Part shown: one piece after another, positions 1-64,000 of the stretch
How positions within the stretch are numbered: position 1 is the stretch's first letter
How the letters are laid out: each line of letters opens with the position of its first letter
Assembly (NCBI GenBank): GCA_016927905.1
Contig: JAFGLW010000026.1
Location: 43,586 to 107,585, forward strand
Origin: a candidate division CSSED10-310 bacterium
GTDB taxonomy: Bacteria; CSSED10-310; JAFGJC01
Reading direction: 5' to 3'
Length of the DNA: 64,000 bases
Position numbers and translations under genes: made by a program
The notes under the pieces: generated by a model
The model's input: only the letters and a program-made list of their open reading frames with translations
Told to the model about the DNA's origin: nothing
The model's database searches: none

Positions 1-1
1 C

Positions 2-131
2 GACGGCAGGGGCCGGCCGTTGATGACGGTTCCGGACGACAAGGATGCGCGCATCCAGCAGATGCTCAGCTGGCTTGAGAACCTCAAGGTTTATAACATG
101 GACGAACTGAAAGCTTTGGGTCGGGCTTGAA
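2..131 (+). CDS. 3' end of a CDS running off the left edge of the window (hypothetical protein, last 43 aa)
   Basis: Open frame from position 2 ending in TGA at 129-131. Only the C-terminus is visible (..LSWLENLKVYNMDELKALGRA). The next gene starts 16 nt downstream with a GGGAGG RBS. Confidence 0.4.
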
Positions 132-146
132 TATCGGGAGGAAATC

Positions 147-1268
147 ATGGCTCACGCATATACACCTGGATTGAAAGTATCGCCGAAAATACGGTTGACC
201 AAGAAACGGATTCTCCCGTTGAAAGGCGACGTGGTGGTCAACGTGGGGGACACGGTGACTTCGGATACCGTGGTGGCTCGGACCGAGCTGCCGGGTAAGG
301 TGACTCCGATCAATGCCGCCAATATTCTCGGAGTGCCGGCTCCGGATCTGGTTGAACATGTCCTGAAACCGGAAGGATCTCCCATTGCGAAGGGGGAGAT
401 CTATGCGGTGGCGAAATCATTTTTCGGCCTGTTTAAAACGACTCTGAAAGCTCCGGAAGACTGCCACCTGGAAAACATTTCTCAGATAACCGGCAAAATA
501 CTGCTCCGGGGGAAACCCCTGCCGGTTGAGGTGACGGCATATCTGGAGGGAAAGGTCACCGAGGTGTACCCTCAGGAAGGGGTTGCCGTGGAGTGCTGGG
601 CGGCGTTCACACAGGGGATTTTCGGGATTGGAGGCGAGACACACGGAATACTCAGGATGGTCTGCAAATCCAAGGATGAACGATTATCTCCCGAGAAAAT
701 TTCACCCGAACACCGGGGCTGTGTGCTGGTCGGCGGCAGCATCGTCACCGCAGCAGCTCTGAAAAAAGCTCTGGAACACGGTGTCCGGGCGATCGTGGTG
801 GGGGGATTCGACGATCAGGACCTGAGAAATTTCCTGGGGTACGATCTGGGCGTGGCCATAACCGGATCCGAAAACAAGGGGATTACGCTGGTGGTGACGG
901 AGGGATTCGGAGAAATCCCCATGGCGGACCGGACATTCGAATTGCTCAAGAATCACGAAGGTCATAAAGCCTGCGTGAACGGTGCCACCCAGATCCGGGC
1001 GGGAGTCATCCGCCCGGAAGTGGTCATTCCCCGTCCGGAAAGCGAGCTGAAAGCCGGGCCGGAAGTCACGGCCGGCGCTCTTATAATCGGAACGCCGATC
1101 CGGGTCATAAGGGAGCCTTATTTCGGTCGACTGGGAACGGTTTCATTGCTGCCGCCCGAACTGACGCCCCTGGAATCCGAGACGAAAGCGCGGGTATTGA
1201 AGGTCAAATTTGCCGATGGAATCGAGGCTGTCGTTCCCAGGGCGAATGTAGAAATTCTCGAAACCTGA
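147..1268 (+). CDS. hypothetical cytoplasmic protein; N-terminal barrel-sandwich/lipoyl-like motif (KGDVVVNVGDTVTSDTVVA), central Gly-rich alpha/beta region
   Basis: ATG preceded by a GGGAGG RBS. 373 aa with no signal peptide. Its stop overlaps the next ATG (TGATG). First gene of a 5-gene coupled operon. Confidence 0.7.
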   Translation: MAHAYTPGLKVSPKIRLTKKRILPLKGDVVVNVGDTVTSDTVVARTELPGKVTPINAANILGVPAPDLVEHVLKPEGSPIAKGEIYAVAKSFFGLFKTTLKAPEDCHLENISQITGKILLRGKPLPVEVTAYLEGKVTEVYPQEGVAVECWAAFTQGIFGIGGETHGILRMVCKSKDERLSPEKISPEHRGCVLVGGSIVTAAALKKALEHGVRAIVVGGFDDQDLRNFLGYDLGVAITGSENKGITLVVTEGFGEIPMADRTFELLKNHEGHKACVNGATQIRAGVIRPEVVIPRPESELKAGPEVTAGALIIGTPIRVIREPYFGRLGTVSLLPPELTPLESETKARVLKVKFADGIEAVVPRANVEILET

Positions 1269-2506
1269 TGCAGACCAGCGGATATCGACAGGCATTCCGT
1301 ATTCTGATCATCGTGATGTTATGGGCGGCGACACCCGCCGGTTCTCTGGGAGTTGAGCCGGAGGATGCGGGAACCGGGTTACCGGTCATTCCCCCGATGA
1401 ATCTCGTTGCCGCCGACACTCCCAACGACAACGGAAACGGTATTACACTGCGATGGGACTGTCCTCCCGGGGATGACGGCTCCGGTGCGGTGATCTCGGG
1501 ATATGTGGTCCTGCGCTCTGAAAACTCCCGGGAAGGGTACCTGGAAACGGCGGTTCTGGGGCCCGGCACCGCTAAGTATATTGACAACGGTCCGGCGGCG
1601 GATCCGGTCACGGGAGAAAAAATTCACTTCATACGGAACAAACCTTATTATTACCGGGTTGCTGCCCGGTATGCGTCGGGGTACCGGGCGGTTTCAGGCG
1701 CTTCCGGTCCCGTGCAGGGTCGGGCCCAATGGTTTCACGACGGGAAAATACCGGTTCTGACCGCGACGGTTCTGTTTTTCGCCCTGGTCATCCTGTATAT
1801 CCAGAAAGCCAGGCTCCAGGGATCGGAATTGTATGTCCGGCCGATTGCCGGGATGAAGGAGATTGACAATGCCATCGGCCGGGCGACTGAAATGGGTCGG
1901 CCAATCCTGTATGTTCTGGGGCTGGGCAGCCCGGAAGATATCGCCACCATCGCCTCCTATACGATATTGGCCCGGGTTGCCAGGAAAACCGCGGAGTACC
2001 GGACTGAACTGATCGTTCCCTGCAACGAACCGATCGTGATGACCATAGCGCAGGAAACCGTCCGCAATGCATATATGGAAGCGGGACATCCCGATGCGTA
2101 CAGCGACGACATGGTTTTTTTCGTCACATCCATGCAGTTCGCCTACGTGGCTGCCGTGAACGGTCTGATGCTCCGGGAAAAAACGGCAACCAACTGTTAT
2201 TTCGGGAAGTTTTATGCGGAATCTCTGCTGCTGTCCGAGACCGGGAACATCGCCGGATCCATCCAGGTGGCGGGCACCGACGAAGTTGCCCAGCTGCCGT
2301 TTTTCGTTACGACGTGTGATTACACGCTGATCGGTGAGGAACTTTATGCGGCATCCGCATATCTGGGTCGCGACCCCCTGCTGCTGGGTGCTTTGAAAGC
2401 GCAGGATTTCGCCAAAGCTCTGGTCATGATCCTGATTGTGGCCGGAGCCGTGCTGATGAGTTTCGGAATCGACTGGCTTCTGGAAATCATCACGGTGAGG
2501 ATGTAA
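1268..2506 (+). CDS. membrane protein: signal peptide, Fn3-like domain (ITLRWD..SGYVVLRS), one TM helix, cytoplasmic domain, C-terminal TM
   Basis: ATG overlaps the upstream stop. Hydrophobic N-terminus (ILIIVMLWAATPAGS), Fn3-like pattern, TM FFALVILYI. Confidence 0.7.
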   Translation: MQTSGYRQAFRILIIVMLWAATPAGSLGVEPEDAGTGLPVIPPMNLVAADTPNDNGNGITLRWDCPPGDDGSGAVISGYVVLRSENSREGYLETAVLGPGTAKYIDNGPAADPVTGEKIHFIRNKPYYYRVAARYASGYRAVSGASGPVQGRAQWFHDGKIPVLTATVLFFALVILYIQKARLQGSELYVRPIAGMKEIDNAIGRATEMGRPILYVLGLGSPEDIATIASYTILARVARKTAEYRTELIVPCNEPIVMTIAQETVRNAYMEAGHPDAYSDDMVFFVTSMQFAYVAAVNGLMLREKTATNCYFGKFYAESLLLSETGNIAGSIQVAGTDEVAQLPFFVTTCDYTLIGEELYAASAYLGRDPLLLGALKAQDFAKALVMILIVAGAVLMSFGIDWLLEIITVRM

Positions 2507-2511
2507 GCGGG

Positions 2512-3135
2512 ATGAAACGCAGGGTGCCGATGCTGATCGTTTCGATAACCGGATTTTTGCTGACCATCCAGTATTTTTCTCCCCATCCCGCCAGTGAGAT
2601 GTTTTATAACAACGCATTGGACTGGCTGGTGATCATTGGAATTTTTGCCATGCCGTTGGGTATCTACTCCATGGTGCGGATCCAGTTCCACAAGGTCATC
2701 CGCAGGTCGACCGGGTGGGGCTATTCCGTCATCGCTCTGATCAGCCTGTTCACGATGCTCGGTCTGGGATATACGGACAAGTGCCTGGAGAACGGCACTT
2801 TTTTCATGAAACTTTTTGAATATGTTTACATACCCATCCAGGCGACCATGTTTTCCCTGCTGGCCTTCTATATCGCTTCGGCCGCCTACCGGGCTTTCCG
2901 GGCCCGCAATCTGCTCGCCACCATCGTTCTGACCTCTGCGGTCATCGTGATGCTCGGGAGGGTGCCGATCGGGTGGGCCATCCATCCCCTGATCCCGTGG
3001 CTTGCCGACTGGATCATGAACAATCCCAATATGGCAGCTCAGAGAGCCATCACCATCGGGTTGGGGCTGGGTGCGGCTTCCACAGCCATGAAGATCGTTC
3101 TGGGGATCGAGCGGTCGTATATGGGGATGGAATGA
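2512..3135 (+). CDS. integral membrane protein (~6 TM), unknown function
   Basis: 207 aa, multiple hydrophobic segments. ATG lies 6 nt after the upstream stop. Confidence 0.65.
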   Translation: MKRRVPMLIVSITGFLLTIQYFSPHPASEMFYNNALDWLVIIGIFAMPLGIYSMVRIQFHKVIRRSTGWGYSVIALISLFTMLGLGYTDKCLENGTFFMKLFEYVYIPIQATMFSLLAFYIASAAYRAFRARNLLATIVLTSAVIVMLGRVPIGWAIHPLIPWLADWIMNNPNMAAQRAITIGLGLGAASTAMKIVLGIERSYMGME

Positions 3136-3986
3136 TGAGCATCTGGGAGAAATTGCTGCAGATCGACCGGAGAATCATCTATCTGCTTGTGTTCCTGGCG
3201 GCCATTATTCCCTTTCTGTTTCCGGCGGGACTGGAAGTGAACACGACGCGGGAGGTTCAATCGATATATGATTTCATTGAAAATCTCGCGCCGGGAACAC
3301 CGATACTTCTGGCAGCCGATTACGATCCCCAGACACAGGCGGAGAACGGACCCCAAGCCCAGGCGGTTCTCCGGCACATGTTCAAGAAGGATCTTCGGGT
3401 CGTCATCATGACGTTATCGCAGGACGGTGCCGCACTGGCGGAAATGTTTTCGAATTCGGTAGCCCGGGAATATCAGAAGCGCAGGTGGGAGGATTATACG
3501 TACCTTGGTTACAAACCTTATCCTTCCATCATCATCCTTTCGCTGGGCCAGGATTTCCGGATCAGTTATCCCCGTGATTATTACAACCGCAAACTGGATG
3601 ACATTCCCATGATGCAGGATATCCGGAATCTCGATGATGTCGCAGCCGTGATCGAGATCGGGGGCGGCAATGTCTGTCACATGTGGTTGACCTATGCGCA
3701 TGAACGATACAAGGTTCCGCTGGCTCTGGGGGTTACAGCCGTTTCGGGTCCCCAGTATTATCCGTTTCTGCAGTCGGGACAGCTGTTCGGCCTGCTGGGC
3801 GGATTGAAAGGTGCAGCCGAATACGAAACGCTGATGGACGGGGAATACACCCGCCTTGATCTGCCCAGGAAAGCGATACAGGGGATGAACGTACAGAATT
3901 TCGTCCATGTCTTGATCGTGATTCTGACCGTGGTCGGCAACGTCGCTTTTTTCGCCATCAGACGACGGGAACGGAGAGCTTCCTGA
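3134..3986 (+). CDS. bitopic membrane protein (N-terminal TM anchor, periplasmic domain, C-terminal TM), unknown function
   Basis: The ATG (MMSIWEKLL..) overlaps the previous stop (ATGATGA). The track ORF beginning at 2973 is a 5' read-through in the same frame. TM1 IIYLLVFLAAIIPFLF; C-terminal TM VLIVILTVVGNVAFFAI. Confidence 0.6.
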
Positions 3987-4609
3987 TGGATTCGAATCCC
4001 TGGATCTGGAATACGATCGCGGCATTCTTCACCATCGGCACGTTTTCCTTCCTTTACAAGGATAATCCGCTCTATAAAATTGCCGAATCCGTTGTAGTGG
4101 GCATCGCGGCGGGGTATTTTGCCGTTCTGCTGTTCTGGACCAGCCTGCGGCCGAAATTCTGGGATATGATCGTTTACGAACACAAGTACTGGTATGTCAT
4201 TCCCGGATTGCTGGGCATCATGATGTATTTCCGGTTCAGCCGAAAATGGGGTTGGCTTTCCAGGTATCCACTGGCCCTGTATATCGGGATCGGCTCGGGA
4301 ATCGCCATTCCGCTCATGCTTCAGACATTTGTCTTGAGACAGCTGGAAGCCACCATGCTTCCAATCGGATTTGCATCGTTCGAAGGATTCAGCAATCTTT
4401 TGGTTGTGCTGATGGTACTGGCGGGTTTGATCTACTTTTTCTTTTCCATGGAGCACAAGGGTGTTGTGGGGAAAACCGCCACTTTCGGTATCTGGGTAAT
4501 CATGATTGGATTCGGCGCGTCGTTCGGATACACGGTTATGGCCCGGGTATCGCTGCTGATCGGCAGAATTCAATTTCTTCTGGGAACATGGTTGCATCTG
4601 GTGGATTGA
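3986..4609 (+). CDS. integral membrane protein (~6 TM), unknown function
   Basis: TGATG junction with the previous gene. 207 aa, highly hydrophobic. Confidence 0.65.
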   Translation: MDSNPWIWNTIAAFFTIGTFSFLYKDNPLYKIAESVVVGIAAGYFAVLLFWTSLRPKFWDMIVYEHKYWYVIPGLLGIMMYFRFSRKWGWLSRYPLALYIGIGSGIAIPLMLQTFVLRQLEATMLPIGFASFEGFSNLLVVLMVLAGLIYFFFSMEHKGVVGKTATFGIWVIMIGFGASFGYTVMARVSLLIGRIQFLLGTWLHLVD

Positions 4610-6660
4610 CTCCGCGCCCGAGTCTTGGGTTTTCACTGAGACTCGTTGCGTTTTTCACGGGTTTAATTCTGGTCGTCACCGGTCATCTGATCCTGTTCAA
4701 TCCAGAACATTACGGTCACCGGCTGGACAGATTTCCGGGCCAGCTTGTGCGGGAATTCACGCGCTTCAGGCTGGACATCCTGCCTTATGGCGTTCTGCCG
4801 GGAATCATGCTGTTCTTTCTGGGAACCCTGCTCATGGCGGTTTTGCTGGCCGGGAGAAGCAGCCAAACCGGCGAATCCGCTTGTTCGATTCCACCCGTTC
4901 GATGCAATCCGTTGAGATGGACCGGATGGCTGGGTCTGGCCGTTGCCGTGGGATTCAGCCTTTGTGCCGCGGGGATGCTGGCCCGGGAATCCCCGCCGCC
5001 GGCAGCGGCCGTATTCTGGTTTTCATCGATGTGGATATGGTGCGGGTGGTTGTATTTCAGGGACCGGGACCGGGATACCCGCCCGGGATACCCGCTGTCG
5101 GGCCGGGAAACAGGTATTGTATTGATACTGATGCTGGTGAATCTGGCCTGGGTGTCTCACGACCTCTATGACTGGCGCTGGTCGGGCACTCCGGATGAAG
5201 CCCATTTCTTCATGACCGCCAGGGCATTCATGGAAGGAAGGCTGGATCGGTTCATCCTGTCGGAAAACGGCGTGTTCGGTTACCATCCGGTCCTGTCAAC
5301 CTGCTATCAGATCTTCTTCATGCGGCTCCCGGGGCCGGACGGGTACGGCTGGCGGCTCTCGTCGGCTTTTGCCCTGTCGGTTACTCTGCCGTTTATCTAT
5401 ATCCTGGGGCGCGAGTTATGGAATCGCCGGACCGGGATCCTGGCGGCAGTTATTTTCGGATGGACCAAGATCGCGGTCGGGTTTTCACATCTGGGGTACA
5501 ACAATGTTCAAGTCTATCCCGTACTGATTGGATCCCTGGCGCTGTTCGTTTGGGCATGCAGGCGGCGGAGTCTTACCGGATATTTTCTTTCCGGATGGAT
5601 TGCTGGAATCGGATTTTACACTTACTATGCCGCACGGCTCGCGCCCATCCTGACCATATTGCTGGGGTTGTGCCTGGGTGGATTACCTCTGATCCGCCGG
5701 GACCGGCAGCGAACGGCCGTTTTATTCCTGGGAATCATGCTGGCGGTCATGCCGCTTTTTCTTCATCCCGGAGATTTCCTGGCTCACATGCTGCAGCAGA
5801 CCGCCGTAACCGGTGGCGTCCAGATCACGCATGAGGACGTTTCGTATTATCTGGGAAGATATTTGAAGACGGGAGAGCATGGGACCCGGATAATGGATCA
5901 CTGGTTTCTGACATTCATTCACGGATTGTATTTCCGGTGGCCGCATCATTTTCAAACCCATCCCGTGGTCGATCCGATATCGTATTCACTCGCTTTCATC
6001 GGGTTATGGATCTGCCTGCTCGAGATGGCGCGAAACCGTCAGAACCGCTTTCTCGGCCTTTCGTTTCTGGTGACGTCTTTTGTGGTTGGAGCGATCTCAT
6101 CTCACGACCGCCCACCGTTAACCCGGCTGCTGGTTCTATCACCGTTTCTGGGACTGCTCGCCGCCGTTGCTCTCGAGCGCGTGCCGGGGGTATTTGCGAC
6201 ATCAAGGAAAACCGTCCGATCCCTGGCGGTTGCCGGTGTCGTTCTGATAACGGGATGCGTGGTCGCATGGAATGTCACGGCGATACACATCAGCCTGAAT
6301 CGGGACCATCACGGATATGGCGACGGCACTACCGGCGAATTGCTGCGGCAGTCCAGGCTGTTCCCGGAAACCACCCAAATCGTCTATCTCCAGCGTGAAG
6401 GGACCCACATGCAATGTGTGGACCTGATCATGGATGAATACGGATTTGGAAACAGGATGACGCTCTTCCGTCCTCCGGACAACCGGGCATTCAGACACCT
6501 GTCGAAAATACAGCCGCCTTTCGCCGTATTCCTGGATCTGGACAACCTGCAGGAATCAGTAAAATTTAAAATGCTGCTGAACAGCCGGTTTCCGCAGGGA
6601 AACTGGCGGCACACAGATCCCGGCAGACGATGGTCTCTGATATATTTCCATATTCCGTGA
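4588..6660 (+). CDS. GT-C fold glycosyltransferase, PMT/ArnT-like (GT39/GT83, PMT_2-type). Start is uncertain (ATG 4588; alternative ATG 5029)
   Basis: More than 10 TM helices. First extracytoplasmic loop has ..WVSHDLYDWRWSGTPDEAHFFMTARAFMEGR.. (DE-type motif typical of ArnT/PMT). The track ORF start at 4246 lies inside the previous gene in another frame. Confidence 0.7.
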   Translation: MVASGGLTPRPSLGFSLRLVAFFTGLILVVTGHLILFNPEHYGHRLDRFPGQLVREFTRFRLDILPYGVLPGIMLFFLGTLLMAVLLAGRSSQTGESACSIPPVRCNPLRWTGWLGLAVAVGFSLCAAGMLARESPPPAAAVFWFSSMWIWCGWLYFRDRDRDTRPGYPLSGRETGIVLILMLVNLAWVSHDLYDWRWSGTPDEAHFFMTARAFMEGRLDRFILSENGVFGYHPVLSTCYQIFFMRLPGPDGYGWRLSSAFALSVTLPFIYILGRELWNRRTGILAAVIFGWTKIAVGFSHLGYNNVQVYPVLIGSLALFVWACRRRSLTGYFLSGWIAGIGFYTYYAARLAPILTILLGLCLGGLPLIRRDRQRTAVLFLGIMLAVMPLFLHPGDFLAHMLQQTAVTGGVQITHEDVSYYLGRYLKTGEHGTRIMDHWFLTFIHGLYFRWPHHFQTHPVVDPISYSLAFIGLWICLLEMARNRQNRFLGLSFLVTSFVVGAISSHDRPPLTRLLVLSPFLGLLAAVALERVPGVFATSRKTVRSLAVAGVVLITGCVVAWNVTAIHISLNRDHHGYGDGTTGELLRQSRLFPETTQIVYLQREGTHMQCVDLIMDEYGFGNRMTLFRPPDNRAFRHLSKIQPPFAVFLDLDNLQESVKFKMLLNSRFPQGNWRHTDPGRRWSLIYFHIP

Positions 6661-6735
6661 GCGGTTCCGGGCCGGGGGAGTGTCTTTTCGGAGCTGGAGT
6701 TGAAATTCGGGCCGGAAATTGGGTAATTTAATCGG

Positions 6736-7953
6736 GTGCGACCTGTAATCTTGCCAAGGGACCAGCATCCGATATCCCGAAAACAAATCGATCCGGAAGC
6801 CTTGAAAGTGATGTACCGTCTTCATCGGAATCACTACCGTGCCTATATGGTGGGCGGTGCGGTCCGGGATCTGCTGCTCAAGCGGACACCCAAGGATTAC
6901 GATGTGGTTACCGATGCCCGGCCCAACAAGGTCAAAAAACTGTTCCGCAATTCCTATCTGATCGGACGGCGTTTCCGGCTGGTTCACGTGAGATTCAAAG
7001 ATAAGGTGATCGAGGTATCCACGTTCCGGAAAATGCCCCAGGTGGAGGATAATGCAACAGGGGATCTTCTCCTGCGGCGTGAAAACACTTTCGGGACACC
7101 CGAGGAAGATGCGATCCGGCGGGATTTTACCATCAACGGTTTGTTTTACGATATCCGTGATTTTTCCGTCATCGATTATGTCGGCGGGCTGGCGGATGTA
7201 CGGAAACGAATGGTTCGCACAATCGGGGATCCGTCCATCCGGTTCCGCGAAGATCCATGCAGGATGATCCGGGCGGTCAGGGTGGCGGCCCGGATACGGT
7301 TTCGGATCGAGAATGATACCTGGCTGGCCATGGGGGAGTATCGAAACGATTTGCTGCGTTGTGCGCCTGCCCGGGTTCTGGAAGAAATTTACCATCTGAT
7401 GAAATATGGTTCCGCCGAGGCATCCATTCGATTGCTGCACAGAAGCAAATTAATGGAGACGCTGATACCGGAGCTGGCCGAGTTCTGGAATCATCCTCAG
7501 GATGGGAATTCCCCAAACACGCTGCTGGGCCGGCTGGATGAACTGCAGCCGGGCAATCCGCTGCGGACTCCGCCGCTGATGCTGGCGGTGGTTTTCTATC
7601 CTCTGATCAATCATCAGATGCAGTCTCTCAAACCGGGAGATGACCTGCGGGCGCGGGTCGAGAAATGTATTCTGCCATTTACCCAGAGATTTCACGTGCC
7701 GAGAAGACATCTGGACCGGTTGACCCAGATCTTCATCGCCCAGCGTTGGTTTCAACCGGACCGTAAAACCCGAAAGCGCTCAAAATCGCTGGTCAACCGG
7801 AGTTTTTTCGGGGAATCGTTTGTTCTGGCGAATCTCCGGTTGAACCGGGATGAACCCTTATGGCGGGAACAATGTAATTTCTGGAAAGACAGAATTCTGA
7901 GATCGGATATTTCGGATTCCGAAAAACGGAACCTCGCGGATCTGATGAACTGA
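6736..7953 (+). CDS. pcnB: poly(A) polymerase / tRNA nucleotidyltransferase family (PcnB-like)
   Basis: GTG start. YMVGGAVRDLLLKRTPKDYDVVTDARPNKVKKLFRNSYLIGRRFRLVHVRFKDKVIEVSTFR is the polymerase-beta head domain of PcnB/CCA enzymes. Confidence 0.8.
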   Translation: MRPVILPRDQHPISRKQIDPEALKVMYRLHRNHYRAYMVGGAVRDLLLKRTPKDYDVVTDARPNKVKKLFRNSYLIGRRFRLVHVRFKDKVIEVSTFRKMPQVEDNATGDLLLRRENTFGTPEEDAIRRDFTINGLFYDIRDFSVIDYVGGLADVRKRMVRTIGDPSIRFREDPCRMIRAVRVAARIRFRIENDTWLAMGEYRNDLLRCAPARVLEEIYHLMKYGSAEASIRLLHRSKLMETLIPELAEFWNHPQDGNSPNTLLGRLDELQPGNPLRTPPLMLAVVFYPLINHQMQSLKPGDDLRARVEKCILPFTQRFHVPRRHLDRLTQIFIAQRWFQPDRKTRKRSKSLVNRSFFGESFVLANLRLNRDEPLWREQCNFWKDRILRSDISDSEKRNLADLMN

Positions 7954-7963
7954 CGGAAACCCC

Positions 7964-8326
7964 TCAGCAATCTCCCTCTTTCGTTCCGTCGTACTCGTGA
8001 TCCTTCTCAAGATACCAGCGGAAATCCTCACCTTCGTTCAGGTATCCCGTTGTCACCTGGCAGTGCAGACTGGTGTAAGTGCCCTCATAATAAGCCCTGA
8101 GTTCATGAACACCGTCTGGGATGTCATCCCACATCGTTCTGGCGATACCGTCATCGTCGATATGACCCCGCTGGCTGCCGTCGATTTCGATCCAGAGTTC
8201 GAATTCCGACAGATTGCGCACGATGATATCGTTTTCATCATCGACGCTTTCTTCCGTTTCTTCACAACCGAAAACGAAAAACATGCACAATATCATCATC
8301 ACAGCGACCAGAAGCGAATGTCTCAT
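7964..8326 (-). CDS. small acidic secreted protein / putative lipoprotein (121 aa)
   Basis: Start moved to the internal ATG (MRHSLLVAVMMILCMFFVFGCEE), which has an AAGGAGG RBS 6 nt upstream. Signal peptide with a VFGC lipobox-like Cys. Lies downstream of the radical SAM gene. Confidence 0.5.
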   Translation of the reverse strand: MRHSLLVAVMMILCMFFVFGCEETEESVDDENDIIVRNLSEFELWIEIDGSQRGHIDDDGIARTMWDDIPDGVHELRAYYEGTYTSLHCQVTTGYLNEGEDFRWYLEKDHEYDGTKEGDC

Positions 8327-8400
8327 CGGAACCTCCTTTACCGTATCTTCCAGGCGATTATAAGAGTCCCGCGGCGGGAATGTCAAAAAGATGCCGGATA

Positions 8401-9474
8401 TCAGATCAACCGTTTGGCCAGGTCGGCAGCAGCGGTTTCCGGATCGACGTTCTGATGCTGAAGGATCTCCAGAATCTGCTGCACGGACTGTCTTCTGGCG
8501 TCATCTTTCATGTCATCTGTATTCTCGAAAAATCCCGCGCGCCGTCCCAGGATGAACAGGATGCGTTCCGGCCCGGGCAGGTTCAGGACGCGGTCGATTT
8601 GGTTGATCATCCCGTCGATGCCGTCCGGGAGATCGCCTTCCAGATCCGGAAGAAGATTCAGTCCGTGATCGCTTTCCAGGCGGCCTCTGGTTACACGGAT
8701 CTGAAGCAGGAAATCTTTGATTTCAAGTATCAGTTCCGTTTCGGACAGGGGATCAAAGCGGTCGTTCCGCCACTGTTCGTACAGGGGTGTTCCGGGCACC
8801 ACCGCCAGGCTTCTCAGACGGATGGTGTCCGGCTCGACGATGGAAACGATCCGGGCGCTTTCCCGGGCATGTTCTTTTGACAGCCGGCGACCGCCCAGCC
8901 CGGGCATGATATACAGTGAAAGTTCGATGCCGGCCTGTTTCACCGCCAGGCCACCCCGTACATGTTTCTCTGAATTGATGCCTTTTCGGACATGTTCCAG
9001 AACGGTGTCGCTGCCGGATTCCATGCCGGCGTGAATGCGATTCAGGCCGGAAGCCCGAAGGCGTGAAAGGGCGGGGAGACCCAGGCGCGCGCAGGTCGAT
9101 AATCTTGAATATGTGGTGATTCGTCGAACATCGGGCAGGCGATGAACCGCCCGAAGGATCTGTTCCAGCTCGAACGGTCTGGGGACCAGAGCGTCCGCAT
9201 CCTGCAGAAAGACCGATCCGGTGGCAAAATGGAGCCAGGCCGCAGTGGAGCGATATGCGTCGCTCAGCCCGGATGAGCGCAGAATTTCCCGCAGGACCGG
9301 AGATGTCACTTCCGGATCTTTCAGGGAATGAGCGGCGAACTCCCGTATCTCATCAATCATTCTGCCGGCCGTACGGATATCGGTTAGAATGTCATTCAGG
9401 TTCCGGATCTGGAATTTTGAGCCTTTATATACCGGGCAGAATGTACACCGGTTCCACGGACAGTTTCGCACCAC
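8401..9474 (-). CDS. radical SAM domain protein with non-canonical Cx4Cx2C cluster motif at residues 5-13
   Basis: MVRNCPWNRCTFCPVYKG at the extreme N-terminus, 357 aa. Substrate and function unknown. Confidence 0.65.
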   Translation of the reverse strand: MVRNCPWNRCTFCPVYKGSKFQIRNLNDILTDIRTAGRMIDEIREFAAHSLKDPEVTSPVLREILRSSGLSDAYRSTAAWLHFATGSVFLQDADALVPRPFELEQILRAVHRLPDVRRITTYSRLSTCARLGLPALSRLRASGLNRIHAGMESGSDTVLEHVRKGINSEKHVRGGLAVKQAGIELSLYIMPGLGGRRLSKEHARESARIVSIVEPDTIRLRSLAVVPGTPLYEQWRNDRFDPLSETELILEIKDFLLQIRVTRGRLESDHGLNLLPDLEGDLPDGIDGMINQIDRVLNLPGPERILFILGRRAGFFENTDDMKDDARRQSVQQILEILQHQNVDPETAAADLAKRLI

Positions 9475-10114
9475 CCGGAAAAAAAGACTCCGGGATTCAC
9501 TGGGCGGGCGGATGGGCCCGCGTTCGTAGTCGAGATCAGAGATCAGCTTCAGTTTTCATCCCCGGAGTGTTGCAGAAATGGTTTCGATCGGGCATGTTTG
9601 AGCCGAAAAATCTAAAACAGCCGCACCCATAATATTCTAATGGAATTTTCAATCCTGGAAAACCTTTTTATTTTGTAACCGTCTGAAGCGGCACAGGCAT
9701 CCCGGGAGATGTCGGTCGATCTTTAAGATCGGAAGCATTGAAGGAGATTGAAATGAGCAGATTCGGAAGGATATTTGCCCCGGGTTTCGTCAGCCTGGCG
9801 GGATTCTGCGGGGGGTATCGGCGGATACCATTGCGCTGTGGTATTTCGACGGGGAGACAACGGTTCCCGTTTCAAGATCGAGCCGAGAGACAACAACGAT
9901 ATTTCAGCCACCCTTGGAACTCCGGCCGCCATTCCCACATCCATCGCGCCCATCCCCGCGACCGGGCCGGTCGGACTGGGTGTCCTGATTTTTGTTCTTT
10001 CCGGACTGATCGGATTCGGCACTTTGAAAAAAGCAAACTGATTCATCGCCTTTAAACCCTGAAATCCCGGAACCTGCCCGGGTCCCGGGATTTTCTTTCA
10101 ATGCTGCCGTTCAC

Positions 10115-10945
10115 TTGACCTTGCAGCCCGAACACAGCAAAATACAGGTTCCGCCAGCAGGGGAGCGCAATTTCTTGAAGGATCGTTCGAAACCAAATCG
10201 TGTGCGCGAACATTACAGCATTGAGGTTTACCGGGATTCCGGATTAGCGGAGCGGTTTGACCGAGAGAAATTCGGCACTCCGGTTGGAGCGGTTTTCAGG
10301 AAATACCAGGAAGGGGTCATCCGATCATTTCTGCCCTCGGTTGACGGGAGAAGAATCCTGGATCTGGGAGCGGGAACCGGGCGGATTTCACTGCCGCTGA
10401 GTGACCGGAAAGCCGTGGTTTTTGCTGCGGACGCCTCCGTTGCCATGCTGAAGGTGGCCCGTGAAAAGGCTTGGCTGCAGATGCGCCCGGTGCACTGTAT
10501 CTGTGCGGACGCACACCATCTGCCGTTTCCGGATGGATCATTCCATGCAGCCGTATCCCTCAGGATGCTGATGCATGTCCGGGACTGGGAACGGGCCGTG
10601 GCGGAAATCTGCCGGGTTTCAGGAAAATACCTGATCGTCGATTTTCCACCCAGATCCGGATTCGCCGGTTTCGCTCCCGTCGTTCATCCGGTCATCCGGC
10701 TGTTCCGATCCGGATACCAGCCTTACCGGATTTTTTCCATTCACCTGATAAAGCGGAAACTGGAATCGCTGGGATACCGGGTTATCGGAATCGACCGTCA
10801 CCTGGTCCTGCCTTTCGGATTGCACCGTCTGATCGGCTCGCCGGCTTTCACCTGCAAAACCGAAACACTGCTGCGCCGGCTCGGATTGACTGACATTCTG
10901 GGTGCTCCCGTAACCTTCCTGGCGGAAAAAAAGGGGGATGCATGA
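10115..10945 (+). CDS. class I SAM-dependent methyltransferase (start uncertain: TTG 10115 or GTG 10202)
   Basis: Motif I ILDLGAGTGRISLPL. Stop overlaps the next ATG (ATGA). Confidence 0.65.
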   Translation: MTLQPEHSKIQVPPAGERNFLKDRSKPNRVREHYSIEVYRDSGLAERFDREKFGTPVGAVFRKYQEGVIRSFLPSVDGRRILDLGAGTGRISLPLSDRKAVVFAADASVAMLKVAREKAWLQMRPVHCICADAHHLPFPDGSFHAAVSLRMLMHVRDWERAVAEICRVSGKYLIVDFPPRSGFAGFAPVVHPVIRLFRSGYQPYRIFSIHLIKRKLESLGYRVIGIDRHLVLPFGLHRLIGSPAFTCKTETLLRRLGLTDILGAPVTFLAEKKGDA

Positions 10946-12120
10946 AAATCCTGATGATCGCTCCCGAACCGGTTTTCAGCATCCGCGGCACGCCGTTCAG
11001 TGTCCGGGACCGGTGCCGGGCGCTGTCCGACCTGGGTCACACGGTGGATCTTCTGACCTATCCGTTCGGAGATGATATCCGGTTCGAGGGTTTGCGGATA
11101 CACCGGATCCGGCGGGTTCCGGGGATACGGGAAGTCAAGATCGGTTTCTCGCCCGCGAAAATACCCCTGGACGGCCTGCTTTTCGCCAAGGCATTTCTGG
11201 CGTTGCGCCGACAAAAATACGATCTAATCCATACTCATGAGGAAGCCGGGATGATCGGTGCCGTTCTGGGAAGATGGTTCCGGACGCCGCATCTTTACGA
11301 TATGCATTCCAGTCTGCCCCAGCAGTTCGACAATTACGGAACGAAATCTCCGGCATTCATGACGGTGTTCATGCGGTGGGCTGAAAGATATATTTTAAAG
11401 CGTTCCCGGGCGGTCATCGCCATCTGTCCGCACCTTAAGGCTATCGCCCTTAAGGCGTTTCCGGGTGCCGGAGTGGAAATCATTGAAAACCTGGCTCAGC
11501 TGCCGGACACCGATCCGTCTCCTGAGGAGATCCGGGGGATCCGTGAAGAATACCGGCTGGAAACTCATTTTACGATCGGGTATACCGGAACCTTCGAGAT
11601 CAACCAGGGGCTGGACCTGTTGATGGAAGCTTTCGGGGTGTTTTCCGGCGAGGTTGAGAATGCGGTTCTGCTGCTTGCCGGGGGCGAACCGGAACAGGTG
11701 GAGACGGCCGGCCAGCGTGCCCGGATCCTGGGCATTGCCGACAAAGTCAGGATTCCCGGGAAACTGCCCGCGGAGCGGATGGGCGCGGTCATGGCGGCGT
11801 GCGATGTCCTGGCATCCCCCCGGGCAACCGGGACCAATACGCCCTTGAAAATATACAGTTACATGCGGTCGGGTGTGCCGGTTCTGGCAACGAATCTTCT
11901 GACGCACACGCAGGTCCTGGACGCTGAAACAGCGGTGCTGACCGAGCCGTCAGTGCCGGGGTTGACGGATGGTTTGCGCAGGCTGTATCGCGATCCGGAT
12001 CTTGGGAAACGACTGGCTGCGGCCGCCCGGGTGCGTGCTGAGACCCGTTACAGTTATCCGGTGTACAAAGAAAAAGTCCGGCATGTGATCAATGCGGCGT
12101 GCGGTCTGCGGGAGGAGTGA
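10942..12120 (+). CDS. glycosyltransferase family 4 (GT-B)
   Basis: MKILMIAPEP..RGTPFSV.. N-terminal GT4 domain and a C-terminal Glyco_trans_1-like region. Confidence 0.8.
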   Translation: MKILMIAPEPVFSIRGTPFSVRDRCRALSDLGHTVDLLTYPFGDDIRFEGLRIHRIRRVPGIREVKIGFSPAKIPLDGLLFAKAFLALRRQKYDLIHTHEEAGMIGAVLGRWFRTPHLYDMHSSLPQQFDNYGTKSPAFMTVFMRWAERYILKRSRAVIAICPHLKAIALKAFPGAGVEIIENLAQLPDTDPSPEEIRGIREEYRLETHFTIGYTGTFEINQGLDLLMEAFGVFSGEVENAVLLLAGGEPEQVETAGQRARILGIADKVRIPGKLPAERMGAVMAACDVLASPRATGTNTPLKIYSYMRSGVPVLATNLLTHTQVLDAETAVLTEPSVPGLTDGLRRLYRDPDLGKRLAAAARVRAETRYSYPVYKEKVRHVINAACGLREE

Positions 12121-12122
12121 AC

Positions 12123-12923
12123 ATGGGAACACGAAACGAGGCCAAAACCGAACTCCAGTCAGCGCTGACCAGCGGGAAAATTTCCCCGTTGAAAAAATAC
12201 CAGATGATGGTTATCGGCCGGCCCGGTATATGGAAGTTGCTGAAATACGAAATGATCACGCTCATGTGCAACAGCTGCCCGGGTGCACCGGGATTTTTTC
12301 TAAGGAAGATACTTTATCCCCGGTTGTTTGCATCGGTGGGAAGGGGAACGGTTTTCGGGCGGAATATGACCATCCGTCATCCCCACAAGATCCAGATCGG
12401 GAACCGGTGTATTCTGGATGATCTGGTGGTTCTGGATGCGAAGGGTGAAAGCAACCGGGGGATCCGCATCGGTGATGATGTCATTATTGCACGGAATACT
12501 GTGATTTCCTGCAAGGAAGGGGATATCGATATCGGGGATAACAGCAATATCAGCATGAATTGCATGATTCATTCAGAAAAAGCGGTGCGGATCGGAGCCC
12601 GGAATCTGTGGGCCGCCTACTGTTATGTGGTGGGGGGCGGACGGCATGATTTCGACCGGATAGACCTGCCGATCATACAGCAGGGTTCCAGCGTCGAAGG
12701 GATTGAAATGGAGGAAGACATCTGGCTGGGCGCAGGCGTCAAGATACTGGACGGCTGCCGGATCGGAAGGGGAGCTGTCATTGGTGCGGGATCCGTTGTG
12801 AACCGGGATGTGGAAGCTTATAAAATTGCAGCCGGAATCCCCGCAAAAGCCATTCGGGATCGGAAATCGGCCGTTTCGGAGCAACCGGATACGGAAACGG
12901 ATTCATCTCGGAAAAATCCATGA
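12123..12923 (+). CDS. left-handed beta-helix (hexapeptide-repeat) acyl/acetyltransferase
   Basis: Repeated [LIV]G-x4 hexapeptides: IGNRCILDDLVVLDA.. IGDDVIIARNTVI.. IGDNSNISMNCMI.. IGARNL.. Confidence 0.8.
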   Translation: MGTRNEAKTELQSALTSGKISPLKKYQMMVIGRPGIWKLLKYEMITLMCNSCPGAPGFFLRKILYPRLFASVGRGTVFGRNMTIRHPHKIQIGNRCILDDLVVLDAKGESNRGIRIGDDVIIARNTVISCKEGDIDIGDNSNISMNCMIHSEKAVRIGARNLWAAYCYVVGGGRHDFDRIDLPIIQQGSSVEGIEMEEDIWLGAGVKILDGCRIGRGAVIGAGSVVNRDVEAYKIAAGIPAKAIRDRKSAVSEQPDTETDSSRKNP

Positions 12924-13933
12924 AAACAGGCTGTTCGATACTGTTCAAGATATTTCTCAGTGTTGTCATGATCGGGTATCTGTTCGGATATCAGGTGGAT
13001 ATCCGGGATGTTCCGGCGGCATTCCGGGATATCGATCCCCGGTGGCTGGCCCTGGGCGCTTCGCTGCACATTACGGGCCTGCTGCTGTCGTCCATCCGCT
13101 GGCGGTTCCTTCTCAAGGCTCAGGATATCGACCAGCCGTTGCACCGGTTGTTTTCGTACTACCTGGTCGGGCATTTTTTCAACATGTTTCTGCCCACCAA
13201 GGTCGGCGGTGATATCATCCGGATATATGATACCAGCCGCGATCACGGGTCCACTGCCCAGCCGATGGCGGTGATTCTCGTCGAGCGGATTTCGGGGATG
13301 CTGACCATGCTCCTGCTGGCGGCGCTTGTGCTGGCCCTGAACCTGGATATCGGCATCGATCTGCATTCCAGAATATCCGGACTGAATTACGGGATCGCCC
13401 TGTTCATAATGGCAATCGCTGTGATTCCCCTCATTTTCACCCCGTGGATGGAGCGCCTGCTCTTTTCGCATGTGTTTGCCTGGCCCGTCGTGAACCGGTT
13501 ATCGCGCCCGGTGGAGAAAATCTATAAAGCTTTCCAGGTGTACGGAGGCAGGCTGCAGTATCTCTGGGCAGCATTGATCACGGGACTGCTTCTCCAGGTG
13601 AATTATTTTTTCCATTACTATTTTCTGGCCAGAAGCCTGGGATTCGATACATCGCTTCTGTTTTTTTTCGTGATCATTCCGGTGCGGACCGTCGCGCTGA
13701 TGTTACCCTTTTTCATCAACGGAATCGGTCTGAGGGAATTTTTCGACGTGCACGCATTCAACCTGGTCGGCGTACCCAAACATGCGGCCGTGGCATTCGC
13801 TGAAACGGCATGGGGAATACAGATCGCCTTCGCGCTTCTGGGCGGGATCATCTACGTCTTTAGAAGGCGTCCCGGAAACCGGTCCGGCGGGATGGTTCCA
13901 GCTTCGGGCAAAGTGAAAGGTTCCGATGCCTGA
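12920..13933 (+). CDS. flippase-like / lysylphosphatidylglycerol-synthase-TM-region family (UPF0104) membrane protein
   Basis: LLSSIRWRFLL..LVGHFFNMFLPTKVGGDIIRIYD signature of the UPF0104/LPG_synthase_TM family. 8 TM. Confidence 0.7.
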   Translation: MKTGCSILFKIFLSVVMIGYLFGYQVDIRDVPAAFRDIDPRWLALGASLHITGLLLSSIRWRFLLKAQDIDQPLHRLFSYYLVGHFFNMFLPTKVGGDIIRIYDTSRDHGSTAQPMAVILVERISGMLTMLLLAALVLALNLDIGIDLHSRISGLNYGIALFIMAIAVIPLIFTPWMERLLFSHVFAWPVVNRLSRPVEKIYKAFQVYGGRLQYLWAALITGLLLQVNYFFHYYFLARSLGFDTSLLFFFVIIPVRTVALMLPFFINGIGLREFFDVHAFNLVGVPKHAAVAFAETAWGIQIAFALLGGIIYVFRRRPGNRSGGMVPASGKVKGSDA

Positions 13934-14933
13934 GGATCGAATCATGCACCGGGTTCTGATCACCGGAGCCACCGGGTTCATCGGCCGTCACCTGACCGTC
14001 CGGCTTGTGGAGACGGGTATCGCCGTTCATGCCCTGTTCCGGACACGGAAGCCGGACCGGTTTCCGGTGCAGGGGGAAATCCAATGGATCAAGGGCGATA
14101 TCCGGGACGGATCCGGTCTTGCGGATGCGGTCCGGGGAGTGGATACGGTTTTCAATACCGCAGCGGTGCTGGGTCCCCCGGGGCTGAAAGATCGGATTTA
14201 CCTGGCCACCAACCGGGACGGTGTACAAAATATCATATCCGCCTGCCGGTCGGCCGGGTCGGTGGAGCGGATGGTTCAGGTGTCCAGTGTCGGCGTGCTG
14301 GGGGCGTTGAAACCACGGGAGCGGGCCTGTGAGGGGACGCCGCCCCGTCCGCTGGATATTTACGAGAGATCCAAACTGGCCGGAGAAGAAATTGCGCTGG
14401 AAGCCGCCCGGGACGGATTCCCGGTGGTGATCGCCCGCCCGGCCTGGGTGTACGGCCCCGGCGATACCCGGACGTTGAAACTCTTTCGCCGGATCGCTCA
14501 CCGGCGGTTTTTTATATCAGGACCTGCCCAGAACAAACAGCATCCCGTCTGGATCTCCGACGTGGTCGACGGGCTGATCCGGTGTGCCGTCACGCCCGGC
14601 ATCGAAGGCCGCGTCTATCATCTTGCCGGACCGGAAGTCCTGACCGTTGAGACGCTCTGCCGAACCGTCGCAGAAGCCGCAGGCGTGAATCTTCGCAAAT
14701 TCCGCCCGCCTGTCTGGCTGGTGCTGCCGGCAGCCTACGCCGTCGAAAAGCTGTTTGCAGCCTGGAACGGCAATCCGCCGCTGGACCGGAGAAAACTCTG
14801 GTTTTTCACCATCCATCGTGCATATTCCATCGAACGGGCAAAGGAAGAACTCGGATGGGAACCGGAACTGAAATTCGCGGACGGTATCGCCCGGACTCTG
14901 AAATGGTACCGCGAACACGGTCAGATCCGGTGA
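13926..14933 (+). CDS. NAD-dependent epimerase/dehydratase (SDR extended family)
   Basis: VLITGATGFIGRHL Rossmann motif. 335 aa. Confidence 0.85.
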   Translation: MPEDRIMHRVLITGATGFIGRHLTVRLVETGIAVHALFRTRKPDRFPVQGEIQWIKGDIRDGSGLADAVRGVDTVFNTAAVLGPPGLKDRIYLATNRDGVQNIISACRSAGSVERMVQVSSVGVLGALKPRERACEGTPPRPLDIYERSKLAGEEIALEAARDGFPVVIARPAWVYGPGDTRTLKLFRRIAHRRFFISGPAQNKQHPVWISDVVDGLIRCAVTPGIEGRVYHLAGPEVLTVETLCRTVAEAAGVNLRKFRPPVWLVLPAAYAVEKLFAAWNGNPPLDRRKLWFFTIHRAYSIERAKEELGWEPELKFADGIARTLKWYREHGQIR

Positions 14934-14967
14934 TTTTGGATCGATACGGCAGGACAATACTTGATAA

Positions 14968-15002
14968 ATTATGGCAAGATTTGGTAGGTTTATATTGGGA
15001 AT
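14968..15002 (+). promoter_or_regulatory. AT-rich putative sigma70-like promoter upstream of the secreted peptidase gene (TTGATA-N18-TAGGTT)
   Basis: AT-rich 110-nt intergenic stretch in a GC-rich genome. Strong RBS AAGGAGAGTGGG before the ATG at 15043. Confidence 0.3.
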
Positions 15003-15042
15003 CGAATGATGCGAAATCATCTAAAGTCAAGGAGAGTGGGAA

Positions 15043-17256
15043 ATGAGTCGATGGTTCAAGGTTGCGTTCTTGGTTTTTATCGCGTGTCCGTGCCTGCTTT
15101 CGGCAGCGGATCCGGAGCGGGTGTTTAGGTGCGGAACGGCGGAGATTACGCTTGAGGTTCCGACGCAGGAGCAGTGGCGGGCGATCCGTGAGGTTCGGGA
15201 ACGGGACCGGTCCCTTCCGGAATACAATGTCGGCGACACCCGGATATTCTGGGTATGGGACCTGTCAGTCATGCCCCCGGTAGACATCCAGATCTCCGCA
15301 ACGTGCCGGGCCAAGGGTGACCGGGGCTATGTCTGGGTGTCGGACACCGAATGGGGAACGGCGGTAGACCAGACGGATGTGGACGGGGTGTTCACTGCCT
15401 GGGAAATCGCCACGCCGCCGGAGTCCATCGACCCGACCCGGGGAATCTGCCAGATCGCCGAAACGGTGTTCGGACCCGTGCCGGACGAACTGGACAACGA
15501 TCCCAGGGTATATGTTTTCTTTTACGATATCGGTTCGTACCACGGCTACACATTCGACGGATTCTGGAATGTGTACGACCAGATGACGGATGCGGAAGCC
15601 CAGATGTACGGCAGGCATTCAAATGAATGCGAGATCGTCTATCTGGACTGCAATCCGTCCGATCCGGACGACCCGTATATGTTGGGAGTGCTGGCGCATG
15701 AGTTTCAGCATCTGATCCACTGGGGTGCCGATGTGGATGAAGTCACCTGGGTCAACGAAGCCTGCTCCCAGCTTTCCTGGTTCGTCTGCGGGTTCGGCAC
15801 AGACGGCGCCGAAAATGCTTTTGCCAACAACCCGAACAACAACCTGGTTTCCTGGGATCAGACCAGCGGGGATTACGGCCAGGTGATGCTGTTTTCATTG
15901 TATCTGTATGAGCAGTTCGGCGGCGCCGGATCGATTCTGGAGATCGTGGCGAATCCGGGTAACGGGTTCAGTGGAATCGGGGCGGCCCTGACCGGTCTCG
16001 GGTACCCCTGGGATGCCGAACAGGTGTTCAACGAGTGGGTGGCAGCCAATTTCCTGGATGATCCATCCATCGACCGGGGTCAATACGGGTACGTGCTGTT
16101 CGATCCGCCGCCTTTCAAGATCCAGCAGACATTCACGGTTTTTCCAACGGGACTTCAGTCGGCTTCCGTAGATGAATGGGCGACACGGTATTACCGTTGC
16201 ACCGGCGGCCAGGTACAGTGGAACCTGGATGTGGATCCCGGGGCGGAACCGGTCAGTCCGTTCCTGGCGGCAACCGATTCGGGGGATGCCTTGCGGGTGA
16301 TTCCGCTGGACGCGACCGAAAATGTCATCCAGGCCCGGATCACCGCGACGGCCGATGCAACCGCGGATATCATCCTGGCCAATCACGATTCCGCGGCGGC
16401 GCCCGTGACCGTTCCGTTTGAGATGCGGGACGAAACCGCGGACGATGTAACGCCGCCGTTTGTCCGGGAAGCTTCACCGTGGGGCGTTTGCGGGCCGACG
16501 GCTTATGCGGAGTTCCGGATCCGTGACGAGACCGGAATCATAGACGCTGAAACACTGGCGCTGCTGGTGGACGGACAGCCGCCGTCGAATGAACCGGTGA
16601 TGGAACCGAAGCCGGACGGCGACCTGTTCGTGATGCTGAGTCTTTCGGAGGTTCCAATGGACCAGGTGGTCGACATCGAGGTGCGGGTCAGCGACACAGC
16701 CGGCAATGTCATGACGCCGTTTCACCTGGTTTTCATGATGACCGGGTCCCCGCAGCCGACCGCCACACCATCCGGACCGACCGCCACACCATCCGAACCG
16801 ACCGCCACACCATCCGAACCGACCGCCACACCATCCGAACCGACCGCCACACCATCCGAACCGACCGCCACGCCGGTCCCGCCGACTCCAACTCCCGGGT
16901 GCGACACACTGGGCGTGACGCTCTGGATGACGTCGGATTATTTCACTCCGGGCGATCCCTGTGCATGCACGGTGACCGCGTGCAATCCCGGATCGGAACA
17001 TTATCCGGATTTGCCGCTTTTTGTGATTCTGGACGTTTACGGGCTGTATTTCTTCGCGCCGTCGTTCGGGGAGTTCGACTACTTTGAGATCGACCTGGAT
17101 CCGGGCGATGTGGAAATCGGGGTTCTGCCGGAATTCGCCTGGCCGGAAGGCGCCGGCACAGCATCCGGCATTCTCTGGTACGCCGCCATGACCGACCCGG
17201 GGATCACGCAGCTCTTCGGGGAAATGGACACCTGGGAGTTTGGCTGGGGCAATTAG
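15043..17256 (+). CDS. secreted zinc metallopeptidase (gluzincin-like HEFQH..E) with Pro/Thr-rich linker and a conserved ~115-aa C-terminal domain
   Basis: Signal peptide MSRWFKVAFLVFIACPCLLSA. HEFQHLIHWGADVDEVTWVNE zinc site. (PTATPSE)n linker. The C-terminal domain is shared with the genes at 21536 and 60527. Confidence 0.8.
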   Translation: MSRWFKVAFLVFIACPCLLSAADPERVFRCGTAEITLEVPTQEQWRAIREVRERDRSLPEYNVGDTRIFWVWDLSVMPPVDIQISATCRAKGDRGYVWVSDTEWGTAVDQTDVDGVFTAWEIATPPESIDPTRGICQIAETVFGPVPDELDNDPRVYVFFYDIGSYHGYTFDGFWNVYDQMTDAEAQMYGRHSNECEIVYLDCNPSDPDDPYMLGVLAHEFQHLIHWGADVDEVTWVNEACSQLSWFVCGFGTDGAENAFANNPNNNLVSWDQTSGDYGQVMLFSLYLYEQFGGAGSILEIVANPGNGFSGIGAALTGLGYPWDAEQVFNEWVAANFLDDPSIDRGQYGYVLFDPPPFKIQQTFTVFPTGLQSASVDEWATRYYRCTGGQVQWNLDVDPGAEPVSPFLAATDSGDALRVIPLDATENVIQARITATADATADIILANHDSAAAPVTVPFEMRDETADDVTPPFVREASPWGVCGPTAYAEFRIRDETGIIDAETLALLVDGQPPSNEPVMEPKPDGDLFVMLSLSEVPMDQVVDIEVRVSDTAGNVMTPFHLVFMMTGSPQPTATPSGPTATPSEPTATPSEPTATPSEPTATPSEPTATPVPPTPTPGCDTLGVTLWMTSDYFTPGDPCACTVTACNPGSEHYPDLPLFVILDVYGLYFFAPSFGEFDYFEIDLDPGDVEIGVLPEFAWPEGAGTASGILWYAAMTDPGITQLFGEMDTWEFGWGN
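16756..16876 (+). repeat. tandem 21-bp coding repeat (ccgaccgccacaccatccgaa, ~5.7 copies) encoding (PTATPSE)n linker
   Basis: Direct inspection: five near-identical 21-nt units, in frame. Confidence 0.9.
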
Positions 17257-17362
17257 TGGGATATTGCGGTCATGCCTGCCTGGTTTGGAACGGTTTCGGA
17301 ATGCCAGGCACTCTGATGAAACACTCAGGGATTGAGTAAATTGCTGGCAAAGTCATGTTTTT

Positions 17363-17911
17363 TTGTTTCATGGGTCCATGGCTTTCCATCGTCCGATCGT
17401 TACCGAAATTCAAAAGGGATTCCGAGCGGCACTCAATCTGATTCATATCATGATCGGGCCCCGACAGGTCGGAAAGAACACCGCAGGCAGCGCCGTTCTG
17501 GATTCATGGAACGGCCCGATTCGATATGCAACTGCGGATATGCCGGTTCCCGGCGGTCCGGAGCGGATCGAAACACGTTGGCACCTGGTCCGGAAAGATA
17601 CTGGTGACAAACCTTCGCTATTAATTCTGGACGAGATTCAAAAGGTATCCGGCTGGGTGGAAACCGTCAAATACCTCTGGGATGAAGACCGCAGAAATCA
17701 TACTCCAATGCGAATCCTGCTCCTGGATTCCTCGGCCCTTCTTCTGACCAAGGGCACAACCGAGAGTCTCGCAGGCCGGTTCTATCTTCATCGATGCCTG
17801 CATTGGTCCTATCCCGAAATGCGTGATGCGTTCGTATGGAACCCGGATCAATGGATTTATTTCGGCGGTTATCCCGGCGCGGCGGATTTTATCCATAATG
17901 AATCGATGTGA
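17363..17911 (+). pseudogene. N-terminal fragment of an AAA-type ATPase (COG1373/DUF4143-family-like), truncated with a degenerate Walker A (GPRQVGKNT)
   Basis: 182 aa versus ~400 aa expected for the family. Ends without the C-terminal domain. Lies next to other decayed mobile-element genes. Confidence 0.45.
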
Positions 17912-17998
17912 AACGCCGGCGATCACCAATGCCACAGCGGAACGGGTGACGGGTTTTTCGGGGCGGTTATAATGCCGGTCATGCGGCGGTCCACTTCA

Positions 17999-18463
17999 CT
18001 ATGCCTTCTTCTTCCGATTCATCTCTTTTACCATCATCAAAATCCGGGCATCTTCCCGGTGTTTCGGTTTGTCGATGTTCTGTTTGATGGTGATCAGGCT
18101 GTCGATATCGATCCAATTGGCGGGACTTTCGCCGTACCTGCCCACGATCCTGCGTTGCCAGGCGATGTCAAATATCAACGGTTCGACTTCGAGTAGAAGA
18201 TCGATGCGGTTCGGAGCAATTCCCAGCTGTGTGATTTCAGTCCGCCGGGTGTGATCCAGTAAAAACAGGCTGCCAAACTCGGTCAAAGCATGATTCGCCC
18301 GGATCACGTTTTCTTCCTGCGGGTCGATCCACAAATCCATATCCTTCGTATACCGGGGTTTCGCATGATAGATAAATGCCAGACCGCCGATAATGAGATA
18401 ACGGACATCCTGTCGCGCAAACAGCATCAGTAAATCCTCGAAATCCCGGATCGTCTCCATCAT
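17999..18463 (-). CDS. minimal nucleotidyltransferase-fold protein (putative toxin/antitoxin-type NTase)
   Basis: VRYLIIGGLAFIYH..KDMDLWIDP resembles the hG[GS]/DxD core of small NTases. Its start overlaps the stop of the upstream small ORF (ATGA). Confidence 0.45.
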   Translation of the reverse strand: MMETIRDFEDLLMLFARQDVRYLIIGGLAFIYHAKPRYTKDMDLWIDPQEENVIRANHALTEFGSLFLLDHTRRTEITQLGIAPNRIDLLLEVEPLIFDIAWQRRIVGRYGESPANWIDIDSLITIKQNIDKPKHREDARILMMVKEMNRKKKA

Positions 18464-18612
18464 GAACCGGTATTCCCGGATTTCTGAACCTTTCGGATGT
18501 CTTCGTGGATATGGACCAGTGCCGATAACCGGTCTTCCGGCGACAAGGCCTGCCAGAACTCCAGATCCCAGCGTTCCGCATCGTCATGATGGGGAGCGCG
18601 ATGACCGGTCAT
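18460..18612 (-). CDS. small ORF (50 aa) partner of the NTase gene; putative cognate TA component
   Basis: ATG with an AGGAGGAGG RBS. MTGHRAPHHDDAERWDLEFWQALSPEDRLSALVHIHEDIRKVQ. Overlaps the downstream gene by 4 nt. Confidence 0.35.
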   Translation of the reverse strand: MTGHRAPHHDDAERWDLEFWQALSPEDRLSALVHIHEDIRKVQKSGNTGS

Positions 18613-19182
18613 ACGCCTCCTCCTCATTTTGGATCTCTCCTCCAGCTTCACGCCATAAACCTCCGATATCTCCCACAATTTTACCACATATCGGCCAGCA
18701 AGAGAAAACCGTTGGGGTAGAAACCGAGCACATCGGCACGAAATGTGCCGGTCCGGCCACTCGTGATCGATGCTGATCCGGACCGTCCGGACCGTTTTTG
18801 ACACCAACTCAAGGGTAAAGTTGGCGCAACCGCGCCGCTTTTTCACCCGAACGTACTCGCCGTCGTCTTTTTCGATGCGGAAGGCATCTCCGGGAAGCTG
18901 AGCTCGGAACGCATCCCGGATGACAGTGGTACGCGGTTTTCACTGGTGCCTTTAAACAATTTCCACGACAACGGTGATCGGTTCACCGCCGTTCTGGCTG
19001 ACTTTGAAGACGATCTGCCCGTCGGATTTCGCGCCCCTCGCTGCACTGGATCCGGTATTTGTTCCCAAAGCAGGCTCTGACGGGCAGAGTCAAATTGATC
19101 AGTGCAAGAGCCAGGGTGGCGGTGGCAAAGTATTGAAATTATTTTATGCGCACAGAATCGCTCCTTCAGTTCCGGTTCCCGT

Positions 19183-19500
19183 TCAAACCACTTTCTTTTT
19201 AGTCCAGAACGGCCGCCAGTAGACGGGTTTGGAGAAGCATGTCCAGGCCCATTTCATGATGTCCACCATGTAGAACGCCGTCCACAGCGCCCAGAGAATC
19301 ATCGCCAGCCGGTAGAACAGCACGTGGATGGAAATCACTCCCGCCCCCGGATACTCCGGTCCGCTCGCGTCCTGATACCACCTCAGCATGCCCGCGTACG
19401 ATCCGTTTCCGGTGATGCTCATGTCCGGGCGGCCCAGCAGTCCCTGGCCGACGGCGACGATCAGGGAGATCAGGGCGATGCCGGAGAACAAATGGAGGAA
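19183..19500 (-). pseudogene. 3' fragment of a membrane-protein gene, apparently truncated by the adjacent IS remnant
   Basis: Hydrophobic C-terminal segment (..ILWALWTAFYMVDIMKWAWTCFSKPVYWRPFWTKKKVV*). The frame continues into the transposase remnant without a credible start. Confidence 0.3.
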
Positions 19501-19524
19501 ATAGGATCAGCCCAGCGACAATCC

Positions 19525-19776
19525 CCCAATGATTATGATCTTTCCGCAACGATCAGAAAATGGAGGGAAAGAAAAGCATGTCGCTTTGAGATGCCGTTCC
19601 TGCCCCCATATAGTCCGGAACTGAATCCTGTTGAGCGTGTTTGGAAAATGACAAGGAGGAAAGCAACGCATAACAAATACTTCGATTCACTCCAGGAGGT
19701 GTCTTCAGCGGTGGAATCCACATTTAAAACGTGGCGATATGCAAATGATGTTCTAAAAAGATTGTGCGCAATTTAA
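19525..19776 (+). mobile_element. IS630-family (DDE_3) transposase C-terminal remnant (pseudogene)
   Basis: ..RKWRERKACRFEMPFLPPYSPELNPVERVWKMTRRKATHNKYFDSLQEVSSAVESTFKTWR matches the conserved IS630/Tc1 C-terminal block (LPPYSP-LNPIE-W). No N-terminal HTH or DDE portion is present. Confidence 0.65.
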
Positions 19777-19789
19777 AATGGCTTCGAGA

Positions 19790-20269
19790 TTAGAACCAGC
19801 GGCGGACCCGGGCTCTGTAATCCCGGTAAAACTGTCCGAATTGTGATTCCAGGTGTGTTTCTTCTGTTTTGATCACCAGCATTTGCATGAGAATGAATAG
19901 AACAGCCAGTGCGGCAATCATCCAGACTGTGGCAATCATTAAGGTCAGGGCGGCGAAAACGGCAACCAGAGCTAGATACATCGGGTTACGACTCAATCCG
20001 TAAGGTCCGGTTTCAACCAAAACCAAAGCCGGTTGAAGCGGTTCCGCAGTTGTGCCGGATTGTCTCAGGACCAGGTAGGACCGGATTCCAAGGAAAGCGG
20101 CCAGGAACAGAATAACCATTGCAGCGGCCGTGCGTTCCGACTGGTATTTTTCAAAGACCCGGAGTGATTTCAACCGGTTGGCTGCGCAGGCGGTTGCCAA
20201 GCAGATAAAAAACAGGAGAGCCGGGTGTGCCCACCGGGATAAACAGGATGTTTTTTTTGAGATCATCAT
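19790..20269 (-). CDS. isoprenylcysteine carboxyl methyltransferase / phospholipid methyltransferase (ICMT/PEMT) family membrane protein
   Basis: GPYGLSRNPMYLALV motif and EETHLESQFGQFYRDY C-terminal motif. 4-5 TM. Start set at the internal MMISKK. Confidence 0.7.
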   Translation of the reverse strand: MMISKKTSCLSRWAHPALLFFICLATACAANRLKSLRVFEKYQSERTAAAMVILFLAAFLGIRSYLVLRQSGTTAEPLQPALVLVETGPYGLSRNPMYLALVAVFAALTLMIATVWMIAALAVLFILMQMLVIKTEETHLESQFGQFYRDYRARVRRWF

Positions 20270-20477
20270 CTGGTCCGTCGCTTTCCGGGTCCCTACTGTA
20301 ACGATCCGGGCTGCCCGGGGCAAGCGTTCAGCGTGTTCGGAGATCGTTTCACTTCGACCGGAGGGGATTAACGGCGGGTATGGATGTTTTCCGGCCGTGT
20401 TCGGCTGTTATCCATCAGGCGAAACACCTATAATGACGCCACCGGGATCCATCGATCCCGGCATATTGGGTGGCAAA

Positions 20478-21479
20478 ATGGCGCGAAAACTGCTGGTCAT
20501 GGTTCTGGGCATTTTGGCCGGTCTGATGCTGGCCGAACTGGTTCTGAGGTTGACCCATGCCGCGCCGGAGATCGTTCCGGTTCAGCATGGCCGGTTCCGG
20601 TTGTCCGGAAATCCGGTTCTCGGATATGAACCCGTTCCGATATCGTATTCCGGGCGGTTATCGCCCACCCATCATTACACCGGCCGGAGCAACTCTCTGG
20701 GATTCCGGGATATCGAGCATGCCGTTCCCAAACCCGAAGGCGTCTATCGGATCGTGGTGATCGGAGACAGCATCGCGGATGGCATCTACATCCCGCGAAC
20801 GAAGGATATTTTCCCGACGGTGATGCAGACTCTTCTCACGGAACAGGGATATGATGCCGAAGTCATCAACCTGTCGGTGTCCGGATATAATACCGCCCAG
20901 GAAGTGGAAATGCTGCGCATCATGGGACTCCAATTCCTGCCGGATTTGGTTCTGGTTGCCTATTGCCTGAATGATATCATGCGGGTGGACGGCGGCATTC
21001 TGGATGCGCTTCTGGCCGAAGAACGCGCCCGTGCGCCGGTCAACCGGTACCGGGCGAAAATCCTGCATCGAAGCGCTTTTTACCGGTTCATCAGATATGT
21101 TTTGCTGCAGCCGAATCAGACCGAACTCGGCGGCGACCAGGAAATTTTCGCACAATCTCTGTCCGGAAACACGGTGGTGGAATCGTTCCGGAAACTGGCC
21201 GATATGGCGAATCAGAACGGGTTCGATGTTCTGGTGGTTGTGTTTCCCAATTTCCGGCAGCTTGCGGACTACCCCTATGCAGCGGAACACGAAAAGGTTC
21301 GGCGCCTGGCTGATGCCAACGGGTTCCGGTATCTGGATCTCCTGCCGGGACTCCAGAATTGTTCCAGTGAATCCGGCGGGCGGTTGGATTTCGATTACAT
21401 CCATCCCACCGTTTCCGGTCATCGATGCATCGCCGGGATCATCACCGGTCATCTTGCCGAAACCGTGTTCAATCGTTGA
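20478..21479 (+). CDS. SGNH/GDSL-family hydrolase with N-terminal signal anchor
   Basis: MARKLLVMVLGILAGLMLA anchor. VVIGDSIADG (GDS block) and DxxH near the C-terminus (DYIHPTVSGH). The track ORF start at 20130 lies inside the opposite-strand gene. Confidence 0.7.
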   Translation: MARKLLVMVLGILAGLMLAELVLRLTHAAPEIVPVQHGRFRLSGNPVLGYEPVPISYSGRLSPTHHYTGRSNSLGFRDIEHAVPKPEGVYRIVVIGDSIADGIYIPRTKDIFPTVMQTLLTEQGYDAEVINLSVSGYNTAQEVEMLRIMGLQFLPDLVLVAYCLNDIMRVDGGILDALLAEERARAPVNRYRAKILHRSAFYRFIRYVLLQPNQTELGGDQEIFAQSLSGNTVVESFRKLADMANQNGFDVLVVVFPNFRQLADYPYAAEHEKVRRLADANGFRYLDLLPGLQNCSSESGGRLDFDYIHPTVSGHRCIAGIITGHLAETVFNR

Positions 21480-21535
21480 GTTCCATCTGAAAATGGTGAT
21501 TTGGCAGAATTATTGCTTGAAATAACGAGGAAGAT

Positions 21536-24500
21536 ATGGAGGTACTCATGAAAGCATTGAAATCAGGCGGATATTTTATGAATTTATTCGGTATGGTTCT
21601 TTGTGTTGCGGCAATGCCCGTAATGGTTCAGGCGGCTGAATACCATGTGGACATACCCATTTCGGGACATGCAACTGGCGTGAATTCAGATGGTTCCCAC
21701 TCGGTCACACTCGACGACTTCGGATATCTGAACATTCCCGGAAAACCGAAACTGCCCTCCCGGATATTCGCGGTAGCGCTGCCGCCGGGAGCGGTTGTGC
21801 GGTCTGTTGAAGCGCTGCCCGGTGCGGAGATTGTTCTGCCGGGAGAATACCGGATCGAACCGGTGCCGGTGTACCGGGTCATCGGATCGGAAGATCCCGA
21901 TCTGTATGCCGAGGATCTGGCCGGTTACCAGGCAAATTACAATTCTGTTTACTCCGCGGATACACCTTACCCGGAATCCATGATTGAGTTTCTGGGGATG
22001 GCGGGCATGCGGAAATACAACCTGGCGGAGATCCGGGTGACACCGTTCCAATACCGTCCCGTATCCGGAACATTGGGTTATTTCCCGGAATTCCGGGTGG
22101 CGATCCGATATGAAATTCCGGACGCGGAGCCAGTCGGGATGCTGATCGACCATCAGCCCCGGATGGAGCGGCTGGCCCGTGAATTCATTTTGAATTATGA
22201 AGACGCTCAGAAATGGTATCCCGTCGACCGGACCGAGCGGGGTCTTCACGAGTTCGTAGTAATCACAACAGCGTCGCTGGAAGGTGCGGTGAGCAACCTG
22301 CTGACCTGGGAGATCACCAAGGGCAGGACCGTTCAGGTTGCCACGGTGGAGTGGATCGACACGAATTATTCCGGCCGGGATCTGGCGGCCAAAATGCGCG
22401 CGTTTCTGCTGGAAAAATATCCTTCCGCCGAGTGGGGGATCGAAGATGTCCTGCTGGTGGGTCATCACTCCGATGTGCCGATGCGGGAAGTATACCAGGA
22501 TCAGGGTTACGGCAGACCGGATACCGATTTTTATTTTGCCGAGCTGTCCCATCCCGACAACGTGAACTGGGATAACGACAACGACGGGCGGTACTGGGAA
22601 AGCGGCGACAATGCGGATTATTATGCCGAGATCAATGTCGGCCGGATTCCATGGAGCGATTACAATACGGTTGCCAGTATTTGTGCCAAATCCGTTGCAT
22701 ACGAACAGAATGACGATCCCGGTTTCAAGAAGAGCATCCTGCTTCTGGGCAGTTTTTTCTGGGCGGACACGGACAATGCAGTATTGATGGAAGCCAAGGT
22801 GAATCAATCCTGGATGTCGGACTGGAACATTTACAGGATGTATGAGAAAAATGCGACCGCATATTCGAGTTATCCCTGTGATCTGGAGATCCAGCACATC
22901 AACGTCATGTCGGTATGGCCCAACGGCCAGTATGCATTCGTCAACTGGGCCGGTCACGGTTCCTATCATGCCAGCCATATGATGGGGTACGGTTCCGAAG
23001 CGTTCATCGATTCATCCGATTGTCCCAGCCTGAACGACAACTACCCGGCCATCATTTTTGCCGATGCCTGTTCCAACAGTGACACCGATTACACCAATAT
23101 CGGCGCCAGCATGCTTCAGCGGGGCGCCGTCGGATTTGTCGGCGCTACCAAGGTGGCTTACGGCTGCCAGGGCTGGAGCAGTCCGAACGACGGCTCCAGT
23201 CAATCGCTCGACTATTATTTCTCAACCGGTGTCACCTCCACGGATTATTCCCAGGGAGCTTCTCATGTGCGGGGATTGCTCACCGTGCATCAGATCGGCG
23301 GCTGGTATTACGACAAGTATGAAATCGCCGAGTTCAATCTGTGGGGCAACCCGGACCTGGGAATGGGAGACTGCATTTCGGGTGACGGCATGATTTCTCT
23401 GGACCGCACCGCATACGCGCCGGGAATGGATGCCACGGTGAGGGTGATGGATCTGGATCTGAACCTGAACGGGGGAGTGATCGATGAAACGCAGGTGGAT
23501 ATCACCACGTTTTTGGGTGACGCGGAAACGCTCCAGTTGTTCGAAACCGGTTTTGCAACGGGTGTGTTCGACGGATCCATTCCGATTGTGGAGGGATCGC
23601 CGGTCAGCGGGAACGGCGTGCTCGAGGTGGTTCACAATGATGGATTTACGGCCACATACATTGACGAGGACGACGGTCACGGCGGCTTCAACGTTCCGAA
23701 ACAGACCATGGCATCCATCGATGCGATGCCGCCTCATATAACCGGTGTCGAAGTATCGGAAATATCCGGCAGTCTCGTGACGATTCACTGGATTACCGAT
23801 GAACCGGCGGACAGCCGGGTGTATTACGGGGAAGGAACACCCACGGAACAAGTCGTGATTTCTTCACTGACCACCGGTCACACCATCACCATTTCCGATC
23901 TCATTTCGTGCCGGTACTACGTGTTTTATGTTGAATCCTGTGATGCTGCGGGCAATTCGGCAGTGGACGACAACGGCGGATCGAACTACTGGTTCGGCAC
24001 TGAACTCGGTGGCGGATTCGATGTATCGGAAAATCCGAACTACAGCAACCGGTATGACAACGTGACCTATTACTACAATGACGGGTCCGGCACGGGAGCC
24101 ATCAGCGAGGACGGTACGGTCACCGGCTGGAAAGTACGGGCGACCAACGGCGGATCCGGTCTGGGAATGCGGATCATCCGGCCTTTGGGAGGCAGCAGTT
24201 ACGCTTATGTCGGCGGTTCATCGCTGGTGACCGTCACTGAGGGAATCAACGATTTTCCGGATTCGGTGAATATCCCGGTTCAGAGCGGGGATATCATCGC
24301 TTTGTATTACAATTCCAGCGGCAATGCGGAAGTGGGTTTGAACGGTTCCGGGGATTACCTGCTGTATTATGAAGGGGATGTCGCCAATGCCGGAACTTTC
24401 ACAACCAGCGGGAATTCATCCAAAAACGGTTATCAGCTGGTGATGATTTACGGGGACTGCGATATGGGCCCGACGCCGACTCCCGGAGCACCGACGCATA

Positions 24501-25168
24501 CGCCCGGTCCTGCAACACCCACGCCGGCACCGACCAGCACCGGAATTCCGACGCATACTCCAATGCCGACCTATACTTCCGCTCCCCCCACATCCACACC
24601 CACGGCGCCTCCGGGCGAACCGACCTACACCCCCATCCCGACCCAAACCCCCATTCCGACCTATACTTCCGCTCCCCCCACACCCACACCCACGGCGCTT
24701 CCGGGCGAACCGACCTACACGCCCATTCCGACCTATACTCCGGCTCCGACCTATACCCCGGCTCCGACCTTCACGGTTCCCCCACAGGACACGCCGACCC
24801 CCGAGCCCACATCCGGAGGCGATGTTCTGATCGATTTGAAGCTGAATCTGACGACGTTCACCACCGGCGATCCGTTCCGGCTCAGCTGTGAATGTTACAA
24901 TCCGTCCGTACCCATCACACTGGAGCAGTTTATCGTTCTGGATGTTTACGGAAGTTATTTCTTCTGGCCGGGCTGGCAGCCGGGCATGGATTACCGGCTT
25001 GTGACATTGAGCACCGGCTGGCAGACGCCCGAAACCCTTCTCGAATTCATCTGGCCGGAAGGAAATTTCGGAACGGCGTACGGCCTGTATTTCTGGGGTG
25101 CCCTGTTGATGCCCGGCAGCCATAAACTGGTCGGAAGTTACGACGTGGTCGAGTTTGGGTACCGGTAA
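21536..25168 (+). CDS. secreted gingipain-like cysteine peptidase (C25 family) with Fn3 domain, Pro/Thr-rich linker and conserved ~115-aa C-terminal domain
   Basis: Signal peptide MNLFGMVLCVAAMPVMVQA. Catalytic-type blocks NWAGHGSYHAS (His) and IIFADACSNSD (Cys). Fn3 (VTIHWITDEP..YYVFYVES). Linker PTPTPGAPTHTPG...; C-terminal domain homologous to those at 16897-17253 and 62184-62542. Confidence 0.75.
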   Translation: MEVLMKALKSGGYFMNLFGMVLCVAAMPVMVQAAEYHVDIPISGHATGVNSDGSHSVTLDDFGYLNIPGKPKLPSRIFAVALPPGAVVRSVEALPGAEIVLPGEYRIEPVPVYRVIGSEDPDLYAEDLAGYQANYNSVYSADTPYPESMIEFLGMAGMRKYNLAEIRVTPFQYRPVSGTLGYFPEFRVAIRYEIPDAEPVGMLIDHQPRMERLAREFILNYEDAQKWYPVDRTERGLHEFVVITTASLEGAVSNLLTWEITKGRTVQVATVEWIDTNYSGRDLAAKMRAFLLEKYPSAEWGIEDVLLVGHHSDVPMREVYQDQGYGRPDTDFYFAELSHPDNVNWDNDNDGRYWESGDNADYYAEINVGRIPWSDYNTVASICAKSVAYEQNDDPGFKKSILLLGSFFWADTDNAVLMEAKVNQSWMSDWNIYRMYEKNATAYSSYPCDLEIQHINVMSVWPNGQYAFVNWAGHGSYHASHMMGYGSEAFIDSSDCPSLNDNYPAIIFADACSNSDTDYTNIGASMLQRGAVGFVGATKVAYGCQGWSSPNDGSSQSLDYYFSTGVTSTDYSQGASHVRGLLTVHQIGGWYYDKYEIAEFNLWGNPDLGMGDCISGDGMISLDRTAYAPGMDATVRVMDLDLNLNGGVIDETQVDITTFLGDAETLQLFETGFATGVFDGSIPIVEGSPVSGNGVLEVVHNDGFTATYIDEDDGHGGFNVPKQTMASIDAMPPHITGVEVSEISGSLVTIHWITDEPADSRVYYGEGTPTEQVVISSLTTGHTITISDLISCRYYVFYVESCDAAGNSAVDDNGGSNYWFGTELGGGFDVSENPNYSNRYDNVTYYYNDGSGTGAISEDGTVTGWKVRATNGGSGLGMRIIRPLGGSSYAYVGGSSLVTVTEGINDFPDSVNIPVQSGDIIALYYNSSGNAEVGLNGSGDYLLYYEGDVANAGTFTTSGNSSKNGYQLVMIYGDCDMGPTPTPGAPTHTPGPATPTPAPTSTGIPTHTPMPTYTSAPPTSTPTAPPGEPTYTPIPTQTPIPTYTSAPPTPTPTALPGEPTYTPIPTYTPAPTYTPAPTFTVPPQDTPTPEPTSGGDVLIDLKLNLTTFTTGDPFRLSCECYNPSVPITLEQFIVLDVYGSYFFWPGWQPGMDYRLVTLSTGWQTPETLLEFIWPEGNFGTAYGLYFWGALLMPGSHKLVGSYDVVEFGYR
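24563..24730 (+). repeat. two tandem 84-bp coding repeats within the Pro/Thr/Tyr-rich linker
   Basis: ccgacctatacttccgctcccccca... occurs twice in tandem (PTYTSAPPT[S/P]TPTA[P/L]PGEPTYTPIPT..). Confidence 0.8.
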
Positions 25169-25211
25169 AAAAGTTGCAAATTCACAGCCGGGGGATTAAC
25201 TTCCTGGAGCG

Positions 25212-26675
25212 ATGAAGATTCTCCTGGTCGTTCCGCCCGGCGGGTATTATGCAGAGAGATGGTCCGGAGGCGTGCTGATGCCGCCTCTGGGCCTTGGTTA
25301 TATCGCCGCGTCGTCGGAACGGCTGCCCCATGAAATTCAGATTCTGGATGCCCATGTCCAGAAACTCGGGAAAAACGAAATTGTCCGGCGGGTTGAGGCT
25401 TATCGGCCGGACCTGGCCGGATTGACCTTCACGACTGAAAACCGGTTTGAAGCGTTCGATACCGCGCAACTCATCAAGGATGCGGTTCCGCACTGCCATC
25501 TGACTGCCGGCGGTCCCCATGTTTCACTGGCCGGGGAAGACACCCTGTCGGGCATTCCGGCGTTCGATTCCGTGGTGATCGGTGAAGGTGAAAAAACGTT
25601 CACCGAACTGATCGAGGCTCTGGATCAGGGTTCAGGCCGGTATCTGAACCGTGTGAACGGCATCGCCTACCGGACTTTCCAGGGCGACATCGAACGGACA
25701 CCTCCCAGAAAGCGGATTGAAAATCTGGACGAAATTCCCTTTCCGGCCCGCCATCTGTTTCCTTCTTTCGAAACCTACAACTTCAAATTCGATGTTCCCG
25801 GCAGAGGAATCCGGCGTTTTGCCAATCTCATGACCAGCCGGGGGTGTCCCTGCAACTGTAATTTCTGCGCCACACCCAAGGTCTGGGGACGAACCGTCCG
25901 CATGCGGTCCCCGGAAAACATCCTCAAGGAAATCGATCTTCTGGTGGAAACCCAGAATATCGAAGCGCTCTGGTTTTTTGATGACACCTTCAATACCTCT
26001 CCCAACCGGGTCCGGAAACTGTGCGAACTGCTGAAATCCCGCCGGTATGATCTGCCCTGGTTTTGTGAAGTCCGCGTGGATCTGATGTCCAAAGATCTCC
26101 TGGCGGTCATGAAAGACGCCGGTTGCTACACAATCGGGTTCGGTGTCGAATCGGGATCCCAGCGGATTCTGGATGAAGTGATCCGGAAAAACCTAAAACT
26201 TGAAAACGTCTACAAGCTTTATGAATGGTGCCGGGAACTGGAAGTGGTCGCCAATCCGTTTTTCATCATCAGTCACCCCACGGAAACTTATGAGGAAGCC
26301 CGTCAGACCATGGATATGATCCGGGAATTCAAGGACGGAGCCCGAATATCGATGGCGTTCCTGCATGTTTATCCCGGAACGGACCTGGAAATCACCGCTC
26401 AGAAGAACGGAACGCTGCCACCGGATTTCAGGTGGTATCAATCCGGCAGGAAAGACATCAGAACGCTGGCAAGCGCTCAAGGTAACGTCCCGATTTTCCA
26501 GGACCGATTGACCTGGAACCAGATCTCCGATCTGCTCTTTGAATGGGCTGCGATGCAGAATTATCCGGTGTGGCGCAGAATCCCGAAAGTATTGAAATCG
26601 ATCCGGACATGGGATGATTTCAAGCGGTACGGAATCATGGGCGTTCGATATCTCAATCGTCTGGTGAGGAAATAA
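25212..26675 (+). CDS. B12-binding domain radical SAM protein (class B)
   Basis: N-terminal cobalamin-binding Rossmann region (MKILLVVPPG..), then SRGCPCNCNFC (CxxxCxxC). Confidence 0.8.
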   Translation: MKILLVVPPGGYYAERWSGGVLMPPLGLGYIAASSERLPHEIQILDAHVQKLGKNEIVRRVEAYRPDLAGLTFTTENRFEAFDTAQLIKDAVPHCHLTAGGPHVSLAGEDTLSGIPAFDSVVIGEGEKTFTELIEALDQGSGRYLNRVNGIAYRTFQGDIERTPPRKRIENLDEIPFPARHLFPSFETYNFKFDVPGRGIRRFANLMTSRGCPCNCNFCATPKVWGRTVRMRSPENILKEIDLLVETQNIEALWFFDDTFNTSPNRVRKLCELLKSRRYDLPWFCEVRVDLMSKDLLAVMKDAGCYTIGFGVESGSQRILDEVIRKNLKLENVYKLYEWCRELEVVANPFFIISHPTETYEEARQTMDMIREFKDGARISMAFLHVYPGTDLEITAQKNGTLPPDFRWYQSGRKDIRTLASAQGNVPIFQDRLTWNQISDLLFEWAAMQNYPVWRRIPKVLKSIRTWDDFKRYGIMGVRYLNRLVRK

Positions 26676-26690
26676 CGGGAGTGGAAACAG

Positions 26691-27275
26691 ATGAGCGGTC
26701 CGCTGTTTGACTGGTTGATATTGCCCATGCTGATATGTCTTGCCCGGATCATCGATGTGTCTATCGGAACAATCCGGGTGATTTTCGTTTCCAAAGGTTT
26801 CCGCTACTGGGCACCCCTTCTGGGTTTTTTCGAGGTGCTGATCTGGATACTGGTCATCGCCCAGATCATGAAAAATCTCAACAACCCGGCCTCCTATATC
26901 GGATATGCTCTGGGGTTTGCCATCGGGAACTACGTGGGAATCATTCTCGAATCAAAACTGAGCATCGGAATGGTCATGGTCCGGATCATCACCAGCAGGG
27001 ACGCCTCCGCTCTGATCGAGTATCTGAAATCCCGGATGCTGGGAGTGACCAGCATTCAGGCGGAAGGCGCGTTTGAAAAAGTGCATGTCATCTTCACCAT
27101 CATCAAGCGGTCCGATTACAAGTCGCTTACCGGGAAGATCCGGGAATACAATCCGCAGGCGTTTTACTCGGTGGAAGACATTCGTTTTGCCAGTGAAGGC
27201 GTGTTCCCGCTGGGAGCTTCCAGCCGGAATCGACTGAATTACTCTGTTTTCAGGTTGTTTCGCAAGGGGAAGTAA
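26691..27275 (+). CDS. UPF0316 family membrane protein (DUF5698 N-terminus + DUF2179 C-terminus), YebE-like
   Basis: DVSIGTIRVIFVSKGFRYWAPLLGFFEVLIWILVIAQIM resembles the UPF0316 N-terminal block. ~190 aa. Confidence 0.65.
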   Translation: MSGPLFDWLILPMLICLARIIDVSIGTIRVIFVSKGFRYWAPLLGFFEVLIWILVIAQIMKNLNNPASYIGYALGFAIGNYVGIILESKLSIGMVMVRIITSRDASALIEYLKSRMLGVTSIQAEGAFEKVHVIFTIIKRSDYKSLTGKIREYNPQAFYSVEDIRFASEGVFPLGASSRNRLNYSVFRLFRKGK

Positions 27276-27286
27276 CCGGGGATTGC

Positions 27287-28024
27287 ATGGCATCGGGGAA
27301 CCGGATCAATTATTTCCGCACCTGTCTGATCTGGACGGGGGGACTGCTGTGGACGCTGGTCATCGCCATTCTCGCTCTGATGGTTTTCGCCGTCAGCCGT
27401 TCGGGAAATTCCGTTCACTGGTTCAGCCGCATCTGGAGCCGGTTTCTGCTTTGGCTGGCGGGAGTCAAGATCCGGATGAAGGGGTTGGAAAACGTGCCCG
27501 CCGATCATTCCGTCCTGATCGTTTCCAACCACCAGAGTTTGTGCGACATCTTCGTCATGGCGGGATACCTGCCGTTGCGGTTCAGCTGGATCGCCAAGAG
27601 GGAAGTTTTTAAAGTGCCTTTTGTCGGAGCGGCCATGAAGGCGGCGAACTATGTGCCCATCGACCGGGAGAACCGGGAACAGGCGTTTCAATCGCTGGAG
27701 AACGCGTCCCGGATTCTGAAGCGGCATTCCGTGGTTATTTTCCCCGAGGGCACCCGCACCCGGTCCGGCGAGCTGGGCAAGTTCAAGCATGGAGCGGAGC
27801 ATCTTCTGGCCCAGTCCGGCGTGCCGGTACTGCCGGTCACGATCACGAACTCCTTTGAACGAATCCCGCCCGAAACCGTCGGGATCGTTCCGGGTACCAT
27901 CAACGTCCAGGTGGATCCCGAAATACGCACCGACGGGTTGAACAGAAGACAGATTGCCGGGTTGATGCGGGATATCTGGGAGCGTATGGAGCGGCGTATC
28001 GGGGATTCAAGACGACGGGATTGA
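27287..28024 (+). CDS. plsC: 1-acyl-sn-glycerol-3-phosphate acyltransferase (LPLAT/PlsC family)
   Basis: NHQSLCD (HX4D) and FPEGTRT motifs. N-terminal TM. Confidence 0.85.
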   Translation: MASGNRINYFRTCLIWTGGLLWTLVIAILALMVFAVSRSGNSVHWFSRIWSRFLLWLAGVKIRMKGLENVPADHSVLIVSNHQSLCDIFVMAGYLPLRFSWIAKREVFKVPFVGAAMKAANYVPIDRENREQAFQSLENASRILKRHSVVIFPEGTRTRSGELGKFKHGAEHLLAQSGVPVLPVTITNSFERIPPETVGIVPGTINVQVDPEIRTDGLNRRQIAGLMRDIWERMERRIGDSRRRD

Positions 28025-29647
28025 ATCCGGTTGATCTTTTGCCGGGGACCCGCTCAAAATCTCCAGTTTTGATCTGGGCAGGGAAAATTTCTTCATATAC
28101 CTGTAGAACGTCGCCTTGTGAATACCCAGGATGCGAGAAGCCAAAGAGATGTTGCCTCCGGCTTTACCGAATGCCCGGGCCAGCGATTCTGGAGACAGCT
28201 GTCCGGGTTCTTTGGGTTTGGCGGTGGTCTCATGGAATTCACCGTTGATCCAGCCGGTATCGGGGATCGTTCCGGCCGGCAGTGCCCTGAGATGCCGGCG
28301 GGCGGGAAAAGCTGGCGAGGCAGCTTGAATCCCGGCGGTGTCAGAATGGGGCATAAAACCGGGTTCCCCGTCCGGTATCCGTCTTCCAAGGGGCGGCACG
28401 ATTGGTGTCCGGGTCAGCTGCTGGGTTTCATAAAGCTGGAGATTCCATTGACTGGCAGCCAGGTAATCTCTCTCCTTGATCCATTCGCGAAACGCATTCC
28501 GACCGATAACCGATCCGTGGGTTTCAACATAGACCCTCTCCAGCACATTGCGAAGCTCCCGGATATTGCCCGGCCAGCGGTATTCCTGCAGGAGCCGCAT
28601 GGCATCGGGTGACAGGCGGACAATGTTTTTGCCATACCGGCGATTCAGGTTGTCCAGGAAATAGCGAACCAAGAGGGGAATATCTTCCTGGCGGTCCCGG
28701 AGAGGCGGAACGTGGATTCTCAGCACCGCCATCCGGTGGTACAGGTCGGACCGGAAGAGATTTCTGGCGACCGCCTGTTCCAGAGAGATGTTGGTTGCCG
28801 CCAGGATGCGGACGTCTATGATGATTTCGGATTCCCCCCCGACCCTTTCGAACGTCTTCTCCTCCAGAACCCTCAGCAGTTTCGCCTGGGTCCGCTCCGG
28901 CATGTCGCCGATTTCATCCAGAAACAGGGTTCCCCCGTCCGCGCGTTCAAAACGGCCTTTATGCTGCCGGGCTGCGCCCGTGAAAGCGCCTTTTTCGTGG
29001 CCGAACAGCTCCGATTCAAACAGCTCTTCATTGAGTGCGGTGCAGTTGACGGCAACAAACGGCTCGTTGCGACGCAGACTGAGGTCGTGGATAGCCCTCG
29101 CAACCAGTTCTTTTCCGGTGCCGGTTTCACCGGTGATGATCACCGGGGCATCGGCGGGTCCGTAAACCTGGAGCCGGTCGAAAAGCTCATTCATGGAAGC
29201 GCTCCGGCCGATGATTCCATGAAAGACCGCTTCCTGGTATGCGGCCGGGATCCTGTCCGGTATTTCGATGAACTGGAAAGCCACCGCCGTGACCGGGCCG
29301 TGTTCCGGGGAGATTGACACCGGAAAATACCGTGTCATCCGCCGGGTTCTGATTGTCATTACCCGGCGCCGGTCCCGTTGATCGGTGAATTCCACCGGGT
29401 GCCGGCCGGGAATGATGGATTCGCGGAGAACGTCCAGCGCCAGGCTTTCAAGAAGCCCGCCCAGTGTTTTCAACACCTCGGTTACCGGTTTACCGGTGAC
29501 GTGTTTGAGAGGCAATCCGAAAATGGGCCCGAAATCATCATCCAGATAATCCAGGATCATTTCTTCCCGGGTTCCGGGTCTGGGGACAAGGATTACATGC
29601 GGTTTGAAAACCTGATGGGTTTCGGTTGCCGGTGTTCGGTCGGTCAA
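28007..29647 (-). CDS. sigma-54-dependent transcriptional activator (bEBP) with N-terminal sensory domain and C-terminal Fis-type HTH
   Basis: GETGTGKELVARAIH Walker A, GAFTGA loop, ..GNIRELRN.., and C-terminal HTH LARAFGKAGGNISLASRILGIHKATFYRYMKK. Confidence 0.9.
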   Translation of the reverse strand: MTDRTPATETHQVFKPHVILVPRPGTREEMILDYLDDDFGPIFGLPLKHVTGKPVTEVLKTLGGLLESLALDVLRESIIPGRHPVEFTDQRDRRRVMTIRTRRMTRYFPVSISPEHGPVTAVAFQFIEIPDRIPAAYQEAVFHGIIGRSASMNELFDRLQVYGPADAPVIITGETGTGKELVARAIHDLSLRRNEPFVAVNCTALNEELFESELFGHEKGAFTGAARQHKGRFERADGGTLFLDEIGDMPERTQAKLLRVLEEKTFERVGGESEIIIDVRILAATNISLEQAVARNLFRSDLYHRMAVLRIHVPPLRDRQEDIPLLVRYFLDNLNRRYGKNIVRLSPDAMRLLQEYRWPGNIRELRNVLERVYVETHGSVIGRNAFREWIKERDYLAASQWNLQLYETQQLTRTPIVPPLGRRIPDGEPGFMPHSDTAGIQAASPAFPARRHLRALPAGTIPDTGWINGEFHETTAKPKEPGQLSPESLARAFGKAGGNISLASRILGIHKATFYRYMKKFSLPRSKLEILSGSPAKDQPDSIPSS

Positions 29648-29752
29648 TGCGGGTATCTCCGATATTCACTTTACCAGAATCAGCGGGGATTTTCATTTCC
29701 GGAGGTTGACCGCCTGGTTTTTCTCATGATTCAACGATGTTATAATTCAAAC

Positions 29753-30289
29753 ATGACTGCGGATCCAAGCCCCGGAACACCGGCCGCCGATAATCAGGCG
29801 GAATCGACATGCGGGACTGTTTATACAATCGGTCATTCCAATCTCGAACCGTATCAACTGGTCCGGCTTCTTGTTTTGAACATGATCGAAATGGTCATCG
29901 ATGTCCGGTCCATCCCTTACAGCCGATCAGTCCCACAGTTCAACCGGGAGACGCTGGAGAAGCTTTTGACCGACAGCGGCATGGAATACCGGTTCGGCGG
30001 CAAACACCTGGGAGCTTACCCGGACGGGATCAAGTCGGCGGGCCGGGAGAAAGCGGATTGGTATGCTTTATCGCAGCGCCCGGAATTCAGGCAGGGGATT
30101 CAGCGGGTTCTGGAACTGGCTAAATCGAAACGGATTGCACTGCTGTGCGCCGAGGAAAACCCGGTCCGATGCCACCGCCATCATCTGATTGCTCCGGCAC
30201 TCATTGAAACGGGTCTCCGGGTTGTTCATATCCGCAGGGACGGTTCCCTGGAGGATCTTGAAAGGGATCCGCAGAAAAAACTGTTTTGA
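29753..30289 (+). CDS. DUF488 family protein
   Basis: VYTIGHSNLEPYQLVRLL..VIDVRSIPYSR pattern typical of DUF488. The track ORF start at 29378 overlaps the activator gene and is rejected. Confidence 0.65.
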   Translation: MTADPSPGTPAADNQAESTCGTVYTIGHSNLEPYQLVRLLVLNMIEMVIDVRSIPYSRSVPQFNRETLEKLLTDSGMEYRFGGKHLGAYPDGIKSAGREKADWYALSQRPEFRQGIQRVLELAKSKRIALLCAEENPVRCHRHHLIAPALIETGLRVVHIRRDGSLEDLERDPQKKLF

Positions 30290-30302
30290 AAGGAACATCC
30301 GC

Positions 30303-31481
30303 ATGAATTCTCGATATCGATACACGGTGATTGGCGCCGGAATGCAGGGAACGGCCGAAGCGTTCGATCTGGTTCAATACGGTCAAGCTTCACGGGTGAT
30401 TCTGTGCGATATTGATCCCGGTGCTGCCCGGCGGGGGGCGGAGCGGGTGAACCGGCTGACCGGGTCCGATCTGACCGTCGGAATACGACTCGATGCCGCG
30501 GACCGGAAAACCGTGCTGGACACGCTTTCTGAAACCGATGTCTGCTGTGCCGCGGCGCATTATGCCCTGAACCGCGATTTGACCGATTTGGCGATCGAAG
30601 CGGGGTGTCATTTCTGCGATCTGGGTGGAAACACATCGGTTGTGCAGCAGCAACATGAACTTCATGAAAAAGCATGCGCCGCGGGTGTCGCGGTGGTTCC
30701 CGATTGCGGCCTGGCACCCGGGCTGGGTAACATTCTGGCGGCCCGAGCCCTGACCCGGATGACCTGCGATACCATCCGGATCCGGTGCGGGGGATTGCCG
30801 CAGGATCCCAAGCCGCCGCTGGATTACAAGCTTGTCTTTTCTATCTCAGGCTTGACGAATGAATATACAGGGCAGTGCCTGGAAATCCGGAACGGCCGGG
30901 TCGTCGAGCTGCCCGCGTTCACCGAGCCGGAAGATATCGAATTCCCGGAACCGGTCGGGAAATGTGAAGCTTTTCTTACTTCGGGAGGAACCTCCACGGG
31001 AGCATTCAGTTTTAAAGGCAAGGTTCAAAACTATGGGTATAAAACCGTTCGATACCGCGGGCATTATGACAAGGTCCGGGCGATGATTGATCTGGGTATG
31101 CTGGATCTGGAACCGGTCATGATACATGGATTGCCGGTTGTTCCGCGGGAGGTGTTCCATGTTCTGGGTGAACGGAAATTGCTGTTTGAAGGCGACCGGG
31201 ACGTGGTGGTCCTTCGGGTGAGTGCGGAAGGATGGGATGACCAGCACCGGAATGCGGTGTTGATTCAGCACATGATGGATTTTTACGACGATCGGACCGG
31301 TTTTTCGGCGATGGAGCGGACCACTGCATTTTCGGCAGCGGTCATTGCCGTGATGATGGCGCAGGGAGATGTTCAGCCGGGAGTGAACACTCTTGAAAAT
31401 GCCGTCGATCCCGACCGGGTCGTACGGGAACTGGCATTGCGCGGCATCGAGATTCATACCGATTTTCGCATCCAGGCATGA
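30303..31481 (+). CDS. saccharopine dehydrogenase NADP-binding domain family oxidoreductase
   Basis: YTVIGAGMQGTAEAFDL Rossmann motif and domain order typical of Sacchrp_dh_NADP/Sacchrp_dh_C. ATG at 30303. Confidence 0.7.
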   Translation: MNSRYRYTVIGAGMQGTAEAFDLVQYGQASRVILCDIDPGAARRGAERVNRLTGSDLTVGIRLDAADRKTVLDTLSETDVCCAAAHYALNRDLTDLAIEAGCHFCDLGGNTSVVQQQHELHEKACAAGVAVVPDCGLAPGLGNILAARALTRMTCDTIRIRCGGLPQDPKPPLDYKLVFSISGLTNEYTGQCLEIRNGRVVELPAFTEPEDIEFPEPVGKCEAFLTSGGTSTGAFSFKGKVQNYGYKTVRYRGHYDKVRAMIDLGMLDLEPVMIHGLPVVPREVFHVLGERKLLFEGDRDVVVLRVSAEGWDDQHRNAVLIQHMMDFYDDRTGFSAMERTTAFSAAVIAVMMAQGDVQPGVNTLENAVDPDRVVRELALRGIEIHTDFRIQA

Positions 31482-31550
31482 TGCATGCTCCGGTGACGCA
31501 TTTTCACGGTCACACTTGAATAAATCCCGTGCCGGGGGTAGGGTAGTTAC

Positions 31551-34500
31551 ATGGCGGCACATCGGGTTTTCCATTTTTTTCTCCTTTTCTCAATCATGAT
31601 TATTTTCGGGCTGAGCGGGATATCGGCCCAGGGTCCCGGATCAGCCGCCCCCCGGAATTCGCAACTGGATCGGGCCATGTTCATGGCGCAGGTGGACAGG
31701 CAGGACCTGAGGATCGACTGGTATCATACCGATTTTGATGTGGTCGTGGGCAGGAACACGACCGTGATGGATGTCCTCGAAAATCCCTTTTATGCCCCTT
31801 CTTTCGTGCAGGTGTACGCCGCCCGTTTAAACGGGTCACTCGGATCGGTGACACCTCATGATTTGTTCCTGACCGCCCTGGATATATCGGGGGCATCGCT
31901 GGATCGTTTCCATGGGTCCGGCGCTTCCCAGCGCAGCCTGATGGAAGTCTTTGAAGATATGCAGGTGCGGTTCAACCGTGTCCCCCTGTCACCCGGAACC
32001 CGCCAGGTATTGATCAAGCAGATCAGGAACCTGCCGGAAGGCCTGGAGGAATCTCTGGTTATTCTTTCCGAGGCGTTGATGGAAGCGGCGACACTGCGCC
32101 AGGAAGCTCTCGCCAGGTTGTCGGCGAGCGAATACCGGATGATTGTTGACAATCCCATGGAGTATTTTTTCGATGACCGGAATCCAGACCGGATCAATTT
32201 CTTTCTGGCTGAAACCAAGAGTCAGATAACCGTCCTCAGGGTAATGCAGAAAATCGATCTGACCAAAATATTCATGGGCACGAAGATTCTGACTGAAGCG
32301 ATCGAAATAACCCGTCCCAAATTGCAGTGGGTGCATAAGCGTACGATCGCCGTTCAGAACGCAGAAATCCTGCTGGAATTTGATTCCCCTCTCGGACTCA
32401 TTCTGGTGGGAGGTCCGGGGGTCAACCGGCATGACCGGGATGCGGCTCTGCTGCTTGATCTGGATGGTTCGGATGTTTACAGCAACAATGCGGGCGGGAG
32501 TCTTCATGTGCGCGGCGGAATCGCCTGTCTGATCGACATGGGCGGCAACGATCTGTACACCGATCTCCGGGCTGGTGTTCAGGGCAGCGGGTTGCTGGGA
32601 ATCGGTATCCTGGTGGATTTTCATGGCGAAGACACCTATGTGGGTGGTGATTGGAGCCAGGGCGCTGCGCTTGGGGGAGCCGGGATCGTTTACGATGAAA
32701 AGGGATCGGATAAATACCGTGCGGGCGTTTTGTCACAGGGAAGCGGAACATTCGGGATCGGCATGAATATCGACGTGGATGGCCACGATTTCTTTATCGG
32801 CGATTCATTTTGCCAGGGTTTCGGCTCCACTCTGGGTTTCGGTGGATTGATCAATATATGGGGGCGGGACAATTATATTGCCGGTACCGCCGGAACGGAT
32901 CGTTTTTCCAGAATGGACGGGATCGCTCAGGGTTCTGCAGCCGGGTGCCGGGCACAAAACAGGGATCGGGATCTGGGTGTCTGGGGCGGGATCGGAATGC
33001 TGGTGGATGCTCATGGAAACGACACATATCGTTCGAAATATAACAGTCAGGGATCGGGATTTTTCCTGTCGCTGGGAGTTCTGGTTGACAACGAAGGGAA
33101 TGACTTTTATGACTGCACCGGGAATTCCCAGGGATATGGAGCGGCATTCGCTGCAGGTTTGCTGATCGACCAGGAGGGGGAGGATCTTTATACCGGAATC
33201 CGGCTCGTCCAGAGCGCTGTTGAGGGGGATGCCCTGGGGATGCTTCTGGATTACAGCGGAGACGACATTTATCGGCATACCGGGTCCTGCGGTCAGGCAT
33301 GCGGGTTCCCTCCGGGGGGGTTTGCGCTGTTTATTGATTACCGGGGCACGGACCGGTATGAGGGTGGCGGCAGGGCTCAGGGATATGTCCTGCCTCCGGC
33401 GAATCCGCTCCACTGGCCGTTCGCCTGCCTGATCGATCACGAGGGACGGGACATCTATTTTTCCCCGGGTTCACTGGAGTTGTTCCACGAGAACGACACT
33501 GCCTGGCAGAACAGCCGGGGAGGTGTCGGTATTGATACGGTAATCAATCCGCCGATGTATTTCGCCGGCCAGCAGGGATCTTCCCGTATTCAGCATTATC
33601 AGATGGATGCGGTCAAAACGCTGGAGACGCTGGAGCCGAACAAATTATCGCGATTGGGTTCCCTGGATGCCTATACGCGCTTTTTTGCCCAGTCGGACAT
33701 TGTGAACCGCGGCGTGGAGATATTGCCGGAGATCGCCGGAGCGGTTGATCTGGGTCATTCGGAATTCAGGCGGACCCTTGAAGATGCAATCCGGTTGATT
33801 CTGGATGACCCGGCAGCCAGAAACCACCTGCCGGCACTTCAGCCGATGCTGTCCAGCATCGATCCGGAAACCAAGCATTTTGTGCTGGAACTGTATGCCC
33901 GATACGAATTTAAAGGGGCTTCCCATTTGCTTCAAAACCTTCTGGACGACACATCGCCCCGGGTCCGCAGCTCAGCCGCCCGCGTTCTGGGTATCACCCG
34001 GGATACACAGTCCGTGCCGGAATTGCTGAAAATGGCGGGTCATGATGTGAATCCGGCATGCCGGCGGGAAGCCATCCGGGCGATCGCTTCCATCGAGCCG
34101 GAGAATCACCGGGCGGCGTTCCGGGAATCCCTCCGGGATCCCGACCCGACCGTCAGGATAACGGCCATGGAAGCCGTCGGAGAGATTCAGGACCGGGAAT
34201 CGGTGGGAATTCTTCAGTTGATGGCCGCCGCTGAAGATGAATATATCCGGCGGTCGGCGGGGAAAGCTTTGATACGGATCGGAGATAAAAGCGGGTTTCC
34301 GGTATTGTTCAAATCGATTAGTTTCGGTTCGGAAGACAACCAGGATCCTTATGCTCCGGGAAGCGTTCCAGCTTTTCTGATGGAATATACGGGAGTTAAT
34401 TTCGGCTTTGATGTCGATGAATGGGAAAGCTGGTGGGCGGAGCAGGAATTCCGTTTGGATCTGGGATTGCAGTGTGCCGCCCGTGAGGAATATGATCGGT

Positions 34501-34874
34501 TTATAAAGCGCGTTCACAAGCTGGATGCACCGGAAACAATCCGCATGATCGGGAATCTGCGCAATTCCTGTCCTGGTTACACCGGTTACGACCGCTATCT
34601 TGCGGAACCAATCCACAAAAAAGCCGTGCAACTGCTGGCGACAGGGAAAATCGGGGTGCTCAATTCGGCACGGATTCTGTCCGAATATGCAGTGGAAATG
34701 GATCCATCCCGTCCGGAATATTATCTCACTCGGGCGAAAATAGTGATGAAGGCGGGTGATATGGGTGAGGCGGAGAAGATATTGAACGGATGCCGGGACA
34801 GGTTCCGCCATTCAAAAGAATTCATGGAGGATTCCGGACGCCTGCTGGCGGAGATTGCCAGTGCCGGGCAGTAA
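31551..34874 (+). CDS. large secreted protein: Gly/Asp-rich ~22-aa beta-helix-like repeats (central), PBS-lyase HEAT repeats and TPR (C-terminal)
   Basis: Signal peptide FFLLFSIMIIFGLSGISAQG. Repeats of D-x-x-G-x-D-x-Y..QG-x-G..G-x-G-x-L-x-D. HEAT-like ..DTSPRVRSSAARVLGI..DPDPTVRITAMEAVGEI.. Confidence 0.7.
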   Translation: MAAHRVFHFFLLFSIMIIFGLSGISAQGPGSAAPRNSQLDRAMFMAQVDRQDLRIDWYHTDFDVVVGRNTTVMDVLENPFYAPSFVQVYAARLNGSLGSVTPHDLFLTALDISGASLDRFHGSGASQRSLMEVFEDMQVRFNRVPLSPGTRQVLIKQIRNLPEGLEESLVILSEALMEAATLRQEALARLSASEYRMIVDNPMEYFFDDRNPDRINFFLAETKSQITVLRVMQKIDLTKIFMGTKILTEAIEITRPKLQWVHKRTIAVQNAEILLEFDSPLGLILVGGPGVNRHDRDAALLLDLDGSDVYSNNAGGSLHVRGGIACLIDMGGNDLYTDLRAGVQGSGLLGIGILVDFHGEDTYVGGDWSQGAALGGAGIVYDEKGSDKYRAGVLSQGSGTFGIGMNIDVDGHDFFIGDSFCQGFGSTLGFGGLINIWGRDNYIAGTAGTDRFSRMDGIAQGSAAGCRAQNRDRDLGVWGGIGMLVDAHGNDTYRSKYNSQGSGFFLSLGVLVDNEGNDFYDCTGNSQGYGAAFAAGLLIDQEGEDLYTGIRLVQSAVEGDALGMLLDYSGDDIYRHTGSCGQACGFPPGGFALFIDYRGTDRYEGGGRAQGYVLPPANPLHWPFACLIDHEGRDIYFSPGSLELFHENDTAWQNSRGGVGIDTVINPPMYFAGQQGSSRIQHYQMDAVKTLETLEPNKLSRLGSLDAYTRFFAQSDIVNRGVEILPEIAGAVDLGHSEFRRTLEDAIRLILDDPAARNHLPALQPMLSSIDPETKHFVLELYARYEFKGASHLLQNLLDDTSPRVRSSAARVLGITRDTQSVPELLKMAGHDVNPACRREAIRAIASIEPENHRAAFRESLRDPDPTVRITAMEAVGEIQDRESVGILQLMAAAEDEYIRRSAGKALIRIGDKSGFPVLFKSISFGSEDNQDPYAPGSVPAFLMEYTGVNFGFDVDEWESWWAEQEFRLDLGLQCAAREEYDRFIKRVHKLDAPETIRMIGNLRNSCPGYTGYDRYLAEPIHKKAVQLLATGKIGVLNSARILSEYAVEMDPSRPEYYLTRAKIVMKAGDMGEAEKILNGCRDRFRHSKEFMEDSGRLLAEIASAGQ

Positions 34875-34878
34875 TCCA

Positions 34879-36408
34879 ATGAAACGGGTTGCCACACTGC
34901 TTGGAATCCTGCTGATCGCGGGTGGTGCGAGCGCTTCGGTCCTGATCTCACCCGGAGAGGATGCCCGTTTCGGGCGATGGGATGATATCCCGGCATTTAC
35001 CTGGAACGATGTTGCGCAATCCGGAGAATCCTACTGGATTGAATTCTCTCTGGATCCGGATTTCGAAACGGATGTGGCCCGGATTCAGGTTGACGGCACG
35101 GTTTTCGATCTGGGAAAGTATGTTTCAACAGATGACTGGATGCATTTGGCTTTCAGGGCTTTCTGGCGGGTTGCCTGGGAAAGCAGCATTTCCCAGGCTA
35201 GGATGTTCACGAAAACGCCCATCGTCCCACCGAGAGTCCATTTCCCGTTTGACGCCCGGCATGGTCCGGGAGATCCGGCGCCCCGGATTGAATGGGAGGC
35301 GGTATTCGGATCGACGGGGTACAGGATGGAGTTTGCTTTCGATCCGGAATTCTCAGAGGGGTACCGGGTGGATATTGAAAGCACATGGATCGATCTGGCG
35401 CAGGAAATACCCGCCGATGACTGGATTGGAAGCTCCTTTTTGATTTATTTCCGGGTGTGGGCGATGGATCCGATCGGCCTGGACGGTCCCTATTATCAGG
35501 TTTTCAGGCTGTCCAAATCGTCGCTGCCTCCGCCGCCTGTGGGACAGCCGTCCGGTGATTATTTCAGCGCCCGGACCGATCTTCCGGTTTTCATCTGGCA
35601 GGCTTATCACGGTTTTAAAGGCTATCAGGTACAAATCGCCAGAGACGGCCGGTGGGACCGGGATCCGCTGGAGTATGAGACCACAGGGAACCACCTGGAT
35701 CTGTCGGATGTCATGGCGCGGGAAGAGTGGGAGATGATGTGGGGTTACCATGCCTGGCGGGTGAGTGCGGTTGAAGCATCCGGAGCGGTGACTCCCTGGT
35801 CGGACGATACCGAATTTTACAAATGCGGCGGTAAGGTCCTTACCGCACTGGGTGATTCCATTACAACCGGCGGGGTTTGCGTGCCGGAATCCTGGGTTGA
35901 CGGGTTTCAGTACCTGCTGGAACAAAGCGCAGGTGATGTGGTGATGTTCAATGCATCCGTCGGCGGAACAAAATCAAAATGGGGAGCGGAAGTGATCGGA
36001 GCGGTTCTTCAGTATACATTGCCTGAATTCATATTGCTGCTTTTCGGGGCGAACGATTCGGTTGATCCGGGCAACTGCGATCCGCCCTACGGGTGCGATG
36101 TCGCAGGGCATCTTTGGGACATGGTATTCATCGCCCGGGAATTCGGAACCATTCCGATCATCAGCACCGTGTTGCCGGTCAATCCGGAAGGTGCCCATTA
36201 CTATCATCAATTCAGGGTCGACATGTATAATGATGAGATCCGGTATATGGCTTCACAGAACAATGTCCACCTGATCGATCTGAATGAAGCGATGTGGGCG
36301 CACGGGAATATTCCCGAGCTGTTCTGCGACTGGGGACATCCAAACGAAACCGGCAACGCTCTGATCGCTCACGGATATTATTCAGCGGTATCCGAGTATT
36401 GGTGGTAA
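34879..36408 (+). CDS. secreted SGNH/GDSL hydrolase with three ~85-aa N-terminal repeat domains
   Basis: Signal peptide MKRVATLLGILLIAGGASA. GDSITTGG, GANDS and DWGHPNETGN (DxxH) blocks at the C-terminus. Three homologous N-terminal repeats (..YWIEFSLDPDFE.., ..YRMEFAFDPEFS.., ..YQVQIARDGRWD..). Confidence 0.7.
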   Translation: MKRVATLLGILLIAGGASASVLISPGEDARFGRWDDIPAFTWNDVAQSGESYWIEFSLDPDFETDVARIQVDGTVFDLGKYVSTDDWMHLAFRAFWRVAWESSISQARMFTKTPIVPPRVHFPFDARHGPGDPAPRIEWEAVFGSTGYRMEFAFDPEFSEGYRVDIESTWIDLAQEIPADDWIGSSFLIYFRVWAMDPIGLDGPYYQVFRLSKSSLPPPPVGQPSGDYFSARTDLPVFIWQAYHGFKGYQVQIARDGRWDRDPLEYETTGNHLDLSDVMAREEWEMMWGYHAWRVSAVEASGAVTPWSDDTEFYKCGGKVLTALGDSITTGGVCVPESWVDGFQYLLEQSAGDVVMFNASVGGTKSKWGAEVIGAVLQYTLPEFILLLFGANDSVDPGNCDPPYGCDVAGHLWDMVFIAREFGTIPIISTVLPVNPEGAHYYHQFRVDMYNDEIRYMASQNNVHLIDLNEAMWAHGNIPELFCDWGHPNETGNALIAHGYYSAVSEYWW

Positions 36409-36443
36409 TCCACCGGAACCGTGATTCGGGGAAGGAGCAGAAT

Positions 36444-37625
36444 GTGAAATATCCGGGCAGCAAGATTTTTTTCCTGATCCTGATGGCCGTTTTCAATTGT
36501 TTCGTCTGCATGGGGGAGGACGGGCCCGGGGATATTTCCCGGGACATGCCGTCGATTCAATCTCCCGACTGCAAATCGGCGGTTGTGATGGAGGTGTCGA
36601 CGGGAGACATTGCTTATGAGTTGAATCCGCATCTTCCACTGCCGCCCGCATCCATGGTGAAAATGATGGTGATTTATATCACCATGGAGAAAATCAGGGA
36701 AGGATCTTTGAGATTGACCGATTCCGTAACCACTTCGGCAAACGCCTCCAAGATGGGTGGATCCCAGGTTTATCTGAAACACGGTGAGCAGTTCACCATA
36801 GATGAACTGATTCAGGCCGTAATGGTTCAATCCGCGAATGACGCTTCCATGGTTCTGGCGGAGTATATCGGCGGGAGCGCCAAGGGGTTTGTGGACATGA
36901 TGAACGCCAAAGCCCGCGAACTCGGAATGAACGATACCGTCTTCCGGACACCGCACGGTCTTCCGCCGGGAAACAACCAGGAACCGGATCTCATTTCCGC
37001 AATGGACCTGGCCGTTCTGGGCAGAGCCCTGGTGCTTCGATATCCGGAACTTCTGAAATGGAGCCGCATGGAAACCAAGGAATTCCGCGACGGCAAATTC
37101 ATCATGACCAACACGAATCAGCTGGTGAAATCGTTCAACGGATGCGACGGGATCAAAACGGGCTATTATCGGGAGGCGGGATTCGGAATAACGGCAACCG
37201 CGGAACGCGGCGGGGTCCGCATCATTGCGGTGGTCATGGGCTGCGAAAAGGGCAAGGTACGGTTTTCCGAAGCAGCCCGTCTGCTTTCGTTCGGTTTCGA
37301 TCAATACCGGCTGGTGAACGTTGCCGAGTCCGGGCATGCGATCGATACACCGGTTCCGGTTGTTTCCGGCGAGAAAAAAGAGATCCATCCGGAGATATCG
37401 GGCGACCTGAACGTGGTGATACGCAAATCAAATCCGGAAGATATCACCCGGCATGTCGAGCTGATACCCAATCTGAAAGCTCCCGTGAAATCGGGCACGG
37501 AATGCGGATCGGTCATGTTTTTGATCGGAGACCGGGAGCTGGGTGAATTGCCGCTGGTTATCTCTGAAGACATCCCGGAACTGAGCTGGTGGGGAAAATT
37601 CCTCAGGATGCTCGGGATATCCTGA
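36444..37625 (+). CDS. D-alanyl-D-alanine carboxypeptidase (serine peptidase S11, PBP5/6-like)
   Basis: GTG start with a GAAGGAG RBS. SxxK (ASMVK), SxN (SAND) and KTG (KTGYY) motifs. N-terminal signal peptide. Confidence 0.85.
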   Translation: MKYPGSKIFFLILMAVFNCFVCMGEDGPGDISRDMPSIQSPDCKSAVVMEVSTGDIAYELNPHLPLPPASMVKMMVIYITMEKIREGSLRLTDSVTTSANASKMGGSQVYLKHGEQFTIDELIQAVMVQSANDASMVLAEYIGGSAKGFVDMMNAKARELGMNDTVFRTPHGLPPGNNQEPDLISAMDLAVLGRALVLRYPELLKWSRMETKEFRDGKFIMTNTNQLVKSFNGCDGIKTGYYREAGFGITATAERGGVRIIAVVMGCEKGKVRFSEAARLLSFGFDQYRLVNVAESGHAIDTPVPVVSGEKKEIHPEISGDLNVVIRKSNPEDITRHVELIPNLKAPVKSGTECGSVMFLIGDRELGELPLVISEDIPELSWWGKFLRMLGIS

Positions 37626-37647
37626 CCGGATCCACCGGGAAATTCGT

Positions 37648-39366
37648 TTACTGCAGGTAACCCATCGCTTTCAATGCATCGATTTCCCGGATTTCCAGTT
37701 TCAGTTTTCCCGCCGGACCCATTGGTTTCATCCCCTCCATCTTCCGGTCAAGTTCCACACCCCATTCCCGAGCGATATATTCCTGGTCCGATTGTTTTGT
37801 CATGGTATCCGTCAGCAGGTTGACGGTTTCGGCGGGATCTCCGGTCACATCATAGAACTCGGCACGGATCAGGGGCACGGTGTCAGTCCGGGAAACAACC
37901 AGTGAGAGGCACCGGTTGTCACGGGACCGGGATATCGAAGCGGGTGTATCGCATCCGTCGCTGACAATCCGTAATTCATGCAGGCTTCCGGGATCGGCTC
38001 CGGGTATCTCCACAATGCAGGTGCTCCATTTCAGGTCCACCCGGCATTCATGTATGAGCGCACCTTTATGAAAAATGGAAATATTCCGGGGTTGATGATA
38101 GGCCAAGAGAATCAATTCCGGCCGGTTTCCCTTCACCTGGATGGTGCCCTCCCGTTCCAGCAGCATGTCATTGCGGCCCGGAAGGCCCGCCTGCTGAAGA
38201 ATGAATTTCATGTGGCGCCCGTTGCGGATCTGCTGGAGTGTAGCGCCGGAAGTCGCGAAACTTTCGGTGTATGCAGTGCCGGCCGGGCGGCGGCCAGACA
38301 GGAAACGGAACATGGATTGACCCTGTACCTGATCCGGGATGGGGATTCGAGCGTATTGAAGCATTCCAGGCAGGATATCGATGCTTTCCAGAAGGTCGGG
38401 AACAAGTGATTTTTCCGGTTGCACCGGTATTTTCACCAGAAGCGGTACCCGGACCAGCGGATCATACAGCTGTTCATGAACAAATTTCCCGTGCTCCAGA
38501 AATTCCTCCCCGTGATCGGATGTCATGATCAACAGGATCCGATCCCAAAGGCTCGATCCGGTCAGATGGCCAATCAGTTCCGAGCATACGGCATCCGTGA
38601 ACCGGATTTCCGCGTCATAGAGTTTGCGGAAATACTCCGCATCGCTTCCGCTGGCCGGCAGCCGGCCCTGGTTGGCGGCGACAAGATTGGGTCCGGTCGG
38701 ATCGAACGACGGCGTATATTGCCCCGACAGGTAGAAACGTTTGTAAGGTTCGGGAGGGTAATACGGATCATGAGTCTGGTAAGTGTGCATGAACAGAAAG
38801 AAGGGTTCATCCGGTTGCAGAGTCGATAAAAAATTCAGGCCGGTTCTCAGCGTGTTGTCCCAGCCGTTCAGGTCGTCCCGGAAATGGTCGAATCCGCGGC
38901 TGAATCCGTATTGGCCCTTGACATAACCGCCCTCGGTGAATCCCGCCGTCGTGAAGCCGGCGAGCTTGAAGAATTCGGCTGCGGTTTGAATATTGGCGGG
39001 CAGAACGGCATCGGGAGGATAAACGGTATGCTGGCGCGGGTACAATGAGGTGAAAATACTCATGTGGGACGGCAGGGTTCCGGGCAGTTGCACGATTTCA
39101 CTCATGTACTGGATTGACCGTGCGGCAAGCCGGTCCAGTACGGGGCTGACTGGAAGTGGATTACCGTAGCATCCCAGCCCATCGGCTCTGAGTGTGTCGA
39201 AGGAAACGAGGATGACTCCCGGGGAGATGCCAGCGGGGTAAGGATCAAAAACCGTGACACCCGTGTCTTTCGCACCTCGCCCGGCTTCCGGATCCGGGCC
39301 GCACGATCCGGTCAGGAGACAGGTGATCAGAAACAGCGGCATCATGTGGATTTTCTGGACGGTCAT
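37648..39366 (-). CDS. sulfatase-like hydrolase/transferase (alkaline phosphatase superfamily), secreted
   Basis: ..ILVSFDTLRADGLGCYGN.. metal-binding N-terminal block. Signal peptide MTVQKIHMMPLFLITCLLTGSCG. The track start at 39483 is likely a 5' extension. Confidence 0.75.
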   Translation of the reverse strand: MTVQKIHMMPLFLITCLLTGSCGPDPEAGRGAKDTGVTVFDPYPAGISPGVILVSFDTLRADGLGCYGNPLPVSPVLDRLAARSIQYMSEIVQLPGTLPSHMSIFTSLYPRQHTVYPPDAVLPANIQTAAEFFKLAGFTTAGFTEGGYVKGQYGFSRGFDHFRDDLNGWDNTLRTGLNFLSTLQPDEPFFLFMHTYQTHDPYYPPEPYKRFYLSGQYTPSFDPTGPNLVAANQGRLPASGSDAEYFRKLYDAEIRFTDAVCSELIGHLTGSSLWDRILLIMTSDHGEEFLEHGKFVHEQLYDPLVRVPLLVKIPVQPEKSLVPDLLESIDILPGMLQYARIPIPDQVQGQSMFRFLSGRRPAGTAYTESFATSGATLQQIRNGRHMKFILQQAGLPGRNDMLLEREGTIQVKGNRPELILLAYHQPRNISIFHKGALIHECRVDLKWSTCIVEIPGADPGSLHELRIVSDGCDTPASISRSRDNRCLSLVVSRTDTVPLIRAEFYDVTGDPAETVNLLTDTMTKQSDQEYIAREWGVELDRKMEGMKPMGPAGKLKLEIREIDALKAMGYLQ

Positions 39367-39500
39367 CGATGAGTTCCGTTTTCCCGAACAGGCAATTCGG
39401 TTGATGCTGACTATATCACGGATGGGGTGAAAATCATCTTGAAATCCCCGATAAAATTTAATCCCGGGAAGAGGTGTATTCAAGAAATATCAATTCCGTA

Positions 39501-39529
39501 TTGACCCGGAAGGCAACCATCCGTAGGAT
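39501..39529 (+). promoter_or_regulatory. putative sigma70-type promoter of proS (TTGACC-N17-TAGGAT)
   Basis: Seen directly in the intergenic sequence, 68 nt upstream of the proS start. Confidence 0.35.
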
Positions 39530-39596
39530 TTCCACTGCTTCTGTGATCCGGTCACGGCGGGATGCGAAAGGTGGTATCCGGCAGGGAGAATGATGC

Positions 39597-41357
39597 ATGA
39601 GAATGTCAGAGTTGTTTTGTCACACTTACCGGGAGGAGCCTTCGGAAGCTCAGACCGAAAGTCACAAATATCTTCTGAAGGCCGGTTTTATCCAGCCGCT
39701 TGCGGCGGGTATCTACACCTATCTGCCGTTTGCCGTCCGGGTGATGGCGAAAATCCAGGCGATTATCCGGGAAGAGATGAATGCCATCGGCGGCCAGGAA
39801 ATTCTGATGCCGGTGATGCAGCCAGCGGAGCTGTGGATGGAGACGGGACGGTATCAGAATATCGGAAGCGAGTTGGTGCGGTTCAAGGATCGGGCCGGCA
39901 GGCAGATGGTTCTGGCCATGACGCACGAGGAGGTTGTGACGGATCTGGCCCGCCGGATGATCATGGGTCATCGTGGGTTGCCGTTCATGACCTACCAGAT
40001 CCAGGTCAAGATCCGGGATGAACCGAGATCCCGGGGCGGATTGATCCGGGTCCGGGAGTTTCACATGAAGGATGCCTATTCGTTCCACCGGGATGCTGCG
40101 GACCTGGACAGATATTATCCGCATGTTTACCAGGCCTACACCAATATTTTTCAGCGGTGCGGCATCGAGCCGCTGGTGGTGGAGGCGGATCCGGGAATGA
40201 TGGGCGGGTCCGGGTCGCATGAATTCATGTGCGTGATTGATTCCGGCGAGGATACGCTGGTGAAGTGCAATCGGTGCGGGTATGCCGCCAACATCGAAAA
40301 TGCTTTTATCCGGGTGCCGGAATTTGAACCGGACCCGGAGGAACTGCCGATTGAGGAGGTGGCGACGCCCGGCCGGGAAAGCATTGCCGACGTGGCGGCG
40401 TTTCTGAGTGTCCCGGAATCCAAGACCCTGAAGGCGGTTTTCTACAATGCCGACGGCAGCCTGGTGTTTGTGGCCATCCGGGGCGATTTCGAAGTCAATG
40501 AAACCAAGCTGATGAACATCCTGGGTGTCAAATCACTGGAACTGGCGGAACCGGAACTGCTCAGCCGCCACGGGATGGTGGCGGGGTACGCTTCCCCTCT
40601 GGACCTGCCGGCCGATGTGCGCATCGTTGCCGACCGATCGCTGGAGTGGGGCAACAATTTTGTAGCCGGCGCCAACAAACCGGATTACCATCTCAGGAAC
40701 ATCAATATCCCCAGGGATCTGCAGGTTGCCCGGTTTGAAGATATCCTGACCGCCCGGGAAGGAGCCGGCTGCCCCCGGTGTGACCGGGGAATCCTAAAGC
40801 TCGTTCGGGGTATTGAACTGGGGCATATTTTCAAACTGGGCACGAAGTATACCGATGCCATGGATGTAACGTATCTGGATGAAGACAGGCGGAGACAGCG
40901 GGTGGTCATGGGGTGCTACGGAATCGGCGTGGGCCGGCTCATGAGCGCGGTAGTGGAGGTAAATCACGACGAGAACGGCATCTGCTGGCCCCGGAGTGTC
41001 GCGCCGTTCGAAGCGCACCTGGTTTCGCTTTCGGGTGGCAATCGGGAGATTGACGATTCCGCGGATGCGCTCTACGGCGAACTCAGGGCTGCAGGCATCG
41101 AGACGCTGTATGACGACCGGGACGAATCACCGGGCGTCAAATTCAACGACGCGGATCTGATCGGATGCCCCTTAAGGATTACGGTTTCGACGCGCAGCCT
41201 CAGGCAGGGCGGTTACGAAATGAAGGGGCGGCGAAGCAAGTCTGTGGAGATCGCTTCCCGGGAACAGGGCGCCGGCGTCATCCAGGCATACCTGGATTCC
41301 CTGGAAATACTGACTGACAATGTGGGTTCAGTTTTAAAACACGATACCCTAGGCTGA
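39597..41357 (+). CDS. proS: proline--tRNA ligase (bacterial type with INS editing domain)
   Basis: MRMSELF..KAGFIQPLAAGIYTYLPFAVRVMAKIQAIIREEMN.. is colinear with bacterial ProRS throughout. Class II motifs; 586 aa. Confidence 0.95.
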   Translation: MRMSELFCHTYREEPSEAQTESHKYLLKAGFIQPLAAGIYTYLPFAVRVMAKIQAIIREEMNAIGGQEILMPVMQPAELWMETGRYQNIGSELVRFKDRAGRQMVLAMTHEEVVTDLARRMIMGHRGLPFMTYQIQVKIRDEPRSRGGLIRVREFHMKDAYSFHRDAADLDRYYPHVYQAYTNIFQRCGIEPLVVEADPGMMGGSGSHEFMCVIDSGEDTLVKCNRCGYAANIENAFIRVPEFEPDPEELPIEEVATPGRESIADVAAFLSVPESKTLKAVFYNADGSLVFVAIRGDFEVNETKLMNILGVKSLELAEPELLSRHGMVAGYASPLDLPADVRIVADRSLEWGNNFVAGANKPDYHLRNINIPRDLQVARFEDILTAREGAGCPRCDRGILKLVRGIELGHIFKLGTKYTDAMDVTYLDEDRRRQRVVMGCYGIGVGRLMSAVVEVNHDENGICWPRSVAPFEAHLVSLSGGNREIDDSADALYGELRAAGIETLYDDRDESPGVKFNDADLIGCPLRITVSTRSLRQGGYEMKGRRSKSVEIASREQGAGVIQAYLDSLEILTDNVGSVLKHDTLG

Positions 41358-41441
41358 TACCGGGCCTGCCGGAATCAGTCACAAACAAGAAAAGATCATC
41401 AGAGATCGGTTGTGAGGGGTCGTCCGGCATGGGAGGATTGA

Positions 41442-41615
41442 ATGGAACGGCATACGGTACTTACATTGATCATCGCCGGGGCATCCGTTGCGGGCGCGAT
41501 CGTGCAGGTGTTGGTTCTGTGGTCCGCCAGACGCAACCGGGCGAAAGATACAACAGCCGCATCGGATAACGCGGGTCCGCCGGAACCCGGCCCGGTCGGA
41601 ACCGGGAGAAGTGAA
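41442..41615 (+). CDS. small single-TM protein (57 aa), translationally coupled to the downstream outer-membrane protein gene
   Basis: ATG with a GGGAGG RBS. MERHTVLTLIIAGASVAGAIVQVLVLWSARRNRAKD.. Stop TGA overlaps the ATG of the next gene. Not in the supplied ORF track (<60 aa). Confidence 0.45.
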
Positions 41616-42376
41616 TGAAACGTAAAAACACGAGATCGATGCGCATTCTTTCCATGACAGCCGGTTTATTCCTGATCTCGCTGGGCATGGCTTATGCCGG
41701 AACATTCGATCTGGAACTGGAAACCGGAAGCGTGTGGTTCACCCGCAACGATATCCGGATACCGGGTGACATCGGCACCCAATTCGACATGATGGACCTG
41801 ACGGGTTCGAGTCCGGACGGGTACCTGCGGCTGCATGCCGTTTATGGGTTCAATGAATATCATGCCCTGCGGATCACACTCGCTCCGTTGAAAGTCGAGG
41901 GTACCGGTACGCTCGATCAGGATGTATTTTTTCAAGATTCCAGGTTTGAGAAGAACCGGTCGACCACCGGAACATTTCAATTCAACACCTACCGTTTGAC
42001 CTACCGCTGGATGTTCCACCTCGGGGTGAAATGGAATTGGGGGATCGGCGGTGCGCTTTTGGTTCGTGATGCCGAAGTCGCCTTGAGACAGGGAATGAAC
42101 CGGGCATCGAACGACGATCTGGGTCTGGTTCCGCTGCTGCACCTGTATGGTTTATATCGTTTCGGGGAATGGATTTCGGTTGTTCTGGATGCGGAAGGCG
42201 CCGGTTCATCGCAGGGCAGGGCCATCGATGCCGCCGTCAGGTTTGAACACGCATGGCCCTCCGGATGGCGTATCTTTGCCGGTTACCGCGTCCTGGAGGG
42301 CGGTGCCGACAATGACAGTGTATACACTTTCGCCTGGCTGCACCATGCGGTTGCGGGTGCAGGATATCGGTTCTGA
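41615..42376 (+). CDS. putative outer-membrane beta-barrel protein
   Basis: Signal peptide (MRILSMTAGLFLISLGMAYA), alternating amphipathic strands, C-terminal ..GAGYRF (aromatic terminal residue). Confidence 0.55.
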   Translation: MKRKNTRSMRILSMTAGLFLISLGMAYAGTFDLELETGSVWFTRNDIRIPGDIGTQFDMMDLTGSSPDGYLRLHAVYGFNEYHALRITLAPLKVEGTGTLDQDVFFQDSRFEKNRSTTGTFQFNTYRLTYRWMFHLGVKWNWGIGGALLVRDAEVALRQGMNRASNDDLGLVPLLHLYGLYRFGEWISVVLDAEGAGSSQGRAIDAAVRFEHAWPSGWRIFAGYRVLEGGADNDSVYTFAWLHHAVAGAGYRF

Positions 42377-42384
42377 ACTGTTTT

Positions 42385-43632
42385 TCAGGGTCGCCCCGCG
42401 ACCCGGTTCCGTCCCGCACGTTTCGCCTGATACAGCGCTTTGTCTGCCGCCCTGATCGCCTGGTCCGGCAACGGGCGGGTCGGTGAACTTGCGGCAAATC
42501 CGACACTGACCGTCACCTTGATCCCCCCGGTTTTTCTCGCCGTTCTTTTCGCTTTTCCGGTTTTATTCCGGGGTCGTCGCCGGCCTCGCAGATAAAAAGG
42601 TTGGGTTGCGATGGCTTGTCTCAGGTTCTCCAGGTGGGTTCTGATGGATTTTGCATCCAGTCCCGGGAAAATGACGGCAAATTCCTCCCCCCCGAACCGG
42701 AACACCCTTCCGCCGCCTCCGACCGAATCCAACCGGGATGAAATCATACGCAGGATCTGATCGCCGGTATCATGGCCGTAGCGGTCGTTTATTTTCTTGA
42801 AATGGTCGATATCGATCATGGCAACGGTATATTGGGTGTCCAGTTGTCCCAGATATTGATTGAGGGCCCGGCGTCCCGGAAGGCCGGTCAATTCGTCCCG
42901 GTATGCCATCCGGTACACCGCATCCAGGATGGAGGATATCACGATGAGTCCGGCTGCAGGAAAAAAAACCCGGTCGGATGGATTGGGATTTCGAATGACA
43001 AATGCACCTCCCGTTGCCACCGTTGCGAACAGATAGGCGGTGGTGACGGATTGAGGCTGTTTCCAGACTTTAGCAACGATAACGGCAAGGGCGGCGAACC
43101 AGGCCAGGCCTGCGGGCTGCCCCGGAGGAATATCGAATATCCCGCCGGGAATGATCCGGAAAGTCAGGACTTCGTGTACGGCGCTCGGAAAAAACCGGAA
43201 AACCGCCATCCACAGGAATATTTCTAACCCGATTATTCCGAAACGAAGCACATTTATCAGGGAAAAAAACCGTCTTTCCCTTATCCATACCGCGGTCATC
43301 AAATGTAAAGGAATCAAGACAGCAAGGCATTTCAACGGGTCGCCGTATCCTGTTTGTGCTGCAGGTTGGATTGTGAAAAGACGTATCCAGGTGAAATCGG
43401 CGACTCCGATCAGAATCAGGAAAAGCGACTGCCGGTGCCGCCGGTAGACGAGGCCCAGGCCGATACCCGTCAGATAGACCGCATACAGGTATGGGGACAG
43501 GAAATGACGGGCCAGCTCTGGATTGTGTCTGGCCGTTATTACAACCGGGAGGGTGATGAGAAAAACGATCCCCGACGGCCAGAGGAGATTTCCCGGGATA
43601 TTCCGTGTGCCGGTGGATTTCATGTATTCCAT
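42385..43632 (-). CDS. membrane-bound diguanylate cyclase (GGDEF domain; N-terminal multi-TM sensor region)
   Basis: ..IDIDHFKKINDRYGHDTGDQIL..RFGGEEFAV (GGEEF active site). 6-7 N-terminal TM helices. Start set at the internal ATG to avoid overlap with the upstream gene. Confidence 0.85.
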   Translation of the reverse strand: MEYMKSTGTRNIPGNLLWPSGIVFLITLPVVITARHNPELARHFLSPYLYAVYLTGIGLGLVYRRHRQSLFLILIGVADFTWIRLFTIQPAAQTGYGDPLKCLAVLIPLHLMTAVWIRERRFFSLINVLRFGIIGLEIFLWMAVFRFFPSAVHEVLTFRIIPGGIFDIPPGQPAGLAWFAALAVIVAKVWKQPQSVTTAYLFATVATGGAFVIRNPNPSDRVFFPAAGLIVISSILDAVYRMAYRDELTGLPGRRALNQYLGQLDTQYTVAMIDIDHFKKINDRYGHDTGDQILRMISSRLDSVGGGGRVFRFGGEEFAVIFPGLDAKSIRTHLENLRQAIATQPFYLRGRRRPRNKTGKAKRTARKTGGIKVTVSVGFAASSPTRPLPDQAIRAADKALYQAKRAGRNRVAGRP

Positions 43633-43660
43633 GTTCGGTGCGGGAATCTGCCGGTGGAGG

Positions 43661-46414
43661 TCATCGTGCGGGCAGCTTCGACAAGAGGATCTCCGGAGTA
43701 ACCGGTATTCGGTTGAATTGGATTCCCGCAGCATCGGTGACGGCATTCAGTATGGCCGGTGCGGCAGCCAGGGTGGCCGGTTCACCCAGACCCTTTGCTC
43801 CCATCGGGCCCAATGGATCCGGAGTTTCGACGAAAACGACATCGATATCGGGAACATCGCCGAATCGCATGAGCTGATATGTGTTGAAATCCAGAGTCTG
43901 CGGGATCCCTTCCTTTACTCTGTATTCTTCAGACAGCACCAATCCGGCGGCCATGACCGCGCCGCCGGTGACCTGACTTTTCGCCAGTTCCGGATGAATG
44001 ATGCGTCCGGAATCGTGTGCACAGGTCATCCGGATCACCCGAATCTTGCCATTTTTCAAATTCACGGAGACTTCCGAGCATGCAGCGGCAAACGCATAGG
44101 TCCGATAGACATCGCCCTGGCCTGTGGACGGGTCCAGCGGCTCTGTAGGATTAAAATATCTCGCTTTTTGAACCAGGTTCAAATTTCTTCTGAATGCTTC
44201 GCTGATCAGATCGTTCCAGGAGATTTCGCCATGTCCCCGGCTTTTCCATTTACCGGAGTGGATTTCGATGGTTTGGGGATCGGCTTTCAGCAGATCGGCG
44301 GCAACCGGCAGGAGGATTTGTTTTAATCTGGTGCAGGCTTTCAATACCGCGTTACCGGTCACGAAGGTTTGCCGGGATGCAACGGTGGAGCCGCTGTCGG
44401 GAGTTCGCTTTGTATCACCGGTTTCAAGGTATGCGCTGGAGCGCGGAGTGCCCAGCGTTTCCAGGGCGATCTGCAGGAGCACCGTTGAGGATCCCTGCCC
44501 GTAATCGACGGCGCCGGTAGCCAGGTGGGCATTTCCGTCCGGGTCGATCCGGATTTCGGCCTGACCCTTATCGGGGATTCCGTTTCCGTACCCGATTCCG
44601 TAAAATGCGCCGGCGATACCATACCCGATTGAAATATTACCCTTAACCTGTCTTCCCCGGGCGGGCCCGGGCCATCTGAACCGCCGCGCGGCGGCGTGCA
44701 GGACGGGCGGCAGGGCATCCGTACCCGTCAGTTCCTGTCCCGTTGCCGTTTGGCTGTGATTGACCAGGGCATTTTTGATCCTGAATTCCAGCGGATCCAT
44801 TTTCAACATACCGGCGATGTGGTTCATGTGGTATTCTGCAGCGAGCAGGGACTGGGTTGCGCCGAACCCCCGCATCGCTCCTGAAAAAGCGGAATTTGTA
44901 TAGACGGACTGACCCGCCAGCCGGACGGACGGAATATCATACGGCCCGGTTGAGTGAACGAGGGATTTTCTCAGGATATTGGGTGCCCATGATGCGTAAG
45001 CACCGGTATCGGCTTTCAGATCGATTTCCAGACTCCGCACCCGTCCGGTGGAATCGACCGCTGACCGGTGGATGATTCGAACGGGATGCCGTTTGGTTGT
45101 GCTGCGGAAAGATTCTTCGCGATTGAGAACAACCTTTGCGGGCCGCCGGGTAATCCAGCAGGCCAAGGCGGCCAGAGGCTGGGCGATCATATCTTCGCGT
45201 TTGCCGAATGCCCCGCCGGTGTGCGCCTGGATGACCCGGATCCGATGACTCTGCCTGGGTGGAATTCCCAGGATCCGCATCAATTCCAGGCGGTCGAAAA
45301 AAACATTCTGGGACGGACCGATGACGGTCAGAACGCCGTCCGAGTCGATATGGGCAACAGCCGCTTCCGTTTCCAGAAGAGCGTGCTCGATGAATCCTGT
45401 TTCAAACCGGTCTTCTACGATGGCAGTCTGGTTTTCTGCATCCGGTTTCCCCTCTTTTTTTACGACCATTGCGGATGCGGTATTCCCGGTTTCCCAGATA
45501 GGGGACGCACCGGGTTCCAATGCATCTTCCATGCTGTAGATACCGGGCACGGGAACAGTTTTCACGATCACTTTGCCCGCAGCCGCCCGGGCGGTTTCGG
45601 GAGATTGGGCGATCACCAGTGCGACGCAATCGCCCCAGAACCGGATGGCATGTTCAGCCAGAACCGGCCGGTCCGCCTTCCACCGGCCGACGGCGTTCAA
45701 ACCCGGGATGTCTTTCCAGGTCAGAACCCGAATCACACCGGGTATCGCCAGTGCATCATTCGGTTCAATGTTAACAATCCTGCCGCTCGGGACCGGTGTC
45801 CACACCGGTGCGGCATGAACCATATCCGGGAAATTGTAATCCGCCGAGAAGAGGGCGCGCCCCGTCACCTTTTCGATCCCGTCGATGCGCCAGGGGGATT
45901 GCCCGACTCCCCAGCCGGTATCCCGGGGAGCGGTTTGATTTCTCAACGATTCCGCCGCCGCGAGAACGGCATTCTCAATGGGAAGATATCCGGTACACCG
46001 GCACAGATTTCCTTTCAACGCACGCCTGACGTCCGTTCTGTCCGGCCGGGCATTCCGAAGCAGTAATGCGTACGCCGACATCAGCATTCCCGGAGTGCAG
46101 TATCCGCACTGCACGGCGCCGGAGCTTAAAAACGCCGCCTGGAGAGGGTGCAGGGTGTCAATTTCGGCCAGGCCTTCGACCGTGATGATTTCGCATCCAT
46201 CCGCTTTGAAGGCCGGGTACCGGCAGGATCGCACCGCGCTTCCGTTGACGACGATCGTGCAGGCTCCGCAGGAACCGCTGCTGCATCCACGTTTTGCGCC
46301 GGTCAGCTCGAGACGGTTTCTCAGAACATCCAGAAGCATTTCCCGGGACGTAACCGGTAAAGAACAGTGCCGGCTGTTCACGGAAAACGAGATGATCCTG
46401 CTTCCGGTTACCAT
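43661..46414 (-). CDS. xanthine-oxidase-family molybdoenzyme, MOP-type aldehyde oxidoreductase (N-terminal 2x[2Fe-2S] domains fused to Moco-binding domains, no FAD domain)
   Basis: GCSSGSCGACTIVVNGSAVRSC and ..QCGYCTPGMLMS..NLCRCTGY [2Fe-2S] motifs, then aldehyde-oxidase a/b hammerhead and Moco domains. 917 aa, like Desulfovibrio MOP (907 aa). Confidence 0.85.
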   Translation of the reverse strand: MVTGSRIISFSVNSRHCSLPVTSREMLLDVLRNRLELTGAKRGCSSGSCGACTIVVNGSAVRSCRYPAFKADGCEIITVEGLAEIDTLHPLQAAFLSSGAVQCGYCTPGMLMSAYALLLRNARPDRTDVRRALKGNLCRCTGYLPIENAVLAAAESLRNQTAPRDTGWGVGQSPWRIDGIEKVTGRALFSADYNFPDMVHAAPVWTPVPSGRIVNIEPNDALAIPGVIRVLTWKDIPGLNAVGRWKADRPVLAEHAIRFWGDCVALVIAQSPETARAAAGKVIVKTVPVPGIYSMEDALEPGASPIWETGNTASAMVVKKEGKPDAENQTAIVEDRFETGFIEHALLETEAAVAHIDSDGVLTVIGPSQNVFFDRLELMRILGIPPRQSHRIRVIQAHTGGAFGKREDMIAQPLAALACWITRRPAKVVLNREESFRSTTKRHPVRIIHRSAVDSTGRVRSLEIDLKADTGAYASWAPNILRKSLVHSTGPYDIPSVRLAGQSVYTNSAFSGAMRGFGATQSLLAAEYHMNHIAGMLKMDPLEFRIKNALVNHSQTATGQELTGTDALPPVLHAAARRFRWPGPARGRQVKGNISIGYGIAGAFYGIGYGNGIPDKGQAEIRIDPDGNAHLATGAVDYGQGSSTVLLQIALETLGTPRSSAYLETGDTKRTPDSGSTVASRQTFVTGNAVLKACTRLKQILLPVAADLLKADPQTIEIHSGKWKSRGHGEISWNDLISEAFRRNLNLVQKARYFNPTEPLDPSTGQGDVYRTYAFAAACSEVSVNLKNGKIRVIRMTCAHDSGRIIHPELAKSQVTGGAVMAAGLVLSEEYRVKEGIPQTLDFNTYQLMRFGDVPDIDVVFVETPDPLGPMGAKGLGEPATLAAAPAILNAVTDAAGIQFNRIPVTPEILLSKLPAR

Positions 46415-46659
46415 ATCGATTTTGAGGCCGGTCGGACCATTTCGGTGAGCGTTTCCGGGAACAGACCCCAGAAAATGGTAGGAATGAGTGTCGGCAAAAC
46501 AACGAACCAGACAGCCGGATCCCAGGCGACAGCAGCCGTCACCGCGTTGTTTGTCCGGTTGAAAGGGTGGCGGAACCGGTTGGCGAGAAAAAACAAAAGA
46601 GCGAAACCTGCCAGGATAAATTCAGGTCCCAGAGCGTTCAGTAAGGGAGCCTGAAACAT
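46408..46659 (-). CDS. small 2-TM membrane protein (83 aa), coupled between the NuoM-like gene and the MOP gene
   Basis: TGATG overlap with the upstream gene and a 7-nt overlap with the downstream gene. Two hydrophobic helices. Confidence 0.5.
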   Translation of the reverse strand: MFQAPLLNALGPEFILAGFALLFFLANRFRHPFNRTNNAVTAAVAWDPAVWFVVLPTLIPTIFWGLFPETLTEMVRPASKSIW

Positions 46660-48272
46660 CAGTCATCCTGCAGCATATCCGGGTTTGTCGGCAACCTGAA
46701 CGAACTCTTTTTCTGTTTCGTCGAATCCATCTTGTTCCGGCTGGTGTAGTCTCTGAGCATGTGATGCGACTTGATGATATTGACCACCCGCCCGGCGGGC
46801 GGATGGATATCTCGAACGATGAACTGAGGATACAACCCGAACCAGCCGATCAGAAATGCGGTCAGCAGAAAGACGGTTTTACCTCCGGGATGGTCCCGGA
46901 CCGCCGAACGCGCCACGATGTCGGATGTCGGACCGGTGAAGATCCGCTGATACATCCATGACATGTACGCGGTGCCGATGATCAATCCGGTCAGCGCTAC
47001 CGCTGCCCAGACCGGTTGAGCCGCCACTGTGCCGCTGAAAATCATAAACAGACCGGGGAATCCACTGAGACCCGGCAAACCCAGGTATGCAAATCCGGCC
47101 AGGAGGAAAAATGCACCCAATCCCGGAAACATCCGGTTCAGCCCTCCGAAATCCTGGATCAGCGAGGTTCCGTAAGTTCTGGATATCCAGCCGATCACAA
47201 GAATAAGCAGCGTATAGGCAAATCCGTGGGCGATGGAGTGGAACAGGCCTCCCAGGATCCCGTTGTTGTTCAGAACAAAGAGTCCCAGGGTGACAAATCC
47301 CATATGGGATATACAGGAGAAAGCCACCAGTTTTTTCATATCGGCCTGGACAAGGGCCAGAAGCGCGCCATAGACGATACTGATCAATGCAAGATAAACG
47401 GCTGTCTGGGATCCGGTAATGACGGCATCCGGGCACAGCGGAATGGAAAACCTGATAAATCCGTACAGACCCATTTTCAGACTGACTGCACCGATAAACA
47501 CCGCAATCGGAATGGATGTCTGATTGATGGTTTGGGAAAGCCAGCTGTGAAAGGGGAAAAGACCCAGCCGGGATGCAAACCCGATCCACAGCAACCAGAA
47601 AATCCATTTCTGGGTGCCGACCGGCAGGTTGAAATTCTGAAAGGCGATCAGACTGAACGAGGGATATCCGGTCATTCTTGAAGCGGTCACGTACAAAAGC
47701 ACAAACGCCAGAATCAACGCCAGCATCCCGGCGAATTGAGACATCAGGAATCGGAGACCGGCGGCACCGACACGTCTTTCATCTTTCTGTGGCAACAGGT
47801 AGAACAGGATTCCAATGGACAATCCCCAGAATACGATGAACAAAAAGATATCCGTAGCTACAAGAAGACCGGAAGTGGCGGAAGTAAGCAGCAGGAAACC
47901 GGCATAGAATGATTTATCCTGAGCCATCGATTCGTGACCCGAAACAGCCAGGCAGATCAGGGATATACTCAGCGTCAATTCAAGAAACCAGTAGCTGATT
48001 CCGTCCAGACCCAGCTGATAATGAACTCCCAGCGTGGCGATCCACGGTATCTTTTCCGTAAACTGATATCCATTGAGCGTAGGTGATTCGATGAAAGGAA
48101 AGACAAGTGATATCAACAGGGTCAGGCCCAGGATCAGTACACTGAAGATGCCGACGGTCCGCGGAGTCGATCTTCTGAAAAAAACGATGAGGAAAGCACC
48201 CGCTGCCGGCAAACCCAGAATCAATGAAAGAAACGGAAACTGACTTCCTGTATCCACGCGATCAACCCGCAC
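46659..48272 (-). CDS. proton-conducting membrane transporter family protein (NuoM/NuoN/MrpD-like antiporter module), divergent
   Basis: ~14 TM. ..FHSWLSQTINQTSIPIAVFIGAVSLKMGLYGFIRF.. aligns to the H-x-W-L-P-D..P-x-S-A-L-I-H-A-A-T..Y-G region of complex I antiporter-like subunits, but with the conserved His/Thr replaced. Confidence 0.7.
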   Translation of the reverse strand: MRVDRVDTGSQFPFLSLILGLPAAGAFLIVFFRRSTPRTVGIFSVLILGLTLLISLVFPFIESPTLNGYQFTEKIPWIATLGVHYQLGLDGISYWFLELTLSISLICLAVSGHESMAQDKSFYAGFLLLTSATSGLLVATDIFLFIVFWGLSIGILFYLLPQKDERRVGAAGLRFLMSQFAGMLALILAFVLLYVTASRMTGYPSFSLIAFQNFNLPVGTQKWIFWLLWIGFASRLGLFPFHSWLSQTINQTSIPIAVFIGAVSLKMGLYGFIRFSIPLCPDAVITGSQTAVYLALISIVYGALLALVQADMKKLVAFSCISHMGFVTLGLFVLNNNGILGGLFHSIAHGFAYTLLILVIGWISRTYGTSLIQDFGGLNRMFPGLGAFFLLAGFAYLGLPGLSGFPGLFMIFSGTVAAQPVWAAVALTGLIIGTAYMSWMYQRIFTGPTSDIVARSAVRDHPGGKTVFLLTAFLIGWFGLYPQFIVRDIHPPAGRVVNIIKSHHMLRDYTSRNKMDSTKQKKSSFRLPTNPDMLQDD

Positions 48273-50322
48273 CTTTCAGAAATGCCATATATAACAGAAC
48301 CAGAAGCATAATGGCAAAACCAGTCACGACCGCCAGGGCGGTGAACCATTTGGAACCGGAATGGATTCCGCGAAGGAGCTTGTTGCATATTGCGGCGAGC
48401 GCTGTCGGGCCATGTACCAAAATACTATCAAAAAACCACCGGTCAAATGCAACAGTGAACTCACTCCATTTCCTGCCTGCCGTTGAAATCCATACGAAAA
48501 GAAACTGGACGATCCAATCGTCGAATATCCAGAGGTATTCGCCGATTTTTTTTACGGGAAGCACGAAAATCCATGACATCAGCCGGTCGATCCACAAATA
48601 CTTTAATGCGGCATATTCCGGAACGGATTCCCTGATCGTCCGATCGGATTGTCGCTTTTTCAGAAGATTTCCGGATTTCAAACCCGCGGCGAATGCCAGG
48701 GCGATACCCAGCGCGGGAATAAACGCTGTTTTCCAGCCGGTTCCGGTTTTCAGGAGAGCGGATACCGGTGCGCCCGGGAATGCAGGAATCAGCATGTCGG
48801 ATCCCCTGATGAGCATGGAACAGAACACGGCGGATCCGGTGATGCTGAGTATGGCAAAAACCAAAGCCCATCCGGATGAGGATGCTGCGCCGCCTGCGGG
48901 GCGATGGCTGAACAGCCTGGTTGTCACCCTGCCGAAGCAAAAGACCAGCATCAGGCCCAATATCGCTGTGAGCCATATATGAATCGGGTCGGCCGGGTAT
49001 TCATGCAGGAACACAAGCCCGGCCGGAAAACCTCCGAACGGCGGCATCCAAAACAGCGTCAGGCAGCCGACCGTCCAGGATAGATCCCGGATGTGGAGAT
49101 GTGCCCGATGACGGGTGGATTCGATTCGACCGGAAGATCCGGATTGCGGGCCTGAATCCCTGAAACCGGGGGAACGTTCCCCGGCTTCAGAAGTCAGCCA
49201 GACAGCCGTCAATGCTGTTACAGCGATAAACAATACCAGCGCTTCTTCCGCCGGTTTCCCCAAACTGAAAAACAGAGTCAGCATTCCGCAGACGAGAACC
49301 GGAAGCTGTTGTAAAATCGATTTCAGATCGGGCAGCCGTGACATCAGAAAGAGTGCCAGTGCCATGGTCAACAATCCGGAAATACGCAGGAGGGTTCCAC
49401 CGAAATGTACAGCGGAAATGAGGTCTGCGTTCCGGATATAAATCAGCAAATACACGGGTATCAGGGCGCAGAAAGTCATTACCCTCAACGGATACGGGCA
49501 GTCCGAAAGATGCCGGGTCCATCCCGCGAACACCAGCCCCGCCGTTTTGATGGTCACTGCGGCCCAGAGACAAAGTATCACGGCAGTTAATTGGGCGGGG
49601 ACTGTTCCGTGGGTAAAAGCGGCGGTGAAGGAATGAAGTTGGTAGTTGTTGATGAAACCGTAATTCGTCTGGAGAAACAGGACCGCGGCCAGCAACAGGA
49701 CATCGGCGATCAGCAGCGCCGGCAACGGCAGGCTTCTGAATCCGGCGTTTGATTCACCCGTCACATTGAACTCCGAAATCAGAAAAACGGCAACCGATAT
49801 GCCCACCGATCCAAACAATCCGGTCCAGAGTGATCCGCTCAAAATGAACAATGCCGTCATGCCGAACGCAAAATGAATCAGGCTGTAAATCTTCCATTTC
49901 TGTTGATCCGGCATCGGAACGCGGGGAACGAACGAGTGGGCCGCAAGGGCGGTCAGAGCGGCCAGAAATACCATCACAAGCGATATTCTGTCCAGATGGA
50001 AAATGACATTGCACTGGAGCCAGGGATTCTGGATCCATGTCCAGATATGGGAGATGACGAATCGGCCGGAACCACCCTTGGATGCCATCTCGAAAATGGC
50101 ACCCAGGGAAATCAGGCAGGTGGTTGAAATTACCGCTGCAGACAGTTGCCTGATGCGTTTAATGGCTGCCGGCTGCCTGAAAATCAGATTAATCAGAGCC
50201 GTCGCCAAAGGCAGGAGCGGAATCAGCCAGATGAACTGCGATGTTTTCAACGGCAATCTTCCCTGGTTTTCGAAATGTCTCCATCCGGGACGATACCGGA
50301 ACGTGATCCGAATGGCATGCAT
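48262..50322 (-). CDS. NuoL/MrpA-like polytopic membrane protein, highly divergent
   Basis: N-terminus ..FIWLIPLLPLATALINLIF.. resembles the NuoL/MrpA N-terminus. ~18-20 TM; 686 aa. Confidence 0.55.
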   Translation of the reverse strand: MHAIRITFRYRPGWRHFENQGRLPLKTSQFIWLIPLLPLATALINLIFRQPAAIKRIRQLSAAVISTTCLISLGAIFEMASKGGSGRFVISHIWTWIQNPWLQCNVIFHLDRISLVMVFLAALTALAAHSFVPRVPMPDQQKWKIYSLIHFAFGMTALFILSGSLWTGLFGSVGISVAVFLISEFNVTGESNAGFRSLPLPALLIADVLLLAAVLFLQTNYGFINNYQLHSFTAAFTHGTVPAQLTAVILCLWAAVTIKTAGLVFAGWTRHLSDCPYPLRVMTFCALIPVYLLIYIRNADLISAVHFGGTLLRISGLLTMALALFLMSRLPDLKSILQQLPVLVCGMLTLFFSLGKPAEEALVLFIAVTALTAVWLTSEAGERSPGFRDSGPQSGSSGRIESTRHRAHLHIRDLSWTVGCLTLFWMPPFGGFPAGLVFLHEYPADPIHIWLTAILGLMLVFCFGRVTTRLFSHRPAGGAASSSGWALVFAILSITGSAVFCSMLIRGSDMLIPAFPGAPVSALLKTGTGWKTAFIPALGIALAFAAGLKSGNLLKKRQSDRTIRESVPEYAALKYLWIDRLMSWIFVLPVKKIGEYLWIFDDWIVQFLFVWISTAGRKWSEFTVAFDRWFFDSILVHGPTALAAICNKLLRGIHSGSKWFTALAVVTGFAIMLLVLLYMAFLKGAG

Positions 50323-50517
50323 GTCGACTTACGATGGATCATCAGGCCGGCGCAACCGAGCATTAACAGCAGTATACTCAGGGCAAAAACCGAATGCTGG
50401 GTAATCATGATTCTTGATCCGACGGTCCGGCAAACGGGCGGTTGCCGGATCGCGGGTTGATTGAAATCAATTCCGAAACAATCATGATCACTTCAAACAG
50501 ATAATAGATTAAAGGTT

Positions 50518-52347
50518 TCATTCCGAAATGTCGATTCCGTGCAATCGGGCTGAACCGCATGATTCGGGCGAAGCCAGGATCGGGAAGATATCTTCAGGTT
50601 CCCGGTACCGGAGGATGGCGCAACCCTCCGGTGCGGTTTCCGTGATATGGCACAATCCGAACAGGGTTCCCCCGGATGTTTCGATCCGGATTCGGCCGGC
50701 GTCCGCCAGGCCGAAATGTTCTGCACGGGAAGGATGAATATGGACAACCGTTGTGATTGTTTTGTTGAGAAGTCTCGATATTTCCGGTGGAATGACGGCA
50801 AGACCGGGCTCAATTTTCTTGAAATAAAGCGGAATCTCATCCCGGGCCACATCCGCCCTTGAGTTGTTCTCCCGGATTTGAAACCGGATCCCGGGCAAAT
50901 CGCCGATGCTGAAATCGTCGGGGATCAGAATGGATGGCAATTCCGTATCCGCCAGAACCGGCTGGGATTCGCCCGAAAGCACCGATCGCGGGCTGACATT
51001 CAGGAAACCGGGGACGCAATCGACCATGTCTTTCAGTATGTTTTCGAATGAAAGGGGTTCTTCAGCGGTTTTGAGATCGCAGAGCCAGTGAGCGGGGAGT
51101 TCCCAATCCGAATAATATCCATCGGAAACATCATGGAGTTTTATTTTACGGAGATTGGCATCGGAATTTATCACGGTTCCGCCGGCCGAACCGGCAGGTG
51201 CCAGCGGCCACCAATATCGGCTTCCGGGTTCAAAAACCTGTCCGGCTCCAGCGAGCAGTTTCAGCCTTGATAACCGGCCCGATGACAACACACTGGGTGG
51301 AAACAGCTTGCTGGGCGGTTTCCCCAGCCATATCAAAGCTTTCAATTCCCCCGATTCCAGTTTTTCCGGGAGATCCGACAGGGACAGGCCGGGTTTTTCG
51401 GGAATCGGTGATTTCCAGCATTCGGAAAACCATGTTTTGCCTGCACTGCTGGAAATCGGCACGTATCCGGGCAGGTGATCCGGGGAGATGCCCGTCAGGC
51501 TGATCCCCAGCGGGTTCAACGTATCAAATATCCAGAAGATACCGTTTCCCGGTGAACCGAGATGCCCCGTGGCCATGATCAGATTCAGAATATCAGATAC
51601 AATCGCGTTCCGGTAATAATCCGGGGTGTCGTCGTTTCTGATGATGGTGACGATATGCTGGTATCGGGAGAACAAAAGAGCTGTCTGGTTGATTCTTTCG
51701 GCGGGGATTGCCCATCGTTCCGCAACCGATTCCGGTGTATATTCCCTGCACTGTTTCAGCAATCTCTGGAATCCTTCGTTATCACGCCAGATGATCTGGC
51801 GGTCCGTTCCGCCGTGAAGGTGGATCGTTCGAAGAATGGCTCGGAGCAGATCGCTTTCGGCCTGGAGTGAGGTGTTGAAATGTACGTCGGCAAGATCCGA
51901 CAGGCGGCTGGTTTCGGGATCCCAGAGAATGATTTTCTGATCGGTATGATCTTTGTTCTGGATGAGTATATCTAAAATATCCGGCCGGCTGTGTTCCAGG
52001 GTTGTGTGGAATATGCAGACAACATCCGCCTTTCGAATCCAGTCGATGCGCACGGACTGGGGAAGCATTCCGATGGTGTTGAATGTTGCGTGACTTGCAT
52101 TCCAGGAGATTTCCGGGCCGGAAGTGCCGATCAGGTTGTTTGTTCCCAGGATTAACCGGAAGAATTTCTGGAACAGGTAGGCTGCTTCATTGCTGATATC
52201 GGAGGATACAATACCTGCGATTGCATCTGGACCATCCGTATTGCGTATATCCAGCAGATCCCGGTAGAAGTAACGAAAGGATCCGGACAATTCCCCGCCC
52301 GGTTCCGTTCTTTCCAATTCCGCAATACACTCGGCCATCATCAACAA
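50518..52347 (-). CDS. molybdopterin (Mo-bisPGD) oxidoreductase-like protein lacking the N-terminal Fe-S Cys motif (possible cofactor-less NuoG-C-terminal-like pseudo-enzyme)
   Basis: ..SDISNEAAYLFQKFFRLILGTNNL.. matches the Mo-oxidoreductase NE[DE]xY..QK..R..GTNN block. The C-terminal region resembles the molydop_binding beta-barrel. No CxxC clusters anywhere. Confidence 0.6.
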   Translation of the reverse strand: MLMMAECIAELERTEPGGELSGSFRYFYRDLLDIRNTDGPDAIAGIVSSDISNEAAYLFQKFFRLILGTNNLIGTSGPEISWNASHATFNTIGMLPQSVRIDWIRKADVVCIFHTTLEHSRPDILDILIQNKDHTDQKIILWDPETSRLSDLADVHFNTSLQAESDLLRAILRTIHLHGGTDRQIIWRDNEGFQRLLKQCREYTPESVAERWAIPAERINQTALLFSRYQHIVTIIRNDDTPDYYRNAIVSDILNLIMATGHLGSPGNGIFWIFDTLNPLGISLTGISPDHLPGYVPISSSAGKTWFSECWKSPIPEKPGLSLSDLPEKLESGELKALIWLGKPPSKLFPPSVLSSGRLSRLKLLAGAGQVFEPGSRYWWPLAPAGSAGGTVINSDANLRKIKLHDVSDGYYSDWELPAHWLCDLKTAEEPLSFENILKDMVDCVPGFLNVSPRSVLSGESQPVLADTELPSILIPDDFSIGDLPGIRFQIRENNSRADVARDEIPLYFKKIEPGLAVIPPEISRLLNKTITTVVHIHPSRAEHFGLADAGRIRIETSGGTLFGLCHITETAPEGCAILRYREPEDIFPILASPESCGSARLHGIDISE

Positions 52348-52452
52348 CCCGATCCCGGATCCTCGGACAGAAGCAATATGCGTTACCCGTGAAATCCGCT
52401 TTCAGTTTAATCTCAAATTCATCCAAAGACAATCGGATGCCGGAGAAAAGGC

Positions 52453-53187
52453 CTATGGTTTTTTGCTCCGGGAACGTGTTCTGCCGGGTTGTTTGGATTT
52501 GACCCTTGAGATCTTTTTGGGTTTCGAAGCAAGAGCTGTTTCCAGGTCGCCGATTTTCTGTTCCAATGCTGCCAGACGGTTCTGCATGTCCTTGAATGCC
52601 GCCACGGACACGCGCCGCCGGTGTTTGCGTTTCCGGTCTTCCTGTATTTGATTCCAGTATTTCTGGATATCCTCCAGCAGGTAATTGGTTTTTCGGGCGT
52701 AGATGCGGGGATCCTGGATATGACCCGATCTGACCAGAGCCCGTAATTTGCTGCGGGATACGCCCATTTTTTTCAATTCCTGTACGGAAGCGTATTGGTC
52801 TGATTTGAAAGGCACCCGTTTCGGTCGTTTATTCAGAAAAGCATCGATATCGGATTTGAGAAACAGGTTTTTCCGACCGATGGTCTTAGCCGGTTTGATT
52901 TTGCCTTTTCGAGCCCACAGCCGGACGGTTTGCTCACTGATATTCCCGACCCGGGCGATATCTTCGACGCTGTAGTTAACCGATTTGTCATAGGATGGAC
53001 CGCCGATACGCAGCCGGGCTGCATGCCCGAAAATATATTTGGGAATACCGTTCCAGAAATGGCTGTCTTTCAATACAATTACTTCATTGCATCCGCAGGC
53101 ACACCGGTGCTTGCCGGTTTCCTTCTCATGGAATGTCTTCAGATCGTGATATTTTTTCCTGATCACATTTTTATCCAGCACAATCAA
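52453..53187 (-). CDS. DNA-binding protein with two excisionase/MerR-type HTH_17 domains and a basic coiled-coil C-terminus
   Basis: Two copies of the Y-S-V-E/Q-x-L-x-x-V-S-x-x-x-V-R-x-W pattern. Lys/Arg-rich tail. Adjacent to an AT-rich non-coding region. Confidence 0.55.
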   Translation of the reverse strand: MIVLDKNVIRKKYHDLKTFHEKETGKHRCACGCNEVIVLKDSHFWNGIPKYIFGHAARLRIGGPSYDKSVNYSVEDIARVGNISEQTVRLWARKGKIKPAKTIGRKNLFLKSDIDAFLNKRPKRVPFKSDQYASVQELKKMGVSRSKLRALVRSGHIQDPRIYARKTNYLLEDIQKYWNQIQEDRKRKHRRRVSVAAFKDMQNRLAALEQKIGDLETALASKPKKISRVKSKQPGRTRSRSKKP

Positions 53188-53816
53188 CCCCTCCTTTCCC
53201 GGAATATCTCAGCTTCCCGATTTGAGGTCGAACCCGGGAATCCGTCCATTCCGAATCGCCATATCCAGCTTCCGCTGCATCAGCCTTGATTAATTAACTT
53301 CTTCAACTATTTATTAAATCAAAAAAAAGTTTCTTGTCAAGTTTCAACCATTGGGGAATAATAATAGATTGAAAACCGGTCTGGAAATCCGTTGATTTAT
53401 CTTTTGAATCTTGTGTCGGGAGGGGTGTTGAAATTTTTCCGAAAGAAGCGGGAACAGGAAGAATCGGTATGCATTATTTCCGGATTCGGTACAATCAATA
53501 ACATACTGGCGTGAGGGACACCAAGAAATGAAATAATTGCTACAATGTCTGCAGATTTGTACGCATTTGGAATCAGCCGGTCGATCCGGTGTGCCGCCAA
53601 TCGGTTTTCCGGTTTTCAGATACATTTCGATTGATATAATCCAGGCTGCACTCAATTTGATTGTCATCGGTATTTATTTCTTCATTTCCGCCGTTCTGGT
53701 CCCGGCAGCAGAACCCCGACGCCGACCTTCACTATCGCGACCGATCCCACAGCCATATTGGCCGGGCAGGCATCCCATTCTTGCCCGGGATTCCGGTTTG
53801 ACCGGGTATCCGGCAA

Positions 53817-54263
53817 TCACGCCCCGATAATTTTAACCAGCACCCTTTTGGGTCTCTGCCCGTCGAATTCCCCGTAAAAAATTTGTTCCCACGGTCCGAA
53901 ATCGAGTTTCCCGCCGGTGATGGCGATGACGACTTCCCGGCCCATGACCGTTCTTTTCAAATGCGCATCCCCGTTGTCTTCTCCCGTTCGATTGTGTCGG
54001 TACCGGCTGACCGGTTCATGGGGTGCGAGTTGTTCCAGCCATTGATCAAAATCGTTTAAAAGGCCGGGCTCCGCGTCATTGATGAACACGCTGGATGTAA
54101 TGTGCATGGCATTTACCAGGCACAGTCCCTCCCGGACGGCACTCCGTTTCACCAGGGATTCCACCTGGGGTGTGATGTTGATGAATCCGCGGCGCCGGGG
54201 AACATGAAAGGTCAGGTAATCGGTCAGCGATTTCACCAGTTTACCTCCGGTCCTGAACGGCAA
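53817..54263 (-). CDS. YjbQ/UPF0047 family protein (secondary thiamine-phosphate synthase-like)
   Basis: ..[82 protein letters not shown] matches the family across its whole length. Confidence 0.8.
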
Positions 54264-55203
54264 AATAGTCGGATGATGTCTGATACCGGCATTCCAGGTC
54301 GATCAGTTCGATGATTTTGGACGGCAGATTATCCTCACCGGTATTTGTTTGGGTGAGTTTGGCTATCTGCCATGTGGACCGTTCCAGTCGATGCCCGGTT
54401 TCCGAAAACAGGATTAAACCAGAACCGCTCCATTCCGTTCGCCCGGGTATGGAGCTCAGGTCTGATATGAGGGAAATTGAACAATTCAAGGCAAACGGGG
54501 CGGACGGTTCGGAAGGCTCGTGATCATCCCGGCCGAATGTCATCGTTCCCCGGATGTTACTGAATTGATGTGCAGCGGCAGTGTAGTCCGGGAAAGGTCC
54601 CGATTCCGTGTCGCCCGGTTTCAGATTTCCCCTGGGAAGGGCGAAGAGGATTTGGAGAACCAAAAGGGTGTCGCGTGTGGTTGGATCGGTTGTCTTCAGC
54701 AGCTTTCCGGAAGGTTCCAGGATGAACTCGGCGACGCGGGTCAGCCGACCCATTTCGGGAGTAATCTGCACCGGCTGTCCATATCGGATCAGTTCTATCA
54801 TCTGAAGGTACAGGCTGCCGGCTGCCGACCGGTCGTTCACGGTCTTTAAAATACACTCCCCTCCGAGGGTCTCCCGGTGTTCGGCGCTTCGAAGCCATGT
54901 CTGAGTTTTAAAATCAAAAACTTCTTTTTGGGCGCGAAGTGATTGTTTGACGGCGTATATGAAATCGGTTTCCCGGACGAACCGCCAGTAATCCGGCTGG
55001 AATTGATCCGGTGCCGCGGTCGTTCGGGGAAACGGTGTCGACCGGGGGGGGAGCGGGGTGGAAGAATCATCGGAGAACGTGGCCGGACAGACGAGGCCGC
55101 TCATCACCGATAGCCACAGAAACCATCCCGGAAACGGCCGGTAATAACCCTCAGGCAGTGTTTTTCTCCATAAACTGCACAATTCTCGATAATCCCTCTC
55201 GAA
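54241..55203 (-). CDS. hypothetical secreted protein (start uncertain)
   Basis: The ORF in the track overlaps the aminotransferase stop by 150 nt. An internal ATG at 55203 gives a signal-peptide-like N-terminus (..[19 protein letters not shown]). Confidence 0.4.
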
Positions 55204-56362
55204 TATCATCCGCACTGGAAGCATAGGAGAATCGAATGTGCTGGCCTTCATCCGGCACACGGGGGCCGAAATGGATATCCGCCAGGCAGGCGACACCGGC
55301 CTCATACAGCAGCCGGATCCGGAACGCCTCTGAATCCTTGCATCCTGTCAACCGGCAGGCATCGGTAACATTCGGCCAGACGTAGAAAGCCCCGCCGGGT
55401 TTCCTGCAGGATATGCCCGGAATAGCATTCAATCCGGGGACAATGATGTCCCGGCGTTCCCGGAATATGCGGGCCATTTCCTGAACTTCCGCCTGTGGAC
55501 CGGTCAGTGCAGCGGCGACTGCCACCTGGTTGGGATGGGGGGCGCAGGAGTCGGAGTTGGTGACCAGGCGTGTGATATGGGGAGCCAGCACGGTGTTTGC
55601 CATGTATCCGATCCGCCATCCGGTCATGGCGTAAGTCTTGGATGCGCAATCCACAACCACGGTCCGGTCCTTCATTCCAGGTACGGAAGCTATGGAAGCG
55701 AATGGGGCATCGAAAACGAGATTGCTGTAAACTTCATCGGCGTACACCCAGATGTCGTTTTTGATGCATATATCCGCAATCTCCTCCAGTTCCGCCTTGC
55801 TCAGCACGCCGCCGGTGGGATTGTGTGGTGAATTGAGAATCAGCAGTTTGGTTCGGGGTGTGATTTTTTCGCGGAGTTCCCCGATATTGAAGTTGAAATT
55901 CTTGTCTTCCCGGAGGTACAGCGGCACCGGAACCGCACCCATTCCCTTGATCATGGATTCGTAAATGGGAAACCCGGGATTGGGAAAAATGACTTCATGG
56001 CCCTTACCGGGATCGGTAACGGCAAATATCGTGTACCATATGAACGGTTTGCCGCCGCAAGCGATCACGATATCGTCAGCCGTGTAATCCAATCCCCGGG
56101 TGGATGTGAAATACTGGGCTGCAGCTTTTCGCAGAGCGGGAATTCCGGATGAGGGTGTGTAGCCGTGCAGTCCGTTGTCGATCGCTTCCTTGGCGGCATC
56201 ACAGATATGTTTCGGGGTTTTGAAATCAGGCTGGCCGATACAGAAATTCATGATCTTTTTGCCCTGGGCGATCAGGTCGTTGACTTCCTTCAGTACAACA
56301 AATGCATTCTCGGTTCCCAAACCACCCATGCGTTCTGAGACAGTGCCTTTCGCTAAAGTCAT
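55151..56362 (-). CDS. pyridoxal-phosphate-dependent aminotransferase, class I/II (AspC-like)
   Basis: ..NSPHNPTGGVLSK.. ..SKTYAMTGWRIGY (PLP-Lys block). 403 aa. Confidence 0.9.
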   Translation of the reverse strand: MTLAKGTVSERMGGLGTENAFVVLKEVNDLIAQGKKIMNFCIGQPDFKTPKHICDAAKEAIDNGLHGYTPSSGIPALRKAAAQYFTSTRGLDYTADDIVIACGGKPFIWYTIFAVTDPGKGHEVIFPNPGFPIYESMIKGMGAVPVPLYLREDKNFNFNIGELREKITPRTKLLILNSPHNPTGGVLSKAELEEIADICIKNDIWVYADEVYSNLVFDAPFASIASVPGMKDRTVVVDCASKTYAMTGWRIGYMANTVLAPHITRLVTNSDSCAPHPNQVAVAAALTGPQAEVQEMARIFRERRDIIVPGLNAIPGISCRKPGGAFYVWPNVTDACRLTGCKDSEAFRIRLLYEAGVACLADIHFGPRVPDEGQHIRFSYASSADDIREGLSRIVQFMEKNTA

Positions 56363-56455
56363 AACAATATCCTCCTTGAAAAATATGATGCTTTAACCTT
56401 GTATCACATCGGCGGTTGCCGGGCAAGACCGCCCCGAATCCAGGCATGACCGGGT

Positions 56456-57418
56456 TCAAACCCGGGCCTGGATGAAAATCAGCTTCGGTTTGAGGGCCGG
56501 ATAGCGCCGGGTATTCAGGATGGTGAACCCGTGTTTTCGAAGCCGGGTGATCAAATCCTCCGCTCCATGATGAAGCTCGAGATGGTTTCGAAGCATGTGC
56601 AGGATGAGTTGACCGACGGATTCCCCCGCATGCAGGTCGGTTCCGGCAACCGGTTCGATCAGCCACAGGGATGCGCCGGGTTTCAGAACGGCTGCGAGCT
56701 GTTGAATGACCCGGTCGATTCCCTCGATGTGCGCCAGTCCGTTGATGGAGATTACCGCATCGAAATGAGCGGGAGGAAAGGGCATTTGCCGGGCGTCGGC
56801 ACCAACGGGCAGTACCCGCTGAAGTATGCCGGCCCGCCGGCACCGGCCTTCAAGGATCTTGATTTTTTCCAGATCGATATCCAGACAGGCGGTCAGGGTT
56901 CCCCGGGGACGCCATTGGGCCAGCCGCACCAGGTGTCTTCCGGTTCCGGAACCGATGTCCAGGATCCTGCGGGGAGCGTGTTCCACTGCATGAGCGAGCA
57001 GTTTGTCGACGTTTTCCGTCCTGTCATCCAAGTCGGTTTCGGAAGGCGCGATGAAGCGGTGAAAGTAATAATCAGATCCACAGAACACGGCCCGCTTGAA
57101 CCGGAATTCAGAGCGTCCGGATGTGATGGTTTCCAAAGGCATCGACAGGATTTTCTCTACGAGCGGTTCCCATCCGCCGGTCTGTCCCAGTTCCGCCCAT
57201 CGTTCACCGAAAATCCGCTGAAACGGAGGGTTCCAGACCGGGTCGAAACCCGCTGGTACCAGAACGGGAATACGGGCTTTGACCGAGCCGCGGTACCCGC
57301 ATGACCGGCAGATGAAATCACCGGAGGATATAACGCCATTGCGGGTTCGGCCGTGAATCAGTTTCAGTGCGCCCGAACAGTTCGGACAGCGGAGATGAAT
57401 CAAATGATCCCGGATCAT
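56456..57418 (-). CDS. class I SAM-dependent methyltransferase with N-terminal Trm112-like zinc-ribbon
   Basis: CPNCSGAL..CRSCGY zinc ribbon. ILDIGSGTGRHL motif I. Confidence 0.8.
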   Translation of the reverse strand: MIRDHLIHLRCPNCSGALKLIHGRTRNGVISSGDFICRSCGYRGSVKARIPVLVPAGFDPVWNPPFQRIFGERWAELGQTGGWEPLVEKILSMPLETITSGRSEFRFKRAVFCGSDYYFHRFIAPSETDLDDRTENVDKLLAHAVEHAPRRILDIGSGTGRHLVRLAQWRPRGTLTACLDIDLEKIKILEGRCRRAGILQRVLPVGADARQMPFPPAHFDAVISINGLAHIEGIDRVIQQLAAVLKPGASLWLIEPVAGTDLHAGESVGQLILHMLRNHLELHHGAEDLITRLRKHGFTILNTRRYPALKPKLIFIQARV

Positions 57419-57461
57419 GAACCAAGGATATCAGGGAGACCGGAAGAAAAGAATATGAAAA

Positions 57462-58832
57462 ATGACCGGCAACGATTACTATATGGATTGTGGAGGGAAT
57501 CAAACAATTGTGAATCGATCCGGTACCGGCAGGGATGATCTACTGCTCGAAATCCGCCGAAACGGAGTGGCGGGTGCCGGGGGAGGGGGTTTCCCGACTC
57601 ATGTCAAACTAAACTGCCGGGTGGACACGGTGATTGCGAACGGCGCGGAATGTGAACCGCTTCTCTGGAAAGATAAAACTTTGATGGCCCAGCATCCGGA
57701 CATCATTATCCGGGGATTGATGATCGCAATGGAAATCACAGGATCCGGTACCGGCATAATCGGGCTCAAGAAAAAGGCGACTCAGGCGGTGGATGCCCTG
57801 TCCGGTCATATCCAAAAGCCCATCCGGCTGCACCTTCTGGATGACACCTATCCGTCGGGGGATGAATTTGTCCTGACTTATGAAACGACAGGCCGGGTAC
57901 CGCCTCCCGGAGGTCTTCCGCTTGATGTCGGCGTGGTCATGCTCAACGTGGAAACTCTTTTCTGGATTGGATCGTCCCGTCCGGTCACTCACAAATGGGT
58001 CACAGTCGCCGGTGCGGTACCGGCTCCCAAGACCCTGGTCGTTCCGATCGGTTATCCCGTCCGGGCCGCACTGGCGGCGTGCGGATGGGAACCGGATCAG
58101 GGAACGAGAGTACTTGAAGGCGGTGTCATGATGGGGCGTCTGCTGCCCGATCTGGACGGTCCGATAACAAAAATTACGAACGGGCTGATCGTATTGCCTC
58201 GGGATCATCATTTGATACAACGGTACGAAAGACCCCGGCGTACGGTCAGCAGAATCGCCCGGTCCGCCTGCGATCAGTGCAATTTCTGCACGCAGCTATG
58301 CCCCCGATATCTTCTGGGACATCCGGTGGAACCGCATCTGGCCATGCGGCACATCGCCATGGCACCGGAGAACTCCCTGCCACCAACGGGGAGCCTGTAT
58401 TGCTGCGGCTGTATGCTGTGCTCGTTATGGTCCTGTCCGGAAGATCTCGATCCCGGTGCGATCACATTCGATTATCGGCGGATTCTCAGCGAAAACAAAA
58501 CCAGTACCCGTCTCAAGGCCCGGGAACCGCATCTGCTGTACCGGTACCGGCGACCCACTCTTTCCGGATTGAAACGTCGGCTGGGGTTGGCCTGTTATGC
58601 GGATGCGGCGTTTCCTGTGGAACATTTGACGCATGAAACCGTGAGTATCCCCCTGAAGCAGCATGCAGGAATACCGGCAGAACCGGTTGTCAGTCCGGGC
58701 GACCGGGTTAAGATGGGGGCCATCATCGGAGATATCCCCGATGGCGGCATGGGTGCGTCCGTCCATGCGTCCATTGACGGAGTGGTTCAGGCGGTTTCCA
58801 GTCGGATAACAATTCAAGGAGATAACCGGTGA
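57462..58832 (+). CDS. pduS: PduS-like RnfC-family flavin/Fe-S oxidoreductase (cob(II)alamin reductase-type), BMC-associated
   Basis: GAGGGGFPTHVKL (RnfC/NuoF-type SLBB/FMN region) and two 4Fe-4S motifs (CDQCNFCTQLCP; CCGCMLCSLWSCP). 456 aa versus 451 aa for Salmonella PduS. Immediately followed by a pduT homolog. Confidence 0.75.
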   Translation: MTGNDYYMDCGGNQTIVNRSGTGRDDLLLEIRRNGVAGAGGGGFPTHVKLNCRVDTVIANGAECEPLLWKDKTLMAQHPDIIIRGLMIAMEITGSGTGIIGLKKKATQAVDALSGHIQKPIRLHLLDDTYPSGDEFVLTYETTGRVPPPGGLPLDVGVVMLNVETLFWIGSSRPVTHKWVTVAGAVPAPKTLVVPIGYPVRAALAACGWEPDQGTRVLEGGVMMGRLLPDLDGPITKITNGLIVLPRDHHLIQRYERPRRTVSRIARSACDQCNFCTQLCPRYLLGHPVEPHLAMRHIAMAPENSLPPTGSLYCCGCMLCSLWSCPEDLDPGAITFDYRRILSENKTSTRLKAREPHLLYRYRRPTLSGLKRRLGLACYADAAFPVEHLTHETVSIPLKQHAGIPAEPVVSPGDRVKMGAIIGDIPDGGMGASVHASIDGVVQAVSSRITIQGDNR

Positions 58833-59383
58833 TCGTCACGATGGGTTTGCTCGAGTTTTCTTCCATCGCTTCCGGGCATGTTGCGGAAGATGCGATGCTC
58901 AAGGCGGGAACCGTTGATCTGGTTCTGGCCCGTACAATTTGCTCCGGGAAATATCTGGTGATCGTGTCCGGTGATGTGGATGCCGTCAGAGCCGCATTGT
59001 ATTCCGGGAAGGAAAACGCACAGGGAACGGTGGTTGACGAACTGCTTCTGCCCTATGTTCATCCGGCCGTGTTGCCCGCGCTGGCCTGTGTGACCGAACT
59101 GACTCCGGAAGATCGGGATGCGATGGGAATTGTGGAGACTTATTCGGCGGTTTCGGCGGTCAGGGGTGCTGATGCTGCGTGCAAGGCTGCCGATATCATA
59201 CTGTTCAGGCTGCACCTGGCAATGGCTGTCGGCGGTAAAGGATATTTCTGTTTTACGGGAGATATCGCATCGGTGCAAGCGGCGATTGATGCGGCTGTTG
59301 ATTTGGTCGGCGGGGAAGGTCTTCTGGCGGGCGCCGTCACGATTCCCCGCCCGAGGGAAGAACTGTTCCGGGAGCTTTTCTGA
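58829..59383 (+). CDS. pduT: tandem-BMC-domain shell protein, PduT homolog (BMC-T with conserved Fe-S ligand Cys)
   Basis: 184 aa (same as Salmonella PduT). Two BMC repeats (..GLLEFSSIASGHVAEDAMLKAGTVDLV..; ..MGIVETYSAVSAVRGADAACKAADIIL..). ..ARTICSGKYLV.. aligns to the PduT Cys38 loop. ..IPRPREELF C-terminus. Start overlaps the pduS stop. Confidence 0.8.
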   Translation: MIVTMGLLEFSSIASGHVAEDAMLKAGTVDLVLARTICSGKYLVIVSGDVDAVRAALYSGKENAQGTVVDELLLPYVHPAVLPALACVTELTPEDRDAMGIVETYSAVSAVRGADAACKAADIILFRLHLAMAVGGKGYFCFTGDIASVQAAIDAAVDLVGGEGLLAGAVTIPRPREELFRELF

Positions 59384-59389
59384 TCCGGA

Positions 59390-60391
59390 TCAATCCGCAT
59401 GCGGTGAGAACGGAAACGCAATCACTTCCCGAACGCTCGAGGCATCCGCAAGCACCATGATCAGTCGATCGATTCCCAAAGCGATGCCGGCACAGGGCGG
59501 GAGGCCTTTTTGCAGGGCATTCAGGAATGCTTCGTCGAGTGGAAACGGCTCCCTTCCTGCGATCATTCTCTCGCGTCGGGCATCCTCAAACCGCCGTCGC
59601 TGTTCCTCGGGATCGCGCAATTCATCGAATGCATTTGCCAGCTCGATCCCGGCGATGTACGCCTCGAACCGGAGGGCCACCCGGGGATCGTCCGGTTTCA
59701 ATCGGGCGAGGGCGGACATGGAGGCGGGATATTCATACAAAATTACCGGCCGGTCCAGTCCCAGCCTGGGTTCGATTCGATCCAGAAATATCTTGAAATA
59801 CAGCACATCCCAGGGATCATTCCGGTTCAGGTTAAGCACCCGGATCGATCGGCCGGCTTCGTACAGGCCACTGGTCGTGGTTGTTTCGAGGATATCGATG
59901 CCGGTGCAGCGAAGCCAGGCTTCCTGAACCGTCAATCGCTCCCACGGACCAGCCAGCTCGATCGATCGGTTCCCGTATTTCAGTGAACTGGTTCCGTTGC
60001 AGTCGATTCCGGTTTCGGACAAGAGAAGTTCGATATCATTCATGATCTGCTCGTATCCTGAGTAAGCGCGGTACCATTCCAGAATCGTGAACTCCGGGTT
60101 GTGCAGTTTTCCGGTTTCGCCGTTCCGGAATGCACGAGCGATCTGGTAAATATTTTCCAAACCCTCCGCCAGCAGCCGTTTCATGTGGAATTCGGGTGAT
60201 GTGGGCAGATAGAGGTCGAAATCGGGTTGATCTCCCGCCGGGTTGAAAACGGTTTTGAAGGCCTCCAGATGCGGCTCCATCCCGGGGGATGCCACCAGAT
60301 ACGGAGTTTCCACTTCGATGAATCCCCGGCTATCGAAGTAACGGCGTATTGACCGCATTATCTGAGCGCGTGTTCGCAGTATTTCCCGCAA
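59390..60391 (-). CDS. epmA: elongation factor P--(R)-beta-lysine ligase (EpmA/PoxA/GenX, truncated LysRS paralog)
   Basis: ..LRTRAQIMRSIRRYFDSRGFIEVETP.. class II aaRS core without anticodon-binding domain. 333 aa. Confidence 0.85.
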   Translation of the reverse strand: MREILRTRAQIMRSIRRYFDSRGFIEVETPYLVASPGMEPHLEAFKTVFNPAGDQPDFDLYLPTSPEFHMKRLLAEGLENIYQIARAFRNGETGKLHNPEFTILEWYRAYSGYEQIMNDIELLLSETGIDCNGTSSLKYGNRSIELAGPWERLTVQEAWLRCTGIDILETTTTSGLYEAGRSIRVLNLNRNDPWDVLYFKIFLDRIEPRLGLDRPVILYEYPASMSALARLKPDDPRVALRFEAYIAGIELANAFDELRDPEEQRRRFEDARRERMIAGREPFPLDEAFLNALQKGLPPCAGIALGIDRLIMVLADASSVREVIAFPFSPHAD

Positions 60392-60526
60392 TCATTCCTC
60401 CTTCACCTGCGCCGGAAGCATTTGCACTGCCGGGTGTTTCTCCGGTATAAATTTACCATACGCTTTTTCAAAGCGAAAAGCGTTTGAAAATGATCGGGAG
60501 CCGGTTCCGGTCCGCCGGACTGGAAT

Positions 60527-62545
60527 TTGCCGTTCAGGATCCCGGGAGGATGGCTGAAGATGATTGAAAAACTGTGGCGTATTCTGCTGATCGGATCATT
60601 TTTCGTCGCGGGAGCACTGGCGGACGAATATTATCAATGTCCGTATTCCGGCCCGACGGACGATGTCGAGCTGGCATATTCCGCGGAACATTATGCCCTG
60701 TCTCTCGAATTGACGTTCCCTGCGGAATCCCAGGAGGGGGCTCTGTTCGGGAGTGTGACGATTGACGGGATCAGTCTTTCTGACGATCTCGACCGGATCG
60801 CTCTCGATTTTCTGGATGTTGAAACGGTTGAGATTTTCACGATTCACCTGGACGGATCCACCGCCGATCACCAATTCGAAAACCATGAAATCGCAATAAC
60901 GGTACCGGTCCCCAAAATGCAGGGGGAGCTGTTTCAAGTGATTGTGGAGTACCGTATTGAGGGTTTGAAGCATTTCCAGTTCCGGCCCCGTGGGGAGGAA
61001 CGGTATGCGTTCAACTCCATGGTGGCCAATTCGCGATGGTTTCCCTGTCTTCATGATCCGCGTGACAAGGCAACATACGAGTTCACGATCACGGTTCCGA
61101 GCGGGAAAACGGCGGTTGCCAACGGTTTGCTCCAGTCCATAATCGATAACGGCGATCGTACCGAGACATACCGATGGGTGGAAAGCGATCCCATGGCCAC
61201 ATACCTCGCAACGATCAATGTGGCGGATTACGAAGTTTATCGGCATGACTACAACGGCATGCCGGTCGTTTATTACATCGTTGGGGAAAAAATGGCGGCC
61301 GCCCAGTATGATTTCGCACACGATCATGACATCCTGGATTTCTTTACGTCGGCATTCGGCCCCTATCCGTTCGACAAGCTGGGGCTGGCGGATGTGCCGC
61401 TGGGTGGAGCCATGGAAAACCAGGACATGATCAGTTTCGGGACGAATCTCATCACCGGGGACCGCACATACGAAGATACGTTTGCGCACGAGATATCCCA
61501 TATGTGGTGGGGTGATTCCGTCACGCTGACCGGCTGCTTCGATGTCTGGCTGAACGAAGGATTTGCGAGTTACTGTGAGGCGTTGTGGGAAGAGCACTTT
61601 TACGGCCAGGAAGCATACGATGCGGTGATGGCGGCGCATCGGGATAAATATTTCAGTGAAGATGAAACACACCGGTATTCCATTTACGATCCGGAGGTCG
61701 TTTGGAGTGCAACGACGTATAAGAAAGCAGCCTGGGTGCTCCACATGCTGCGGTGGGTATTGGGAGAAAGCGATTTCTGGGCGTTGCTGCCGGATTATTA
61801 CGACCGGTTCAAATACGGGCATGCCACAACCGATGATTTTCAGGCGGTTTGTGAAGATCATTATGGATCATCCCTGGAATGGTTCTTCCAGGAATGGATC
61901 TACGATCAGGGATATCCGGAGTTTGAACTGGCCTACCGGATCGTCAAAGATGGGGAATATTTGCAGATGCATGTAAAACAAGTGCAACAGGATGCTCCGG
62001 CAGTTTTTGTCATGCCGGTTGAAATCGAATGGACCGGAACGGGTGGCCAGACATGTTCCGAGATTGTGTGGATTGATGAATCAGAGGAATTGTTCCGGTT
62101 CGAGATTGTCGAAGATCTGAATACGGTTGCATTTGATCCCCGTGAAAAAATATTGAAAAAGGTTGAATGGACTGCCTGGACGGCTGAAACCGGAGTCAAA
62201 CTGTGGATGCCGGGAACCATGTTTCATGCCGGCGAGCCATGTGCGTGCAGCGCAACCGTGCTGAATGCCGAAATCGAAACGCTGGAGAATTATCCGCTGT
62301 TCGTCATTCTGGATGTATTCGGGCAATATTATTTCGCTCCTTCATTCAGCGATTTCGACAACTTCCTTTCCTGCCATCCCACCTTTCCCATCGGGTACAC
62401 CGCGGTTTCGGTGCTTCCGGAGTTTGCCTGGCCGGCAGGGGCCGGAACGGTTGCCGGGGTGCGCTGGTATGCCGGCCTGACCAACCCCGGAATGACGGCG
62501 CTTTGCGGTACGATGGATATCTGGGAGTTTGGATGGGACAGTTGA
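60527..62545 (+). CDS. secreted M1-family aminopeptidase (GAMEN + HEISH..E) carrying the shared ~115-aa C-terminal domain
   Basis: Signal peptide. GGAMENQ exopeptidase motif. HEISHMWWGD-(x18)-WLNEGFASY zinc site. C-terminus homologous to 16897-17253 and 24816-25165. Confidence 0.8.
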   Translation: MPFRIPGGWLKMIEKLWRILLIGSFFVAGALADEYYQCPYSGPTDDVELAYSAEHYALSLELTFPAESQEGALFGSVTIDGISLSDDLDRIALDFLDVETVEIFTIHLDGSTADHQFENHEIAITVPVPKMQGELFQVIVEYRIEGLKHFQFRPRGEERYAFNSMVANSRWFPCLHDPRDKATYEFTITVPSGKTAVANGLLQSIIDNGDRTETYRWVESDPMATYLATINVADYEVYRHDYNGMPVVYYIVGEKMAAAQYDFAHDHDILDFFTSAFGPYPFDKLGLADVPLGGAMENQDMISFGTNLITGDRTYEDTFAHEISHMWWGDSVTLTGCFDVWLNEGFASYCEALWEEHFYGQEAYDAVMAAHRDKYFSEDETHRYSIYDPEVVWSATTYKKAAWVLHMLRWVLGESDFWALLPDYYDRFKYGHATTDDFQAVCEDHYGSSLEWFFQEWIYDQGYPEFELAYRIVKDGEYLQMHVKQVQQDAPAVFVMPVEIEWTGTGGQTCSEIVWIDESEELFRFEIVEDLNTVAFDPREKILKKVEWTAWTAETGVKLWMPGTMFHAGEPCACSATVLNAEIETLENYPLFVILDVFGQYYFAPSFSDFDNFLSCHPTFPIGYTAVSVLPEFAWPAGAGTVAGVRWYAGLTNPGMTALCGTMDIWEFGWDS

Positions 62546-62574
62546 TGGATTAACCGGATGAGAGGTGAAAGCAT

Positions 62575-63294
62575 ATGTCTGACAGGAAGTTGAACGTACT
62601 GATTGTTGACGACGACGAAACGATTGTCTGGACGCTGTCAAACGCACTTCGCAGGCAGAACCCGAATCTCCAGACATATATGGCGATGAACGGCCGGGAA
62701 GCGCTCGGGTATATCCGGCAGTTGAAATATCTCGACATGCTGATAACCGATATCCACATGCCGGATCTCTCCGGAATCGACCTGCTGGTCCGGCTGCAGG
62801 ATCTCGCGGTCAAACCGGAAATAATCGTCATCACCGGATATGGTTCCTCGGAGGTGCATTCCCAGGTGGAGGAACTGGGAGCGGTGCGGTATTGGACCAA
62901 GCCGTTCGACATCAATGAACTGGCCCGGGATGCGATCGAGATTCTGAATCTCAGCCAGAATCGAAGGAAACACCCGGGATTCAAGGGGAGCTTCACGCAT
63001 ATGCGAATGGTCGATCTCGTCCAGATCAACTGCCTGATTCAGAGTTCCGGGTTACTCAAAGTGAAATCAGGCAGCCGGTCGGGGAAGGTATATTTTTGGA
63101 ACGGCGATATCGTTCATGCGGAGACAGCGATCGGTGAGGGCGAAGAGGCGCTGTATGAAATCATCGACTGGGGCAGCGGTGAATTCGAGCTGGTGGATCA
63201 GGTGGCACCGGAGAAACAAACGATACACAAGTCGTGGGAGTTTCTCCTGATTGAACACAGCCGGCGCAAGGATCAGCGAGATTACAAAAAATAA
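62575..63294 (+). CDS. response regulator: receiver domain fused to a DUF4388 domain
   Basis: VLIVDDDETI.. ..DMLITDIHMPDLSGIDLL.. receiver domain, then ..MVDLVQINCLIQSSGLLKVKSGSRSGKVYFWNGDIVHAE..GEEALYEIIDW (DUF4388-like). Confidence 0.8.
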   Translation: MSDRKLNVLIVDDDETIVWTLSNALRRQNPNLQTYMAMNGREALGYIRQLKYLDMLITDIHMPDLSGIDLLVRLQDLAVKPEIIVITGYGSSEVHSQVEELGAVRYWTKPFDINELARDAIEILNLSQNRRKHPGFKGSFTHMRMVDLVQINCLIQSSGLLKVKSGSRSGKVYFWNGDIVHAETAIGEGEEALYEIIDWGSGEFELVDQVAPEKQTIHKSWEFLLIEHSRRKDQRDYKK

Positions 63295-63301
63295 CCGCCG
63301 G

Positions 63302-63967
63302 TTAATTCCGCTCCGGCAACAGGTTCAGCACATCGAAAAGACTGTCCACAACCAGATCGGCATCCTCGAAAACCGTATCCGGATACAGAGCCGATCTCAC
63401 GATGACAACCGCAATACCGGCTGCATGACCCGAGGCGAGACCCTTCAGGGTGTCTTCAATGACCACACAGCGGTCGGCGGGCAATCCCAGCTGTTCGAGC
63501 GCTTTGAGGAAAATATCAGGATACGGTTTTCCTTTCATCCCGGCGTCGATATCGGGGATCGGGATTGCGAGATCGGACAAACCGTTCAGATCAAGGATGT
63601 TTCGGATCACCTGGCGGGATGAATTGGATGCAATGGTGAGCCGGTATCCCCGCTCAGGCAGGATTTCGAGCAATTCCCGGGCTCCCGGGAGAAGTGGAAT
63701 CCGTTCCGTCCGGCTGATCCGTTCAAAAATTTCCAGACCCTTGCGCCTGGCCTGATCGGCGTCTATGTTCTTCAAAGCATACCGGTCGATTTCACCCCGG
63801 CAGCCTTCCCCTTTCAATGACCAGTGAATGTAATATTCGCGTTCGTCGATCCGGTGACCGAATCGCATGAACACTTCTGAGAATGCTCGGAAGTAATAGG
63901 GTTCGGAATGAACGAGGGTTCCATCGAAATCCAGGAGAATCCCTTGAATCCGGTCTGGATCGATCAC
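63302..63967 (-). CDS. HAD-superfamily hydrolase, subfamily IA (beta-phosphoglucomutase-like)
   Basis: GILLDFDGTLVHSEP (motif I DxD) and ..VVIEDTLKGLASGHAAG (motif IV). Confidence 0.85.
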   Translation of the reverse strand: MIDPDRIQGILLDFDGTLVHSEPYYFRAFSEVFMRFGHRIDEREYYIHWSLKGEGCRGEIDRYALKNIDADQARRKGLEIFERISRTERIPLLPGARELLEILPERGYRLTIASNSSRQVIRNILDLNGLSDLAIPIPDIDAGMKGKPYPDIFLKALEQLGLPADRCVVIEDTLKGLASGHAAGIAVVIVRSALYPDTVFEDADLVVDSLFDVLNLLPERN

Positions 63968-64000
63968 AGGCGATTAACCTGAAAACCGGATGATGAAATA

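Follow-up and report, generated by a model that had tools for sequence, protein, structure and literature searches.

The window analyzed here, a 64,000-nucleotide stretch of DNA from a candidate division CSSED10-310 bacterium, carries three forward-strand genes for secreted peptidases of different catalytic classes. Gene A (15043..17256, +) is an open reading frame for a 737-residue secreted HExxH metalloprotease of the M30/InhA-like type, identical to protein P0087 (locus tag JXA40_09835, candidate division CSSED10-310 bacterium). A segment of this protein, residues 48-310, resembles lugdulysin and other neutral metalloproteases of that group (7bb8, E 2e-7), NCBIfam MXAN_6640_HExxH gives a weak match, and the remote homologues of the protein are immune inhibitor A; the lugdulysin-type match and the immune inhibitor A homologues make 'gluzincin' a reasonable label. 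Gene B (21536..25168, +) encodes a 1210-residue secreted C25 (gingipain-family) peptidase (PF01364, E 6.8e-34) with a C25 propeptide (PF08126, E 6.9e-8) and a signal-peptide-like N-terminus. Gene C (60527..62545, +) encodes a 672-residue secreted M1 aminopeptidase (PF01433, E 8.9e-30; PF17900 (M1_N), E 5.2e-13), the true start of which is probably the ATG at 60560, as read from the translation (MIEKLWRILLIGSFFVAGALA ahead of DE). The catalytic classes assigned in the preliminary description of this DNA (gluzincin, C25 and M1) are therefore upheld, by the lugdulysin match for protein A and by Pfam for proteins B and C. The signal peptides of all three proteins were scored with a crude hydrophobicity heuristic (maximum 10-mer Kyte-Doolittle value 2.6-2.8) and no trained predictor. 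That of protein A is a predicted Sec signal at 15043..15105 (+), with the sequence MSRWFKVAFLVFIACPCLLSA ahead of AD, a maximum 10-mer hydrophobicity of 2.81 and a cleavage site placed by eye.

A C-terminal module common to three peptidases

The three proteins end in copies of one module of about 115 residues. Copy A (16897..17253, +; residues 619-737) matches the family HMM with E 2.3e-53 (envelope 16927-17253), copy B (24812..25165, +) with E 2.1e-32 (envelope 24842-25165) and copy C (62180..62542, +) with E 1.2e-48 (envelope 62207-62542). By pairwise BLASTP, modules A and C share 54% identity (E 2e-42), A and B 39% (E 6e-17) and B and C 33% (E about 1e-14), and 32 positions are invariant over the ~119 aligned columns of the three sequences; taking both comparisons together, A and B are 37-39% identical. 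A six-frame HMM scan of the window recovers exactly these three copies and no other below E 0.3. BLASTP, alignment and HMM scan thus agree on the common module that had been noticed by eye in the preliminary description, and its closeness to the stop codon is likewise borne out, with all three copies stopping 1-2 residues short of the stop codon and the proteins ending in FGWGN, FGYR and FGWDS.

As had also been noted, two of the three modules follow a Pro/Thr linker. In protein A the linker (16732..16896, +) contains a 21-bp tandem repeat of 5.5 copies (16756-16871) encoding PTATPSE repeats, and in protein B a long linker (24443..24811, +) is built from 18-, 45- and 90-bp tandem repeats. Module C is fused straight to its cargo. 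The copies also differ in their cysteines. Module A has a boundary cysteine, Cys620 (codon 16900-16902), and cysteines at family positions 25, 27 and 32; module C lacks the Cys5/Cys32 pair and keeps the CxC motif; module B represents a divergent subtype with none of the four conserved cysteines.

Range, cargo and fold of the module family

The HMM search and count proposed in the preliminary description yielded a family of 2,333 clusters at 50% identity, the representatives of which carry the module overwhelmingly at the C-terminus and mostly have signal-peptide-like N-termini. The family is restricted to one lineage and expanded within it. The best 80 genome loci, retrieved with an alignment of eight module sequences, trace to no more than 10 MAGs, all of them either unclassified or labelled CSSED10-310; the two best-sampled MAGs contain at least 26 and at least 21 distinct module copies. 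By the same type of heuristic as used for the window proteins, N-termini are signal-peptide-like in 56 of the 62 5'-complete genome ORFs and in at least 95 of 139 representatives with a Met start, the exceptions being mostly visibly truncated gene calls. The carriers are thus predicted to be secreted, as had been supposed. The suggestion that the module is indifferent to its cargo fares equally well: the cargo is very diverse and of types usual in extracellular or surface proteins, comprising beta-helices, PMP repeats, S8, C25, C1 and M1 peptidases, Kelch/FG-GAP/BNR propellers and LTD domains. About half of the module positions are fixed across unrelated cargos, and within one genome, modules from unrelated cargos resemble each other (54%) as closely as do those of M1 orthologues, in which the module (52-56% identity) is conserved to the same degree as the catalytic domain (52-57%). 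The M1 orthologues include four that are syntenic with gene C and carry the module (L057, L066, L083 and L084).

The module ends 0-5 residues before the C-terminus in 141 of 148 representatives and in 95 of 97 genome ORFs. An internal position, named in the preliminary description as something that would count against its proposal, is nevertheless seen in about 3-5% of copies, which are genuinely internal in that the reading frame continues into a further linker and domain. Two such architectures recur in pairs of representatives that differ by more than 50%: module, Pro/Thr linker and FGE-sulfatase domain (P0183 and P0212), and LamG-like domain, Pro/Thr linker, module and repeats (P0105 and P0141). 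These internal copies are few, the contig of P0141 has only 1.6x coverage, and P0183 is apparently truncated within its FGE domain. With these provisos, they argue against an obligatorily cleaved terminal signal and for a retained anchoring module.

Gene callers often split module genes at the Pro/Thr linker, generating many spurious 'hypothetical proteins' of ~109 residues together with antisense ORFs. At two loci (L001 and L002) one long ORF continues across the linker and ends in the module without a break in frame, and an antisense gene has been called over the linker; at a third (L004) there is a frameshift within the linker. We considered whether the module also occurs as a stand-alone small protein, but the 105-120-residue database proteins that begin at the conserved Met of 'LxMPS' are gene-calling artefacts.

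An AlphaFold2 model of module copy A (pLDDT 97.7) has eight beta strands, and the predicted fold is a generic Ig-like beta-sandwich with nothing specific for function. In a column-by-column census covering 227 distinct modules, Cys5 and Cys32 are both present in 186 and both absent in 35, with only 6 discordant cases (p=3e-34). This covariation indicates a disulfide bond, and hence that the module folds outside the cytoplasm. Many aromatic residues are conserved, and the last strand reads [FW]-x-F-G-W-x-x, whereas the same census finds neither a conserved Lys in the last 12 columns nor a PNPF motif. The module contains no hydrophobic transmembrane helix and terminates in its FGWxx beta strand, which excludes the PEP-CTERM- and LPXTG-type signals raised as models in the preliminary description.

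The module is uncatalogued, as first suspected. Searching 60 members against Pfam and NCBIfam at E<=10 gave single-member chance matches only, a PDB profile search gave chance matches to a death domain and a beta-lactamase, and our literature searches found no publication on the domain. The profile comparison and structure prediction that had been suggested as a check likewise led to no confident match with a described family.

A candidate cell-surface localisation domain

What occupies the position of the module in homologous proteins is informative about its role. Among C25 homologues of 55-61% identity, at least 31 of 120 end in a dockerin, 3 in a T9SS type A CTD and 3 in an IPTL-CTERM-like transmembrane tail. 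With the metalloprotease cargo, the module is the C-terminal domain of the 10 closest homologues, whereas the next tier, 45 proteins from FCB-type phyla, has PF18962 or PF13860 CTDs at its C-termini. The presence of known tags in the slot of the module, on two cargos and in other phyla, supports the view that the module is a surface-localisation tag.

This slot equivalence bears on the idea that the module binds a substrate or another ligand, as a CBM does, and targets enzymes to an insoluble environmental polymer. A beta-sandwich behind a Pro/Thr linker is the classic CBM layout, and the disulfide, the conserved aromatic residues and the tolerance of internal positions would all fit. However, the slot is held in homologues by localisation tags and not by CBMs, the cargo consists mostly of proteases, beta-propellers, adhesin-like beta-helices and PMP repeats and not of glycoside hydrolases, and no sequence link exists to any Pfam CBM family. 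At least 20 copies per genome of one family in a single phylum would also be unusual for a substrate-binding module. We consider a CBM-like role to be quite improbable.

Neighbor clustering across the 80 loci and the window identified no sorting machinery or partner gene recurring beside the module genes, and specifically no recurrent PorP/SprF-like or PorU-like neighbor. Those found downstream of genes A, B and C encode an AAA_14 protein, a B12-radical SAM enzyme and a response regulator. Neighbors that do recur (B12-radical SAM enzyme, MoCo oxidoreductase, EpmA-like synthetase, HAD, GNAT and response regulator) reflect conserved synteny and are not secretion genes. An apparent PorU-like C25 'sortase' neighbor was also rejected, as the 12-member C25 cluster in question is a single-linkage artefact that includes ~460-residue proteins of another type. 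Protein B itself reaches only E 0.018 against the PorU model, which has a cut-off of 420 bits.

The failure of this search to reveal a partner, like the generic nature of the Ig-like sandwich, is what would be expected if the module were a passive structural, folding or stabilizing domain (for example an intramolecular chaperone or a spacer) with no addressing role. Yet a flexible Pro/Thr linker separates module from cargo in 91 of 145 proteins, meaning that the module cannot pack against the cargo, and a passive role is also hard to square with the fixation of so many positions across unrelated cargos, the strict C-terminal position and the slot shared with known localisation tags. Such a role is very improbable.

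We tentatively favor the interpretation that the phylum CSSED10-310 ('Ca. Getofiota') uses the module as its own lineage-specific domain for localising proteins to the cell surface, whatever the cargo. The module family is new, its kind (a cargo-independent C-terminal tag) is already known, and its mechanism we infer along the following lines. The N-terminal signal peptide would take the precursor across the inner membrane via Sec, after which the module of ~110 residues would fold into its beta-sandwich in the oxidizing periplasmic or extracellular space, stapled in most copies by a disulfide between its first residue (Cys5) and the 'VCNP' strand (Cys32). The folded module would then be recognized by a single common partner in the envelope, be it a surface glycan or a protein that serves as scaffold or carrier. 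In our preferred version, the module would be retained on the mature protein rather than cleaved and would tether the enzyme non-covalently to the cell surface, with the Pro/Thr linker as a flexible stalk that may be glycosylated. Two observations weigh against a retained tether: a spacing as tight as 1-3 residues between last strand and stop codon is commoner in signals that are read at a free C-terminus than in ordinary binding domains, and the equivalent tag found elsewhere on the metalloprotease cargo is the cleaved type A CTD. Of the sorting or anchoring signal put forward in the preliminary description, the tag function therefore draws support from position, cargo and slot equivalence, while a cleaved terminal signal is weakened and an anchoring module favored.

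Dedicated sorting or assembly machines have been discovered through each of the T9SS CTD, PEP-CTERM, LPXTG and dockerin tags. In the same vein, the module might serve for recognition or attachment in a surface-anchoring or outer-membrane secretion pathway new to science, in a phylum that is diderm and lies outside the FCB group. It would then be a functional analog of the T9SS CTD system that evolved independently, with its own translocon, carrier or scaffold, and would define most of the CSSED10-310 cell-surface proteome. This broader proposal is speculative and we judge it unlikely. Per genome of this rare uncultured phylum, dozens of secreted proteases, adhesin-like proteins and propellers carry the module. 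If the module is indeed a localisation tag, a single HMM would provide an immediate read-out of the surface and secreted proteome of that phylum, the machinery or envelope ligand still to be found could be sought by phylogenetic profiling of existing near-closed genomes, and the family would offer a natural example of evolutionary address-tag swapping on conserved cargo.

Comparison with known C-terminal tags

One of the known systems nearest to the module is the type A CTD of the T9SS. Like it, the module, which is predicted to form a globular Ig-like beta-sandwich of a generic kind, lies at the extreme C-terminus of unrelated Sec-exported cargo in tens of copies per genome and takes the identical slot on orthologous C25 and InhA-like proteins. 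The module block 'W-x-x-G...G-x-x-[WF]-Y' also recalls the CTD block 'WD...SG-x-YFY'. The two nonetheless differ in length (about 110 versus about 80 residues), in the conserved disulfide, usual Pro/Thr linker and occasional internal position of the module, and in motifs, as type A CTDs have conserved motifs A-E including PNPF and a functionally important last-strand Lys that contacts PorV (PMC12398890), while the module lacks both PNPF and a conserved C-terminal Lys. Moreover, no homology is detectable. When the 60-sequence module profile was aligned by hhalign to three genuine type A CTDs, the probability was 0.7% with 15 columns aligned. None of the 60 members matches PF18962, PF13585, PF13860, TIGR04183 or TIGR04131, even at E<=10, and the three window modules in particular show no match to TIGR04183 or PF18962. 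Kinship with T9SS CTDs, as contemplated in the preliminary description, thus finds no support for type A or type B in any of these sequence tests.

An equation of CSSED10-310 with the FCB-group phylum Zhuqueibacterota was considered and dropped: the placeholder corresponds to 'Ca. Getofiota', and a full-text search for CSSED10-310 did not return the Zhuqueibacterota paper. The phylum is reported to be sister to Acidobacteriota and to lie outside the FCB superphylum (PMC8248873), the only group stated to have a T9SS (PMC12398890). No T9SS genes were seen in the window or near module genes and, among the top 25 families that match 84 module-free C-termini of the same genomes, no T9SS CTD family has as many as two matches.

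These comparisons are most relevant to the possibility that the module is an export signal, recognized in folded form after Sec by an outer-membrane translocon and usually removed or replaced by an anchor made of lipid or glycan. T9SS type A CTDs behave in this way, being removed by PorU while the cargo becomes linked to A-LPS. The translocon might be a strongly diverged version of the T9SS, whose core comprises SprA/Sov, PorV, PorU and PorK/L/M/N, with the module as a further CTD class, or it might belong to another, undescribed pathway. The hallmarks that the module shares with T9SS CTDs, together with the very tight limit on its C-terminal tail, speak for such a signal, as do the type A/FlgD-Ig CTDs that fill its slot on the orthologous metalloprotease in Cloacimonadota, Eisenbacteria and WOR-3 and on some C25 homologues. 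There is, furthermore, a precedent in the ChiA 'type C' CTD, which lacks sequence similarity to types A and B (PMC12398890). Against this stand the negative profile comparisons, the missing last-strand Lys, the absence of a recurrent PorP/SprF-like or PorU-like neighbor, the internal module copies, the reported phylogenetic placement of the phylum and the finding that no T9SS CTD family is matched twice or more among the module-free C-termini. We regard an export signal as a serious but somewhat doubtful alternative. The type C CTD, although also a C-terminal globular tag, has no profile model with which the module could be compared.

Other C-terminal tags and sandwich domains resemble the module in part. 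PEP-CTERM, IPTL-CTERM, LPXTG and MYXO-CTERM are likewise cargo-independent, lineage-specific address tags that are expanded within genomes, and an IPTL-CTERM-like tail is among those filling the slot on C25 homologues. These tripartite signals, however, consist of ~25-35 residues (motif, transmembrane helix and basic tail) and are processed by exosortases or sortases, in contrast to a 110-residue soluble beta-sandwich. Other proteins of the same genomes carry transmembrane tails and a dockerin-like tag (L038) behind similar Pro/Thr linkers. PPC (PF04151) and CBM2 domains are C-terminal beta-sandwich appendages of secreted hydrolases, and CBM2 shares the preceding Pro/Thr linker and the disulfide staple; neither has a sequence match to the module (the PF04151 profile finds none in the family), and the module differs in having cargo beyond peptidases and glycosidases and a range of one phylum. 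CARDB (PF07705; PDB 3idu/2kl6) and E-set/MG-type sandwiches show 13-14% identity and no HMM match, a similarity to CARDB no greater than that to dozens of unrelated Ig-like domains, and CARDB and MG domains mostly occur as repeats inside proteins rather than as single terminal tags.

The retained surface tether that we favor has its nearest parallels in dockerins and type B CTDs. The dockerin (PF00404) is cargo-independent, mostly C-terminal and occasionally internal, sits behind Pro/Thr linkers, occurs as highly similar paralogues in tens of copies per genome and takes the same slot as the module on most close C25 homologues. It differs in structure, being a duplicated Ca-binding helix-loop fold of ~70 residues, whereas the module is all-beta and has no Ca-loop motif (no PF00404 match or DxNxDG loop in the family or its consensus), and no counterpart of the cohesin that a dockerin binds on a scaffold protein was identified for it. 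The type B CTD is also a C-terminal globular tag, and the uncleaved, non-covalent anchoring of this CTD to a partner is the behavior that we suggest for the module, although the module has no PF13585 or TIGR04131 match and no cognate PorP/SprF-like gene downstream. By analogy, then, the logic of the proposed tether would be that of dockerins, SLH domains and uncleaved T9SS type B CTDs.

Three secreted peptidases with a common C-terminal module

The three ORFs of the preliminary description are present as described. Pfam assigns Peptidase_C25 with its propeptide to the product of 21536-25168 and Peptidase_M1 with M1_N to that of 60527-62545. The product of 15043-17256, identical to JXA40_09835, has no Pfam match. 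Since its residues 48-310 match lugdulysin and related neutral metalloproteases (7bb8, E 2e-7) and its remote homologs are immune inhibitor A proteases, the earlier label of gluzincin is fair when phrased as 'HExxH gluzincin-type metalloprotease'. All three N-termini are signal-peptide-like. The M1 ORF is listed from a TTG at 60527; an ATG 11 codons downstream, at 60560, is the likelier start and gives the canonical signal peptide MIEKLWRILLIGSFFVAGALA/DE. An exact-sequence database look-up of the 672-aa M1 product returned no match, perhaps because the listed TTG start is wrong.

An alignment of the ~119 C-terminal residues of the three proteins contains 32 invariant columns. Pairwise BLASTP is strongest between the metalloprotease and M1 copies (16897-17253 and 62180-62542; E 2e-42, 54% identity), with E values of 6e-17 for metalloprotease against C25 and 1e-14 for C25 against M1. 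A six-frame HMM scan of the 64 kb finds exactly these three copies. As originally observed, two of the proteins have a Pro/Thr-rich (PT) linker ahead of the module; these are the metalloprotease and the C25 peptidase, in which the linker is built of tandem DNA repeats, and the M1 protein is without one.

The module is a real, large and uncataloged domain family. Neither Pfam nor NCBIfam matches the three window copies or 60 family members at E<=10, in agreement with its initial designation as uncharacterized, and a 60-sequence profile gives chance matches only against all PDB chain sequences. With the 60-sequence alignment, AlphaFold2 returns a very confident model of eight beta strands (pLDDT 97.7, pTM 0.88); neither the T9SS C-terminal domain (CTD) nor the PPC domain is among the matches listed for it. 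Searched exhaustively by HMM, 1.84 billion cluster representatives yield 2,333 proteins at E<=1e-3, of which 1,813 also pass E<=1e-10. Of the 148 best matches, 141 have only 0-5 residues after the module, so that the extreme C-terminal position first noted largely stands, but there are a few genuine internal copies. The proposed association with secreted, diverse cargo is borne out: at least 95 of the 139 best matches with a Met start have a signal-peptide-like N-terminus, most others being visibly truncated gene calls, and in 75 complete members Pfam identified right-handed beta-helices, PMP repeats, NosD, S8 subtilases, Kelch/FG-GAP/BNR propellers, C25, C1 and LTD. PT-rich linkers are present in 91 of 145 members.

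Stand-alone module proteins of ~109 aa, suggested by the first search, were rejected on inspection of the DNA, where the ORF extends upstream through the PT linker; the false calls arise from a truncated gene, an antisense gene over the linker or a frameshift inside it. Long Arg/Gly-rich ORFs (e.g. GGRFGWCGGRFGWCGG...) run antisense to PT linkers at window 16474-17001 (-) and 24416-25123 (-) and at genome locus L001 638-1234 (-). Public annotations call such ORFs as genes and cut the true gene to a ~109-aa 'hypothetical protein' whose first residue is the conserved Met of the module. Artefacts of this kind account for many database entries of the family.

Distribution, constraint and genomic setting

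A pattern scan of one genome per species (185,579 species) yielded 95 confirmed module loci, the best 80 of which stem from only 10 MAGs, labeled 'candidate division CSSED10-310' or unclassified 'uncultured bacterium'. All named family members seen are attributed to CSSED10-310, an uncultured phylum, predicted Gram-negative and sister to Acidobacteriota (PMC8248873), that is listed elsewhere under the name 'Ca. Getofiota' (PMC11382960). Minimum counts of distinct module genes are 26 and 21 in two of the MAGs, and at 13 loci 2-3 module genes lie within ~6 kb.

Five syntenic M1 orthologs share 52-56% identity in the module and 52-57% in the catalytic domain, and modules on unrelated cargo in one genome are equally similar (54%). 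Because similarity across unrelated cargo equals that among orthologs, about half of the module positions are fixed family-wide. Across 227 distinct modules, four cysteines (Cys5, Cys25, Cys27 and Cys32, by family position) are each found in 83-86%. The linker/module boundary residue Cys5 goes with Cys32: 186 modules have the pair, 35 have neither and 6 have just one (Fisher p=3e-34); such joint gain and loss is the signature of a disulfide, here predicted from covariation. Covariation of Cys25 and Cys27 is weaker (p=1.6e-4). Together, constraint and cysteines are evidence for a functional, extracytoplasmic domain, and a passive structural role is the least likely reading, a very improbable one. 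The C25 copy (24812-25165), database protein P0084 and the third copy in P0085 form a divergent subtype that lacks all four cysteines and carries FFWP/FFYP where the usual motif is FFAP. There are thus at least two subfamilies, one without disulfide stabilization.

B12-binding radical SAM genes lie beside module genes at window 25212-26675, L029 4706-6358 (-) and five other loci (10 members, 6 loci), which is probably conserved synteny. One directly follows the window C25 gene and is itself followed by DUF5698/DUF2179 and acyltransferase genes. An RnfC/Nuo51-like flavoprotein (Complex1_51K, RnfC_N, Fer4) and then a tandem-BMC-domain shell protein, at 57462-59383, suggest that a bacterial microcompartment locus lies immediately upstream of the M1 genes' region. 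Between two module genes, third-position GC is low (0.46) in ORF 19102-19776, which in its C-terminal part (...LPPYSPELNPVERVWK...) resembles an IS630/Tc1-type DDE transposase and may be a remnant of one. An 804-aa PMT_2-family membrane glycosyltransferase (4246-6660; dolichyl-phosphate-mannose protein mannosyltransferase-like) could, speculatively, O-glycosylate the PT linkers.

Tag swapping, and a possible anchor or export signal

The window C25 peptidase has homologs at 55-61% identity in Planctomycetota, Zixibacteria, WOR-3, Desulfobacterota and CSSED10-310. Of the C-termini of the best 120, at least 31 are dockerins, 3 are textbook T9SS type A CTDs and 3 are IPTL-CTERM-like tails (motif, TM helix and basic residues); in the C25 proteins at module loci L012, L021, L070 and L071 the module forms the C-terminal end. 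Highly conserved C25 proteins (P0288, P0293, P0302, P0317, P0323 and others) thus end alternatively in dockerin, T9SS CTD, IPTL-CTERM-like tail, PKD or fn3 domains, or module, clearly a natural instance of 'choice-of-anchor' tag swapping. On metalloprotease cargo the module ends all 10 of the closest homologs, and 45 next-tier homologs (Cloacimonadota, Eisenbacteria, WOR-3) end in PF18962 and/or PF13860 CTDs. On such cargo, the module therefore stands where known surface-localization tags stand elsewhere. This equivalence of slot, seen in sequence comparison, is the strongest functional argument for the module as a tag. Judged from comparative evidence only, it is best explained as a C-terminal surface-localization tag of CSSED10-310.

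Behind similar PT linkers, other secreted proteins of the lineage end in TM-anchored tails or a dockerin-like tag. Linker, short motif, TM helix and basic tail occur in the same MAGs at L029 3353-4423, L041 3371-4423, L049 3557-5149 (-) and L047 4506-6335 (-), ending before the stop in ...PPIPATDQTGITLLILGFGLMLVKTGLRTR or ...AVIPAAGFPALSLMIFFTTLCIIFGRQR, an exosortase/sortase-type architecture whose motif resembles 'IP[AT]' and is unassigned to any named family. The dockerin-like tag (L038 4580-6346, (-); CRNTGDANGDGSISSGDAQ...CNGDGVVSSGDAQ) means that a cohesin-dockerin-type system may coexist with the module.

We tentatively favor a module that would stay on the mature protein as a retained non-covalent anchor. 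Retention is supported by two internal architectures, each in two representatives differing by >50%: module, PT linker and FGE-sulfatase (P0183, P0212), and LamG-like, PT, module and repeat domain (P0105, P0141). Strong constraint and the putative disulfide staple point the same way. Of the two possibilities raised at the outset, internal copies favor an anchor, but the short tail and the shared type A CTD slot favor a cleavable sorting signal. An export signal for a translocon would fit the tightly limited tail of 1-3 residues after the module and the cleaved type A CTD that is the equivalent metalloprotease tag elsewhere; we consider it possible, though less likely than a retained anchor. 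Less likely again, and doubtful, is a substrate-binding domain. The FGE-sulfatase domain that follows the internal module and PT linker in P0183 and P0212 (L086 1501-3498) belongs to a type that the T9SS ring protein PorK/GldK also contains; given how widespread FGE domains are, the match may be coincidental.

Comparison with known sorting systems

The module does not match the T9SS type A or type B CTD consensus, as first noted, in sequence or profile tests. Unlike type A CTDs it lacks both a conserved C-terminal Lys and the PNPF motif. Against genuine type A CTDs taken from the C25 homologs, hhalign gives its profile a probability of 0.7%; the block once called loosely reminiscent of T9SS is the only part aligned, over 15 columns. 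No PorP/SprF- or PorU-like gene recurs near module genes, and among 84 module-less C-termini of the same genomes no T9SS CTD family is matched by two or more. T9SS is confined to the FCB group (PMC12398890), and CSSED10-310 is reported outside it (PMC8248873). By sequence, profile and motif the module does not qualify as a T9SS CTD, a dockerin, a CARDB or PPC domain or a tripartite signal, and it shares with T9SS CTDs the C-terminal position on exported cargo. By analogy, it would nonetheless work like known address tags.

Follow-up and report, generated by a model that had tools for sequence, protein, structure and literature searches.

New machinery for secretion and anchoring has more than once been discovered through a C-terminal tag that many proteins have in common, as in the LPXTG/sortase, PEP-CTERM/exosortase, T9SS domain/PorU/V, and dockerin/cohesin systems. 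The T9SS type A domain (TIGR04183 / PF18962, Por_Secre_tail) is a terminal beta-sandwich of ~80–115 aa, ending in a basic tail, that is found on unrelated signal-peptide-bearing hydrolases and adhesins; it occurs once per protein, is lineage-restricted, and reaches tens of copies per genome. The type I dockerin (PF00404), a duplicated Ca-binding helical motif, is a small C-terminal and occasionally internal module, which usually follows a Pro/Thr linker on many secreted enzymes of one organism. Some bacterial peptidases likewise carry a beta-sandwich at the C-terminus that is removed once the protein has been secreted (PPC, PF04151). Finally, in the gingipains of Porphyromonas gingivalis, a Propeptide_C25 and Peptidase_C25 core with its His/Cys dyad is followed on the C-terminal side by non-catalytic domains and, at the very end, a tag.

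The window (the whole stretch of 64,000 nucleotides analysed here) belongs to a bacterium of the candidate phylum CSSED10-310 ('Ca. Getofiota'). A tblastn search with the last 124 aa of the C25 carrier of copy 2 found exactly three copies of one domain in the window, all at ORF ends (16882–17253, 24794–25165, and 62192–62542), and the family HMM recovered these three and no others (E 1e-35 to 1e-58). The copies, and the linker that precedes the first, are as follows:

16756..16871, + strand: Pro/Thr (PT) linker ahead of copy 1, encoded by a tandem repeat with a 21-nt unit (PTATPSE x 5.5; 98% matches; TRF)
16903..17253, + strand: copy 1, a four-Cys version of subfamily A, closing a 737-aa HExxH metalloprotease-like ORF (15043..17256) (tblastn, HMM)
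24815..25165, + strand: copy 2, divergent subfamily B, ending in VEFGYR, aa 1094–1210 of the C25 carrier (tblastn, HMM, shuffles, AlphaFold2)
62192..62542, + strand: copy 3, subfamily A, lacking the outer Cys pair and the PT linker, at the end of an M1 aminopeptidase ORF (tblastn, HMM, Pfam)

All three carriers are peptidases with signal peptides. The passenger of copy 1 gives a weak match to the NCBIfam model MXAN_6640_HExxH, copy 2 makes up the last 117 aa of the 1210-aa C25 peptidase, and the ORF bearing copy 3 (probable start 60560, stop 62545) has syntenic orthologues in loci L074 and L076 (54% identity).

The sequence-only reading had assigned copy 2 to the same domain as is found on two other window proteins and had called it more divergent than copy 1. 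The tblastn identities bear out the shared domain and show copy 2 to be the most divergent of the three: copies 1 and 3 share 53% (E 9e-37), while copy 2 shares 40% with copy 1 (E 1.5e-15 / 3e-14) and 34% with copy 3 (E 1.4e-11). Codon-aligned nucleotide identity behaves likewise (64% between copies 1 and 3; 45–46% between copy 2 and either). The domain described there is real, but its proposed start at 24816 misses the reading frame by one base (24815 in frame; the end at 25165 stands), and the strings quoted from it, FIVLDVYGSYFFWPGW, LLEFIWPEGNFGTAYGLYFWGALLMPG, YDVVEFGYR*, and SCECYNPS, all lie within the ORF 21536..25168. That the similarity might be a compositional or low-complexity artefact was raised in the same reading, and the neighbouring PT linkers are indeed low-complexity and repeat-encoded. 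However, the domain similarity is not of this kind, because the Smith–Waterman z-scores of the copy pairs against 1000 shuffles are 23.4, 22.6, and 52.0 and the sequence entropy of the copies is 3.9–4.1 bits. The 33 columns invariant across the three copies, the HMM E-values, more than 2,000 homologues, and a fold predicted at pLDDT 97 also speak against an artefact, the probability of which is practically nil. The artefact reading is refuted, and the three copies are homologous.

The copies had further been described as anciently diverged paralogues. The best relatives in other genomes show 71%, 56%, and 62% identity to copies 1, 2, and 3, as compared with 38%, 32%, and 53% within the window; the closest relatives of copy 2 (56%) are P0055 and L001. 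Since each copy is closer to relatives elsewhere than to those in the window, the copies are old and not recent duplications, and dS among them (~1.5) is saturated.

The carrier of copy 2 has the following parts:

21536..25168, + strand: gene for a secreted C25 (gingipain-family) cysteine peptidase, 1210 aa (ORF, Pfam, orthologues L001 and L002, H474/C512)
21536..21637, + strand: predicted Sec signal peptide MEVLMKALKSGGYFMNLFGMVLCVAAMPVMVQA, cleaved before AE (translation read directly)
22253..23359, + strand: Peptidase_C25 catalytic domain, aa 240–608, with the His474/Cys512 dyad (Pfam)
24491..24814, + strand: Pro/Thr-rich linker, aa 986–1093 (translation)

The signal-peptide cleavage site was placed from the translation and not by a dedicated predictor. 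The Peptidase_C25 match (E 7e-34; 118 bits against a gathering score of 23) and the Propeptide_C25 match at aa 61–226 (E 7e-8; 32 bits against a cut-off of 22) agree with the earlier view of a gingipain-like C25 peptidase, and H474 and C512 are unchanged in all 121 aligned sequences. By these Pfam scores and the conserved catalytic residues, the carrier is assigned to peptidase family C25. Its core and its layout are those of the gingipains; unlike them, it has the new domain as its tag in place of a T9SS domain, a long PT linker, and no cleaved-adhesin (haemagglutinin/adhesin) domain that Pfam could find. Part of the linker is encoded by a tandem repeat at 24545–24756 (90-nt unit x 2.4 copies; 86% matches; TRF), and the linker differs in length among the orthologues. 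A promoter and terminator scan gave nothing exceeding shuffle expectation, and an exact look-up in public assemblies returned no record of the window protein.

The sequence-only reading had taken the conservation of the domain as a sign of functional constraint and had proposed dN/dS of domain versus linkers as a check. This check proved uninformative: dS is 1.5–2.7 or undefined for paralogue and orthologue pairs alike, and the ratios are therefore meaningless. Using dN and identity per region instead, we found identities between C25 orthologues of 55% and 39% for the domain (dN 0.46–0.67) and only 21–24% for the middle region adjoining it (dN 1.2–1.35); the catalytic domain is 69–70% identical to the CSSED10-310 orthologues. 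The claim of constraint thus holds, and the domain is judged from these values to be under purifying selection relative to the neighbouring regions of the same protein. The shifted Cys pair to which attention had been drawn (SCECYNPS) is literally present, but the orthologues have RLTCSSSNP and LLQSECFNP at the site; it is not conserved, and we dropped it as a functional motif. Elsewhere in the family, Cys residues at columns 18 and 45 occur together in 194 sequences and at column 18 alone in 2 (phi 0.69), and 43 of 321 members have no cysteine whatever. Such covariation fits an optional disulfide, and an extracytoplasmic location may be supposed on this ground.

A profile search gave 2,422 cluster representatives of the domain at E<=1e-3 and 2,041 at E<=1e-10. 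No Pfam, NCBIfam, or PDB-sequence model matched, even at E<=1 (full proteins were searched at E<=0.1 and 61 isolated domains at E<=1); the family is thus large and has no model in these libraries. Our literature search found nothing on the domain and, for the CSSED10-310 phylum, genome announcements only. A clear preference is seen for the position of the domain: it lies <=6 aa from the C-terminus in 141 of the 147 top representatives, and 142 of them carry a single copy; the match ends 0–9 aa ahead of the stop codon in 75 of 77 genomic loci, and 92% of 292 non-redundant domains end <=3 aa from the final FGWx motif. In ~4% of the members the domain is internal, with a second PT linker and another domain downstream, so that a free C-terminus is not absolutely required. 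About 70% of the top representatives have a signal peptide by a crude criterion, and a P/T/S-rich linker precedes the domain in half. Ten MAGs account for all 77 loci, and those with a name are without exception CSSED10-310; the domain is present in at least 37 distinct copies in one MAG and in at least 33 in another.

The passengers include Beta_helix (9), Peptidase_S8 (5), Kelch (4), NosD (4), Chlam_PMP (4), and FG-GAP (3), together with C25, M14, M1, BNR, and metallophosphatase. From their sequences, they are mutually unrelated and of kinds typical of surface or secreted proteins. This range bears on the idea that the domain is a PPC-like C-terminal propeptide or intramolecular chaperone, which would aid folding or protease latency and then be removed. 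All three window carriers are peptidases, and the PPC extensions of bacterial peptidases offer a precedent; however, many carriers (Kelch, FG-GAP, PMP repeats, beta-helices) have no latency problem. Unlike PPC, the new domain is found on many non-peptidases; the PPC model (PF04151) does not match it, the protein of L064 carries a PPC domain in addition to it, and a long flexible PT linker is ill-suited to an inhibitor or a chaperone. We therefore regard this idea as improbable.

AlphaFold2 gave an eight-strand beta-sandwich with pLDDT 96.9 for copy 2 and 97.5 for copy 1, and the domain is confidently predicted to fold alone as a sandwich of roughly 115 residues. Its Foldseek neighbours are weak and of a generic Ig-like type (E 4e-4 to 5e-3; TM 0.4–0.58): a porphyran-binding carbohydrate-binding module (CBM; 8wae, E 5e-4, TM 0.54) comes first, and a GH3 C-terminal FnIII-like domain, Spo0M (arrestin-like), RhoGDI, and CARDB are also matched. 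The general two-sheet topology is shared with these sandwiches; however, 7–19% identity and an rmsd of 4–7.6 A are below family-level similarity, and they have no common function. Nevertheless, a CBM as the best structural neighbour, weak as the match is, counts against a localisation tag. The domain could instead be a CBM-like carbohydrate- or matrix-binding module, by which enzymes would be brought to extracellular polymer or an insoluble substrate and not to the cell that makes them. The Foldseek matches to 8wae and to a carbohydrate-binding domain of Wzt, the layout with a C-terminal beta-sandwich behind a PT linker, which is classic for CBMs, the aromatic content (17% in the domain vs 11% in the passengers), and the occasional internal placement, which is common for CBMs, are in its favour. 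Against it, the fold matches are weak, and Ig-like domains that do not bind carbohydrate score just as well; glycoside hydrolases are few among the passengers, most of which are peptidases, beta-helix proteins, or propellers; a single substrate-specific module is hard to square with five peptidase families; and it would be unusual for a CBM to be placed almost always at the terminus and in one copy. On balance, we consider this explanation unlikely, though less so than a propeptide.

The C25 core allows the terminal tags of different phyla to be compared on one protein. Residues 1–620 (propeptide and catalytic domain) are 54–61% identical to homologues in Planctomycetota, Zixibacteria, and others. 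Among 120 such homologues from other phyla, the new domain is absent from all; 61 end in a dockerin (local HMM), the commonest module at this site, 3 end in the T9SS domain PF18962, and others end in PKD or FG-GAP modules. Thus, tags are swapped at the C-terminus of a conserved C25 core across phyla. A dockerin HMM built from the homologues had no match in the window or the loci.

Taken together, these features suggest that the domain is a lineage-specific, interchangeable C-terminal localisation or anchor tag, dockerin- or T9SS-like in action but a member of neither family; we put the probability of this reading at roughly 0.55. The mechanism may be pictured as follows. The Sec pathway would export the carriers by means of their N-terminal signal peptides, the flexible Pro/Thr linker would hold the catalytic or adhesive passenger, and the terminal sandwich would bind a single partner shared by all carriers, located on the cell or close around it, which might be a surface polymer, an envelope protein, or a scaffold. 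In this way, the cell surface would retain dozens of different secreted enzymes. With a mean net charge of −11 and hardly any Lys or Arg, the domain is strongly acidic, and this speaks against a simple electrostatic attachment to anionic polymers of the envelope. With the type I dockerin the domain shares its small size, its usual place after a Pro/Thr linker on many secreted enzymes of one organism, and its site on the C25 homologues; unlike the dockerin, it is all-beta, and it has no Pfam match to PF00404.

A likeness to the T9SS type A domain underlies a further alternative, in which the domain is a true secretion signal. A dedicated outer-membrane translocon would recognise it, after which a sortase-like enzyme would cleave it off or attach it covalently; it would be equivalent to the T9SS domain, from which it has diverged or beside which it has evolved independently, or else the tag of an undiscovered pathway. 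The strict terminal placement, the single copy, the dozens of diverse cargos per genome, the lineage restriction, and the predicted beta-sandwich fold are all T9SS-domain hallmarks; T9SS domains take the same position on homologous C25 peptidases, and a short patch, W..SG(I/V)(Y/W)(F/Y), is shared in the penultimate strand (hhalign). However, no homology was detected at the sequence or profile level: the hhalign probability against three bona fide T9SS domains is 0.5%, the TIGR04183, PF18962, and FlgD_ig models do not match, and T9SS domain structures are missing from the top 50 Foldseek matches of either model. Unlike the T9SS domain, the new domain is longer, has eight strands, is acidic, occurs internally in some proteins, and ends in FGW-x-(E/D). 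No T9SS component (PorV, PorU, SprA/Sov, GldK-N) was found among the 23 window ORFs scanned, and CSSED10-310 is reported to be sister to Acidobacteriota, not to T9SS-bearing lineages (PMC8248873). A secretion signal in this strict sense is rather unlikely.

The C25 peptidase itself was considered as a PorU-like sortase bearing a special subfamily B tag, and this candidate was rejected. Its score against NCBIfam NF033707 (T9SS_sortase) is 12.6 bits, far below the cut-off of 420; its core is strongly conserved across phyla as ordinary cargo, and the close homologues there bear cargo-type tags. Moreover, subfamily B is also found on M14, S8, beta-helix/DUF1565, BNR+CBM96, and PPC proteins.

Secretion or sorting genes were not found beside the carrier genes in the window or in the neighbourhoods examined, and the conserved neighbours of the carriers included no candidate for a cohesin-like or other partner. 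The conserved-neighbour search returned orthologous synteny and one B12-radical-SAM family; the latter was rejected as machinery, its other neighbours being ~30%-identical paralogues, probably there by chance. That no partner, receptor, or processing enzyme was found near the carriers counts against the localisation-tag reading, as do the ~4% of internal copies. A bolder form of that reading, which we hold only tentatively, is that a protein-sorting or surface-attachment pathway specific to CSSED10-310 recognises its cargo by this domain, through an undescribed receptor, translocon, or sortase. Such a pathway would be an independent equivalent of the T9SS domain with PorU/V, or of the exosortase systems. 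The two subfamilies, A and B, might direct their carriers to different places.

The domain labels a large part of the secretome predicted for CSSED10-310, a rare phylum that is uncultured and little studied. It provides a simple sequence marker for the exported hydrolases of these organisms and a handle for locating the partner by phylogenetic profiling, and the C25 core is a natural case of tag swapping across phyla on a gingipain-like protease. The present alignments could serve directly as the basis of a Pfam or NCBIfam model. The stand-alone homologues of 109 aa encountered in the family were set aside, as they are gene-call fragments 3′ of frameshifted passengers.

The terminal domain of the C25 (gingipain-family) peptidase occupies an in-frame segment at the 3′ end of the gene; the start proposed for it in the sequence-only reading (24816) was one base out of frame, while all the peptide strings quoted there were found in the translation of ORF 21536..25168. 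The protein begins with a signal-peptide-like sequence, its His474/Cys512 pair shows no variation in 121 aligned sequences, and ~375 aa of middle domains lie between the catalytic domain and a Pro/Thr linker of ~107 aa, part of which is encoded by a 90-nt tandem repeat. A tblastn search with the C-terminal 124 aa as the query detected exactly three copies of the domain in the window, each ending a long ORF.

Terminal-domain copies, linker repeats and parts of the C25 peptidase
16756-16871: Pro/Thr linker repeat of copy 1, 21 nt × 5.5, 98% matches (PTATPSE units)
16882-17253, + strand: tblastn match of copy 1, end of the 737-aa HExxH metalloprotease-like ORF 15043..17256
21536..25168, + strand: C25 peptidase ORF, 1210 aa, terminal domain at its 3′ end
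aa 61-226 of the C25 peptidase, + strand: Propeptide_C25 (Pfam), E 7e-8
aa 240-608 of the C25 peptidase, + strand: Peptidase_C25 (Pfam), E 7e-34
24545-24756: Pro/Thr linker repeat of copy 2, 90 nt × 2.4, 86% matches
24794-25165, + strand: tblastn match of copy 2, end of the C25 peptidase
24815-25165, + strand: terminal domain copy 2, in frame, aa 1094-1210 of the C25 peptidase
62192-62542, + strand: tblastn match of copy 3, end of the M1 aminopeptidase

An Arg-, Gly- and Cys-rich antisense ORF (24416..25123, − strand, 235 aa) overlaps the linker and the terminal domain. It was rejected as a gene because the plus frame has thousands of homologues; it merely mirrors, in reverse complement, the repeats that encode the PT stretch, and arises from the GC-rich linker. 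The C25 carrier was also ruled out as a PorU (12.6 bits against the NCBIfam cut-off of 420). A B12-binding radical SAM gene (25212-26675) begins 44 nt past the C25 gene. This arrangement is kept in the orthologous locus L001 (3053-4525; 71% identity), and ~30%-identical paralogues adjoin other carrier genes in three more loci (L031, L038 and L042). The adjacency is probably due to chance in radical-SAM-rich anaerobes.

The similarity among the three copies is real and is not a compositional or low-complexity artefact. The tblastn E values were 1.5e-15 (copy 2 versus copy 1), 1.4e-11 (copy 2 versus copy 3) and 9e-37 (copy 1 versus copy 3), the Smith-Waterman scores of the pairs lay 23-52 standard deviations above 1000 shuffles, the sequence entropy is ~4 bits, and 33 columns are invariant across the copies. 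The codon-aligned nucleotide identity is 45-46% between copy 2 and the other two and 64% between copies 1 and 3, and dS between copies is saturated (~1.5). Copies 1, 2 and 3 have relatives in other genomes at 71%, 56% and 62% identity, respectively, all closer than any copy in the window. They are therefore paralogues older than the divergence of the sampled lineages. The observation was confirmed, and its interpretation as anciently diverged modules was essentially right. The interval between the copy-1 and copy-2 genes holds a DDE_3 transposase fragment (19102-19776) that covers no more of the Pfam model than its C-terminal part. It adjoins an AAA_14 ATPase gene and a short ORF without annotation, and may be a mobile-element remnant.

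The whole C25 protein has two orthologues, both in CSSED10-310 MAGs: L001 (JAFGJC) and L002 (JAFGMN).

Divergence of the C25 protein regions, window versus L001 / L002
Catalytic domain: identity 69% / 70%; dN 0.25
Terminal domain: identity 55% / 39%; dN 0.46-0.67
Middle region 2: identity 24% / 21%; dN 1.2-1.35
Linker: length varies; dN not alignable

The proposed comparison of dN/dS between the domain and the linkers gave no usable ratio, since dS was saturated or undefined in all regions compared. The dN gradient itself indicates purifying selection on the terminal domain, in agreement with the functional constraint that had been suggested. Regarding the shifted Cys pair, the cysteines are present in copy 2 but are not kept in the orthologues (RLTCSSSNP and LLQSECFNP). 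Four cysteines are common in subfamily A, to which copy 1 and copy 3 belong (copy 3 lacks the outer pair). The Cys at the linker/domain boundary covaries strongly with the Cys before the conserved Asn-Pro, which accompanies it in 194 sequences and is missing in 2 (phi 0.69); phi is 0.50 for the CxC pair, and 43 of the 321 family sequences have no cysteine. The covarying cysteines may form optional disulfides that staple a domain lying outside the cytoplasm.

The family has 2,422 members at E ≤ 1e-3 among 1.84 billion cluster representatives searched with a profile; the stricter thresholds of 1e-10 and 1e-30 leave 2,041 and 556. The domain is matched by no model of Pfam-A or NCBIfam, either in the full proteins or in 61 isolated domains at E ≤ 1, and when the profile was run against the whole set of PDB sequences the best match reached only E 1.3. 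Among the best 147 representatives, the domain lies within 6 aa of the C-terminus in 141 and is single in 142, Pro, Thr and Ser make up at least 50% of the preceding 40 residues in half of them, and ~70% have a signal peptide by a crude test. A final FGWx motif, usually followed by one Glu or Asp, lies within 3 residues of the domain end in 92% of 292 non-redundant domains. Copy 2 belongs to subfamily B (L.LN..F..GD.F.L ... YIVLDVYG.YFFWP.W ... EFGY), which is not specific for C25 peptidases: its carriers also include M14, S8, beta-helix/DUF1565, BNR+CBM96 and PPC-containing proteins. The database protein P0080 (440 aa) ends in a complete subfamily-B-like domain; near its N-terminus it has two further, partial matches whose order is swapped (positions 77-134 of the profile precede 9-74), as though by circular permutation or rearrangement. 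Short ‘stand-alone’ homologues were rejected as gene-call fragments: the P0050 call shares 4 nt with the end of an M1-peptidase ORF, and P0028 lies downstream of a broken PMP-repeat gene.

Scanning a single genome for each GTDB species gave 108 confirmed matches. The 77 retained loci come from 10 MAGs, the named ones all being ‘candidate division CSSED10-310’, a phylum also listed as ‘Ca. Getofiota’ (PMC11382960), and in 75 of the loci a 370-1500-aa ORF reaches its stop codon 0-9 codons after the match. The CALFER and CAYYMM MAGs keep the gene order of the window, an M1 peptidase with the terminal domain followed by a response regulator (54% and 51% identity). In the DNA retrieved, CALFER has at least 33 distinct copies and CAYYMM at least 37. 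As far as can be seen, the family is confined to one rare candidate phylum; no paper mentioning the domain was found.

Pfam scans of 74 full-length representatives identified as passengers Beta_helix (9), Peptidase_S8 (5), Kelch, NosD and Chlam_PMP (4 each), FG-GAP (3), metallophosphatase and BNR (2 each), and C25, PD40, sortilin and LTD (once each). The NCBIfam scan added a TolB-like propeller, a choice-of-anchor Q fragment precedes one small family member, and the window adds M1, C25 and HExxH proteases. This repertoire is usual for general sorting or anchoring tags, not for a substrate-specific binding module, and a CBM-like matrix binder is accordingly improbable; a propeptide or chaperone is very improbable. 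In the window, the linkers preceding copies 1 and 2 are repeat-encoded, and linker length differs between orthologues; the linkers therefore evolve by repeat expansion between ancient flanking domains. Such repeats may break metagenome assemblies, one possible cause of the many truncated database matches. An 804-aa membrane protein (4246-6660) with a PMT_2 domain (dolichyl-phosphate-mannose protein mannosyltransferase family) is a candidate O-glycosylating enzyme for the Pro/Thr linkers of exported proteins.

The C25 core (propeptide and catalytic domain, 21536-23395) has homologues at 54-61% identity, those with a named source being from Planctomycetota/Phycisphaerae, Zixibacteria and Desulfobacteraceae MAGs. 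Among the best 120, 61 have a dockerin tail by a local HMM, and PF00404 also appears among their Pfam domains; a canonical T9SS type-A domain (PF18962) terminates 3. The tails of others are PKD, FG-GAP or different modules, and none has the terminal domain. The module at the end of one and the same passenger therefore differs between lineages, and in CSSED10-310 the slot is taken by the terminal domain. This tag swapping is the best indirect evidence for a role of the domain as a localisation tag. The identity, unusually high across phyla, hints at horizontal spread with local tag replacement.

We favour, with a probability of about 0.55, the reading that the terminal domain is a lineage-specific C-terminal localisation tag. 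The carriers would be exported through Sec, the passenger would be tethered by the flexible, repeat-encoded PT linker, and the predicted terminal sandwich would bind one common partner at the cell surface. Strand order alone would place the most conserved loops (motifs APSF and WPxGxG) together with the two termini at one pole of the sandwich, so that there may be a single binding face. The acidity of the domain (mean net charge −11, K 0.6%, R 1.4%) speaks against simple electrostatic anchoring.

A genuine T9SS-like signal, served by machinery of its own, is unlikely, though less so than a matrix binder. By hhalign, the family alignment matched the three T9SS domains with a probability of only 0.5%, in one 15-column patch (W..SG.YFY) at aa ~1172-1188 of the C25 protein. 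The patch, W-x(3-6)-SG-(I/V/L)-(Y/W)-(F/Y) in the penultimate strand, WDSRRSSSGLYFYR versus WPEGNFGTAYGLYFWG, was not significant (P 0.12). Narrow HMMs found no T9SS domain or dockerin in the ~760 kb of window and loci, where the terminal domain occurs 123 times, a comparison biased because the loci were picked for carrying it. No secretion or sorting component was found among 23 window ORFs scanned, whose functions are ordinary: B12-radical SAM, DUF5698/DUF2179, acyltransferase, sigma-54 activator, GDSL lipases, sulfatase, molybdopterin enzymes, ProRS and a transposase fragment. Also against a strict secretion signal, ~4% of members (P0169, P0183, P0192, P0084 and P0099) carry the domain internally, ahead of another PT linker and a domain of the FGE-sulfatase-like (FxMGS...C...) or beta-propeller type. 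The module can therefore be embedded, a point that matters if a terminal signal is to be told from a binding module. Modular C-terminal tags on secreted proteins are a known kind of feature; the domain family itself matches nothing in Pfam, NCBIfam or the PDB sequences, and solved structures offer no close structural relative.

Extreme acidity with low Lys/Arg was also seen in the exported proteins as a whole. The three carriers (15043-17256, 21536-25168 and 60560-62545) have net charges of −69 to −89 with K 0.5-2.6% and R 2.9-3.3%, 31551-34874 and 34855-36408 were also included in the observation, and the family passengers average K 1.4% and R 3.3%; cytoplasmic proteins encoded in the window are close to neutral and have R 7-10%. 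This acidity might reflect the habitat or, more speculatively, self-protection against Arg/Lys-specific gingipain-like proteases.

Follow-up and report, generated by a model that had tools for sequence, protein, structure and literature searches.

The locus described here raises the question of whether antiporter-like subunits, the modules by which complex I, Mrp, membrane-bound hydrogenases, and DAB all move ions, have been combined with a molybdenum aldehyde oxidoreductase (AOR) in a new membrane complex, and whether such a complex would still move ions. An earlier note on a 64-kb stretch of DNA (the window) from an uncultured sulfidic-spring bacterium had proposed redox-coupled ion translocation on the basis of five minus-strand genes. 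All five ORFs are present (Table 1) and were independently reassembled with identical sequence: a Logan assembly (run SRR13394437) shows 100% identity over a 9,527-nt stretch that runs from the HTH gene through the AOR gene. The longest ORF of the NuoL-like (L-like) gene spans 48262-50322 (686 aa), but the TTG at 50250 (662 aa) is more likely to be the start than the annotated one. The five genes had been described as overlapping head-to-tail. This holds from the L-like gene to the AOR gene, which are consecutive with stop/start overlaps throughout, whereas the gene for the molybdopterin-oxidoreductase-like (Mo-like) protein is separated from the L-like gene by a 195-nt 'gap' that contains a 53-codon and a 26-codon ORF. 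A promoter and terminator scan of positions 42000-54500 gave counts no different from shuffle expectation.

Table 1. Features of the cluster, in window coordinates.
Feature	Position	Strand	Size and basis
MOP-type molybdenum aldehyde oxidoreductase (AOR)	43661..46414	minus	917 aa; Pfam domains, 1dgj alignment
NuoN-like remnant (TM1 + last TM)	46408..46659	minus	83 aa; comparison with L001/L002 N-like proteins
NuoM-like protein, proton-path residues replaced	46659..48272	minus	537 aa; PF00361, TIGR01972
Highly diverged NuoL-like membrane protein	48262..50250	minus	662 aa; family profile, TIGR01974, AF2/Foldseek
NuoK-like remnant, TM1 retained	50247..50408	minus	53 codons; N-terminal alignment to K-like proteins and E. 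coli NuoK
Possible NuoJ-like remnant	50405..50485	minus	26-codon ORF; position and junction
FdhF-type Mo-bisPGD pseudo-enzyme, domains II-IV only, soluble	50518..52347	minus	609 aa; TIGR01591, family profile
HTH_17/MerR-excisionase-type DNA-binding protein, first conserved cluster gene	52453..53187	minus	PF12728

The short ORFs of the locus are remnants of larger genes, one of them only possibly so. The first ~27 residues of the 53-codon ORF align with the K-like proteins of two related loci (L001 and L002) and with TM1 of E. coli NuoK; the ORF encodes one TM-like segment, and the L-like gene begins with a TTG that overlaps the TGA stop of this ORF. The 26-codon ORF occupies the site of the 161-172-aa J-like gene of the relatives, and its stop and the following start share the sequence ATGA. 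Since it has no significant sequence similarity to J-like proteins, we assign it as a NuoJ-like remnant only tentatively. The 83-aa protein with two TM-like segments, previously taken for a dedicated 2-TM subunit, turned out to consist of the N-terminus and the C-terminus of a NuoN-like gene from which about 375 codons are deleted in frame. Its residues 1-28 share 64% identity with the N-terminus of the L001 N-like protein and its C-terminal ~30 residues share 48% identity with residues 427-455 of the L002 N-like protein; in the relatives, this place is taken by PF00361 proteins of 456-475 aa. The three remnants all stay in frame and keep their ATGA, TTGA, and TGATG junctions, so that the coupling chain to the L-like, NuoM-like (M-like), and AOR genes is intact. 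Together with the identical Logan contig, this rules out an assembly artefact behind the deletions.

To determine whether the arrangement is specific to this contig, we searched other genomes for the same synteny and found a recurrent operon in seven lineages, the two taxonomically named ones belonging to candidate phylum CSSED10-310. Most pattern matches in genomes and metagenomes (L008-L135) came from canonical operons with an ordinary NuoG or FdsA, and we used them solely as controls. The full gene order is HTH–Mo-like–J–K–L–M–N–AOR, and the core of HTH, Mo-like, L, M, and AOR is present in all five lineages with contigs reaching that far. J, K, and N are missing as full genes both in the window and in L056, in which the Mo, L, M, and AOR ORFs are intact. 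The M-like protein of the window is 61% identical to that of L001, which carries J/K/N, and 37% identical to that of L056, which does not. This closer relationship to a J/K/N-bearing locus indicates, from sequence comparison, that J, K, and N were lost twice independently and hence are dispensable.

The L-like protein has no Pfam match and scores 48.7 bits against TIGR01974, far below the cutoff of 407. An exhaustive HMMER search of 1.84 billion proteins retrieved 29 weak matches with E<=1e-3, and a word-indexed search only the protein itself and one canonical NuoL. Because an alignment search returned canonical NuoL, HyfF, and MrpA and no family members, we built the family census on the Mo-like protein. 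A profile of the L-like family, however, finds canonical NuoL at 5e-31, and the top Foldseek matches of the AF2 model are all NuoL/ND5/NdhF, with TM-scores of about 0.55-0.73. About 14 TM segments are predicted and the C-terminal lateral-helix motif PVKKIG..RKWSEF..FDRWFF is conserved. The L-like protein, previously labelled NuoL/MrpA-like, is thus NuoL-derived and at the same time extremely diverged. HMM assignment succeeded for the M-like protein, which matches PF00361 at 6e-45 and TIGR01972 (NuoM) with 369 bits, above the cutoff of 264; NuoM is its best model, and the MrpD models score 104-131 bits.

The J-K-L-M-N order as in nuo operons and the M-like protein passing the NuoM subfamily model would also be expected of a split nuo or mrp system, in which the subunits are ordinary complex I or Mrp components and the genes for their partners lie at another locus. 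No such partners, however, were found in the sequence covered. As the earlier note had maintained, Pfam and tblastn searches found neither NuoA/B/C/D/H/I nor Mrp small subunits in the 64-kb window. There were likewise no NuoA/B/C/D/H/I genes in the 10-kb flanks of six related loci, no Pfam or NCBIfam matches to MrpB, E, F, or G in the window or related loci, and no complex I or Mrp partner genes in a short stretch past the right edge of the window that is covered by an overlapping 36-kb Logan contig. Given also that the L-like protein lies far below the Pfam and NuoL equivalog models, and that residues invariant in canonical subunits are systematically lost, we regard a split system as very improbable.

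The roles of these proton-path residues in complex I were taken from PMC9271201. In the M-like protein, E144 in TM5 is replaced by Gly, K234 in TM7 by Arg, and E407 in TM12 by Leu, whereas K265 in TM8 is kept; across the M-like family the four positions are G/C, R/L, K, and hydrophobic/S, respectively. The N-like family keeps the TM5 Glu and the TM7 Lys and has A/L/S in TM8 and I/L/R in TM12. In the L-like protein, the canonical TM5, TM8, TM11, and TM12 residues are lost and D178 and a TM7 Lys/Arg remain, single-residue assignments being less certain here because the alignment to NuoL has only 16-20% identity. The K-like proteins have lost Glu36 of NuoK. A substitution of the LIHAAT block by VFIGAVS, reported earlier for the NuoM-like protein, arose from setting a NuoL motif against NuoM, since E. 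coli NuoM has DLAGIL at this place.

These data bear on the proposal that the cluster encodes an active, DAB- or CupA-like complex in which H+/Na+ movement through the antiporter-like modules is coupled to the oxidation of aldehydes or the reduction of acids. Antiporter-like proteins do share an operon with soluble partners, the genes are under purifying selection, and some charges persist, namely the M TM8 Lys and TM7 Arg, the N TM5 Glu and TM7 Lys, and the L D178 and TM7 Lys/Arg. However, no subunit has a complete Glu-Lys-Lys-Lys/Glu path, whereas the canonical controls show EKKE in 24/28 NuoM proteins, EKKK in 23/23, and EDKHKD in 32/33. The TM5 Glu/TM7 Lys pair occurs only in the N-like protein, which two lineages have lost, the cluster contains no NuoH/B/D-type coupling site, and we found no invariant Cys across the family in the Mo-like or L-like proteins that could receive electrons from the AOR. 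Redox-coupled ion translocation as originally envisaged is therefore improbable, and because residues needed for proton pumping are missing, the module is probably a non-pump rather than a new ion pump. The charges left in the M-like and L-like proteins may nevertheless serve non-canonical transport.

The first gene of the cluster encodes a protein with a PF12728 match at 2.8e-16 in Pfam. It lies directly upstream of the Mo-like gene in 7/7 lineages, with 45-76% identity. The Mo-like protein matches TIGR01591 with 139 bits, starting at profile position 80. We considered a NuoG origin because its gene precedes J-K-L-M-N as nuoG does, and it had been likened to the C-terminal domain of NuoG. This position is the only trait shared with nuoG, and the sequence scores do not support such an origin: the Mo-like family profile scores FdhF proteins at 162-191 bits (170.5 for 7qv7, 161.9 for 1aa6, and 191 for E. 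coli FdhF) vs 77-117 bits for NuoGs in operon context. It does not match E. coli NuoG, and the NuoG models TIGR01973 and NF005895 give the protein 15-17 bits. By these scores, the Mo-like protein is nearer to FdhF than to NuoG.

Profile searches and the FdhF alignment revealed no Fe-S domain in the Mo-like protein, including the N-terminal 2Fe-2S/4Fe-4S domain of NuoG. Cys8/11/15/42, which bind the [4Fe-4S] cluster of FdhF, the Sec/Cys-His Mo ligand pair U140-H141, and R333 are absent or replaced in 7/7 members, and the L002 copy additionally lacks domain IV. The reported absence of a Cys cluster thus extends to the whole family. No TM segment is predicted. An AF2 model built from a 4-sequence alignment had a mean pLDDT of 50 and was therefore left out of the fold search. 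Judged from its motifs, the Mo-like protein is predicted to be a catalytically dead protein of the FdhF type.

The AOR, in contrast to this pseudo-enzyme, is predicted from its cofactor and catalytic motifs to be an intact MOP-type enzyme. Pfam places Fer2, Fer2_2, a/b-hammerhead, Ald_Xan_dh_C, and MoCoBD_1/2 in one chain and detects no FAD domain, confirming the earlier description of a 917-aa protein with 2x[2Fe-2S] and Moco but no FAD. The protein aligns over its full length with Desulfovibrio AOR 1dgj (395 bits) and keeps GCxxGxCGAC...C, CGYCTPG, and CRCTGY for both [2Fe-2S] clusters as well as the catalytic Glu in GLGE. It reaches 550 bits against NF045668 (cutoff 1100) and 609 bits against TIGR03311 (Se-XDH; cutoff 830), and since both scores are under the equivalog cutoffs we do not assign a substrate.

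The AOR may relate to the membrane genes in more than one way. One transcript may carry two functionally unrelated units, a soluble Desulfovibrio-type AOR and a pseudo-FdhF/L/M set with a separate membrane role in non-canonical transport, sensing, or assembly. Consistent with this, the AOR has no predicted TM segment and aligns end to end with a soluble MOP, and it evolves at an ordinary rate (51-56% identity to the cluster-ending orthologues of L002, L005, L006, and L056), whereas the L and Mo genes are the fastest-evolving of the cluster. Moreover, a 10-gene upstream block of unrelated functions is equally syntenic in all lineages, so that synteny by itself is weak support for functional coupling. 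Gene junctions argue the other way: the last membrane gene and the AOR gene overlap by stop and start in the window and in L002 and lie 2 nt apart in L005/L006, the N remnant has been kept in frame, which maintains coupling to the AOR, and the AOR closes the cluster in 5/5 informative lineages, both reduced forms included. We consider two unrelated units possible but on the unlikely side.

To assess selection on the cluster, we compared L005 with L006. dN/dS values of all eight genes are 0.06–0.34 (0.06 for the HTH gene), which rules out that the whole family consists of pseudogenes. For the window copy itself, Tajima relative-rate tests against L001 showed no rate acceleration of Mo, L, and M, and do not support pseudogene status. 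A related explanation is that the membrane module of the window is non-functional and decaying, with selection acting only on the AOR and on the frame continuity required for its translation. The deletion of J, the reduction of K and N to 53 and 83 codons, the conservation of junctions rather than protein in all three remnants, and the fast evolution of L and Mo are all in keeping with decay. On the other hand, the ORFs for the Mo-like protein (609 aa), L (662-686 aa), and M (537 aa) are intact, their branch is not accelerated, and L056 independently arrived at the same Mo-L-M-AOR set with intact ORFs. Taken together, there is only a slim chance that the module is decaying.

We tentatively favor reading the locus as the reduced form of a clade-specific operon that would encode a vestigial, non-pumping, complex-I-derived membrane platform co-expressed with a molybdenum hydroxylase of the soluble type. 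The membrane genes derive from the distal end of a nuo operon; most of their canonical proton-path residues are gone, and they have neither a Q-module nor a NuoH partner in these loci. We infer that the L-M pair with its NuoL lateral helix stopped complex-I-type ion pumping and was kept as a structural platform. The cytoplasmic pseudo-FdhF and the AOR would be made together with L-M through translational coupling and probably attach to this platform. Oxidation of an aldehyde or related substrate would thereby be placed at the membrane surface, and the [2Fe-2S] clusters of the AOR itself would pass the electrons on to ferredoxin, flavodoxin, or another soluble carrier. Among the points against the platform, the adjacency of the AOR could be inherited chromosome order and not a functional link, and purifying selection on 'dead' pump subunits is without a demonstrated rationale.

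A bolder proposal, which we think rather unlikely, is that pseudo-FdhF, L, and M form a new complex-I-derived membrane complex that docks the MOP-type hydroxylase, either as a dedicated anchor or for non-canonical transport. In the latter case the remodelled buried charges (M TM7 Arg/TM8 Lys; L Asp178 and TM7 Lys/Arg) would serve a step such as export of the carboxylate or proton product of aldehyde oxidation. If so, this would be the first case of a xanthine-oxidase-family enzyme enlisting an antiporter-like module, and a molybdenum hydroxylase plus a pseudo-formate dehydrogenase would be a new partner class for such modules. It would also show further uses of the antiporter-like fold, e.g., scaffolding or non-canonical transport, because the subunits are under selection although the redox partner and the canonical proton path are gone. 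The locus records the stepwise reductive evolution of a multi-subunit operon with reading-frame coupling retained, and it offers mechanistic studies a naturally "minimal" L-M pair that includes the lateral helix. If the association is merely transcriptional, it would be a curiosity of one rare candidate phylum.

Compared with known systems, the cluster resembles the complex I membrane arm most directly: the relatives carry homologous NuoJ/K/L/M/N in the same order, of which L, M, and remnants are left in the window, the lateral-helix region of the L-like protein is of NuoL type and its predicted fold NuoL-like, and the M-like protein passes TIGR01972. Unlike complex I, the cluster lacks NuoA/H and the Q/N-module, J, K, and N are dispensable, other residues mostly stand in for the TM5 Glu, TM7 Lys, TM8 His/Lys, and TM12 Lys/Glu, and both Glu36 of NuoK and the TM3 region of NuoJ are missing. 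With Mrp (CPA3) it has in common NuoL/MrpA-, NuoM/MrpD-, NuoK/MrpC-, and NuoJ-like elements and the want of a redox module, but it lacks MrpB/E/F/G, its subunits score as Nuo and not Mrp, and key charged residues are lost.

FHL-1 and FHL-2 are formate hydrogenlyases composed of FdhF and Hyc or Hyf (PMC9474812). As in the cluster, their genes combine an FdhF-type protein with antiporter-like and NuoK-like membrane subunits related to complex I, and of the relatives with a solved structure, FdhF scores best with the Mo-like protein. In contrast to FHL, however, the window and related loci lack [NiFe]-hydrogenase large and small subunits, HycB/F ferredoxins, and the NuoH-like HycD, the FdhF-like protein has neither the Fe-S cluster nor the Sec/Cys, His, and Arg residues, and the membrane subunits are Nuo-type, not Hyf-type. 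The C-terminal domain of NuoG, QrcB, and ActB are cofactor-less Mo-bisPGD structural subunits. The Mo-like protein shares with them a molybdopterin-oxidoreductase fold devoid of catalytic residues and a presumably structural role in a membrane complex, but differs in being nearer to active FdhF than to NuoG and in lacking the Fe-S domain entirely; its partners are antiporter-like and not NrfD-type.

DAB-type CO2 uptake, reportedly described by Desmarais and colleagues in 2019, joins a soluble partner to a free-standing antiporter-like membrane protein and involves no redox core. DAB (DabA/DabB), MpsAB, and CupA-NdhD3/F3 share this logic with the cluster, which differs by its two antiporter-like proteins, its pseudo-enzyme, its loss of conserved channel residues, and a partner that is not carbonic-anhydrase-like; none of the cluster proteins matches DabA (PF10070), CupA/ChpX, or a carbonic-anhydrase-like family. 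The AORs of Desulfovibrio gigas and D. desulfuricans (MOP; 1vlb, 1dgj) are likewise single chains with 2x[2Fe-2S] and Moco and without FAD, whereas the cluster AOR is under the NCBIfam equivalog cutoffs and is encoded by the terminal gene of a membrane-protein operon. A literature search found no description of such an arrangement, in agreement with the earlier view that the pairing is new, and we conclude that it is an undescribed membrane module.

The cluster is a clade-specific operon under selection. It joins degenerate membrane subunits of complex I to a dead FdhF-like protein and a Mo hydroxylase that is intact, and it has lost J, K and N repeatedly. All five minus-strand reading frames described in the earlier note were found, and domain architecture confirms that the MOP-type aldehyde oxidoreductase (AOR) lacks an FAD domain. 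The reported absence of complex I redox and Mrp small subunits also holds, as no other nuo or mrp gene was detectable within the 64-kb window. The DNA comes from a 180,367-bp contig of a Zodletone Spring MAG assigned to candidate phylum CSSED10-310, a group whose members have been described as anaerobes that ferment or reduce sulfite (PMC8248873). Independent assembly of run SRR13394437 yielded a Logan contig that is identical across all 9,527 nt from the first gene, an HTH_17 regulator (HTH), through the AOR gene, which excludes a MAG assembly artefact as the origin of the cluster structure.

Cluster genes and other features (window positions unless a locus is named)
Feature	Position	Strand	Description
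ORF	147-1268	+	373 aa; no Pfam match
ORF	15043-17256	+	737 aa; no Pfam match
C25 peptidase	21536-25168	+	1210 aa; gingipain-like
HEAT-repeat protein	31551-34874	+	1107 aa
GGDEF ORF	42385-43746	-	longest ORF; 86-nt overlap with AOR 3' end
AOR	43661-46414	-	917 aa; xanthine-oxidase family; Fer2, Fer2_2, a/b-hammerhead, MoCoBD_1/2
83-aa ORF	46408-46659	-	no family match; site of N deletion
M-like	46659-48272	-	537 aa; PF00361; NuoM subfamily model 369 bits (cutoff 264)
L-like	48262-50322	-	686 aa; no Pfam match; NuoL model 48.7 bits (cutoff 407)
J and K deletions	50247-50485		
Mo-like	50518-52347	-	609 aa; Fdh-alpha match begins at profile position 80
Upstream block	53344-63294		~10 unrelated genes
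354-aa ORF	54241-55305	-	no Pfam/NCBIfam match; overlaps aminotransferase 3' end as listed
PduS/RnfC-like, BMC	57462-59383	+	flavo-Fe-S protein (Complex1_51K, SLBB, Fer4_17, RnfC_N), then tandem BMC-domain protein
L002 Mo-like	L002:10001-11500		499 aa
L005 AOR	L005:17318-20047		
L006 AOR	L006:17315-20044		

In related loci the full order is HTH, Mo-like (a small family, ~500-636 aa), J-like (161-172 aa), K-like (82-102 aa, weak PF00420), L-like (633-673 aa), M (528-531 aa), N (456-475 aa, PF00361) and AOR (909-915 aa), with mostly overlapping stops and starts. This form was seen in L001, L002/L003, L005 and L006/L057; the L004/L007 contig stops within K. The 83-aa ORF, taken by the earlier note for a 2-TM subunit of its own, is instead the N-terminus of an N-like gene fused in frame to its C-terminus, since its N-terminal part shares 64% identity with residues 1-28 of L001 N and its C-terminal part 48% with residues 427-455 of L002 N. 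The 195-nt 'gap' contains a 53-codon K-like remnant, whose TM1 aligns with relatives and E. coli NuoK, and, in the place of J, an ORF of 26 codons. None of the three internal deletions breaks the frame, and their junctions are kept (ATGA, TTGA leading into the TTG start at 50250, and TGATG), suggesting that selection has acted to keep the translational-coupling chain intact and not on the peptides themselves.

L056 represents a second reduced form, with HTH, Mo-like, a 485-aa L, M and AOR only. The window M-like protein is 61% identical to that of L001 but 37% to that of L056, showing that the two reductions are independent. Comparison of all three forms leaves HTH, Mo-like, L, M and AOR as an invariant core, whose synteny extends beyond this contig. 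Between L005 and L006, dN/dS was 0.06 for HTH, 0.10 for Mo-like, 0.34 for J, 0.13 for K, 0.27 for L, 0.09 for M, 0.15 for N and 0.18 for AOR, and no cluster gene is a pseudogene in this lineage. By Tajima relative-rate tests with four outgroups, Mo, L and M do not evolve consistently faster on the window branch than in L001; together with the reduced set of L056, this speaks for a reduced core that is still functional. Between L005 and L006 the AOR dS was 0.41, much lower than the 0.67-1.09 of its operon neighbors; strong codon bias due to high expression could account for this, as could a recent event of gene conversion or transfer.

The Mo-like protein had been described as lacking any Cys cluster, like the C-terminal pseudo-domain of NuoG. 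The four [4Fe-4S] cysteines, Sec/Cys140-His141 and Arg333 are indeed missing in 7/7 members, and the late start of the Fdh-alpha match indicates that the N-terminal Fe-S domain is missing; the protein is a pseudo-enzyme. Sequence scores do not support a NuoG identity: the position before J-K-L-M-N resembles nuoG, but the family profile comes closest to formate dehydrogenases of the FdhF type (E. coli FdhH 191 bits, 7qv7 170 bits), with FdsA types next, versus 77-117 bits for NuoGs of true nuo operons, and does not match E. coli NuoG. The L002 member entirely lacks the C-terminal domain IV (Molydop_binding), so this domain is dispensable too. The alignment of the AOR with Desulfovibrio MOP (1dgj, 395 bits) is full length, and the AOR has every cluster-binding Cys motif and the catalytic Glu; its score is below equivalog cutoffs and therefore no substrate was assigned. 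No TM segments were found in Mo-like, AOR or HTH.

Profile assignment of the large membrane proteins succeeded for M-like as NuoM but not for L-like. The L-like family profile matches canonical NuoLs from complete nuoA-N operons at 5e-31, with the NuoL TM15/lateral-helix region as its most conserved stretch. An AF2 model (pLDDT 58, pTM 0.60), whose input alignment included canonical NuoLs, retrieves only NuoL/ND5/NdhF chains (TM-scores ~0.55-0.73).

The earlier note proposed that aldehyde redox chemistry could be coupled to ion translocation. Using residue roles from PMC9271201, we found that canonical E144/K234/K265/E407 of M-like are now G or C / R (L in L056) / K / L, I, F or S. N-like retains E133 and K217 but has lost K247 and K395; L-like retains D178 and K229 (K or R) but has lost E144, H254, H334, H338, K342, K399 and D400; K-like has lost Glu36 and J-like the 'YAGA' TM3 segment. 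Canonical homologues from the control loci keep these residues (EKKE in 24/28 NuoM, EKKK in 23/23 NuoN, EDKHKD in 32/33 NuoL). The replacements listed for this family, rather than a noted LIHAAT to VFIGAVS change, which sets a NuoL motif against NuoM and is uninformative, are the true losses. About 35 further positions with >=85% conservation in NuoM are replaced in M-like, and no new polar cluster appears. The cluster lacks the NuoH/B/D coupling site, the Mo-like and L-like families contain no invariant Cys for AOR-to-membrane electron wiring, and N, the sole subunit retaining the Glu-Lys pair, was lost on two occasions. These findings make canonical redox-driven ion translocation unlikely. 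Among the control loci, L020, L021 and L054 (Alphaproteobacteria) carry two tandem NuoM-like genes, with nuoN directly before a second nuoA-G set; these back-to-back nuo operons are an unusual arrangement.

The upstream block (response regulator/DUF4388, M1 peptidase, tRNA-synt_2, BMC, PduS-like, methyltransferase, aminotransferase, orf354, YjbQ) has the same order in L002, L004, L005, L006 and L056, unusually stable at 25-80% protein identity. As these unrelated genes are equally syntenic in every lineage, cluster synteny alone does not prove a functional link, which we argue instead from translational coupling and from the AOR ending the cluster in 5/5 informative lineages, both reduced forms included. 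The PduS-like/BMC pair is kept in the same five loci, and the window contains no further microcompartment shell or enzyme genes. The 354-aa ORF is fast-evolving (24-33% identity) and occupies the same position in every lineage. Downstream, the GGDEF gene, which in the Logan gene call starts beyond the AOR stop and encodes 415 aa, is also present in L056; L002 has a TPR protein instead.

We propose that the L-M pair may survive as a platform in the membrane that does not pump; the soluble proteins co-translated with it would attach there. Our literature search found no description of this arrangement, in line with the earlier claim of novelty. Although its distribution is narrow and its function putative, the cluster bears on complex I evolution and on what 'dead' antiporter modules do. 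It departs from complex I, formate hydrogenlyase and DAB/CupA in defining features (core subunits, catalytic residues, partner type), the core subunits of complex I being missing, but has gene order and folds in common with the membrane arm of complex I, pairs FdhF-like with antiporter-like proteins as formate hydrogenlyase does, and follows the DAB/CupA logic of an antiporter-like protein combined with a soluble partner.
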